From Saccostrea cucullata (Eukaryota): DNA of 64,000 nucleotides. A program made the translations under genes and the position numbers. The first letter of the stretch is position 1; the number at the start of each line of letters is the position of its first letter. Shown here piece after piece: positions 1 through 64,000 of this stretch. The stretch lies in assembly GCF_032062105.1 (NCBI RefSeq), contig NW_026927071.1, forward strand, positions 186,001 through 250,000, given 5' to 3'. The notes under the pieces were generated by a model. That model had not been told where the DNA came from. It was given only the letters and a program-made list of their open reading frames with translations, and searched no databases.

Positions 1-1089
1 AACAGTGGAATGTTATAACATAAAAAGGTGAAGTCAACAATGGAAACCCTGAAGTCATGCTAAAGATGACCAATAATATTTAAAGTTAGTACAACATTCA
101 AGTATTAAAGGTAAACAGTTATAGCAGATTCTTTACGAGATAGGAAAATTTTTGAGTTCCTTTATTACTCATGTGAACAAAGAGGCAGCCGTCTGTGGTA
201 TTTAAAAGCCGAGTCTTTCATTAAATGTGAAGAGGGATTGATTTTATATACATGTAAATTAAGTGTGATAAAATCATATGTTATAATTTAACTAATTTTG
301 AAAAAAAATTGTGTTTTGCGTGGCAGTAGCATTAATTGAAATGTTATGTATCTTTATATAATGGCAAGAGGGCTAACAGCGCTGCAATGCATTCCGAAAA
401 TATAATATAAGCGTATTATGACAAGAAGCATAAGGGCAAAGAGCTAATTAATTATCATGTCAGGGATTTATTTCAGAACTGATAGGGTGTCTAATCTGAT
501 TTAAATGACAAGGAAGACAATGACAATATCCGAATAAATTTGGCTTTACTTTAGGGAGATATACAATCAGGGAACGAAAAATAAAGATCAAAAGTCCATT
601 GAAATAATACTCCTTTCGACCAGTCACATCACCATGTACTCATCATCATGATCATGGAAATCGAAAAAAAAATATATCGTTTGACCATTCAATGTGAAAA
701 TAATGACCTTACAATTTGTATAACAACGTCTGTCATTAGAAAAACCCAAGATAGTAATTATTTCACTACATTCAAGAAACTCTGCCGAAAAGTGGATGAT
801 TTAAAAATTCATAAAAAAAATAAATTGTAAAGAAGACATGACTTAAATAATTTTATTTCTAGCTTTTTGAGATATCAAGTTTTGCATTTTTATTTCTCAT
901 TATTCCTACCAGAAAAAGAGGATAATTAGTATCAGTATATCAAATCCGATTTCAAAACTGTCATGTCTCCCTTGTAGCATGATTGCCGTCTCGAGGCGTG
1001 CCTTCATTAATGATCAGCTTCTCAGATGAAGTATTTAAGTCTGAGAGATCTATGCGTCTTTTTTACGTCGTCTCTGACCCGAAGCAAGC

Positions 1090-1734
1090 ATGTCTTCAGG
1101 TATTGAAACAATGGTAGTGTCTCAATTTGTAGAAAGCAAAGTCAGAAAATGGTTTCAGCTCAATAATCTAAAGAGGGATGGATTCATAAGCAAACAGGAT
1201 TATTCAGACATGGCAGAAACATTCACGAAAGAGTTCGATTTAGACGAGAAAAAGGCACAAGCAATTCGAAACTGGTTAGAAAACGGTTGGGAAATTTTGA
1301 TTAAAAAAGGAGAAGAAATCACAGCACAAGGAGGCGTGGGAGGAGTGTCCCCAGAAAGTGCTCCCAAGCTTCTAGAAGTAGGAAAAAAGATGCGAGAAAA
1401 TGGCCAGATTTCTGAGAACGAGTACATCGGAGCATTTAAAGAACTTGTTGGCTTCAATAAAAATTTGTTTGTCGAAACCTTTGCCGGCATGGTAGGGAGC
1501 TTTTTTGACGCCTTCGATGTGAACAACACTGGTTATCTAACGAGCCAAAATTTTCAGAAGGGTATGAAGTGTTTTGGAATGACTAATACGGAGGCAGTAG
1601 ACACAATGTTCAAAGCTATGGATACAAAAAAAGAAGGAAAGATCGATAAGGAAACGTACGTCGGTCACTGGATCGAATTCATGACCGGGGATAACAAGGA
1701 GGGAGTGATCGCCCAGTTCCTATGCAGAATGTAA
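1090..1734 (+). CDS. Intronless EF-hand protein, sarcoplasmic calcium-binding protein (SCP)/calexcitin-like, 214 aa
   Basis: Single ORF. N-terminal 'KVRKWFQLNNLKRDGFISKQDY' and C-terminal 'FFDAFDVNNTGYLTSQNF' and 'MFKAMDTKKEGKIDKETY' match the SCP four-EF-hand layout. TATA-like TATTTAAG at ~1032 and AATAAA at ~1807. Confidence 0.8.
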   Translation: MSSGIETMVVSQFVESKVRKWFQLNNLKRDGFISKQDYSDMAETFTKEFDLDEKKAQAIRNWLENGWEILIKKGEEITAQGGVGGVSPESAPKLLEVGKKMRENGQISENEYIGAFKELVGFNKNLFVETFAGMVGSFFDAFDVNNTGYLTSQNFQKGMKCFGMTNTEAVDTMFKAMDTKKEGKIDKETYVGHWIEFMTGDNKEGVIAQFLCRM

Positions 1735-2684
1735 CTCTTTTCATCATGAACTCACAGAAACTAAAGTGGAGTTAGGACAATTGGACGTCCTCTCATCTGA
1801 ATGGGTAATAAATGTTAAAAAAAGTATTTGTGACTGTGTAATTCTGTTATCAATGAAAATGTGATTTATTAACTGTAAAACAGAATGCAAAGTATATAAA
1901 TCCTCAGTCATCTGTGTCTGTATTCAATTTAGAATTCTTAATGGAGAAAATTGATGTTTATTACATAAAGAAAAACGAAAATTCTATGTTTTGACTTGCT
2001 CTTTGTACACTTTCTAGAGAGGAGTAACGGTAAGCATACATACATGTACAGTAATACCGGTATTATGGTACATTTCTTTCTATACATAATCAATGCAAGG
2101 TTGCCTAAACTGAAAGTCTTTATTACAAGGGAATACCCTTAAGTTTGTTTAAAATATTGCCTCTTGATCACACGGTCAAATTGCCTGAGATTTAATTTCT
2201 TTGCACAGGAGGATGCTACAAACATTAAAATGTACTCCAGGCTGGACGTTATTCACGGCAGGAACGTTTAAAAAGAATTTTCACTTTAAACTCAAAACTT
2301 CTCTCGCGTTTACTTAATACATGTAATAAATACTAGTATCAGTTTTACATGTTTTCATGTTGTTGAGTTGGTGTGACCAGTCGGCAGAGGATGCTCACTC
2401 CTCCATGGCACCTGATCATAAGTAATTGGTGATAAATATGGTAACCTTATAATAAGTAATAGTTCCTGTTCTTTAGATTCCTTCGTAGTCCCTTTTGATC
2501 GTAAGGTTGTGAATTCGAACAACGGCTGTGACTTACCTAAATCGATTTAAAAAATAAGTATTGCTACTTTTCCTTCGCAGAGTATTTCAAAGTCAAAGTT
2601 GCGGGACATCTTGACGAAATCTTAAATTCCGAGATCCAGTGTTCGTTGGCACGAAAATGAACCTTTCCTGCTCAATGGTTCTGA

Positions 2685-4972
2685 GCCTTAGTCAAATTTC
2701 CCGGCCGGTGGCATAGACCGATGGTTATCGGTGGCAATCTGTGGTGTGAGCGATGCCCCAATCGGCCTAGTAGTCCTAAAACTATCAGTTACATTAGCCA
2801 TCGGTGGGGTATACGATGGGCGACCAATGCGTTTTTTGATAAAAATGGCGTGGTTGCCGACCGGACTTACAAAGGACGAGCGATGTATTGCTCATCATAA
2901 AAAGATGTTCCAGGGTAATCGGCCGATGTATATTACATCGCTAATACATTGGCGAACATCGGTCGTACGTCGAACTACTATGAGCCAATGTTTGGTCAAA
3001 CATCGATCGATGATCGGCCGAGGTCTGTTGCCCACCAATCAACCCCCCGATGACCTCAGATTCAATGGACACTTGACGATGCCATATAACGGCCAATCCC
3101 TGAAAGATGTGTTAATGATGGGTTGCCGGTTTGGATCGATGTGGGGCATCGGTGGAGATATTGGTGATTTTTAATTACAACTTATTTACTACCGATGACC
3201 CCCACCGATTCGCCAAGTGGCCTCAGTCACCGTCCGATTACTATAGGTGCCCGGCCGGTAACCACGTCATTTTTATCAAAACCCGCATTGGTTTCTCATC
3301 GTATACCCCATCGCTGGATAATGTGACTGATGGTTTATAAAGTATCAGTCACAGTATCCAGCGATTGGGGTATACTTTTTTTGATTTGACGAATCGGTGG
3401 GGGTCATCAGTAGAAAATAAGTCGTAGTCAAAAAAAAAAACAACGATGTCTCCACCGATGCCCCGGATCTCTCCTCATCGGCAACCCATCATTAACACAT
3501 CTTTCGAGGATTGCTCGATGTATGGCCGAACATCGTGTCCCTTGAATCTGAAGTCATCGGGGGATCGGCCGATTATCGGTCGGTGTTCGACCAAACATTG
3601 ACCCATAGTCGACCGACCTAGGAACGATGTTCACCAATGTACGAGGGGTGTTAGAAAAGTTCGCGGACAAGTTCTATTGTGAGCGCGCTATTTCCATGAA
3701 ACCGGTCAAACTTTCCAGATATAATCTTGACATTTTTTCCAATAAATATACAAGAATTTGGTGCTCTCCGGTCATTATTGAAAAATATACGGCATTTTTA
3801 TTTTGATAAATCTTGCTTCACGGAGCATGCTGCATTGTGGCACGTTTACATCACAAAGACTCTATATTAAAATTAAAAATTGCACAATTGTAGTGCTAAG
3901 AGATTTATGATATTTTACCTGCCGCTAAAGTATGCAGGAAACGTCATTGGGAAAAATGTTGAACTAAATTGGAGGGTATATGGCTATTTTATAGCTGTTT
4001 ATAAATGATCAACGCGTAAGAACACAGCCAAAAATCGGAACGTCATTGAGCGTCATGGAGCAGTGCACTACGTAAAAATTATGTGTGCAGACAGGAAAAT
4101 GTCTAAAAAGAGACTAAAATGTTTAAGATGCTGCCGGGAATATCCTACACATACAAAGAACAAGTTTTCAAGTGGTTGTAGCTTCATAAGAAAAGGAGAA
4201 ACATTTTAAATGATTAACTACATCGATACTTCAATACCCCTCTATCGCATGGACGTTGCGTTGCGCCTATGTTTTGCATAGTTTCCATACCTGATCGATT
4301 GAATGCATAGCCTTTTTATTTTTTATTTTTTAAGATCTCAATAATATCCGAAACAGATAAAAAGACATTATAGTTGAAAAGTAACATGTCTTGATATAGA
4401 TATTCAATTTTAAAGTAGAAAAAATATGAGAAAAATATAAAGAAATTAAAGATCCATAGAACTGCGACAAAGCTTAAAGGGTTGAAATCTGGTTGTCACG
4501 TCGCCTTACGTCAAGTGATTGCTCCGTGAATCCCATGACCCCATAGTAAAAATAGTTGTAAAATTTTAAGATTTTATTATATTGACCTGATTTTTTACAT
4601 ACCAATAAACAAAATGTAGGAATTCATTCAGTCATAGGTCATACTTCACAGTAAACAATAGATTTTCTGTAATTCAATGTGTCCGCGAACTTTTCTAACA
4701 ACCCTCGTATGAGCGGTGTATTATTCATCGGCCGATTACCCTGAAACATCTTTTTATGATTAACAATGGATCGCCAGGCCTTTGTAAGTCCGGCCGGCAA
4801 GCACGCCATTTTTATCAAAAAACGCATTGGTTGCCCATCGTTACCCCATCGCTGGATAATGTGACTGATACTTTAAAGGACTTCTAGACCAAAGTTTGGG
4901 CATCGCTCACACCACGGATTACCACCGATTACCACCGGTCTACGGCCACCGACCGGGGAATGTGACTAAGGC
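2685..4972. mobile_element. Foldback/MITE DNA transposon with ~0.5-kb inverted arms (PIF/Harbinger-like termini)
   Basis: gccttagtcaaatttcccggccggtgg… at 2685 is the reverse complement of …ccaccgaccggggaatgtgactaaggc at 4972. Arms ~2685-3200 pair with 3390-3641 plus 4708-4972, with an apex hairpin at ~3300-3375. No clean TSD. Confidence 0.8.
3642..4707 (+). mobile_element. Non-autonomous Tc1/mariner element with TA TSD
   Basis: TIRs cgaggggtgttagaaaagttcgcggaca and tgtccgcgaacttttctaacaaccctcg, with TA on both sides (3640-41, 4708-09). Decayed mariner N-terminal HTH-like text (…QVFKW…) at ~4055-4215. Confidence 0.85.
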
Positions 4973-5918
4973 ATAAAGGTCTAAATTTAAAGCTCTTCAA
5001 CGGTATATGGTGACTCTATTTCAGTGAAAAACTTTGAACGGGACAAAAAACAACATACAATCCATTCATCATCAATTGTAATCCCTTTGAACATTAATCA
5101 TTTTAAGATGAAAGATTATTCTTTTACTGCTTTTAATTTATAAAGTTAACATTCAAAGACATAATCCATAAAAAAAATTTTTGAATGTACTTTGTATCTA
5201 TGTATATCAACAGCATGTATATTCTACAATGAGACTGAAGTGTCCATTTCATATCTAAAAGCATAGACGTAAAATTTGACCTTTAATAAATAAATAAATA
5301 GCAATAATTAATAAATAGAATGATTTAAAGTAGTAAAAAAAAGAAGTAATTAGGAAGTTGATTTTGTTCTGAAACAACAAATCTTTCGCTCTTCTACTAC
5401 AGTTACAGGAATAGATTTACAGAAATCTGATTTTTACTGATTCAGAAGAAAAAAAAGACTTTCCTTATCTTTTCTTTAGATTTTAACAAATCTTATGTGG
5501 AAATAAAAAAGGTCTAAAGGTATCAACCAGCATTGCACAAAAGAGTCATTTTTAGCCTGGCTGTTTTGTAGAACAAAATCTTGATTTCGTGATATTTCTT
5601 CAACGTTGGGTCTCATTTATTCTATTAAAAAGATCATGTTTTTGAGTTGATTCTTCTAAGGTGATTCAATTTATCTATATTTGTCTTAAGTTTTGAAGAT
5701 GGAAATAAATGGCTCTGCTGAGTATAATCCATTACGTACTCTTTGTGCGATTCCTCACAATTATAAAGATTTTCCCACACATTTCAAATTCCCACACGTT
5801 CTATCGATGGCTTATAATGACAAATCGACGCTTACGTTCACAAACCTCACATTTTATGACATTCATTCTCTTTTCTAACTTCAGATCTTTTAGCATTGTT
5901 TCTCTTCATTTTGTATGA

Positions 5919-8900
5919 CTACACATGCGTATCATCATCTTCCTCAATGTCCGTAATGAAGTACATGGGGTTCTCTTTCGTGACTCCAGAGTTCTGGTCA
6001 AACGCTTCATCCATTGTCAGGTATTGATCTTTAATGTTAGGTTCCTTACTGTGGCGGGCGTTACCTCTCCTACAATATTAACACAGACTTAAAAAGTTAT
6101 GGACTGTAACTAAATGCAGACAGCTATTTTTCAAGAAGAGGTTGAAAAGTTTGTCATTTATCTCTTTGAATAAGAAATATATGTAGATCTACCATTTATA
6201 GTATAATTATTATCTATATTATACTTGAGATGTTGCAGATAACACGCCAAATTTGTTATGTCTAGTTCAGTAAAATTTTGTTTGAAAAGTTTGAATAAAT
6301 ACAGGTGTACAGAAGAACTCAGGGCATTTTCTTGGATTGGTCAGACTTTCTTTATCAGTAAGTGTAGATGTAATTCAAGAGCGAAGAATGTCGGTGAAAA
6401 GATTCGTGATATTCGTAGGGGTTCTAAAGTTGGTGATGAACTCCATTAAATTTAAACAAACCCTGTAATTAATGCAGAAATACTGCAGATCTTTATTCAT
6501 ACGTACTTACTTCAGTTTTACCACGATAATAATGATGATAACCAGTACGAGAAAGCCACCTCCCGCCCCGGCAAGTATAGGAATATTTTGTTTTATCCAG
6601 CTCTAAAAGATTAAAGAAATTAATGAAAGGCGTGTAAGACCTTTTATTTTGTATTCTATTTCAGCCCGATTTCACTTTTAATAATGCAACAGTTAACATA
6701 AGACTGCTGTGTTTCTTTTTTTGTTTGAAAGTCAATATAAAAAAGGTATCATGACAAAAACTTGAAAGACAAAGCATTCTTATAATTGTCTTTGTTATCA
6801 TTCTCAATGCATTTCTTTATTTTCAATACATTTCTTTCATTTCTCAGATTATTTTTGGGATACATTGTGTTTCTATTAAATAGAATATAGCTCCAATGAA
6901 ATGTTCTTTTCAAAACGCTTTCATGTCTTAAGCATGTTTTTCATTGCAGTCTTTATACAGACTACAGAAGTGTAGGGTTTGAATGTGCTCTGATTTAATT
7001 CTAACAGATATTGTTGAAATAAATGATTAAAACAGTTCAATGTCATGGTTCTTTTGAACTGCTCACATGCTTATGTGAGTGAAAATCATTAAATCTGAAT
7101 TTGTCCAGATTAAGTGGAAAAAATATTAAGCGAAAAAAAAAAATGATAAAACCTTATTATTTGCATCATCTTTGGCTTTCAATCTTGATAGCTCAAAAGG
7201 AAAAGCAGCCTTCAGTTGCGTGTTTGACATCTCTTTAAATTTTGTTTCTAGTCGGTCCCGTGTGAGGGGTTTTCCATCACAAATGACTGGAACTTGAAAG
7301 TCCGTATTCCCGTTGCTTATTGGAAAGAAACAGAATTTATGGTAAAAGAATAGAATTCTGTTAATATACGATAAAGATTTACACATGTCTTAGATAGAAT
7401 ATTTATATACTAGTAACTATGCTAAATATAACTTGAATGTAAATGCATTTACATTTTACGATATTTGTGGGATATCATAAATATAAACATAGAATATTGA
7501 CTAATTTTAATTTTACCTGTATGACAAGGTATGATCCTTTGACAAAACGCTGACGTCATGACATAAAGAGGAACATAAGACCTGTAAGGAGCTTTCTATT
7601 TTATTAAGATCTTGGTCTGTGATATGTCCTGTAAACTCTAGCATTATCTTCTCCACTCCGATTAACCCTATAAGAATAGAACAATATTTATAATTTAAAA
7701 CACTTTTTATAATAATAAAACTCGGTATTTATATATTTCTGCAATGAAAGCATCGTATAAATGGAATAGCAAAACAAAGAAAGATAATTTTTTGTATATA
7801 ATAATTTTTCTTTCTGCATGTAACTGTTTCCAAGAACGTCTGAAATAGTTCTTTGGGAGTGATTGATCTCCTTTCTGTCCTATCCAAACCTAATTTTTAC
7901 AATGAGGAAAGCAATAGTCTTTGAAAAAAAATAACATATACATGTAGTTCAGTTTAAAACTTTGAACCATTTCTCGTGACCCCGTTTCTGTTCTCGGGAT
8001 CACAATTAACCTGATAACTGCAAAACATGAGACCAGATTTGCATATGTATATTTGGAGTTTATGGTATTTGAGAGGTTTAAACAGGTTTTTGTATGCATT
8101 TCCTGCCGACTTTGGGTGAATAATTTTGGTTTCAATTTCGCCACAGGAGAATCTGGGTGAAGAAATCAGACTTATCTTTAAGATATTTGAATAGAAAAGG
8201 ACAAACTATGGCTTTGCCTCTCAAAAGATCTTTTTGTTCTTTTTACAGTTCTTTTTACAGGATGTTCTTTTTTCTTATAAGAAACTTTGCACCATTGTAT
8301 GAGTTTTTGGTACTACCATAAGACAGTTTTGATACATTCAAAATATATACGTATTAATCTAAAAGTTTAAAAGTTAAATATAATTAACTGAATCAAGAAA
8401 AAATAGGATGCATGCCTACTGTAGGTTTTCCATTCAATATTTCACAAGTTCTTCCCGAATGTCCTTCTTGGCAGTTGCACCTAAATGACCCAATAGTGTT
8501 AACACATATTCCGAATCCGGAGCATTTTTGTACTTCGCATTCATCTATATCTTCATCGCATTCTTCTCCTTTCCATCCATCTAAACACACACACTGGAAT
8601 GATCCCGGCAGATTCCGACACGATTTAATATGTTTACACCGGTTCTCTTCGCATTCGTTTACGTCATTATTACATTGCTTTCCCCTCCATCCACGTAGAC
8701 AGGTACAGTTATATCCACCAACGAAATTACGACATGTTGATCCGTGAAAACAAACATCATTGTTGCATTCATTTACGTCATTCTCACAATGTTTGCCCGT
8801 CCAAGAAGACGGACAGTTACAGTGAGCACTACCACGCGTATCTATGCAAGTTCCACCATGTTCACAAGAAAGAATATTGTTTTCGCATTCTTTTATATCT

Positions 8901-11900
8901 TCTGTGCAAGCTGTACCACCCCAACCTTGTCTGCAGTGGCAGGAATAACTGCCATCAGTATTAGTGCAGTTATAACTATTTCTCGTCGAACAAAAGTTAT
9001 CAAACGTACACTCGTTTAGGTCTCTGTCACATGCCTCTCCTACCCAACCTTTCTGACAAGTGCAACTGAAGGATCCTGGAAAGTTAACGCACTGAGAGGC
9101 ATGTTTACAGTCTCCTGTTGAACATTCATTTACGTCTTTCTCACAGGCAGGACCCGTCCAATATGGAGGGCAGATACAATGATAGCTACCGATGTTATCT
9201 ACGCATGTTCCTCCATTACCACAGATATTATTATTTTTACACTCATCAACATTTATTTCGCAGTCCACACCAGTCCATCCAGGAAAACAATCACAAAGAA
9301 ATCCGCCAACTTGATTTGTACAGTTTCCTTTATTATGGCATATATTTTGATCACATTCATTCACATCATTGGCACATTTAGGACCCGTCCAATTTGGGGG
9401 ACATATACAAGAAAAGGAACCAAATATATTTTGACAAGTACCGCCATTCAGGCAGGAGTCACCGCCAAGGCATTCATTAACATCGGCCTGACACCTATCT
9501 CCCTGGTATCCTAAATCACACACGCACTGGAAACTCCCTGCCGTATTTGAACAGTTACCATGATCATTGCAGATACTTGGCTTCAAACATTCATTGACAT
9601 CTTCTTGACAGTTTTGACCAGTCCAGTTCGAGGAACACAGACAGGTATAAGATCCTACATTATTCTGACAAGATCCTTCATGACGACAGGGACTGTACGC
9701 CGTACACTCGTCTACATCTACATTGCAAGTAGTCCCGTTCCATCCAGGATGACAGGAGCATGTAAAAGCTCCTGGGATATTTGAACAGTTTCCATGACTA
9801 TTGCATGCATTCAGGAGACATTCATTTACATCATCTGTACAGTTTTTACCCTTCCAATTTTTGGGACAGTTACATTCATAACCACCTTTGACATTATTAC
9901 ATGTACCCTGATTTTTACAAGGCTGATAGTTTGAGCATTCATCTATGTCTGCATCACAATTTATACCGAACCATCCGCTTGCACAACTGCATTGATATGT
10001 ACCATTAAGATTAGTGCACGTCCCATTGTTTTTGCAAACGTTTAAAAGGCATTCGTTAACGTCTTCTTGGCATCGTTTTCCCTGCCAACCTAAACTACAA
10101 TTACAGTTATATGAATTGTCTGCCAAGTCCGTGCACGTGCCTCCGTGTTCGCATGGTGCTTTCGTGCATTCGGGAATCCTGCTTTCACAGTCTTGTCCAG
10201 TATATCCTGTAAAGTATTTTATGTATTACAGTCAAATTTTTTAGAGGAACAAAATCCAGCATAGATAATGATCACTACACTCTCAATTGTGTAATTTGAT
10301 TTGTTAACATTTAAAGAATGTTGCCTATATTTGGCATTATATAATATTCCATGACCTTCAATATCTAAATAAAATTCGACAATTTTTGCTTACCATCCTG
10401 GCATTGTAAATATCCTTGATTAGTACAGTTTCCGTGGCTAGTGTCAACACAATACCTGGAACACTCATTGCCAAAGAAATGGGTGTTACAGATTAATTCT
10501 CCATAATCATTACATGTTCCATTGTTCGTGTCAACACAGTGTATATTACATTTTGGTCCGAAATAGTTGTCATCACAGATCATGGTGCCCGTCATATTAC
10601 ATCGGCCGTGGCTCCCAGAGACGTGAGAGGAACATCTGCCGGAACAGTCGACTCCATAGAATTCCACATCACACTGGACAGAAATAATCATACTCACCCT
10701 GAATTTGGAAGAAAAAAAAATAAATATTTCTATCTTTATTTACGTCAAAAACCATGTATACGACCACTTATTTTTAATACCGTATTTTAGAGGGTTGAAT
10801 CGGCACCTGTAGCGACAGGAATGAAAAAATAATCATAACATTACTCATCAAGAATATTTTCTGTAAGGTTAGTGTACGTTCCCACTCTATCACGATTGAA
10901 CTACTGAAATAATAAAAAGCCTTAATAGTGTAAAATGTTTTCAGATCCTAGGACATTTTTTTCTGATCTTGATCGTTGATTTTTTTTTTTTACAATCGTG
11001 TTATATTTTTTCTACGATAAACACAACCCTCACATTTTTAATCGTAATCTTCACATCACAGCATACTGCATCGTAACATAGGCAAACAAAACCCCCAGCT
11101 ATTCCGATCGTGAACAAATCGCAACCATAATCTTATGTTATCGTAATATAGCAAATGAGTTCTTCATAAACACATTGAAACCTATATACATGTTTATGTA
11201 AAGGCATAGAAGGTGACGATAGCTTATTCTCTGACTATCCGCCCCAAGACTTTGCTATAAATTAGTTTTACTGTATTGTGAAACAATAAAATATACATCT
11301 TTTATGTAGCTTATACCTTGTCAAATAATTGTAGAGTATTGTGACATTCTGGTTCAAAACATTGGTGTATGCTATCTGGAAGAAGTCCCGTATCATAGTA
11401 CGATTTTTGTTGCCTCCATCAAAGATTAGGAACTCAACAAATGTGTTATTCTGCAACGAAATTGTAATTAAAATTTCAAATATTACGGATGATAATTCTT
11501 AAGAATCAGATTCCTTAAGTCTACTGATTTTTATCCTTATCCATATGATCGAGAAGTTACTGTATACAATGTTATTTTTGGTTATTTTCGGCCTTTAACA
11601 CTTGCAAACCATTTTTCCCGTTTTAAATTCGCCCATTCAATTTTTTTTCGTAAGAGATCATGTGGTGCATTTTTTTTAATTTCGTGACCAAAAGCAACGA
11701 GGCAAATAACAAAGGGATGAAATGCGCCTCTCAAGGTGTTAGAGGTCCATGTTGGCTTTTCCCCGATTTCTATTTCTCTAATGAGTTTTTGAGCTAAGTT
11801 ACTGTTCTTTATCTTTATATTTTATAACATCGAGACAATATCCAGCATAATGTTGCAGCCTGAATTTTATATTGCAAAAATGAAACGATAATGCAAAATG

Positions 11901-14757
11901 ATATAAGTATAGAAAAAACATAGCATTCCACACCACAATTTGGAAGATATCTGTACCTGAGTAGATTATATTTTGACTGTGTGATAGTGTTTTAATTTGA
12001 ACCCCTATTTATACTTTAATTTGTATTCATTAATTTATAATACTTACATTCCATTTTGAGATTTCTACTTCCAGCGGGTTTCTCAGAGCACCAATAGTTG
12101 GCACATTCCTGAACTCGATATGCCTATTTTTTCCCAGTCGTCCAGTTTTTAAAGAATTCAAAACTTGCCCATTTCTTCCAACTCTGTAAATTTGCAAGAA
12201 TTAGAAAACTATCTGCTTACATAAAACAAACAAGTTACACTTTTGATATACATGTGTACATGTCTACCACTTTACAATAAAGGATTACTACATTTACCGT
12301 TTAATAAAATTAATGTATAAAATATTATAGTATATCATCTTTTTATAGATCTTTTTAAAAGCACACGTATACTTAACTTAACATTTAAGTATACTGATGA
12401 GAAAAATGTTATATTTTATTAAAGACAGGAATATCATAATCATCATCTTCTTCAAAACCCCTTAGAGTTCTGGTTACGACTTTCATCAATTACGTGTAAT
12501 ACCAAATTGAAGATTTAACAAAAATTAGCATTGTTTCAATCTGATATAATTTTTATTACTTCTTTTTTTTGGATACCGATTTACAGTAAGATAAACCTAA
12601 AAACCAAGGCTTTATAGCATCATGCTCAAACTTTTTTTCAGATGGTTGATAATCCTGCAGAATCACATTATTGATACATAACGATATTACAAAATCACTC
12701 ATTTTATTGGAATAAAAAGGAATATGGATATTTCCAATTTAGTACTCAAAATACATGTACTTCTTCGTAAGGTCATAATGAATCAGAAAAGTTTGTTTCC
12801 CCAATTAATCTTTCAATAAAATGAAATCCAACAATATTAGTCAAGTTAAGTTTTAAATGATGTTAAAAAAATTATTTGGTACAGTCACGATCTTTTCATA
12901 TCATAGCAATTATGAGTTTTGGAGAAAAGCTCAATATTGTATCTATTATGCCTATGTCACAGAGAAAAGACCAACATGTGAAACAAAATTGAAAATAAAA
13001 GCCAGAAAAAGCAATGCCCGACAAACTTTCACAATGAGCAAACCAGTCTGAAATTCCAGTACACTATAAGTGAAAGCACAATGATCCGATATAAATATTT
13101 ATTTATAAAGATATTTCATACCTGTATTAAACCAGTGCTTTTCTACGAATTAGAAACCTGTCCAGAGACTAACAACCTGGAGATTAATAGCAGAACTACA
13201 ACAAAAAATCCAGGTATTTACCGACAAATGTACTAAGTAATATCTGTAAAGTGACCCAGCCAATATGAATCAAAATCTTCAACAAGAAAGGAGCACGCCA
13301 GTGGATTGGGAATACAAGTAGAAAGCCCCAACAGAGCATAAGTAAAGAAGCATTGGACTGGAATCCAAAAATATCAAAGAAAAAAAAGATCGAGTCTTGT
13401 ACAGTTGGAGGAGTACAAGATTGAAAGAACTAGAAAACACTGGACAGACCTGGAATAAGGCAAAAAAGAACAGCCCAAAACAATAGAAAACAGTGGGCAG
13501 ATCTGGAATAAGGCAAAAAAGAACAGCCCAAAACAATAGAAAACACTGGACAGATCTGGAATAAGGCAAAAAAGAACAGCCCAAAACAATAGAAAACACT
13601 GGACAGATCTGGAATAAGGCAAAAAAGAACAGCCCAAAACAATAGAAAACACTGGACAGATCTGGAATAAGGCAAAAAAGAACAGCCCAAAACTGAGTTA
13701 AGCGGAGAGCGACTGACAGTAGTAGCCCTAGGCTCTATAATGAACGAGGAGGATAATCTAGTAGAAAACACTGGACAGATCTGGAATAAGGCAAAAACAA
13801 GCTGTGTCGATTAAGGCAAAAAAGGCCCACTTCAGATCTGGAATCCACCTTGTCCTGGGTGAGAGAGGCAAAAAAGGCCCAAAACGTGCTGGAGGTTTTT
13901 AATAAGGCAAAAAAGCAGCCAGGAAACTCTGGAATAAGGCAAAAAAGAACAGCCCAAAACAATAGAAAACATGGAGCACAGCTGCCATGTTTGCGTTCCT
14001 AGCCTCGCTTTGGATTCAAAATGGCCGCGGTGAGAATAACAAGTATTACAATCATCGTTCGCTTAACGGTTGTTTGATTTTCGCCTTCGGTAGACATTGA
14101 GCAAAACCGAATTCCTAAACGTCGATCGACCGACGACCGCTAAAATTGTTTGCCGAAGGTGGGATGATGATCAAAGGTTGATCGATGTACTGTCCAACGT
14201 CTGCTTCATTTGGAGGAATTGATCACCGAATTGATCCGACTGACATGAAATTACACAGCCGACGAAAAAAAGAGGTAAAATGAACTGCAGACTGTGGCCC
14301 AAGAAATCCTATAAACTAGTATTTGCTTAAAAACCGTCTGCCGTAGATCGTTTTCGCGAAAAGTATTTTAGAAAACTGACCTGAGGTTGACTTCTATGGA
14401 AGGATTACAAGGTTCCACACATCTCTGGGTACTGGCTAATGTGTTTGTTCCACAACAGTGGTGTAGGGTATCGTTGTCTTGGTCCAGATATTGGTTTGCG
14501 TTGTTTGAGTAAGTTAGTAGATTAAGAGTGACCACTACGTTACCCTGTACCTAGAATATTATTATAAAGACTGTCAGAGGAAGAAACAAAACCATATTAA
14601 TCTCTTTGGGTTTGTCTTTTTTTTTTGCTTCTGTTTTTCCTTACCAGTAGTAAAAGACTTGAAGAATTTTCCAATATCCACCATAAATACTTACAATTAA
14701 GTTTTCCACCACTAAGAGTATACCAACATATAAAAATTGTCTCGTGAATCCAGCCAT
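5919..14757 (-). CDS. Delta/Serrate-like type I membrane protein (~1051 aa): signal peptide, MNNL/C2-like domain, 3 DSL-like modules, 15 EGF repeats, juxtamembrane domain, TM helix, short tail
   Basis: Exons 14757-14695, 14550-14381, 12183-12048, 11450-11317, 10698-10394, 10206-8416, 7667-7517, 7315-7153, 6602-6511, 6069-5919. All phases are compatible if one GC donor is used. TM segment IPILAGAGGGFLVLVIIIIIVV; tail ends …ENPMY…DDTHV*. Confidence 0.85.
13430..13970. repeat. 53-bp minisatellite (about 5 clean copies plus degenerate ones) in intron 2 of the Delta-like gene
   Basis: Unit aaaacactggacagatctggaataaggcaaaaaagaacagcccaaaacaatag with 53-bp period (e.g. 13540 to 13593). Interrupted at ~13693-13760. 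Confidence 0.9.
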
Positions 14758-16477
14758 GATAAACGTATGTCAATTAACAATCATAACGAAATATGTTTGA
14801 GTATATTTTGATTTCATTGATAGAACAATAGATATTCGCATGCTTCTGATTTAATTGTTATCCACTTTCATCTCGATAACAAAACAATGGGCGACGGTTA
14901 ACCTTTGTGATGATAATGTATTAACAATAACTTCATACGATAAAGGGTGATAGGTGTTAACTGGTAAACAAACATTATATAATTACTATTTTTAAACATA
15001 CTCAGCAAGAAAATAATGGGTAAATTTCTGAACCAATATAAGAATTTAATACAGTCATTCTTTTGAAATATATTCGAAAATTCTAAAGTTTTGATGTTAA
15101 CCCTACATCTAAATTAATAATTTTATTCCTTACACAATTATTTTGATTCTTTTGATATAATTTAAGCCGCCAAAATAATATGTCTAACATATTGACGGTC
15201 CTCGCGGCGTTAAGCAATTAATATATTCGCAATGGTATATACGGATTCGATGCTTTTCACTACATATCAAGGCCGCAGAACAGTTTTGTGAGTGATTCTA
15301 AAATATCAATATGAAAAGAAAACAAAAACTCTTGGTATTTCATCAATGTTCGATATATAAAATTTCTAAAAGACTTATTCGGCCAAACACAAGGCAGATT
15401 GTCAGACATTGATAAAATTTGAATTTTAAACTTCCTATTGTCTTACAACAATACAACTACGTGTATAAACGAGGGGCGTTCAATAAATAATGTCACTGGA
15501 GCTCGGAGAGAAACAAAAAACAAAAACCAAAAAAAAAACACAACGCTTTTCTATGATTAAGTCTGAATGATTTAACTAAAATATTCTCTTTTAATTAAAA
15601 CACATGTTTGTAACATTTTTATTCAATTTCTAATTGTTTTTAGAACACATTTTTGAGTATGACCCTTCGTATAATGGAATATGGCAGATCCTATGATTTG
15701 CTGTACTTGTTTTTTTTTCTTTCTGATTGATGTTTATCTAAGTTTGGGAAATAAAACAAGTCAAAGGTTGAAAGATCTGGCAAATTTTGTTGCCATGACA
15801 AAACATTAACTTTCTGTTTATCCCCAAAACTCCTTTACTCTTTATGGCCTGTGGGTTTGGACGCTGTCATGAAGAAATTTAATGTAGTGAATGCCTCATT
15901 CTGTTTCCTTCCTCTCATAAACCTTTCAATTTTTTGCAACAAAATTGTTTTCTAGACTCCTCCAGAAAATGGACTTCCTTCCCGAATATGAATTTGATCA
16001 ATAAGACCGCTGATATATAATGAAATAGCATATAAAACTGTTTTTGTGCTCTTGCAATTCTTTGTTTTTTTTTTTAGGCCTTTGCAGTTTTGTCAAGTGC
16101 ATCTTATTGTAAATTTGTTTTGAGGATTTAAAGCAAATTGGATTCAAGCTTCATTATCTGTTTGAATTTCAGACAAACGTGTATAAGTACAATTTTTGAT
16201 TTTTTAAAAAAAATAATTGTTTAGATATTCCTACACGCTGTCGTTTTCACTCATTTTTCGAAATATAGGGTGAGCTTTGAGTATTAAACCTTTTTACTAT
16301 CAAATGTTTCTTTAAAACAGTGTGAACTACCCCGAAAATGATTTCTATCAATTTTACTAAGTGTCTGTCAATAAAACATAATCAGTGATATTTTGTTGAA
16401 TTTTCGCAAATAAACATTGATTGTTATAAGTCCTTGTTGCCAAGGACTATAACCATTTTTGATATCCATTATATAAT

Positions 16478-17624
16478 TTTTGTCCCCCGCTTGAAAAGTG
16501 GGGGATTTTAATTTGGGTTTGTCCGTCCGTCTGTCCGTCCGTCCGTCCGTCCGTCCGTCCGTCTTTCTGTCTGTCTGTAACGCTTTCGTTTCCACACGAT
16601 ATCTGAACCCTTTGAGCTTTTGCAATGAAATTTAGCATAGCAACTCCCTGTGGACTGAAGAAGACCCCTATTGATTTTGAGGTCAAAAGGTCAAAGGTCA
16701 AGGTCATAAATAAGCAAATTCTGTCTGTTAAAACACTTTCGTTTCCACACGATATCTCTAGAACCATTTGAGCTATTGCAATGAAATTTTATATAACAAG
16801 TCCCTGTGGCCTAAGGAAGACCCCTATTGATTTTGAGGTCAAAAGGTCAAAGTTCAAGGTCGTAAATTTATACATTCTGTCTGTGTGAAATACTATTATT
16901 TCCAGGCGATATTTCAAGAAGATTTTGAGCTTATGCAATGTAATTTTATATCAAAACTCCATAGGACGTCTCTCGCCCCTCTCAAAGTGCCCCGCCCCGT
17001 TTGTTTTATTAGTATTTATAGTATTACATGTCGCTATTTTTAGCGCAGGGGCATGAGGAGAGTTATTGCGTATAAAACAGGTTCTCGGCGGACTTTATGT
17101 TCTTATTACATCTATTAGAACTGTTTAATAAAGGCTAAATAAATCAAACACCATGGATTGTGTAAAATTTTGAGAATACCGAACATGAATATATACATGT
17201 ATGTGACTTCACTTCTGCATATACTTCACACCACATAAAGCGATTGCGTGGTGTAGTGGTTATGTCTCTCGCCTCAAGTGTGAAAGATCCCGGGATCGAA
17301 TCTCGGTCGAACCTTCCTTTTTTTTTTTTTTTTTTTTAAATACTTTTTTTTTTTTTTTTTTTACTAAATGATAGTATTCAGCATGTGAAATGAAAAATTT
17401 ATGAGGTTTTAAAATCATCATTACAGTGTGATAAAAATTCCATATAAAAAATCTTCTATACACATAATGAAGAATAAGCAATCAAATCTTTATATGCATA
17501 TTGACATACATGCATTTTATTTGCTTCAGTATACATGTATACATTTAATAATTCTACAAATTCAGTCAGGGGGAGCCGACTTTTTCCCTAAGCGGGGGAC
17601 ACGAATTCTCTGAATTAGCTTGTT
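16478..17624 (+). mobile_element. Non-autonomous Helentron-associated element (HINE, CvA/pearl-like) nested in the mariner
   Basis: Sub-terminal inverted repeats gtcccccgctt and aagcgggggac, a (GTCC)n microsatellite at 16520-16577, a ~150-bp tandem core containing 'ggtcaaaaggtcaaaggtcaaggtc', a 3' hairpin, and a T-rich insertion site. Confidence 0.8.
17242..17313 (+). pseudogene. tRNA-derived (Val-like body) pseudogene or SINE head, followed by an oligo-T run
   Basis: gtggtgtagtggttat (A box) … cgggatcgaatctcgg (B-box-like). It aligns with canonical eukaryotic tRNA-Val, but the acceptor and anticodon stems are mispaired. Confidence 0.65.
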
Positions 17625-18134
17625 GTTTATTGAAATCCACCTGTTCACTTTTCTATAAAACAGACATTGGTTGCTTAAATTTCACATATTTCAGTTAATA
17701 AATTTTTGGGATATTAACAAGTTTTACAGCTGCTTTAATGAAGCGTTTAATTTTACTCTAGTTTAATGATTCTTGACCATTCATTTTTAATGCAGTGTCT
17801 CGAATAGCCCTTGTTTTCCAGCTTCCCACAATGAAATAAGGCAATGAAAAGTGGTCACATAAACTGTTATCATTTCATTAAAGATTCAATAATGAGAGAA
17901 AGCCAAGCTTAATGTCATATGATTTCTATGCTGTATGTCATCGAGCTAGTGACATTACTTATTGAACGTCCCTCGTACGCATAGAAGACGGTAAACCAAA
18001 AAAAAAATGGCAACAACGCTAACTTCTCTCTACAACTCAAAACAGAGCGCGCAGCGTATAAATTAAAATTTGGCGCGAAGAAATCATCGAATAATGTGTA
18101 GAGACCCAATGCAATGAGATAACAATCAGGAAAT

Positions 18135-21100
18135 ATGGGGGTTTATAAACTTCTGGTGAAAGGCGCCAAGCAAATCGTGACCATACGAAATGACAGCGGT
18201 GTACGGGTACTTCGAGGAAAGGAGATGGGTCATGTTGACGTCATAGAGGCAAAAGATGGAGACGGAGCTTGTATTCTTGTAAACAGGTGAGAATTGTACA
18301 ATTATTTATACAGGTAACACATTGTCTACAGAGTTATCACCACGTAACGCAAATACACAAGCTTATCAATGCAGCTATATATAGGTCAATTGATAATGAT
18401 TTACTTATACAATAATGGAAAAGTATGGCACACGGTGGCACAACCCGTCGTAAAAACATGCTTTTACTTTCAATAAAGTAGCAATCATAATGCATAAATG
18501 ATATATCAACATTTATATATGTATTGAAAAAAAAAATACATAATTCAATATATCTATGAATCACTGACTTTTATTTTCCTTTAGTGACGGTAGAATAGAG
18601 TTTATTGGTTTGGACTCGGAACGTATATCAAGATATCCAACCAGTGATGAAGAAGTGAATCACGTGATTGAAGCTGACGGGAAATGCATAATTCCTGGTC
18701 TTGTAGACGCCCACACACATCCGGTGTGGGTTGGAGATCGAGTCCATGAGTTTGCTATGAAGGTTTTTTTAACATCCCATATCGCAATACATGAATAAAT
18801 CAGTAAAAAAGTGGAAAATATGCTGCATGCTAAAAATTATACCGGTCCAGCACTTTATGTAGATATAAAACATAAATTCAAAATGAATGTAGAATAAACA
18901 ACACAGACACAAATCCACACTAAATTTATATAAGTTATCAAAGTAAGGTACTTTTGCAATCATTGCAAATACCTTTCTTTAACATTTCAGACAAATGCTT
19001 ATTTTACAGTATATTTGTACTTTTGTAGCTAGCTGGTGCTTCGTACATGGAGGTCCATGAAGCCGGTGGAGGCATTCATTTTACCGTAGAAAGGACAAGA
19101 AAGGCGTCCCAAGACGAGTTATATGTTAGCTTTAGCAAACGCCTTTATGATATGTTATCTACCGGAACCACGTGTGTTGAGTGTAAGAGTGGATACGGAC
19201 TAGACACAGAAAATGAGATAAAAATGCTGAAAGTAATTGAAACTGCCAAACGAGAACACCCATTGACGATATCATCTACCTTCTGTGGTGCTCATGCTAT
19301 TCCAAAGTATGACTGTAACTCTATTTCTTTTATAAGGGGAACCATTAAAACACTTCTGAAAAGATATTTGAAAATGTTTTCTAATACTCTTAATATTATG
19401 ACTTAAAAGAGTCTTTTAATTTAGAGGATCGACAGCAGAAAAGGCAACAGATGACGTCATAAATAAACAACTTCCTGCCATTATCAATCTCATGAAGGAT
19501 GGAAAAATTCATGTAGATAATATAGACGTCTTTTGTGAGAAGGGAGTGTTCGATTTAGAACAATCGCAGGCTATATTGAAGGCCGGAAAAGAGGCGGGTT
19601 TGAACATAAATTTTCATGGTGATGAGTTACATCCACTCGGTGGTGCTGAGGTAATGATTCGGCTTTAAATAACATAACTGGAGATCAGAATACCACAGTA
19701 ATCTTCTTAAGTCCGTATTAAATTGTTACTTTGTATCTATCTTTCTCATTACATGACCATCGCATTATTTACAATCTGATCACTACAATTACGTGATTGT
19801 AGAATAGGATGATGATCAATATATAGAAAAAAACTATTCTTCTTTATAAGTATGCAATACTTCACCCAGATTTAACCGAGATCATGTTTGAAGAATGCAT
19901 GACCTTTTAGATGGGATCAGAACTAGGTGCCCTTGCAATCAGTCATTTGGAGGAGATATCGGACAAGGGGATCGCCGCCATGGCCAGCTCTGGGTCAGTA
20001 GGCGTGGTCCTGCCCACGACAGCCTACATCCTGAGACTGAAACCTCCACCCGTCAGAAAAATGATCCAGGCTGGAATGGCGGTAGCGCTAGGCTCAGATT
20101 TCAATCCAAATGCTTTCTGTATGGCAATGGTAAACTTCTTTTAAACTTTACTGATGATGCTTGAATTCAAACTCTACCAATAGTGGAGGGGTTAGTTGGC
20201 AGAATTACTAGTATACTGGAATGTTAAATTCTAGTATCTAAAAGGTGCATATGTTACTAGTAATTTGACCAAATAAGTTACATCAAGATTAAAAACTTCA
20301 TAAGAATTGATGTCTTAAATTGCATGCATCTTACATTAACATCTTTTGAGCAATCAATATTTTGATAACTTCCGAATGCAGACACTCCTAAGTCATACAT
20401 TGCTGAAAACGTGACAATTCCTATAATTACAGAATGGATAACTAGCTTTCCTTCAGAACTTGGCGGATTAATAAGTCTTTTGCGTTCATTATCTTCTTCA
20501 GCCGACAGTAATGCATCTTGCTTGCGTGATACTGCGGATGACAATGTCAGAAGCTCTAATTGCCGCCACCCTTAATTCAGCATCCGCCCTTGGTTTATCT
20601 AAAGGTTATGGATCACTGTCACCCGGCAAATACGCTGATATGCTGATTATTGACGCACAAAGGTAAGGAATTTATATTCAGTAATCAATGAGCTCTCAAA
20701 TAAAAATTACAGATTAAGCAACCTAACTATAGTCAGAATCTGGGTTAATATATTTTTGTAAATTTAAAATGATTATAACAAGCAGCATATAAATACCTCA
20801 AAAAGTAAACATTAGTGTACTTATATGAAATATGAAGATAAAAACAATTATTAGATCAAGAATATAGTGAAAAAATGCGAAGTGTAAGAAAAACAAACAC
20901 TGACATCTGATAACAGGATCACGTGCTGTAGAGGTCTGAGCATCCCATACCTGGTGCACATTGTCATGGTGAGGCAAGAGGAAAAAAAACATGAAAATAG
21001 TGACCAAGAATTTTTAAAAGACGTCAGTCAGTACTCAACATAACGTTTGATTGTGTTTACAAGACAAAGGCCATACTGTATTGACCCATTCGGATTAAAA

Positions 21101-24100
21101 TCAAACCCTCACTGACTGTTTTTTTTTATTCAATAGTACAATATTATCAAAATAGACAGGAGTTTAATCAGACTGGTAACGACGAAAGACTGCGAAATGT
21201 CAAATGAAAAAGAAATACTATCTATAGCCTAAAACTCGACAATTAGATAGTAGGGCTGTATCAATATATCGATATATCGATACGTATCGATATTCAAGAA
21301 AAATATCGTATCGAAAAATAACTTCCAATACATATTGGACAAGCAGTTTTTCCTCTAATTCTGTTAAAAAGATGGGAATTTCAATCACCAAAGATGATAT
21401 TTCACTTTTTTGAAATAAAACTGTTCAATAATTTTTAATTATATAATTTGTAAGGAAATAACATAGTTTTTATAATTGTTACAAAATACAAAGAGAATTG
21501 AATTTGAATATGTTGATTTTACTATCATTAAAAGTTTTCATTTGAAGTGTTATTTGTAATGTCAATGAGACAAGAACTATAAAATGGGTAATAAAACACT
21601 TAATTGTTATGAAAATTATGCATTAAAATGATTTATAAGCCTTTTCTGATGGACTTGTTTTAGAATCCAATATATCGCATATCGCTTTAAAAAATATTGT
21701 ATCGTATCGTATCTAAATTTTTGGCTCAATACACAGCCCTATTAGATAGTGGCGTAGCGCCCATTACGCAAAAACGCAAATGAATACACAGATTTTTCAC
21801 CGAAAAATAAAAATAAAGAAAAAATTGTCGTAAGTTCAATGAAAGATTAAAATAAAATAAGTTATATTAAAAGATATTTTTAATCCAATATTACTAGTAC
21901 CTGCTAAACAGATTAAAAGAATATATTCAGCTTCTATCTAAGATCTTTGATACAGAGTATACATGTACATAGTTTATTTTTTTTTAGAATTTCGAGGACG
22001 AATTTCTTAATTGTGTCAATTCAAGCAAAAGCAAATAATAATCCAAACTAAATGTATTTTATTTACTAATTCCCCTAATGATCTCTTTAAACCAAAGGTT
22101 ACCTGCGTTGTATATGTACTTTACATGTTATATCAAAATAATTAATTTGTACCATGTAACATATTGAGAATATTCAAGTACCTGTATATATATAATTCAT
22201 TTCGCGCTTATCATTAAAAAAAAACAGGGTTAATTGAGAAATAAATTTTATAGCAATTACTACAACATTGAATTTTTTGTCAAAAATTTTTCCAAGGTTT
22301 CCCTGAAGTCCATAATAAATTCTCTTTCGTCAGTAAATTTCAATATAGTTTTTTGTAATATAATTAAAAAGTTGCTACAAATAAGGAGAAAAAAGTTCGA
22401 AAAATTAGCCAACTTTACGAAAAAGCGAAATGTTCTTGTGAAAAATTATTGTAAAAATATGAGTTATAGCATCTTCACAAAGTCAAGGTTTTGTGAGTTC
22501 GAAGCCCCACACATATTACAAGATTTTCACTGTTGAAATTTTATTGACTTATTTCATGAAAACAAGAAATGCTTTTAGAAAAAGGAAATTTGGGGAGTTG
22601 TAAGTATTGTCAAAACTTGGCAATTTTTTGTTAATATTTAGTATATTAGAACTACGATAATTGTAAAAATTGAACTATTTTAAGGTAGTTTTCTAATGTA
22701 TAAAACCCTTAAAATGCGGAACTTCCGGGGGCTTCGCCCCCTTGGCCCCCACCAGGGCCCTGCCATGGACCCGCTGGGGGCCTAAAGGCGGCCCCCAGAC
22801 CCCTTGCCTTTCTGAATACGGTTAATAATTCGCTAGCTACGCCACTGGATACTAGTATGTTGATGACATTAATCAATTAATGTTAAATATTACCATTCAT
22901 GTGTTGACTCCATGTATCCAAATGAACTCGTAAAAAGAGATATTTTATATAAGGTATTTTATATTTGATATTTTACCCACTGAGGACAAGAAGGGTCAAT
23001 AAAAAGATTAGACGACCCATCGTAAATTTTCCTTTTTATTCAGTGATATTCCAACAATACCAACATGTATACATATATTATGATGTTTTCCAACTGATTC
23101 TGTACTCAGGAGCGTGAAACATATGGAGATAACAAAAAGAATTCAAGATAAAAAGTCCATAAAACAATACAAAATAGGAGTGGAGCAAACACGGACCTCC
23201 CAAACATCAGATGTGGGTCAGGTGCCATGGAGCAGTAAGCATCCCCTGCCGACCGGTCATACCTGCCGTGTGCTCCTTGTCATGATCAAGAAATAAGGGA
23301 AAAATCCGTCGTAAATTCAGTGTAAAAATAATAGACTAACAATTGGTACGAAAAAATCCAGTCAGACTTTGACTCAATGATAAATCGTATTTGTTGACAA
23401 GCATGGAATTTTATACAGATGCAGGCTACGGACAGATAATTGATATTACAGGGATTTCAAGAACTTTTATAAGTCAGCATTTCTGGAAGCAATATGAGCT
23501 GTATCTTTGAAAATTTTATTTTGCTGGTAAAATGTGCTATTCTGATTAATTTGTATGTAATTTAAACCCTTATGACCAATAAGCCCAAAATAAAGTTTAA
23601 AAAATTTTCAGAAGAAATATTTCTTTACAAGCGAATATACATTTTTATATAAGAAATCATTATTGTACAGGACGACAATAATTCAATTTTGCTTCAATCA
23701 ATGCTAATAAAAAGTTTTTCATCGCAAATATGAACAACAGAAGTTTATAAATAGTTTATTTCTCTGTCATTAAATTAGTTAATCACAAATTTGCAATAAA
23801 ATTTTCCGATGTCAAACATGCAACTCATATTGCTTGAAATTCTATGATCGACATAATGACCTTGTTAGGAAGCACTATTTATCATCGGGACGTATTTTAC
23901 CGATATATGTAATTCATACAAACTGTATGACCTTGGTTTTTATATTGGATTAATTTATTGAGTTTTCCATCTACCTGATCAATGTGTACATATATATGGC
24001 TCATGACAGATGTGGTCAGTAGATAGGGGATGCACGTATACTCCTCCCGATCCCATCTCTGAATTACCAGGGGTTCCGTTAATGTCCTCTTCACTATTTT

Positions 24101-24291
24101 CTAATTGTTATCTTAATTATTTTTATCCATCACTTTACTCTATCTTAAATTCTTAATCCTTTTCAATTTGGACGAGATTTTTTTTCAGGTGGGAGCATTT
24201 AATCTACCAGTTTGGAAACCACGATAAAATCATAGAATACGTCATCAAGGAGGGGGACATCGTTCACACAAAGTACGAATGTTGTGGATAG
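18135..24291 (+). CDS. AMDHD1: Probable imidazolonepropionase (amidohydrolase domain-containing 1; histidine catabolism)
   Basis: Exons 18135-18286, 18585-18762, 19029-19306, 19425-19650, 19911-20129, 20502-20662, 24189-24291. Motifs PGLVDAHTHPVW, ECKSGYGL, FHGDEL, SHLEE, GSDFNP, RWEHLIYQFG. Confidence 0.95.
21251..21741. mobile_element. hAT-type MITE with a perfect 8-bp TSD
   Basis: Termini tagggctgt…acagcccta; TSD ttagatag at 21243-21250 and 21742-21749. Confidence 0.85.
21747..22847. mobile_element. hAT-like MITE (agtggcgtagc…gctacgccact termini)
   Basis: 11-bp TIRs and a GC-rich 'gggggcttcgccccc…ggcccccagaccc' subterminal block. No TSD recognised. Confidence 0.6.
23150..23400 (-). repeat. 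Interspersed repeat, probably the 3' part of a Penelope-like retroelement; other copies at ~2370, 24000, 52960, 55330-55910, 60010-60330, 61120
   Basis: Shared core 'tgaccggtcggcaggggatgct(t/c)act…catggcacctgatcccacctct' in all copies. An RT-like remnant (YDRDDLNFSMVNFP) lies at ~60760-60805. Confidence 0.6.
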
Positions 24292-25268
24292 AGAAGTGCA
24301 CGATTCATGAATAATATCCACCATCTCTGTTTACTGACAAGTTTATAATTAAGTTTTTGAATGTATATAATAACTATCATATTTTCAATGCAGGTAATAA
24401 AAAGCATAGGAAAAATCGATGTTTTTATTTTTTTCTCTCTCCTTTTTTATCATTAAAATTGCATCATCTTGCAGGTTTAATATATTTGAATTTCAATATC
24501 CCTACCTATTCGTAAGAACCTGCGGTCATTTCACCGTGTTGCTTTACATTATAAAATTTTGCCTAATCCACTCAATTTCTTACTAAGCAGGTAAAATAAC
24601 CTGTCATATAAATATTCATTTTTTTTTACACTAGTATCAGATGCAGTGTATGTGTAAAAATCTCAGATAGGCAAGCTTGTGCTCACTGTTTTTCGAAGAG
24701 AAAAGTATCTCAAATATGATGAAATTCCACCAAAATTGAGGAAATTCTGGAAAATGTTTTTCTATTGCATCCTCTAGTGACTTCCATGTCAGCTTTGAAT
24801 CTAAATTAGTGCTGGTTTTAAAGTAAGCATCATTTTAACTTCTTAACTACAAACTATCACAATTTTACCAGTGTTCTGATTTTTACATTAAATAGGGGGC
24901 CAGATTCGGCCATTACCCTATCTTGTCCTTTGTAATTTAGCCTGCTACTGATCATTGGTATAACTATATGATAATCCAGTTTAGTGCTTATTTTATTGTC
25001 CATGACCTGTTAAATTTAAATAAATATAGGGACATAGCAACTGAAAGAAGCAGCCCAATCTCAAATAATTCCATAAATAAAACTCCATTTCCTTTGTTAA
25101 TATCACTTTATTGTTACATTGTATAGATAGTCAGTGTTTCTGGTTGATTCAAAAGCATGTTTAGTGATTCCATTCCCTGACATTTGTTCACGATCTCACG
25201 AAATGCTTCTCGCCAAGACAGTATGAAGAAAAATATCATCAAATCTGCTTGACCTAGATAAGTTATTT

Positions 25269-28200
25269 TTAGTATTGGAAGAAATAAGCCAGCTCCTCCT
25301 CCTCCCTGGAAGCTTGATCCGCCCCGTCATCCTCCCGCTTCTTGTGCCGTGGGGGCTCTGATCGGAACACGAGTTTTCGGCCCGTCTGTAAGTAATGATC
25401 AATGTAAATTTTGAAAAGTATATACGAAACTGTATTCAAAATATTTTCGTAGACTGTATCATTCCAAATCATGAAATCAGTTAATATTTATTTATTTAAT
25501 GTGTCGTAATAAAAAATAATGCCACCTAAAATTATATTTTTCCGTATTCAGGCATGTCCACCAACTACATTGGCCAACATCGATCTTGGTCAGATGAAAA
25601 CCAGTGTATAAGTCTTTCATGATTTTATACAATACTTGTATATATTCTTTCAAGTCAGCTTCATGACATCAGTCTTTTTAAGATATATCTACCTGTTTCT
25701 TTGGCTCGGCCTTCGCCCTCTCTAATGCCTTGCGTACTCTCTCCTCCTGGTGTAGTCTCTGCTGTTCTATCTTTTCCTCTCGTAGTTTTAACCGCCTCTC
25801 CTTATCCTTGGCCTTTATGTCAAACATTCATATATAATCAACTTAAACTGCATGCTTATTTTTTTTATTTCCAAATTCAAAGTTACATTTAGAATTTCGA
25901 AGTTAAAAAATAAAGACAACTTTAGCTTTAAAACTATCTCAAACAATGGTAATCATCCTTTGCATATCTGCCCGCAAACGCATTTTCTTGATTTTAAAGA
26001 TCTATAAGTTTTCGAGAAAATATATTTTTAACATCACAGAAAAGAATCCTCCTTATGACAAACAATGACATTAGAAATGCCGTACATTATTTTTCGCGTG
26101 ATCTGACATACCTTTTCAGCTGCTTCCACTTTATCTTGCGGCATTGTTTCTATCATTTCAAATAATTCCTCTAACCTGTTTTCTATATTAGTTAACATCT
26201 GTAATGTGCTACAATATACATTGAGAAAAAATGCAGTCACTATTATATAGGCATCATATTATATGACTATACACTCCGTATCCGTAGAATAAGCCATGTC
26301 TGTAAACCTCTTGATCAACTGTGATGGGGGCATTGAGATTCAAACTTTGATTTTTTTTTGGCCCGATAGTTTTCGTACATACTTAAATTGTTGCAAAAGT
26401 TTACAGAATTAATTCCTTGTGTTTTCTGTGTTTCTTCATTTTTAGCACTTAGAAACTGTATGATGATTACTCCTACTTGAAAACCTTACTTCTAAACGTT
26501 TTATGACAACACCTCCCCCATATATTTTACTTCAAAAATACGAATAAAATTCTCAGGTTTTCAATCACAATACATATGTCTACTTCACTAGAAATAAATA
26601 AGACTTTCTGCATCCATTTTGTTTGTTTAACGTCCCTTTCCTGAATTTTTCACTCTTTAGGTAGCAATAGACGCTGATTCATTCACAAAATGGCATACAT
26701 TTGACTAAAAAAATTTACATATCTTCCACCTTGTTATTAAATTCACCTTGTTCAACCTGCACCATAGAAGCCAAAAAAAAAAGTATTATAAAGAAAAAAT
26801 TACATTATGTTTCTTCCACCTTGATATTAATATGTTTTTTTTTCAACCAGCACCGTGCCTCAAATATTAAGGAACTGTGTTACCTTCTCCCTTGGATTTT
26901 GAGTAAAATAATGGGTGTCAAGAAAGCACAACACAGTAGGATACTGACAGTCTGTTAAGGCAACCTTCCCCAGATCTCAGAATATATAGGCATGCTGTCC
27001 AGATATGTAAGAGTTATCTCCCTTTTTCAAAACAAAACTAGCGCTATTAATTTTATCTATTAGTAAATTAAAGCACACACATCTAGTAAATGTATTATAA
27101 AATGTTTTAGTTTATGAAAAGACATCTACCATTGAGACATGCTGAAGACATTTTTTCAGCAGTAAATTACACATCTAGAGGGAGATAACTCACTGTTACG
27201 CAAAAGCAGAAGCAGAGCTTATAGAAAAGGAAGCAAATATATGACAATAATGAAATGAATATTTAATAACATCGTAATGTCTATATTTTTTTAGTAAAAG
27301 AGAAAAACTGAGACATGTTTTTCTATTAGAAATGATTTGACAGATATTGAATAAAAATGATATGAAATTCTCTCAGAGTGAAGTCAATGAATAGCACCAT
27401 AAAAGTATAAATATATTTTAAAATTGAATTGATATCATGGATAGCATATGACATTGCTGTTGAAAAGAATGAATTTAGCAAAATAATAAATAAAAGAAAT
27501 GAATCTGTCATAAAATGAAAACGCTATTAGTCATACATTTACAAGTCTGGACAAAAGAAGCACAGGTTGGCTCCAACACCTTGTCACTCAGAGACCTGTA
27601 CGGAAGGTTGCCATGGTTACAGACAGTGCACTAACCTAATGTTTGCCTCATTGTCACCGATACACGACCGATACACCTCCTCCACTCTCGAGTTCAGGGA
27701 ATCTAACATCTTCTGTTGGTCCTCTGCCTTAAATTCGCCATAGGAAAATAACCTAGGTAAAAAGAAAATATAGCCTTAAGATCTAACAAATAAATTTAAA
27801 GTAGATTACAAGTAATTCTTTTACACTGTAACAAAATTTTAACAAAAGAACACATGATGAAAAGAGGTAGGATACTATTCATTCCTATTTTATGTACAAT
27901 TCTGTCAAAAAATCACACATGACGATTCATACATAAAGGACCACATTGCACATTATTTGGATAAGTGGCCATTTCTCATTTCTTTAACTGGTATGAGGAT
28001 AGAAGGTGAGGGAGAGAGAGAGAATCAGAAGGGGACAAAGATGTTTGTTTATAAGGAACAACATATGGTCGTATACTGATAATTAAGTCTTATGGTGCAT
28101 AGTATGGTTTGGATCCTTGGTCTTTACACACATATATGTGACTAAAAATGAATATACATGTATGTTAAAAGATCATGCTTTAAATTTACTATTGTGGTGC

Positions 28201-31200
28201 ATATAAAAGGTTTTCCAAAGCATGCATTACTGCATGGAAGGACTAAGTACAAACCCCAAAATTCCTACTGTCTTAAGCATTTCACTGAACAAAACAATAT
28301 AATCAAATCATGTACAGAAATTATGATAGGAAAAAAATGAGGGAAGCTCTGGCTTTTTTTAATGTGAATATAAAAATATTTCATTTTATTAAGTTTCAAA
28401 TGTTGTTTTCAAGAAAATTTGAAAAGATTTTCATGTATCACAATGATGAAAAAATTCTTTGCACTATATCACACAAAAACAAATAAAAATGACTCAAAGA
28501 AAAATCTCTATATATAATGTTTAATTACCTAGCTTTGATCTTTAAATCTGCTGCTTTTGACTCCTCTTTTGATATCTGTGAATTTAATTTGTCTATTTGT
28601 TCTTTTAATATTGAAGTTTCTTTTTCCCTGAAAAAAAAATCAGAAATAGAATGAATTTCATGAGCAATGGTACATAACATGATAATTGCTTGATATTAAT
28701 ATAAAACTGTAAAATGGCTCTAAATTATAATAAATCAACCCATTTAAAATCTGCTCAGATTTGGCATCTGTGCATTATAGAAACCAGCAATATAATCCAA
28801 TGTGCTGAAAATACTAACTGTTCCTCCAAGTCTGTAAAAATAGATGATTTTTTAATATTCAGACAGACAAACTTCACTAATATAATGTTTGATCGACCGA
28901 GACCATTTTATGGTTTGTATCATCTGCATTATTGTTAGTTACATAAATTTTAACTTTTGTCTGTTTTATAGTTTGCATTATGGTATTACAAAGTTATTTT
29001 CACTTTTATCTCTTTATGTTGTTACATGCATTTTAACTTTTGTCTGTTTTATGGTTTGTATGTTGTTATATGCATTTTAACTTTTGTCTGTTTTATGGTT
29101 TGTATGTTGTTACATGCATTTTAACTTTTGTCTGTTTTATGGTTTGTATGTTGTTACATTTTAACTTTTGTCTGTTTTATGGTTTGTATGTTGTTGCATT
29201 TTAACTTTTGTCTGTTTTATGGTTTGTATGTTGTTGCATTTTAACTTTTGTCTGTTTTATGGTTTGTATGTTGTTACATTTTAATTTTTGTCTGTTTTAT
29301 GGTTTGTATGTTGTTGCATTTTAACTTTTGTCTGTTTTATGGTTTGTATGTTGTTACATTTTAACTTTTGTCTGTTTTATGGTTTGTATGTTGTTACATT
29401 TTAACTTTTGTCTGTTTTATGGTTTGTATGTTGTTACATGCATTTTAACTTTTGTCTGTTTTATGGTTTGTATGTTGTTACATGCATTTTAACTTTTGTT
29501 TGTTTTATGGTTTGAATGTTGTTACATGCATTTTAACTTTTGTCTGTTTTAAGGTTTGTATGTTGTTGCATTCTAACTTTTGTCTGTTTTATGGTTTGTA
29601 TGTTGTTACATACATTTCTTTTACTTTTATCTGTTTTATGGTTTGTATGCATTTTAACATTTGTCTGTTCTATGGTTTGTATGTTGTTACATGCATTTTA
29701 ACTTTTGTCTGTTTTATGGTTCGATAATGTTACATGCATTTTAACATTTGTCTGTTTTATGGTTTGTATGTTGTTACATGCATTTTAACTTTTGTCTGTT
29801 TTTTGGTTTGTATGTTGTTATTTACATTTTAACATTTTAACTTTTGTTTGTTTTATGGTTTTTTGTATGATGTTATATTGTTTTATGGTTTGTTTGTATG
29901 GTGTTACATACATTTTAACTTTTGTCTGTTTTATGGTTTGTTTCATTTCTTCTAACGCTTCCTCAGTTTCTTGACTGTTTTGAATTAGAGATAAATTCTG
30001 CTCTTCTAAATCTGCAAAAATGTCCAGCAGTTCCTGTGGATGTGAGAAGAACAATTCCAAATCCTGAAATTAAAAAAAAAGTATGTAAGCTACTTATAAT
30101 TGATGAAAGGTAGGTACATTAAAACATGATCATAACAAACAGGCTTCATTAAATAATGTTTACAATGAAATGATTTTCATTCTCAATAGCTTACAAAATA
30201 TATTGCAGTTATAACAGATATTACATGTATAATGAATTATGTTTATGACAAAGCAATATATCGATTCCTTGGAACTTTACTATAAGTGCGGTACGTATTC
30301 TGCATTAGGTAGATGATAACATGATATTTTGATAATCGGTTGAAAAAAGAGAAAAATCCAGTTTATGGAAACTCATAAAGATAATAGTCTCCTTGCTATT
30401 TATAGACACTTCTCCTATACAATGTACCTCATCACTCTCTTCATCTTCTTCTTCATCTTCCTCTGGTCTAAATGAGAAAATATCAAAAAAATCTTACAGC
30501 TATTATATCTTTCTATGCATGATATTTTCATTGATGGTTTGACTAAATTCCATTTGATTTATTCATATTTGATTTCTTAAAACAAAAAATGTTATATCAT
30601 TGACATCAAATACTTTTTGTCACAGGGTTTGAACAAAAATGAAATTCAAGTAATGTTACCCAGTAAGCCCAGTATAATACTTGTTGAAATTGAACTTTTG
30701 GTTTGAGATTGTACTTACTTTTTGGCTGGGGGTTTTGAGACCGGTGGGGGAGGGGGTTTTGGCATCGCTTTCTTTTTGCCCTTGAAATCTTTGGGATCTG
30801 ATTCTAAAAGACTCTTTTTGTAAGCAATCATCTCTTGTTCTTTTGCCTTCTTTCTCTCTTCACGTCTCTTCTTTTTCTGTTTTTCTTTTTTGTCTCGCCA
30901 ATCCTGTTTTAGTTTTAAAGATTAAATATAAAACATGCATTTAAAAATTTTCAGTGTTTTTGAAAAAAAATTCACAAATTCTAAAGGTTATCACAACTGT
31001 GTATCTGCTTTACAGAATATGAGAAAAATAGGGGGGCATACAAGAGAAAAAGATAAGCATAATTATATAAATAATAATTGATGATACAGCTAATAGAAAA
31101 AATAAAATTTAGAGGAGCATGTGCAGTACCCTCTAGAGGTATTTATCTTCCTGTAAGCAGAATATGTAGATAATAAGCTGTGCCACCATAGCCCACAAAC

Positions 31201-34200
31201 CTGAGGTGTAAGATTGTCCAAAAACTTTCTGTACATTTGATATTCTTTCAGTGTGTCTTCGTATTTAGAAATCTCCGATTTGATTGCCATCATTGCTGCA
31301 TTAACCTTCTTTATCTCGGCTACCTTTTCAAGTTTAGCTTTTGTTTCATTCTCTGCCCTGTTGTTATAAATCCAAAATATTACTTATATGATTATAAATG
31401 TTCCATACCCACCATAAACAGTTGATTTTAAAAAATGTTGATTGAAAACATCAATCAAAAACTGTGACATTATATTTTTTTTCAAATTATTTCATCAACA
31501 GATAACAAATTGAAAGTCTAGGCCATTTCAAATTATCTCCATAATACACATATTTGGCAACAATCTAAATGATCCCAAATCATAATGCAGGCCTCTCAAT
31601 ACTGCTAAAAATATGGAAAAAACAAGCAGCTTAACTTTAAAACCATCCTGCCTACTAAGTGCATATAACCACAAATAGGTTGTAACACTGGTGAATTCAA
31701 TATACTAGTAGCACATGACCAACCCTTTGGTGTAACCTCCACCCAGGGACTTTAATATGCCTTTACCTGATTCTCTAACCTGCATGCTCATAAAGCACAC
31801 TTCACTTCATGCTACACAAACCTTGGGAGTAAGTCTGTCTAAGAACTTTCTGTACATTTCAAACTCCCTCAACATATCCTCAATTTTTGTGATTTCTGAG
31901 CGAACAGTCATGATAATGCTCGAGATTTGTTTTATCTCTAAAACTTTTTCCATTTTCTCCCTGCTTTCCTTCTCACAACTAAATTTAAATAGATGTCAAG
32001 GTTTTCATTCTTTATTATTCTTTTCCTTGATCGAAAGGATTCAGGAAATTATAATTATATGCTCCACAAAGTTACGCATATAAAACTTTGTGCTATGCAA
32101 ATTCCATCACTAAAAGATGCATTTCAGTAGTTAGTATTTTATTTCAGTTAAATTTGCTAACATAAAATATTCTCTTTTTTTATATAAGAAAAAAAGTTTT
32201 GAATAAGGAAAAAGACTAAACATGGCTTTCTCTCGAGGAATTAGTTTATACTTACTCTCGAACAGCCTCGTTTGACCCATGGTCGTTTTCTTTGAGGAAT
32301 TCATCAAACATGGCGGCATCCTCCTGTAAGTAGAGCTCCGCCAGGTCCAGCTTCTTCTCCTCCGCCTGCGAGATCTCCTCCAGTTTACTCATCTCATTTC
32401 TCTTTACTCCCAGAGAGTACTAAATAAACAAAATATTATTGCAAATACTAAACTAAAGAAAGACCAAGAAAATTGATTGAAATAAACTTGAGGAGGTTTT
32501 ACATACTTGGACTAGAAACATCTCCCTCTTCTTGGCGATGTATTCTGCTAGAGATTCTTTTTCAACATGTCGGTCTACAACAATAAAAAATAAAAATCAC
32601 ATAAGCAAAATATCATATATTTCAAAGATTATCCAGGAGAGGACCCTTTTAGTTTGTTCACAAAATAGTGTAAATTAAAATTTAAAAACCTCATTATTTT
32701 GAACTTGATGGAATCCCCCCTCCCCTTTCAAAAAGATTTGAGATAATTGTGGACTTGAGATGGTAAAGATATAATGTTTAGAACTTCAAATTCATTTCAA
32801 CATATCCTTTGTATTTAAGATACCCATGTTTGAGATGCCACAGTTCAATTGTATATTTTTCTATTACATAATGAAGCTTCAGATAGGTTTGCATGGTAAG
32901 AAGAACACAAGCATTGCCTTGTATTTAGCCTCACCTCTGGTGACTGCAATAGTGTGTTCTGGATCATCTTTTACTGCAATGGCCTTATCTGAATCCTCCA
33001 TTTCCTTCTCTTCATCGGAATCTACCGGTTTGATCATTGATGCTGTGCGAAAATTTACTTTTGATGCGTATGTTGTTTTTTCATGGACTCTTAGTTTACG
33101 TTGTTTTTCCCTTTCCTATTAAAGTAATCAATAAAAAATAATAAATTACTTATAAACAACATGGTTCTTTAAGAATATTGATTTTATTATTGTATTGAAA
33201 ACACAAAGTGGGAAGTAAAATTAAATTAGATTTAAAGAGAAACTTTACCAAACCAAAATTAAATAATCAATCAATGAATAATTACCATCTTTTTCCTCTG
33301 CCTTTCCTTGTCTCTGAGAACAAAAATATCACTGTCTGCAGGCATTTTGAAAGGATTTCCTTGAGGAACAAGTTCATCTATGAAAGACATACAAAAAAAA
33401 AAATTAAAATACCCTTAGTAGTAAGTCAAATCTCCATGTACTATAGTACATACATTTTTAAATATTTTTATGCAAAGTAACAAAGCACTCACTAAAATTC
33501 AATTTCAGATCAAATTAGATGAAAATATCAGGGTGTCCCATTGACCCAAGGACCATGGAATTTCCCTGCATATATTGCCATAATCCCCTGGTTATTTGAG
33601 TATCCCCACTCAACCCCCTGTTTTGGGAGGAACCCCATACATTCTTCTACTTTTTGTAAGCTACATGTATTTCAGTTCTTAGGGACAACTCTGAGATATT
33701 AGGACTATAGCTATCATAAGAGTAAAATAAAAGACTATATATTTACATGTAACACTTTTTTTTTAAGTCGAAACAAATAACATGAATAATGAGATAAATA
33801 TGATAAATATATAAATTATCAGAATGCCTAAAAACATTGACAAGTTCTTAATCATATTATACTCATATAAATTTACAACATTATATTATATGATTATAAA
33901 AACAATACCTGACAATACAGTTGATACAGATTTGGCAGAGTTTGGGAAAGTAACTCTCCCAGATTGCCTCGACCCATCTTGTCCTATAAATATAGATCAA
34001 ATCTGTTTTAAAAACATAATGGTTCAAAATATATACAACAGTAAAATTTAAAAGTCTTTCAATAAAATGTTCATATTCATCTTGCCATACAAAAAGTTCC
34101 CATAAATACCATATGTTTTTGTTTTTTTAGAACCAATTTTAAAGGTCTGTGTATTGTTATTTGAACTTACTAGATTTTTTCCCAGAAACCTCTGAGTTAG

Positions 34201-34237
34201 GTGAAACTGCATTAGATCTGGTCGGTGAATCTGCCAT
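25269..34237 (-). CDS. CFAP100: Cilia- and flagella-associated protein 100 (CCDC37/CCDC38 family, DUF4200)
   Basis: Exons 34237-34171, 33983-33909, 33377-33286, 33115-32935, 32574-32507, 32419-32256, [31978-31822 OR 31357-31201], 30903-30719, 30467-30428, 30063-29912, 28627-28529, 27752-27636, 26208-26112, 25812-25693, 25385-25269. Motifs KKREMFLVQYSL, AAMFDEFLKEND, LEEQNLSLIQNSQE, GRKLVFRSEPP. Confidence 0.9.
28890..29945. repeat. 40/44-bp minisatellite derived from the 3' end and donor site of a CFAP100 exon
   Basis: Unit ttttaacttttgtctgttttatggtttgtatgttgttaca(tgca). The last copy is the coding sequence KQTIKQTKVKM at 29912-29945. Confidence 0.9.
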
Positions 34238-34450
34238 TGTCTTGTATTATTGTTAGTTTTGTTGGAACTAAAATTCGAGGAAATTCGAATCGTAAATAAA
34301 GATTTTGCACGAAAAACTACAATAATATTTTGCAGTTGGCTAGTAAATCAAAAGATTTTACAAATTAAATAAGGTCTGCACAAATGAATATATATCTCTC
34401 TGAATTAAAATATTACAAAAAACATAGAATACGTGCGTATTTTTTATCAC

Positions 34451-34596
34451 CTGCCTGCAATCTTCAAAGGCAACAAAGATCCCTCTCAGGCCTCTCTGTT
34501 TACAATATCCGTGGTAACAATATACTCGGAACACCTCGCACCCTTTCGGTCTAAACTTCCGTTCAGCATTGAAGTCGAGCCCGCAATCCATAGAAA
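34451..34596. promoter_or_regulatory. Compact bidirectional promoter region of CFAP100 and RPP30, with an RFX X-box-like and an ETS-like motif
   Basis: Head-to-head genes. Putative CFAP100 5'UTR intron at 34268-34450. ATATCCGTGGTAAC at 34505-34518; ACTTCCG at ~34555. Confidence 0.55.
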
Positions 34597-36626
34597 ATGT
34601 CTTACGCAGACTTGAGTGTACAGATTTGTGACAGGAGAGTATTGCTGGAAAAGGTTGGGCTAGCAATAAAACGTAAATATGTCTTTGTTTTTCCATTTCC
34701 ATAAATATGTCAATTAAAATGTTAACAGAAAGCATAGACGTAAAACGAAGGGACTGCCGACTTATGACGTCACAATCACTATCTTCTTGCGCTTGCAGCG
34801 CCCTCACCGGGATGTATAGAAACAGACTTCCTGTAATGAAATCAATGTTGTCGCATCATGATTTTTCGCATTCTTTAAGGAAATACATGTAACAACAAAT
34901 TAGAAAAATCAATCACTTATCTAAGCTTTCCATGACGAAATGATCTCGATTGACTACTTCGGAACTTATAACTTTACGCTGTGGAGTCGATGGAAACGTT
35001 TTAAATGCAGACATCAGCTGACTATGACTTGACATCCCTTGAATGCTGTCGATGATATTTTACGGTAGTACATAATTTATATTCTTATTTAATTTACAAA
35101 ATAAGGAAACAATTTTCTACCAATATTTTTGAAACAACGACCAATTTCATATCTATGCTGAATTCATATTCAGAACTGATAAATAATAAATATATCGTGA
35201 AGTGCCGTTCAACAACTTAATAAATAGAGATGTTCCCGTTGGCCATTAATGATCTACATAATTATGTATTTTTAAAAAGTTAGTTATAACTCTTAAAATA
35301 TTTATTTAATCATGTTTATTCAGGATTACAGCATTGTCAGTGATCAAAAGATTTTCTAAGAGATCTTTTTTGATTTTTCCCACAGGATTTGTAGATAGCC
35401 TGTCCACTTTTCAAATGAAAATAGGGGTCTGCCTTGCACACCAAACTCTATGGAAAATGTTTGAGAACATGTACCATGCCATGTACCATCTGGTATAATA
35501 ATGTGAAAGAACAATGATTGGTTACAAAGCTTCACAGGATTAAATCAACAAAAGTGCCATGTGGAGTGTCCCATGCATGCACGAATGAGTGGCACATGAC
35601 TGGAATTCAATGATTTATTATCATGTTTAGAACTCAAATTTTTTCAACTATACTGTGTATATCCAGATTGTGATTATTATGAACTTTTGTATATCATAAC
35701 TCAAAGACAAACTGCATCAATATAAATATTAAATAATTTAATATGACTGAAATGAAATATTATTAAAATCATTGTTATATTTTAGACTTTTCCACTGTTT
35801 TATTTATTAAAAAGGTTATTCAAATTAAAGCAGTGAAAAGCACTGATAATTAACATTAATTATGCATGTTTTAAGATTGTATATGAGAGTTACTTCTTGA
35901 AATTTTTGATTTTACAGTATAAAAAGTTATATCCCCATTTTCAAAAGTGAGTTATCTCCCCTCAAAATCGGAACTCTTCTACACTAGCCTAACTTCCGCG
36001 GACTACGCAATACAAAATAGTCATCAACTTACACGCTGTATTTAAGAATTTTAAAAGAAGGAAACGGTTTGAATTTTTCTTTAGATAATAAATTATTTTA
36101 TAAAAGGTCTGTTAGCCCCCCCCTTTAAAGAAAGCTATACGAATTAACCAGGCACGTAGCATCGTCTTTAAAAGTGGGGGGGGGGGGTAGCCAAAGAAAT
36201 ATTTTTTTTTTACCTGGAAAAGTTGACAAGCAAAGAAAAACCTTGCCCAAAGTTGAAAAAGCTACTTATTTCAGTACCAGTTACTTGGCATACAATACTA
36301 CATTTCCCTTATATAACTTACCGTAGTATTAACTGTGTGCGTGTGTGTGTGTGGGGGGGGGGGGGCAACCTATCTATCAATGAACATTTTCAATAGAAAA
36401 AGTAATATTGGGAAAAAAACTGGGGGTGGGGCTAAGCCCCTTGACCCCCCCCCTTCCCGTGCGTACAGGTACAGAGAATGAATATGTAAATGGGTTGAAC
36501 AGTTGAATGTGAACCATAGTTGTGAAAATTAAAAATTATTAGAATTATTAATTGTGGATTCAATAAAATTACGGTACATATATTTTTCACAGATGTACAT
36601 GTATGTCAGTTACACGGGGTTACACG

Positions 36627-36662
<36 letters not shown>

Positions 36663-50233: not shown

Positions 50234-51174
50234 GGCCTGGAGACCAAAAGCTGAGAACAGACTTAGGTCAAAATTTTCAATTTTACATAACTTTTGAAAC
50301 CTTCATTATTTTCATTAATGAATAAGTAGGGATGTCAAAATAGTCAATAATTGATATTCGAACATTCGATAAAATAAATACATTTTGCAAAAGAAAAAAT
50401 ATATTTTTACTCTCCTGTCAACCAGTATACATATTATGTCATTATTATGGGATAAAATTTTAGGTAGAGTTTTGTAAATGCAAAGTAATTATTTTTAAAA
50501 AATGTTTCAGAATATACGAAGAGTACGCATCCAAAATGAAATGATTTTTTTTGGAAAATTCAAAAGTCTCTTTAATATGTTCCAGATTAATTAATTGATC
50601 GTCTTACCAAAGTCCACACTACCTACTCCTACAAATTTATACCACGCTAAACAATTATCTACAGAGAAAAAATTAAAGTCAATTAATTTTAGCTGATTAA
50701 TTTCCTGATAATTATTTTAATGATATATACATAAACAAGGGATCCATGTGTTTTCTGTAAAAGTGTGTCATTGCAACGATACAACCTTACAGCAATACAT
50801 ACTGATTGTAATTACTTGACACAGTTATACCACAAATTAAATGATCAAAGAATAATTTATTTTAATAGTTACACTCTTCACACTTTTAAAGTAATCGAAT
50901 AGGGGTATCTTTTAAAAAAATCAAATCTTATGCCTTGTCACCGGTACGACCTTGATTCAATTTCAAAGAAAAAAACTTGCCAGATTTTTCAATCTATTAA
51001 ATGCCTGTATACTTAAAAACCGAATATTCGAGTCATATATTTATATTCGAATATCAACTCATCGAATGAATATTCGAATATTCGTTGACATCCCTATAAA
51101 TAAGGTATTAAAAATCAAAATTTGGACTTGTAATAAGCATGATGAGTATGTTCTTAGTTAATGGTCTCCAGGCC
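50234..51174. mobile_element. MITE (ggcctggagacca TIRs) containing a nested hAT MITE at 50327-51096
   Basis: Outer TIRs ggcctggagacca and tggtctccaggcc. Inner TIRs tagggatgtcaa and ttgacatcccta, with TSD tgaataag/taaataag (7/8 match). Confidence 0.75.
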
Positions 51175-51872
51175 AGAATTATACTTATATAAAGAAATTG
51201 ACAGGGGATTTACTATATATTCCTAATGTAATTTAAAAGCTACAGCCACTTAAAAACGGTAACTGGTTTAGGAACAGTTTTCAGACAACACCTAGCGGCT
51301 TTAAACATCAGAAAAAGTTATTGTCTTTGGTGAGCTAATATTCAAATCTTTGTTATAATGTTTATTGAGTGGAGCACTTGAAATGATTACAGATTTTCAA
51401 CTTCTGCGATGTTTGTTTCCGGTACGGTGTGTCAACTTTTTACCCATACTTAAGAACCCTCTCTACACTGCGCATGAAAGAGTTCTGATTCCAAGGTATT
51501 TTTCTGCAGTTAGAGTGATCTGCCCTTAGATTTAAATTCTGAAAAATAGAAATTTACAATATTCATGTTATACCCAATTTGTAATCAATTCAAGTATTCT
51601 TAACATTTTAAAAGGCTAAAATACATTAAATGAATGTATTATGTACATGTATTTTCTCTACTGAAATAATTAATAGCGATTTCTATTCACTGATATTGTG
51701 TTGTCTTTCAACATTTTTCCCGGGGGTAAATGCCAAGCCAAATACATTGAAAATTGAACAAATAAGCTCAATATTAACACCTTTATACAATATATTTTTT
51801 TCAATGTCCAAAAAAAAAAATTTGCACTTGTGTAGAGAGGGTCCATAAGTTGCATTTATACATGCATTAATA

Positions 51873-52078
51873 CTGTAAAATCACATATTTTCGTGGGGTC
51901 AAATTTTCGTGGTTGAAGAAAAAATGTTAGTTTGTAGGGATTTGATTCCGTGGATGAAAAACTTTTTAGTAGTTGTGTATATGAAAATTGCATTTCGTGG
52001 TGGACAGGAATTCGTGGATCTCTTCATACCTCGAAAACAACAAAAATTAGACCCCCACGAAAATTAGTGATTTCACAG
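51873..52078. mobile_element. Tc1/pogo-like MITE with TA TSD
   Basis: TA-ctgtaaaatcacatattttcgtggggtc … gacccccacgaaaattagtgatttcacag-TA. Confidence 0.75.
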
Positions 52079-52151
52079 TATAAGAACATGCTCTACATAT
52101 GAAGAAATTCTGAAACGAACTACCGGTTAAATTATTTTCAATTACTTCAAC

Positions 52152-52780
52152 AAAGAGCGATATATGGTTCTTGTGTCTCAATTGGCCCCTTAAAATGAAT
52201 ATCTTAATTTTACTTTATATGTAGCTTTAAATTGTACAGCTATATATGCGACCTTTATTGGTCATTTTCATTTTGATATAAATGCCGTTATTTTAGAAAT
52301 ATGACATCATAAAAATCACGTTTTCCCGCCATTTTAGCATATTTTGTATAAAACTGCTTATTTTCAAGCAGTTTTTCTTCCTGAAAATATAGAGCGCAGC
52401 CTAGAACAAGCTCTGTATTTTTACCGAAGATGTATCTAAAAAATTCTCTGCCATCATATTTTTTCGAGCTCTCGTTATACAGCTCAACTGATTAGTGACA
52501 CAAAAATTATGTATGTTCTACACTGTGCTGTATGTTTCCCATAAGAAAAAACATCAAGAAAAGGGCATATTTTTGGCTTTTTTGTTAAGATAGCAAAAAT
52601 AGCATTATTTCTCATGTCATTTACAGCTAGTGAGTGCATATAAATATGAAAAATATATTGGAAATATTTCTGATATAATCTCTTCTACAAAGTAAATATC
52701 AATTAAACATATCTGAAAGTCATTCTACAATGTTGATTTTTAGGGGGCCAAAATTGGACCTTATCATATATACTCCTTTC
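52152..52780. mobile_element. Degenerate MITE, possibly Kolobok-like
   Basis: Imperfect inverted termini (…atatatgg…aattggccccttaaaat vs atttttagggggccaaaattgg…catatatactccttt). Absent from the paralogous segment at ~60900-60960. Confidence 0.5.
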
Positions 52781-55700
52781 TGAAAAAAAGAATATCAGCA
52801 GTCTCGTTTAAAGCCATCATTTCATAAGTTCTATGATCAATACTGTGACCTTGTCAGCAAATGAAATTTTCCATTAAGTCTTATGCTGATTGACGGTTTT
52901 TTTTATACTAACTGTTTGGTCATTATACACACCGTTATTTCCCGGTCATGACAAGGAGCACAGGGTGTGGATGTGACCGGTCAGCAAGGAATGCTCACTC
53001 CTCCATGGCATCTGGTCCCACCTCTTGTTTTGGAGGTATGTGTTTGCTCTGCTCTAATTTTGTATTCTTCAATGGACTTTTAAACTTAAAGTTGAACACA
53101 ATTTGTTAAAAAAAATTCTCTGCCATCATATTTTTTCGATCTCTCGTTATACAGCTCAACGCACTTTTCTAAGCTCACATGGTTTTTCGCACAAATTAAA
53201 GGTACTTGGACACAGATTTGAAGTTAATTATTTTCTCTATAATATTACGACTTATATATTTTAATAGCATTTCACACAAAAATTAATTAAAAATCATATT
53301 TCATATAAAAGATATTAAAATTTCAAATTTTTTGGCGGGTTTGATTGACACATCCTTGCACTTTTACAAATTAATTTTGTTCTTAATTCTTAGGAAAAGT
53401 GGCAATCTCGTTGTGTATAAATGAAAAATATTAATACTATAATCCAGAAAATTCAGAGTAGACATGTTGGAAAGCAAAACAAACACACAATATAAAAATA
53501 TTAAAATATATAAGTCGTAATATTATAGAGAAAATATTGACTTCAAATCTATCAAAATCAAAATCAAAATTATATTTTTCATAATGTTGAAAGTATATGC
53601 ATCTTCCTCATGTTCATTCCCAACACAACAGAATTGTAAAGTATCAGAATTCGGGAATTTATAATAATTCCACATCAGCACGACAAACATGAACAATTTG
53701 TAAATAATTCAAATTATACGGAAACACATTTCACACACAAGATATTATGTCATGTATAAACAAGGGATTGTCTATCGTATCTAATTATGCGTCATTAATT
53801 GCATTCACATTCATCTTGTGCATAAAATCAAATTTATTTATGAATGTATAAATAATATAATGATAAAAATGTCTAAAATTTCGACTAAAAAACCCTCTCT
53901 CTCTTTTTTATCAATTCATACATATTTGCAGAATATGTCTTCAACATTTTAGCAGAGACAATGATAATTTCAGGATTACAGCTTATGAGAGAACGTAGCT
54001 GTTGATCGTTTAATTTCGCTAAGTCATCAATATTTTACCATTTCTTGGCGACTTCAAAAGGGGGGGGGGGGGGGGCTAAAGGCTCCTTGACCACCTCTGA
54101 CAAAACAACCTCGACTGTGTTCTGCATGTGTCCAAGAGACCTCTCCTTTCACAATCATTGAATTAAATGTTAATTTAAGTTTTTTGCTATACGTCTTTGA
54201 ATGTTACGGTCAGTTAAACACGGTTATATATTTTTAATTGTAGGGAAGATTTATTCATCAAATAAAAATTACATAGGTATACAAAAAGCAACCTGTTATT
54301 TTCTAACACAATATGATACTACAAGTATTGAAACTAAAACACACATGTAATATTGTGGATGTCAGAAGTGTTTTATACTTAACTTATAGCATAATTGTTT
54401 TCAGAAATAGTTCCATATAACTCTTAAACTTACGCTTTTATCAAATTTCACTTTGTTGAGTAAAAAAGTGGAAAAGTCTTAATTCACCACTAAGAATTTT
54501 ATAATAAAAATTTGCACTTTATTTGTATGATGTAAGAGGTGATAATGACGAACGGTTACCATTCATAAAATATCCTGCCCACAAAACAAGAGGTTAAAAC
54601 CACGTACCCCCTTGAACAAAGTGAGTGGGATTATACTTGTCGAAGCGAGTAAAAATCTTTTACACTGGTCGTGGTATAGAGTAAAACTTGGCTATATAAC
54701 GAAGTTGCTGACACTGTTAATTTACTTCGCTATATCCCTGAATTCGTTATATCCGAGTTCGTACTGAAGGAGTTTTACTGTATAAGTGTGGGCATGGTGT
54801 AAATATCTCCCAGCTACTTTTCTCAAGAGCGTGCTCTAATTACAACTACAAAGTTTTAAAAATCCACTAGGCTACTCAAAGATAATGTTATTTCGTCAAT
54901 GTTAAGGGTTTCCGTTTGCATTTATTTTAATTTCGTACACAACCCAGTCCATATAATTAAAGAAAAAATATATTTTGTTAAACATTGTTAAATTCATCAA
55001 AAAACACTCAAATAAATAGAGTTGTATGATTGATTAAACAAATTGATGACTAATTTTTGACCACGTCTTTAACAGATCGTGAACAGCAATTAAGTACTGG
55101 TAGTAAATTTATTAATTTATTGGAAATGTATTGTCCAAAATAGTTTCAATTAATGGAAGATTAAATAAAATTAGGACGGCGTTGATAGGTTAATTGATTA
55201 CTTAAAAATATTGTATAAACTTTGACATTAAGAAAATAAATTCATTGCTCTTACAATCCTTGATTCTATGAAGACGATCTCAAAAGGAAAGTGGAGTGAG
55301 CTTTTTATGCCCCTGGATCGAAAGATCCCACCTCTGATATTCTGGAGGTCCGGGTTTGCTCTGTATTTTGTATTTTTTATGGACATTAGTTCTTGAATAT
55401 TGTTTGTTATTTCTGTTTCATAAAAGAAATAAACAAATCTTGTTACATTCGTAGTGTAACAAGTAAACATAGATCGATCAACTAAAAACTATAAATGAAG
55501 ACGGCATAAAACAGGGACTCTTAGAAATTCCGAGGGTAAGATCAGGTGTCTACGAGTATTAAGCATTCCCTGTTGACTATTTACCCGCTGTGAGCCCTAT
55601 GTTTTATAAGGTAGACGGAACTTTGGAGTCAAATTCAGTTATAACGTAGGAGTAACAATGTCATATTCTATTCATCATTAAGCCAAATGCTGGCTGACGT

Positions 55701-56592
55701 TTATCATATTTATTGTAAAGCAATTTTAAGGCAATTATTTGCACACTGAATTGTACACAGATTTTTCCTTTACTTCCCGGCCCGATTACAAGAAGGAGCA
55801 CATGGCGGCTCTGACTGGTCGGCAAGTGATGCTCTCGCCTCCATGCATGATACCTGATCCCACCTCTGATGTTTTTTTTATGTCCTTGTCTGCTCTGCTC
55901 CAATTTCAAATTGTTTAATGGACTTTCGAGCTTGAATACTATACTTTAGATTGGAGATAACCAATGAATCTTACAGCAAAGTAATTTTCATTTCCAGTGA
56001 GTTTTAAACATTGTGAAGCTAACGGATATAACAAATAACATTGAATTTTATAATGAAAAACAAAATCACCCATCATCGGCAATTTGTTAGAAGAAAGTTT
56101 TACTGAATGTAATGGTTACAAGAATTTATTGCTATCAATGCAGCATTTTCTGAGTGTAAGAGTAACTAAATTTTTTTTAATCAGATTTATGATCAGTCAA
56201 TTTATAGCAGTCATGTTTCAAAACTTTTATAAATGCTCAATGTTCTTGTCCTTATTTAACATATGAAAACTTTCATTTTGCAGTGGTGAATAAATATCTT
56301 CATTTACTATAAAAACAATTTTCAATCAAAAGTATAGGAAAAAATATTGAATCTACATTAGAAGAACTGTGTAAGTTCAAAAATATTTAGAACATATACA
56401 ATATTTATAGAATATTTTCAAAGCAGGAAGCTTGATAAGTTTGAATATTTTAAATAAAAAGTTCTTTGCATAGTGATATACATATGACAGAGTTACCGTA
56501 TTTAGCCTTCGTAATTGTTCAATGCCGTACTATTATATTTATGTTAACAACATAAAGAAGTTGCAATTATTTTTTAAACTGTTATTTGATCA

Positions 56593-56737
56593 AAGGAAAG
56601 ACGGGCCTTGAAAGCTGCAGTATCACTGTCAATGGGTGACCTTCAAGATGATCAAAAGTGGGTCAAGGACAAATTGAATGATATTCACTCAGTAGACGAC
56701 AGAAGAATCATCTTCAAAGAAACGAAAACTTGAATGA
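56593..56737 (+). pseudogene. Orphan duplicate of the RPP30 last exon
   Basis: Near-identical to 46096-46241, but the acceptor is altered (atcag|agg became atcaaagg) and there is a 2-bp deletion (gtagagacg became gtagacg). Confidence 0.85.
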
Positions 56738-58484
56738 CGTTCAGAAGTCTTGTATTAATGGACACAAACAACAGAATGAATGATAGACTTGCCAGGTTTT
56801 ATTCACATGACGTAAAAACTCTACAATGTATTGTAAATTAATGACTCTGTGGGCATTGATATTCCGTTATCTATAGAAAAGGAGTGAAAATGAAATAAAG
56901 AAGAATACAACATTTGATGGAGAAAGGTTTGTCATCAAGTCAGGAATTTAATTTTTGTCTACCTAATGTTAGGCTTTCGATGGTGTTTTGAATTATTGTG
57001 AACAGACAACGCACGTAATTGGTTTTTCATTAATATAGGGAGGACATTTCAAACTTCCACATTTGGCCAACACGCTGTAAAACAGATAACCATTATCATT
57101 TCTTGTCCCTCCTCCCATAATCTGCTCGGGGTTGTCGTCCACGCACGTGTAGAACCCACGTGATGTGCCACTGGAGTGACTCTCTGATGATAGATATCCG
57201 TGATACTCTTCTGTCCACCCCTGTAGACACCGATTTCTTCCAGGAATCATGAGTATGTGTGTACCTGTTTTTAATTGACAGTAACTGGCAAGGGACATGT
57301 ATTATTGTTTTTGTAAAGTTTTGTCATCAAAGTTTGTATTAATTTCAAAGCAAACATGATTTGAAGTTGGTAATGTCAAGACAAAAAAAGAGAAATAAAA
57401 TACTAATTCTTTTGCACCATGCAAATTGGCAAACTCTGAGGGTTTTTTTCGGTTTCCCCACAACACATCAAATGTTAGACATAAAGGATTAGCGGCTCCT
57501 CCCTTTGCATTGTACATTGTCCCACCAGCTTGTCCTATGTTAATATATAAACAGTATTTTATAAATCAATTTTTTACTACTATAACTGTTTCGTGTAAGT
57601 AATTGGTGTAGGAATAGAAAATTCTTTAGTTTTTCATTATATGTCCAATGGAATTGCATTGCATTCAGACTATAGCTTAGAATTTTATCATGACAGTATT
57701 CCACATCCTTTTTAAAAACTTTTAATGGCAATACTATCCTTCCATCACTAACAAGAGTTGATCATACGAATTGAATAGAACTTCACTATTGTTAAGCAAA
57801 TAAAAAATAATCCAGGAAATCATATGGATATGGAAAAAATATGCTTCATACTAAATGCTCAAAATTCACATAAAATATTTAAAGTAATTGACTTGAATAC
57901 TATTGAAATCTAATTTTTTTCAATGAAGTCTATCAGAGCCTTATGAATTTATCTTCAAAGATTTAACTGAATATTGATAGCATGCCTAGAAGCAACGGAA
58001 AGTAATAATAAATGCTCAGTAAATGAGAAAATGACAATTAATAATTAAAGTTCTTTTTAAAGATGACATATCTCTCTGATAAGAGAGATAATTTTTAAAG
58101 AAAATTACGTATTCAAACCAATCAAATGGATTGTCTTTCCAGAAAATATTATGGTGATATAAAAAATTAATGATCTTTCTGCTCACCATGTCAAATTTTA
58201 TATATTTTATTACCAGCATAAACTAAAGTTGATCCATTGCTGCAGGTACTTTTCCCCCATCTCACATAAGTTGGAGTTCCATCTAAAATATGTACAAATT
58301 ATTTTTGTTATGTATATATACACGTAGTACTCAACGAAATTCTAACAAAAATTTCTTTTAAAAAGTTAATTTCAGCCTGACTTTTTAAAAGAATTTCTTT
58401 TTCGCAAGAAACGCAGTGACTTATAATTAATGACTGCATGTACATGTGTGTACTTGCAAGTTAAGTAGTCAGTCAAATTATTTC

Positions 58485-58572
58485 TAGCTGCAGAACTGTA
58501 GCTCTCCAAAAAAAATATTTTGTCTCCGGTCTGACAAAATCTTTTTTTCGGAGAGCTACAGTTTTGCAGCTA
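58485..58572. mobile_element. 88-bp palindromic mini-MITE with ~9-bp TSD (Mutator-like)
   Basis: tagctgcagaactgtagctctcc…ggagagctacagttttgcagcta with flanks aattatttc/aatcatttc. The empty site is present in the paralog at ~48945. Confidence 0.8.
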
Positions 58573-59274
58573 AATCATTTCAAAAGATAGAATACGAACA
58601 CAATTTCCCCGCTACTGTCATGCAGAAGGACAGTTTCTAGACCACAAGTCTCTCAAGTGAACTATTACTACATGGTTTTGTCCGTTGTTTGTTTGTTATT
58701 AAACGTCCCTCTGGAGAATTTGTCATTAATGGAGACGCTGCAAGTTGCCAGTGGAGAGCTGCAAATTTTGTCCTATACTCGCACTCGGGGTCCGTGAGCA
58801 GTGAGGAATCTTTTTCGTGCCAGCACCTACTGCGACACGGGACCTCGGTTTATACCGTCTTATCCGATGGACCAGTCTCCATGATCGACAGTAACGTACC
58901 CGCGACGTAAGGTTACTAGTACTCACTTTGCGACTCTAAAGCTACTACTGCGCCACACGGGCGACTTTTTGTCCGTTGTAGTGGTTGTACTGCGTAATGC
59001 AAATGTTCATATTACGTCTGTTTTAAAGTTTGAACATTTTCAGTTATTAACAAAGTCTTAACAACTGAGCAATGTTTCAATATATTTTACGAAGGTACAA
59101 GTATTTACCAAAATCCTTGTTTCTAGCTTTCTGATAACAGAACCATTAAAAGATGAATAAAATTGTTAAAAATCTTCTTGACTCCAAGAAGTCTAATATC
59201 ACAGTTGTATTATGTAAATATTTCTGAGAAACATTTTTCAAATACTGGTATTTCTTACAAACTTACTATTAAAT

Positions 59275-59410
59275 CACAGGAGTTCGCGTACCTATCAATT
59301 TCACCGAAATTTTCAGTAATTCTTTTAAAAAAATACGTCATACCTATAATTAGACATTTTTTTATGTACTGAAAATTTCGGTTAAATTGATAGGTACACC
59401 AACTCTTCTG
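59275..59410. mobile_element. 136-bp palindromic mini-MITE with CA…TG ends and ~7-bp TSD (P-like)
   Basis: gtacctatcaatttcaccgaaattttcagta and tactgaaaatttcggttaaattgataggtac; flanks attaaat/attagat. Empty site in the paralog at ~49647. Confidence 0.75.
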
Positions 59411-62400
59411 ATTAGATTATGGACACTCACTTGTACTTGTTCTTGTATCATAGTTGCTTTTATAATCCAGAGTGATCGTTTTATTGACGCAATCATTTGT
59501 CTTCTTCCACTCTTCCACCTCTTTTGTTAAATCTTTTAAAGTTCTCTCAAGCGACATTCGAATCAAGGTTTCCTGGTTTAGTAACTGTCGGACAGCATCG
59601 AGTTCTTGCTTCACGTCAGAATACTTGCATTTCTCGGTCGTTACGCTGTTTTGTAAAGAAAGTTCCCCATTTATGACCAAGAAAGAGCTCAGATAGAGGA
59701 GAATAGGTATTGTAATCATCTCTATGGTGGTAACTCTCTACTCAGTGCAGTATGAAACTACTTCGCATTATTTCAGACCAATGTATTTTATAAGATGCAT
59801 TTAAGTATACGTCTAAAACATGGTGTAATCTGGAAACAATGGACTGTATCACTCACCAGAATAATGGAAAAAGTCTTCAAACGATTTGTAAAGATTGATA
59901 ATTATATAATACTTCAATTTATGATTTGACTAGGAATGAAATTGAGTTAAAAAATCCCCATTCCCCCAACTAGCATGCGCATTTAAATAAAACATAACGA
60001 ATTCAAGATCAAACTCCATAAAACAATACAAATTAGGAGCAGAGCAAACACGGACCTCCGAAACATCAAGGGTGGGATCAGTGCCATGGAAGAGTGAGCA
60101 TTTCCTGCCGACCCGTCACACCCGCGCCGTGCGCTCCTTGTCATGATCGGGAAATAACGGAAAAAAACCGTCGCCAATTCAGTGTATAAATAATGGACTA
60201 ACAATTAGTATGAAAAATGTAAGTCAGCATTTGCCTCGATGATAAATTGTATTTGCTGATAGGTTCATTGTATCGACCATAGAACTTACGAAATGATGAC
60301 TTTAAACGAGGGTTCTGATATTCTTGTTTCATCAAGATTTTCATATATTTTAAATTAATTTTATACCTGATAAAGCTGTGTGTCCTTCATTATTCTATAA
60401 ACATGATCAAGATATTGACAGGGAATTTCATTTTTATCCCTAATTAAAATACAACCACTCAGAAAAGGTTAAAGTGTTGAGAAAAGAGTTTTCAGACAGA
60501 ACACCAGAGGCTTTTAACATCAGAATATTATATTATCTTGTGGCTTTGGTGAGCTAAAATTCTAATCTGTTATAATGTTTTAAAAGTGTTAACTGAGTAA
60601 AACACTTAAAATATTTACAGATTCTTGACTTCTGCGTCAATGTGTTTGTCCGGTACGGTGTGTCAAAACTTCCTTTATTACTCTGCTTCGGAAATTGGAG
60701 CATTCGACGCTAAAGAAAAAAAATGGAATTACTCATATTTAGTTGGCATACATATGCAAGTACGATCGTGATGATTTAAATTTTTCAATGGTAAACTTCC
60801 CCTACTAGTGAAGCAATTTACCTGCATTAATATTGCCTGCATAAAGAATTTCTATCTCTCAGCTGATTCTCAAAAACATGCTCTATATATGAAGAATTTC
60901 TTAAACGAAGTACCGGATAAATTATTGGCAAACAAGTTGAATCAAGAATATCAGAAATCTCGTTTAAAGTCATCATTTCATAAGTTCTATGATTAATACA
61001 ATGACCTTGTAAGCAAATGTAGTTTTCCATTGAGTCTAATGCTGATTGACGTTTTTAATTCTAATTGTTAGGTTATTATCTATTCACTGAATTGGTGACG
61101 CATTTCATTTCCTGTTATGTTCCGATCATGACAAGGAGCAGACGGCGGGTATGACCGGTCGGCAAGGGATGCTCATTGCTCCATTGCATCTTGTTCCACC
61201 TCTTATATTTTGGAGGTCTGTGTTTGGTTTGCTCCAATTTTGTATTCTTTGAACTCAAAGCTATTGATTGATTTGATGTTGTTGACTCATTTTCACTATA
61301 TGAAGACGCCACTACTCGCCGATGGGGGGGGGGGGGGGGGCTGCAAATTTTGTCCTATACTTGGCACTCATGACATTAAGCATGGAAGATTTTTTTTTTC
61401 GTGTCAGCAACTACTGCGAGATGGCGCCTCGGTTTATACGGTCTCATCCGAAGGACCGGTCTCTTGTCCCACAGTGGGATTCAAACTCGCGAAGTAAAGA
61501 GCAGACGCTCTAAGCACTGCTCCACGTAGGCGAACTCAGAGCCATAGAGAAATTAGGGATCTTTTTCGTGGCAACACCTGCTCCAAAACGGGACCTGGGT
61601 TTTATGGTCTCGTGCGAAGGACCAGTTTCCATGACCCGTAGTGAATTCGAACCCGCGAATTAAGGTTGTGTTAATATCTTCCACGCATCATAGGTAGAGA
61701 ATGAATCTAGAAATAAAACCTTGAGCAAAAAAGTGCAATTTTAAATAGAAAAACTGTTCGTTATCTCCACATCTTTCATTTGAACTTCAAGACTAGTTTA
61801 TATAATATTAAATACAGTAATGTTGCCAAGATGTAAGCTATGACATCTACCTTTTTTAAAGAAACGTTTCCCTGATCCAGTTGGATTCTAAGAAATCGTC
61901 AATTTCTACAAGATAACCGCCCTATTTTTCATATACAATCTGTAAAGGTTATCAATGTACATCTCTGACATCATCTGTCCTGTTGTATTTATTTCCTTAT
62001 TTTAGTTCATTACATATTCAAATATTATAATATTCAAATATTATAATAACAACAATACAAAGTTATGATTTTGTTATATTTTTACACAAGCATTGTCACA
62101 TAAAGAATTTAATAAATAAATTAAGGTAATTCCACCCTCCTATGATGTCATATGTTTTTGCAAAAACTGTAATTAGTTTAAATTTATACCTAATAGAACA
62201 ATATCTTTTGGAGAATGCTTAGGCACAATAGGTGTAATGATAAATATTGTTAAGTAAATTTTTTTTTAAAAATGCATATTTTCTTTATTTAATCAATTAT
62301 TTAATCTTTAAAAATGTTGACAAGGTCAATAACTGCATCTAAGGTCTCTTCATTCAGGCATTTGTTTTATTGTACTTCTAATGTAAAATAGTTTCCCTGA

Positions 62401-62684
62401 TATTTACAATTCAAAACTATCTTATAAGAAGGAAGTGTTTAGGAACATTCAGCATCAAAATTAAGCATTTCAACCAGTTTTTACATATTTTTCATAATAC
62501 TGATTACAAAAAATGTGCGATTTTTTATGTTGACATACACTTCTGTTTATTCATGTTTCGCATCTTAAATAAAATGGTGACCTTTACATTTTTTGCAACA
62601 ACTGGAAAATTTAAAGTATATTAACTGAAAAAAAATGCAGTTTTTATACTTTAAACCATTAAAATTGTGAGGGTGGAAACACCT

Positions 62685-62902
62685 TTAGCCTGTCTGATGA
62701 TTTTTTGTATATTGCACACTCGATATTGTTTTATTGTTGCTAACATCCTTGGTGATCACTTTGTGACACAGTCATTGTTCTTCTTTAATTCCTCCACTTC
62801 TTTTGTTAAATCTTTTAATGTTTTCTTTTGCGACATTCGAATCAAAGTTTCCTGATTAAGTTACTGTCTGACAGCATCCAGTTTTTGGTTGACATCAGAA
62901 TA
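62685..62902 (-). pseudogene. C4-like gene copy 3: isolated, truncated exon-1 relic
   Basis: YSDVNQKLDAVRQ*LNQETLIRMS…DCVTK* contains in-frame stops. Homology ends abruptly at ~62903. Confidence 0.8.
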
Positions 62903-63946
62903 TACTTATAGTACAAGTATTGGATCACGCGGGTTTTTATTGAAAAATCACAATTTATTGTGGACAAACTGATCATTCGGATTCTAAACATATCGGTTTT
63001 TATCTATGTTTAGATAACTAACAACTAATCCTACACATATTTAGATAAAATACATTTTTAGAAAAAAAAATCATAGGTATCCACACATATTTAGTAATAA
63101 AAATCATAGATATCCAGGCTTTTGAAAAAATTACACAGTTTTTATACATATAAAGTACTTTTTATTAATTCGATTATTTTACAATGCCTAGTGTATAAAG
63201 ATTTTCCTATCATTACAAAACACCATTAATCACTTCTTATTTCATATCATGTTAATAAACATTGGTATCTATGGTAAAATTAAAATAAACCTCAATTTCT
63301 CTAAATATGTAATTTTATAATACGTTTATGAGGTAAAAATTTTGACTTTTTATAGGACCTTTTTGAGAACTTCAAAAAAACTTTGAAAGACCTAAAAGAA
63401 AATTATAGAAGATAGACACCGAAACACAAATGTTTATAAATACATATATTAAATATTATTTTGACATATAGATATTTTGATCATTTCATTTCATTATAAC
63501 GATAATTATAAAGATTTAACAGTTTATTGATATCCACCCCCTACCAACCATCCTTTGTGCATGTATTATAAAAGATATAAACACAATATTTATATGTATT
63601 CTTAAAGTAAAACTGTCTTATAAGAATTTAACACAAAATCACAATTTAACGTAAGGTAAAGGTCACGATGTGTAAATATTATTTTTATGACTCAAAAGCA
63701 TACCTAAGATAAATAATAATTTAAATAATTCATGATCGAAATTAAGAAATAATGCTTGCACTTTTTATTCAGTAGATATGTAAGATTTTATGAACTTTAT
63801 CACTGTTTACGACATTTCACTAATTTTTCAGGTATCTGACATTTCCGGCAAACTTTTGCACGAAGAGTTATTCGAAGTACTCAGACTGAAAGGCAATGGT
63901 TCTTTTTCTTTTGCTAAACAGTGTAAACTATCGAAAATAATCAGAG

Positions 63947-64000
<54 letters not shown>
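63947..64000 (+). mobile_element. 5' end of a Helentron/Helitron-type non-autonomous element (runs off the window)
   Basis: tttttagctcacctgagccgaaggctcaagtgagcttttctgatc, a hairpin-forming terminus typical of oyster satellite-carrying HINEs. Confidence 0.75.

What the first reader, a model, noticed from the sequence alone, without database searches (positions are those of the whole stretch)
5919..14757. Atypical Notch-ligand-like gene with three tandem DSL-like modules
Seen: a signal peptide, then a domain with the MNNL-like pattern (L-x-L-x-x-Y-x-N…CC…C…C…NP…W), then three consecutive modules (CDVEFYGVDCSGRC…HGRCNMTGTMI / CDDNYFGPKCNIHC…GTCNDYGELI / CNTHFFGNECSRYC…HGNCTNQGYLQ-CQDGYTGQDC). 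These are followed by 15 EGF repeats, a ~105-aa Cys-poor juxtamembrane domain, a TM helix and a ~55-aa tail. Known: canonical Delta and Jagged have one DSL domain, and Jagged has a Cys-rich vWC-like domain before the membrane. Inference: a lineage-specific multivalent Notch ligand, decoy or adhesion molecule. Automatic pipelines would probably label it fibropellin-like or notch-like.
Basis: partly seen in the sequence, partly recalled or inferred. Interest (0 to 1): 0.7.

Follow-up and report, generated by a model that had tools for sequence, protein, structure and literature searches.

The report
Notch-ligand look-alike receptor with DSL rod
This is a real, spliced shellfish gene for a cell-surface protein built from Notch-ligand parts, but it lacks the known Notch-binding residues and belongs to a family with repeat rods of very different lengths, so it likely works as a recognition and uptake receptor rather than as a Notch signal.

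Summary
Ten minus-strand exons (14757-5919, one GC-AG intron) give a 1,051-aa type I membrane protein. It has a signal-peptide-like start, a divergent C2/MNNL domain, a DSL-type repeat block, 15 EGFs, a 106-aa juxtamembrane domain, a TM helix and a tail with YLTM, NPMY and a terminal THV. Contigs from RNA-type runs of a close relative join 8 of 9 introns; the first has only 13 letters of support.

The 'three DSL domains' are 3.5 overlapping four-cysteine units (14 Cys). One unit models onto Jagged1 DSL (1.2 A over 44 residues), while the whole block resembles SCARF1's rod most. All three units lack the Notch-binding RxR[DN]DxFGH loop that the genome's three canonical ligands keep. The C2 domain lacks the site-1 disulfide loop, and there is no DOS motif.

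It is not a one-off. The same genome has relatives with about 4 to over 30 units, some with NPxY tails, and scallops and corals have C2-plus-tandem-DSL proteins. Bivalve DSL tandem repeats are already in print, and this scan noted other Notch-ligand look-alikes in other genomes. Most likely a non-Notch recognition/endocytic receptor (0.55); a multivalent activating ligand is unlikely (0.05).

The parts
14695..14757 (-). Exon 1: start codon and most of a signal-peptide-like segment (aa 1-21)
   Evidence: hydrophobic core FLYVGILLVVE, KD 2.37; 13-letter join to exon 2 in run X4, other 5' end in X1. No signal-peptide predictor was available.
14381..14550 (-). Exon 2: first strands and CC..C..C loop of the C2/MNNL domain (aa 22-78); lacks the strand-2 cysteine
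   Evidence: Pfam MNNL 17.5 bits; covered by contigs in 2 of 4 runs; alignment
12048..12183 (-). Exon 3: C2 domain middle; short loop without the site-1 cysteine
11317..11450 (-). Exon 4: C2 domain strands 5-7
   Evidence: Joints 11450/12048 and 10697/11316 in 4 of 4 runs
10394..10698 (-). Exon 5: last C2 strand plus three four-Cys DSL-type units (C177-C267); the closing half-unit ends in exon 6 (C276)
   Evidence: Pfam DSL; model pLDDT 87.5; fold matches SCARF1 and Jagged1 DSL
8416..10206 (-). Exon 6: closing loop of the DSL block and 15 EGF repeats (aa 283-857), mostly calcium-binding type; ends at a GC donor
   Evidence: Pfam EGF 15 and EGF_CA 14 stretches
7668..8415 (-). 748-nt GC-AG intron
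   Evidence: Skip of 748 in 4 of 4 runs; only GC..AG fits among 5 cut points
7517..7667 (-). Exon 7: first half of the 106-aa juxtamembrane domain
7153..7315 (-). Exon 8: second half of the juxtamembrane domain; weakly like the exon after the array at G000:C18140
6511..6602 (-). Exon 9: transmembrane helix (about aa 978-999) preceded by SW..N.P, as in the array genes
   Evidence: KD 2.94
5919..6069 (-). Exon 10: cytoplasmic tail with YLTM (1018), NPMY (1035), acidic run, terminal THV and stop
   Evidence: 2 changes in X1, both silent, against 11 in 119 nt of 3' UTR
13431..13693 (.). 53-bp tandem repeat (5 copies) inside intron 2; not coding

Best explanation
The gene encodes a spliced single-pass membrane protein of a variable-length 'C2 head plus DSL-unit rod' family, which likely acts as a Notch-independent recognition or adhesion receptor that internalises or anchors what it binds through its NPxY, YxxM and PDZ-type tail. 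Shown: gene structure, splicing in a close relative, domain homologies, absence of the known Notch-binding features, family relatives with different rod lengths, and conservation of the tail. Predicted: the units fold as DSL-like hairpins strung into a SCARF1-like rod. Inferred: 15 mostly calcium-binding EGFs hold the head roughly 35-40 nm from the membrane (own estimate at about 2.5 nm per EGF); the C2 head, which keeps its fold but not the Notch loop, is the binding end, with a lipid or cell-surface target as in other ligand C2 domains; NPMY recruits a PTB adaptor (CED-6/GULP, Dab or Numb type), YLTM an AP-2 or SH2 partner, and THV a PDZ scaffold. The ligand is not identified.
For: Notch site 2 lost: loop lengths 10, 7, 7 and 0 of 3 units with RxR[DN]DxFGH, against an 11-residue loop with the motif in 3 of 3 canonical ligands of this genome; Jagged1 R203 and F207 lie in the Notch-binding site (PMC5538765, passages). 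Site 1 lost: the strand-2 and loop cysteines are present in all 6 other C2 sequences aligned and absent here; that disulfide supports site 1. No DOS: EGF1-2 have ordinary 4-5-9-1-8 and 4-5-8-1-8 spacing. The genome already has three strong MNNL plus DSL genes. Fold: best Foldseek match SCARF1, E 2.3e-5, TM 0.60; VIA Z 5.6 and 5.5 to SCARF1, 4.2 to Jagged1 DSL. Family: C4912 has C2 exons in the same phases, about 4 units and 20 EGF stretches; C1989 and C19440 have C2 exons, kilo-residue unit arrays, a Ser/Thr-rich stalk, a similar TM exon and FDNPTY. Tail: 0 of 49 codons change residue against 9 of 56 in exon 2 (Fisher p 0.003). NPxY plus a tyrosine motif is the tail logic of CED-1, Draper and MEGF10 (PMC8092387, passages).
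Against: No binding, localisation or uptake data. The fold scores are low (VIA Z under 8 is common) and Notch ligands fill most of Foldseek's top ranks. The unit block is acidic (4 K+R, 12 D+E), unlike the arginine patches SCARF1 uses (PMC11563577, passages). The short tail motifs can arise by chance; of five multi-unit loci examined a clear NPxY was found in two (C1989, C19440), a doubtful ENPMF in one, and no TM or tail was found for C4912. The divergence test rests on one pair of sequences; exons 3 and 4 of the same C2 domain change little (7 of 139 and 4 of 135 nt). Canonical ligands also carry PDZ tails and lysines, and this tail has 4 lysines. In two raw-read RNA runs exon 2 drew 1 and 0 reads, so nothing points to a tissue.
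Confidence: 0.55

Rival explanations
1. A structural or homophilic adhesion spacer: the C2-DSL-EGF rod sets distance or tethers cells or matrix, possibly shed at the juxtamembrane domain, and the tail only anchors or sorts it.
For: Rod length varies widely in the family (3 units here; 34 in the 1,086-aa stretch L002 and 18 in L027), and sequons sit in the loop of 34 of 34 and 17 of 18 of those units, which suits a glycosylated spacer. The ectodomain has 20 N-glycosylation sequons in all.
Against: The tail is conserved and has three adaptor-type motifs; this member has only three units, of unequal sequence, each grouping with its counterpart in a 71%-identical relative.
Confidence: 0.2
2. A non-canonical Notch modulator or decoy: it binds Notch, a ligand or shared trafficking adaptors weakly by another surface and dampens signalling in cis.
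For: C2 and DSL folds are retained; 9 of 15 EGFs have the C2-x4-[ST]-C3 O-fucose pattern (read; pattern recalled); NPxY could compete for Numb-type adaptors (inference).
Against: Both mapped Notch-binding sites and DOS are absent; relatives with tens of units are hard to read as decoys.
Confidence: 0.15
3. A multivalent activating Notch ligand.
For: Ligand-like order SP-C2-DSL-EGF-TM; two units pass Pfam's DSL cut-off alone; unit 2 superposes on Jagged1 residues 187-234 at 1.2 A.
Against: 0 of 3 units have the binding loop; the units share disulfide loops and are not three independent domains; no PDB Notch ligand is matched by sequence at E 0.01, while the genome's Delta DSL exon matches 12 such sequences.
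Confidence: 0.05
4. A member by descent of the SCARF1/MEGF10/CED-1 family that gained a C2 head.
For: Best fold and weak sequence matches are SCARF1; NPxY tail.
Against: 4 Cys per 29-aa unit against 6 in the SCARF1 stretch shown; DSL is the best Pfam family for each unit; the N-terminus is C2, not EMI; the last C2 strand and first unit share an exon as in the single-DSL divergent genes.
Confidence: 0.05

Closest known systems
Canonical Notch ligands Delta/DLL and Serrate/Jagged (PDB 2VJ2, 4CC0, 4XBM, 5UK5, 7ALK)
   Same: Order signal peptide, C2/MNNL, DSL fold, EGF repeats, TM; PDZ-type C-terminus as in Delta (ATEV, PMC5356439).
   Different: 3.5 overlapping short units instead of one DSL; no RxRDDxFGH loop; no site-1 disulfide; no DOS; no vWC; a different juxtamembrane domain; NPxY tail.
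Bivalve DSL tandem-repeat genes and DSL+EGF genes of He et al. 2021 (PMC8166818); 'DSL-like' class of Gazave et al. 2017 (PMC5356439)
   Same: Tandem DSL repeats in bivalves; divergent DSL proteins with extra domains in lophotrochozoans.
   Different: He et al. describe the tandem-repeat group as lacking EGF and name MNLL only for Delta and Jagged (passages and Fig. S1 legend; the figure itself could not be read). Here tandem units come with a C2 head, 15 EGFs, a TM and an NPxY tail.
Scallop XP_021377214.1 (P0007), Pecten XP_033745666.1 (P0011), coral KAL9975606.1 (P0009) and KAJ7337253.1 (P0018)
   Same: C2-like head plus tandem DSL units (P0007, P0009, P0018); units plus EGFs (P0007, P0011); P0009 has a TM.
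   Different: Other unit numbers (Pfam stretches 7, 2, 15, 4); P0007 has two C2 domains; coral units keep 11-14-residue loops, mostly with GH[YF]; all keep the C2 site-1 cysteines. All are automatic annotations.
SCARF1/MEGF10/CED-1/Draper receptors (PDB 8HNA, 8HN0)
   Same: Rod of roughly 29-aa cysteine repeats; single TM; NPxY plus tyrosine motif in MEGF10, Draper and CED-1.
   Different: 4 versus 6 Cys per period; C2 head instead of EMI; long calcium-binding EGF stalk; acidic rather than arginine-rich repeat surface.

Membership tests
Canonical Delta/Jagged Notch ligands | N-terminal C2/MNNL domain | tested here: met
   A profile of 5 divergent C2 sequences scores the model 45.1 bits (0 of 500 shuffles, max 9.3) and the three canonical ligands 26.6-36.0; hhalign 94.3%. 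Direct score against a canonical-only profile was weak: 2.4 bits, 41 of 1000 shuffles.
Canonical Delta/Jagged Notch ligands | C2 strand 2-3 loop with disulfide (Notch site 1) | tested here: not met
   Both cysteines absent and loop short; present in 6 of 6 other aligned sequences (PMC5538765).
Canonical Delta/Jagged Notch ligands | One six-Cys DSL domain | tested here: not met
   DSL-type sequence and fold are present, but as 14 Cys in 3.5 overlapping units.
Canonical Delta/Jagged Notch ligands | Notch-binding DSL loop (RxR[DN]DxFGH; Jagged1 R203, F207) | tested here: not met
   0 of 3 units; 3 of 3 canonical genes in the genome have it. Mapping of residue numbers uses one search's alignment, one search's chain range from C187 and recalled numbering.
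Canonical Delta/Jagged Notch ligands | DOS motif in EGF1-2 (absent in Dll4, so not obligatory; PMC6986876) | tested here: not met
   Ordinary EGF spacing against the DOS-type EGF of the genome's Delta.
Jagged/Serrate | vWC domain before the membrane, at least 16 EGF (PMC5356439) | tested here: not met
   15 EGF; 106-aa domain with 3 Cys; no vWC hit on exons 7-8.
Canonical Delta/Jagged Notch ligands | Binds and activates Notch | not testable with these tools
   Needs binding and reporter assays.
'DSL-like' proteins (Gazave 2017) / bivalve tandem-DSL genes (He 2021) | DSL-containing protein with non-canonical domain set or DSL repeats | tested here: met
Bivalve tandem-DSL genes (He 2021, purple group) | No EGF domains | tested here: not met
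   15 EGFs.
SCARF1/MEGF10/CED-1 | Six- to eight-Cys laminin/MEGF-type repeats | tested here: not met
   4 Cys per unit; EGF_laminin under cut-off, 15.6 and 13.4 bits.
SCARF1/MEGF10/CED-1 | Rod-like repeat fold | tested here: inconclusive
   TM 0.60, E 2.3e-5; Z 5.5 with rmsd 6.4 over 98, Z 5.6 with rmsd 2.9 over 49, on a predicted model.
SCARF1/MEGF10/CED-1 | NPxY plus YxxL/ITAM tail | tested here: inconclusive
   NPMY present; YLTM rather than YxxL; no ITAM.
SEA domain (juxtamembrane) | Ferredoxin-like SEA fold or Pfam SEA match | tested here: inconclusive
   No SEA hit on the two exons scanned apart; Atlas search with the weakly related end of P0011 gave nothing usable. The spliced domain was not folded.

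The most novel reading that the evidence does not exclude
Bivalves and corals carry an unrecognised receptor family in which the Notch-ligand C2 head sits on a telescoping rod of 1 to dozens of four-Cys DSL units and signals or internalises through NPxY tails. The single DSL of Delta and Jagged is then just the 1.5-unit case of this repeat, which is related in fold to SCARF/MEGF rods, so C2-DSL proteins may have been Notch-independent surface receptors from which the Notch ligand was recruited.
Probability: 0.25. Interest if true: 0.7.

Novelty: new variant of a known kind. Interest (0 to 1): 0.4.

Why it matters
Domain counts treat each Pfam DSL hit as a Notch ligand part, and such genes get named Delta-like, Notch-like or fibropellin. 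This case shows a C2-DSL protein that has lost both mapped Notch-binding sites yet keeps a conserved adaptor tail. It gives a testable candidate for what the C2-DSL module does without Notch and links the reported bivalve DSL expansion to full membrane receptors with a C2 head. The GC-AG intron matters in practice: a GT-only annotation would cut off the membrane anchor and tail.

Tried and rejected
An extra candidate exon at 10903-10845 shifts the frame and is skipped by all 4 runs: rejected. The GT donor at 8420 gives an early stop: rejected. A single-sequence fold of exon 5 failed (pLDDT 43); the 10-row alignment was used instead. The EGF exon found no protein at E 1e-150 among 2,014 candidates (threshold strict), so no full-length orthologue was retrieved. 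Exon 2 against 1.84 billion representatives gave 5 hits, of which only P0003 is a real relative, and nothing in PDB at E 10. Exon 2, exon 8 and the tail each matched only themselves in the genome. The window's own exons were not among the 9 MNNL or 56 DSL matches listed in the genome scans (the latter scored 150 of 668 candidates), so family counts are lower bounds. A tree of 45 short units (34 columns) left most forks open: the canonical DSLs grouped at 94/85 with two first units of ENA proteins, and the window's units joined only their P0001 counterparts; no order of events is claimed. One 'unit' of P0007 in that set was a false match inside its C2 domain, and three single-DSL divergent genes were missed by the pattern, so they were not tested for the loop motif. 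The juxtamembrane domain did not match the coral protein's (-1.2 bits) and only weakly P0011 alone (2.8 bits, 30 of 1000 shuffles); P0011 plus C18140 gave 14.5 bits, 0 of 1000. The alternative 5' end of run X1 was not found in the window. The O-fucose column had an off-by-one error and the Fisher test over-counted changes; replace them. No complex prediction with Notch was run. Run shares were 0.16 or less and are not used as evidence of habitat or species. Literature searches showed no paper describing C2 plus tandem DSL plus EGF plus NPxY; He et al.'s Fig. S1 picture and FASTA supplements could not be read and may contain such genes.


Full report
Gene structure. The window lies in a 1.17-Gb animal genome; the named relatives are bivalve and coral proteins, so a bivalve source is inferred. 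Ten minus-strand exons from 14757 to 5919 give 3,156 nt and 1,051 aa with one stop. Exon 6 must end at a GC donor; the nearby GT donor leads to a stop at codon 867. Contigs of four public runs, about 93% identical to the window, join all seven introns of exons 3-10 at the predicted places. The exon 6-7 skip is 748 nt in all four, and only the GC..AG cut gives splice-type ends. One 2,750-nt contig covers exons 2-7 and loose ends join exon 2 to exon 3 in two runs. Exon 1 is joined by 13 letters in one run; a second run has another 61-nt 5' end not found in the window. No record spans the whole gene, and three of the four runs are only guessed to be RNA, though intron-free joints show splicing.

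The repeat block. Pfam DSL hits three stretches; single windows score 30.5, 31.5 and 22.3 bits, far below 67-76 for the canonical ligands. Cysteine spacing is 8-3-10-7, 8-3-7-7, 8-3-7-7, 8: 14 Cys, i.e. 3.5 four-Cys units in which the last loop of one 'DSL' is the first loop of the next. A canonical DSL is 1.5 such units. A model from a 10-row alignment reached pLDDT 87.5. Its best Foldseek match is SCARF1 (E 2.3e-5, TM 0.60), followed by Jagged and Delta chains (TM 0.35-0.41). VIA gives Z 5.6 and 5.5 for SCARF1 and Z 4.2, rmsd 1.2 A over 44 residues for Jagged1 187-234; these Z values are modest. By sequence the block hits no PDB Notch ligand at E 0.01, only Tie2 and SCARF1 weakly.

The N-terminal domain. 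Exon 2 scores under the MNNL cut-off and the joined domain scores poorly against three canonical sequences alone (2.4 bits; 41 of 1000 shuffles as high). A profile of five divergent C2 domains scores it 45.1 bits and the canonical ligands 26.6-36.0 bits, with no shuffle near; hhalign gives 94.3%. One of the five, coral P0018, passes Pfam MNNL and matches Jagged1 structures across C2 and DSL, and the scallop P0007 head finds MNNL-DSL clusters in the Atlas at 0.93. The C2 assignment is therefore supported transitively.

Notch-binding features. PMC5538765 (passages read) places site 1 on the disulfide-held strand 2-3 loop of C2 and site 2 on DSL, naming R203 and F207. The model lacks both site-1 cysteines, which 6 of 6 other aligned sequences keep. 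Its units have loops of 10, 7 and 7 residues without the motif, while the three canonical genes have the 11-residue RxR[DN]DxFGH loop. Unit 2 has an N-glycosylation sequon in that loop. EGF1-2 are not DOS; DOS is not obligatory, as Dll4 lacks it (PMC6986876, passages), but Dll4 then relies on MNNL and DSL, which are the sites lost here.

The family. The genome gave 130 matches to exon 5 on seven contigs, 150 of 172 candidates scored, and 9 MNNL matches, three strong and six weak. C4912 has C2 exons in the same phases, four Pfam DSL stretches and 20 EGF stretches. C1989 and C19440 have C2 exons, unit arrays in open frames of 1,039 and 1,050 aa, a Ser/Thr stalk, a TM exon starting SWAD and FDNPTY. 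C18140 and C18989/C13439 have long arrays and TM-like exons, and C18140 has an exon weakly like exon 8; no C2 exons were found for these in the stretches fetched. These neighbouring-gene models are read from open frames and were not checked with RNA. Elsewhere, 13 of 4,251 candidates passed E 1e-10, including scallop, Pecten and two coral proteins; four of the 13 (P0013, P0016, P0017, P0019) look like unrelated EGF proteins by their Pfam sets.

Tail and selection. The tail has YLTM, NPMY and terminal THV. Against run X1 the tail exon shows two changes, both silent, while the adjoining 119 nt of UTR show 11; exon 2 changes 9 of 56 residues against 0 of 49 in the tail (p 0.003 each). Run X4 has one extra codon in the acidic run. 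This is one pairwise comparison, and exons 3-4 vary little.

Mechanism. A conserved adaptor tail, a variable head loop, a long EGF stalk and lost Notch sites fit a recognition or adhesion receptor coupled to endocytosis, working like CED-1, Draper or MEGF10 (PMC8092387, passages) without being a member. The acidic unit block argues against SCARF1's arginine-based binding (PMC11563577, passages). The ligand and tissue are unknown.

Relation to print. PMC8166818 (passages, supplement tables and the Fig. S1 legend) reports 138 lophotrochozoan DSL genes and bivalve-only DSL tandem repeats without EGF. PMC5356439 (passages and supplement hits) sets such proteins aside as 'DSL-like'. PMC12166595 and bioRxiv 10.1101/2025.09.30.679519 (passages) do not describe this architecture in the passages seen. 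Five searches found no description of the full architecture; unreadable supplements may hold such genes. Earlier notes of this scan describe other Notch-ligand look-alikes in an annelid, Trichoplax and octopus, none of this gene; I did not test them.

Verdict. Real and correctly seen; the boldest interpretation fails its membership tests. It is a new variant of a known, uncharacterised kind. Interest 0.4.

Noticed in passing
window 1078-1734 (+): 218-aa open frame with EF-hand matches (Pfam EF-hand_7 44 bits); looks like a sarcoplasmic calcium-binding protein (name recalled).
   Followed up: partly
window 19029-20164 (+): Open frames that resemble imidazolonepropionase exons by recalled motifs; no Pfam hit at E 0.01 on the two pieces.
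   Followed up: partly
window 31090-31383 (-): Exon with DUF4200 match (53.9 bits), a CFAP100/CCDC38-type cilia gene (name recalled).
   Followed up: partly
window 46495-50087 and 56993-59737 (-): Tandem pair of similar genes with a coiled-coil exon and a C-terminal exon ending CVVCSQ, like short-chain collagen C4-type proteins (recalled); an N run at 48746-48932 lies inside the first.
   Followed up: no
window 13431-13693: 53-bp tandem repeat, 5 copies at 97%, in intron 2, with degenerate copies to about 13970.
   Followed up: no
window 16520-16960: GTCC microsatellite next to a 156-bp repeat of 2.5 copies, probably a common interspersed element.
   Followed up: no
G000:C18140:474391-493228: About 19 kb of nearly continuous 29-aa DSL-type units in several open frames up to 1,133 aa; could be one giant gene with over 100 units, or partly assembly frameshifts.
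   Followed up: partly
G000:C18989 and C13439; G000:C1989 and C19440: Two pairs of near-identical array genes (identical TM exon in the first pair); may be haplotypes or recent duplicates.
   Followed up: no
G000:C13668, C15695 (two), C19764, C21301, C10683: Six divergent single-DSL genes with weak MNNL first exons; those whose DSL exon was read share the intron before the last C2 strand with this gene.
   Followed up: partly
window upstream of 14552: Run X1 splices exon 2 to a different 61-nt 5' end whose visible part is not hydrophobic; an alternative first exon might give an isoform without the signal peptide.
   Followed up: partly
P0007 (scallop XP_021377214.1): Two C2-like domains in one chain, each followed by DSL units; G000:C19440 upstream also shows several C2 first exons.
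   Followed up: partly

Follow-up and report, generated by a model that had tools for sequence, protein, structure and literature searches.

Tandem duplication of a frame-breaking exon in the CFAP100 gene of Saccostrea and its probable use as a mutually exclusive pair

Does a ciliary gene of the bivalve Saccostrea cucullata choose between two versions of one exon and, if so, how is that choice enforced and how old is it? The question is raised by a 64,000-nt stretch of genomic DNA (NCBI RefSeq assembly GCF_032062105.1, contig NW_026927071.1, positions 186,001 to 250,000 of the forward strand), referred to here as the window and numbered from its first nucleotide. An earlier note on the window had proposed that two neighboring 157-nt exons of CFAP100 are spliced in a mutually exclusive manner. 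CFAP100 (FAP100) is a subunit of the MIA complex, where it pairs with CFAP73 in an axonemal coiled coil and regulates inner-arm dynein I1/f, as established from Chlamydomonas and human structures. Frame-enforced mutually exclusive exons that arose by tandem exon duplication have been catalogued in animals. The analysis presented here makes it very probable that the two exons arose by tandem duplication in Saccostrea CFAP100 (CCDC37, with a DUF4200 domain) and that each mature transcript carries only one of them. As a splicing mechanism this is ordinary, and the pair belongs to a well-known kind. A search of the literature turned up no description of alternative CFAP100 exons or of the bivalve pair.

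The duplicated exon lies in CFAP100

The host gene is encoded on the minus strand, where tblastn matches to the S. cucullata protein XP_062611570.1 (annotated as "cilia- and flagella-associated protein 100-like") run from position 34237 to 25272 and define a CFAP100/CCDC37-like gene of about 15 coding exons (25272..34237). Where they align cleanly, the window's exons are 96 to 100% identical to this protein. The orthologue from Ostrea edulis matches human CFAP100 (PDB entry 8J07, chain 8j07_j4) with an E value of 1e-117 and Chlamydomonas FAP100 (8GLV) with 1e-85, compared to 4e-09 for CFAP73; homology to CFAP100 in the axoneme structures (8J07, 8GLV, and 9FQR) is full-length, with E values of 1e-117, 1e-103, and 1e-85. 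A full-length search seeded with a Biomphalaria representative likewise returned many mollusc proteins named CFAP100-like. The remaining DUF4200 genes of the S. cucullata genome sit on other contigs. By these comparisons the gene is an orthologue of CFAP100 rather than of its paralogues CFAP73, CCDC42, or CCDC38, and the gene name given in the earlier note stands. For the oyster protein, the formation of an axonemal coiled coil with CFAP73 and the modulation of dynein I1/f are assumed by orthology.

The genomic neighborhood was surveyed in several relatives. A gene for RNase P p30 is arranged head to head with CFAP100 in S. echinata (locus L014), Pinctada (L016), and C. virginica (L017), and in the 5′ flank of the C. 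virginica gene it is followed by an amidohydrolase gene. The conserved RNase P p30 neighborhood fits the assignment of these genes as CFAP100 orthologues. In a limited test of DUF4200 paralogues in the same genome (contigs C3984 and C1375), no duplicated exon was found within 10 kb for each.

Two exons of equal length, phase, and domain

Reading in the direction of transcription, the upstream constitutive exon (32419-32256, minus strand; 164 nt) runs from phase 0 to phase 2 and ends ..CGAGA, 2 nt into a codon, immediately before the donor GTAAGT. It is followed by exon A (31978-31822, i.e., 31822..31978; 157 nt), which has the acceptor TTTAG and the donor GTTTGT, and, after an intron of 464 nt (31821-31358, i.e., 31358..31821), by exon B (31357-31201, i.e., 31201..31357; 157 nt), which has the acceptor ACAG and again the donor GTTTGT. 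The downstream constitutive exon (30903-30719; 185 nt) is entered in phase 0 and has the donor GTAAGT. Exons A and B each contribute 1 nt that finishes a codon, followed by 52 codons, so that both are entered in phase 2 and left in phase 0. Every structural element that the earlier note had described (two exons of 157 nt, a phase 2 to phase 0 transition, AG acceptors, GTTTGT donors, and an open frame) was reproduced on the minus strand, and translation gave exactly the two peptides that it had listed.

The peptides of the two copies align by BLASTP without gaps over their whole length, with 28/52 identities (54%), 43/52 positives, and an E value of 3e-23, a likeness far beyond chance. The earlier estimate that the copies share under half of their residues was therefore slightly off, while the ungapped alignment and the two open frames bear out its observation that neither stops nor indels separate them. 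When exon A was searched against the whole 1.17-Gb genome, A and B were the sole matches. Both copies also complete the same domain: the upstream exon covers positions 23-66 of Pfam DUF4200 (PF13863), exon A matches positions 69-119 (E value, 3.8e-10), and exon B matches positions 68-119 (E value, 3e-14), such that positions 23-119 are covered once A and B are included. With scores of 36.1, 40.6, and 53.8 bits, respectively, the upstream exon, exon A, and exon B exceed the Pfam cutoff of 29.7. The two copies are thus homologous neighbors that match in length and phase and have usable splice sites.

The reading frame separates productive from unproductive transcripts

To follow the consequences of each splicing choice, exons were joined computationally. 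Transcripts that carry the upstream exon, either A or B, and the downstream exon read through in both cases. With both copies included, a stop occurs at the fourth codon of B; with both copies skipped, a stop occurs 26 codons past the junction, within the next exon. Since 157 is not divisible by three, an mRNA that includes both exons or lacks both meets an early stop and encodes no full-length protein, as the earlier note had anticipated from the exon length. The device that acts against productive double inclusion or skipping is the frame, and misspliced forms of either kind would be removed by nonsense-mediated decay (NMD). The window pair shares with the catalogued frame-enforced mutually exclusive exons its adjacency, homology, equal length and phase, and a length that is not a multiple of three.

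Other enforcing devices of known mutually exclusive exons are steric block, U12-type splice sites, and docking/selector pairing, the last of which relies on conserved complementary intronic elements (one for each variant and a common docking site). The intron between the copies measures 464 nt here and 449 to 958 nt in relatives, compared to the roughly 50 to 60 nt or less from donor to branch point that we took as the steric limit, so steric exclusion does not apply. Both donors begin with GT and lack a U12-type consensus. Inverted-repeat scans gave short matches at chance level, none of which was common to the window and Ostrea. In all, neither a steric nor a U12-type mechanism is evident, and the inverted-repeat scans gave no sign of RNA pairing.

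The same arrangement could be read in another way. Exon A might be a cassette that is spliced in together with B rather than a replacement for it, either exposing the transcript to NMD and so lowering CFAP100 output (a "poison" exon) or yielding a protein truncated three residues after A. The stop at the fourth codon of B would provide for this, an intron of 464 nt poses no physical obstacle to double inclusion, and the annotations available for Saccostrea show B-containing proteins only. We nevertheless regard a cassette of this kind as quite improbable. A poison exon needs no kept reading frame, whereas exon A has a dN/dS of 0.05 to 0.10 when read in frame with the upstream exon. A truncated product, for its part, would not need a length of exactly 157 nt; yet no indel has entered this exon in five species whose alternative copies share 17-24/52 residues between lineages. 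Finally, gene models from Ostrea and Mytilus (discussed below) are full-length with A alone. We therefore return to mutually exclusive use as the preferred reading.

Both copies are maintained by coding selection

Exon B is the ancestral, canonical copy and is nearly invariant: the peptides of Ostrea, S. echinata, and C. virginica match that of the window at 100% identity, and those of the other molluscs compared do so at 73 to 85%. Between the window and either S. echinata or Ostrea, no amino acid change was seen in B (pN, 0; dN/dS, 0). The upstream exon behaves similarly, with a peptide that is 100% identical across Ostrea, Crassostrea/Magallana, and Saccostrea.

For exon A, the derived alternative copy, orthologous exons are present both in S. 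echinata (L014) and in O. edulis (L001); each is open and exactly 157 nt long. In the comparison of the window with S. echinata, pS is 0.28 and pN is 0.035 (dN/dS, 0.10). In the comparison with Ostrea, for which synonymous sites are near saturation, pS is 0.65 and pN is 0.075 (dN/dS, 0.05; Fisher P value, 5e-10), and exon A retains 82% nucleotide identity and 45/52 residues. Exon A is thus a fast-evolving copy under strong purifying selection. The three introns of this region, when compared between the window and Ostrea, score no better than about 2 to 3 standard deviations above shuffled sequence, with the exception of the intron after B, whose higher score comes entirely from the conserved 28 nt at its start. 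A pseudo-exon evolving neutrally would have lost its similarity as the introns have; the exon A orthologues contain no stops, and their dN/dS lies far from 1. The proposal that both copies are old and under selection is accordingly upheld by the dN/dS values of each exon among the oysters compared (0.05 to 0.10 for A and 0 for B), by the open 157-nt orthologues in two other species, and by introns that can no longer be aligned.

These data also bear on whether exon A could be an unused relic in S. cucullata that is no longer spliced and is open by chance or through recent inactivation. No exon A isoform is annotated in S. cucullata or S. echinata, and the complete loss of A from Crassostrea/Magallana makes the exon dispensable in some oysters; a relic would account for both. 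Against it, the two Saccostrea species differ at 12/157 nucleotides of exon A, the differences are mostly synonymous (dN/dS, 0.10), and the splice sites are identical. At the greater distance of Ostrea, the introns have lost any similarity while A keeps its 82% nucleotide identity and an open frame. A relic is on this evidence very unlikely.

Isoforms with A or B are annotated in relatives

The clearest counterpart comes from O. edulis, which belongs to a different genus and has the same exon pair in the orthologous gene. Its genomic contig (L001), reached by an exon A word search that matched one short genomic open reading frame (ORF) on a Logan contig, has the same exon order, lengths, and splice sites as the window. 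RefSeq lists two isoforms for this gene: X1 (XP_055999216.1), which carries B, and X2 (XP_055999217.1), which carries A and was found within the 90% cluster of X1. Each is 592 amino acids (aa) long, and the 22 positions that distinguish them all fall within residues 217-269. In this interval, X1 is identical to the window B peptide, and X2 is exactly the exon A peptide of the Ostrea contig. In Mytilus californianus, the differences between isoforms X1 and X2, each 581 aa long, are confined to residues 217-265, and in M. galloprovincialis the two types appear as separate protein models (VDI26691 and VDI26690). Mutually exclusive use is thus supported indirectly, by RefSeq models with A only or B only (O. 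edulis and M. californianus) together with coding selection on both copies, and S. cucullata would be expected to splice the pair exclusively as well.

Across relatives, the order of upstream exon, alternative copy, canonical copy, and downstream exon is found in the two Saccostrea species, Ostrea, Pinctada, and Mytilus. The alternative copy retains AG/GT splice sites and a length of exactly 157 nt in all five species that have one. In Mytilus californianus (L015) it lies 5′ of the canonical exon. In Pinctada imbricata (L016:6667-6823; GCA_033119305.1), an open 157-nt exon with AG/GT sites also lies 5′ of the canonical copy and is 42% identical to B. This exon is not part of the annotated protein KAK3102468.1 and is probably an unannotated alternative exon. 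The alternative copy is absent from C. virginica (L017), in which the upstream intron measures only 167 nt, and from Crassostrea/Magallana-like contigs (L003/4 and L006/7), in which the introns measure 540 to 616 nt. A search of the Crassostrea-type introns for an exon A remnant gave nothing above shuffled controls.

At the protein level, all cnidarian, deuterostome, gastropod, and heteroconch bivalve sequences examined are of the canonical type. In Mercenaria, Dreissena, Mizuhopecten, and Argopecten, annotated isoforms differ in length, and the ones examined all carry the canonical exon. A search of representative proteins with exon A returned the Ostrea fragment as its sole A-type protein. 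The strongest match over the full length of the exon (P0027; 65%) was rejected as an A-type sequence; it derives from a single exon, present in one copy, of a metagenome eukaryote (L008). A word search with the upstream exon returned genomic ORFs that end at the exon boundary and no spliced fragments. The canonical exon is present in every transcript-sized Logan protein examined, but the majority of these are from Crassostrea, in which exon A is absent. Given that these Logan proteins are canonical and that the RefSeq proteins of S. cucullata and S. echinata carry B only, use of exon A may be rare or confined to a particular tissue or stage.

The pair is thus already implicit in the database models of relatives and unannotated in the Saccostrea lineage: O. 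edulis has an annotated A isoform, whereas S. cucullata and S. echinata have the B isoform alone. Existing annotations could be improved in both cases identified here, by adding exon A to the Saccostrea models and the matching exon to the Pinctada model.

Age of the duplication

Alternative copies have diverged much further than canonical ones, sharing 17-24/52 residues between lineages compared to 40-52 for canonical copies. The alternative peptides of Pinctada and Mytilus share 17-24/52 residues with oyster A, no more than they share with B. In a tree built from the 52 alignment columns, all alternative copies fall on one side of a branch, with weak support (64/73) and very long branches, and topologies that group each alternative copy with the canonical exon beside it are not rejected (p-AU, 0.2 to 0.3). 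Three residues considered as markers of common origin (R6, E7, and S19) were set aside, as they also occur in the canonical exons of other animals.

Two histories were weighed: a single old duplication followed by loss in Crassostreinae and three parallel duplications at one and the same place. The former appears more likely. Mytilus and Pinctada resemble the window in that the same exon is duplicated, the divergent copy lies on the 5′ side, both copies are 157 nt long, and the canonical copy is followed by GTTTGTG..GGTGCAC. A common origin of oyster A and the Mytilus and Pinctada copies is likely.

A conserved intronic element follows exon B

The only intronic block that can be aligned between the window and Ostrea is the 28 nt that begin with the exon B donor (31173..31200, minus strand), of which 24 are identical. 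The block has the form GTTTGTG..GGTG(G)CAC, and its counterparts can be recognized at the start of the intron after the canonical exon in more distant bivalves: the sequence reads GTTTGTGGGCTATGGTGGCAC in Saccostrea, GTTTGTGGGTTCAGGTGGCAC in Ostrea, GTTTGTGGTATAAGGGTGCAC in Pinctada, and GTTTGTGTGATGGGGTGCAC in Mytilus. At four Crassostrea/Magallana-type loci the motif is absent, and unrelated sequence occupies its place. Among the loci compared, the motif after the canonical exon is therefore seen only in species with the exon pair.

The element at 31173-31200 is a candidate splicing regulator. A hairpin predicted for the exon B donor has no greater stability than shuffled sequence, and the inverted-repeat scan returned no conserved complementary partner for the element.

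Predicted effect of the exchange on the protein

Under mutually exclusive use, each mRNA would take either A or B, and the two proteins would have the same number of residues, with the exchange limited to 53 of them, encoded by the junction codon and the 52 that follow it, at about residues 216-268. This segment corresponds to approximately residues 218-269 of human CFAP100, inside a stretch that also aligns with CFAP73. The exchange would therefore affect the C-terminal half of the DUF4200 coiled coil, in the region that aligns with CFAP73 in solved axonemes. For CFAP100 in the human (8J07), Chlamydomonas (8GLV), and 9FQR structures, we found no report of an alternative version of the segment.

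Within the exon-encoded peptide, positions 15, 18, 22, 25, 29, 32, 36, 39, and 46 are hydrophobic in every copy, and position 43 is R or K. The 3-4 spacing of these positions is typical of a coiled-coil core, and many of the positions between the heptad core residues differ between A and B. Exon A keeps the hydrophobic heptad positions and alters many surface residues. This pattern fits the idea, put forward in the earlier note, that the isoforms present different coiled-coil surfaces. The isoforms may also differ in function; the assignment of one to sperm flagella and the other to gill or larval cilia is speculation.

A more ambitious scenario can be formulated, which we consider possible but doubtful. 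Here, one ancient duplication, at least as old as the ancestor that mussels, pearl oysters, and true oysters share, would have persisted over hundreds of millions of years and would act as a switch between two MIA complexes made from one gene and hence between two dynein I1/f motility settings (e.g., for sperm flagella versus gill or larval cilia). The switch would be controlled through the GTTTGTG..GGTG(G)CAC element after B, and exon and element would have been lost together in Crassostrea/Magallana. Bivalves depend on gill cilia for feeding, on larval cilia for swimming, and on flagella for external fertilization. A conserved either-or exon would mean that some of them tune cilia and flagella by splicing one gene, not by means of paralogues. 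Ostrea and Saccostrea, in which the pair is present, and Crassostrea/Magallana, in which it has been lost, offer a natural comparison.

Other features of the window and genome

Several further observations were made in the course of the analysis. On contig C3984, a block of short tandem repeats with many mutually similar ORFs on both strands occupies approximately positions 700-1500 of locus L028 (G000:C3984:36000-45999), a few kilobases from a CFAP73/CCDC42-like DUF4200 gene in which no duplicated exon was seen. Within the window, a minisatellite at 29015-29941 comprises about 20 copies of a 40- to 44-nt unit with 84 to 87% matches. It abuts the CFAP100 exon at 30066-29911, with an overlap of about 30 nt, occupies the first part of the next intron, and yields a ladder of spurious plus-strand ORFs. 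On the minus strand, 8396-10126 is a single open frame of 577 aa made up almost wholly of calcium-binding EGF repeats (13 EGF_CA stretches; E value, 2e-94); it probably represents a large exon from an EGF-repeat gene resembling Notch, fibropellin, or teneurin. On the plus strand, 1090-1734 is an uninterrupted ORF of 214 aa with EF-hand matches (EF-hand_7; E value, 3e-11), which looks like an intronless gene for a calcium-binding protein.
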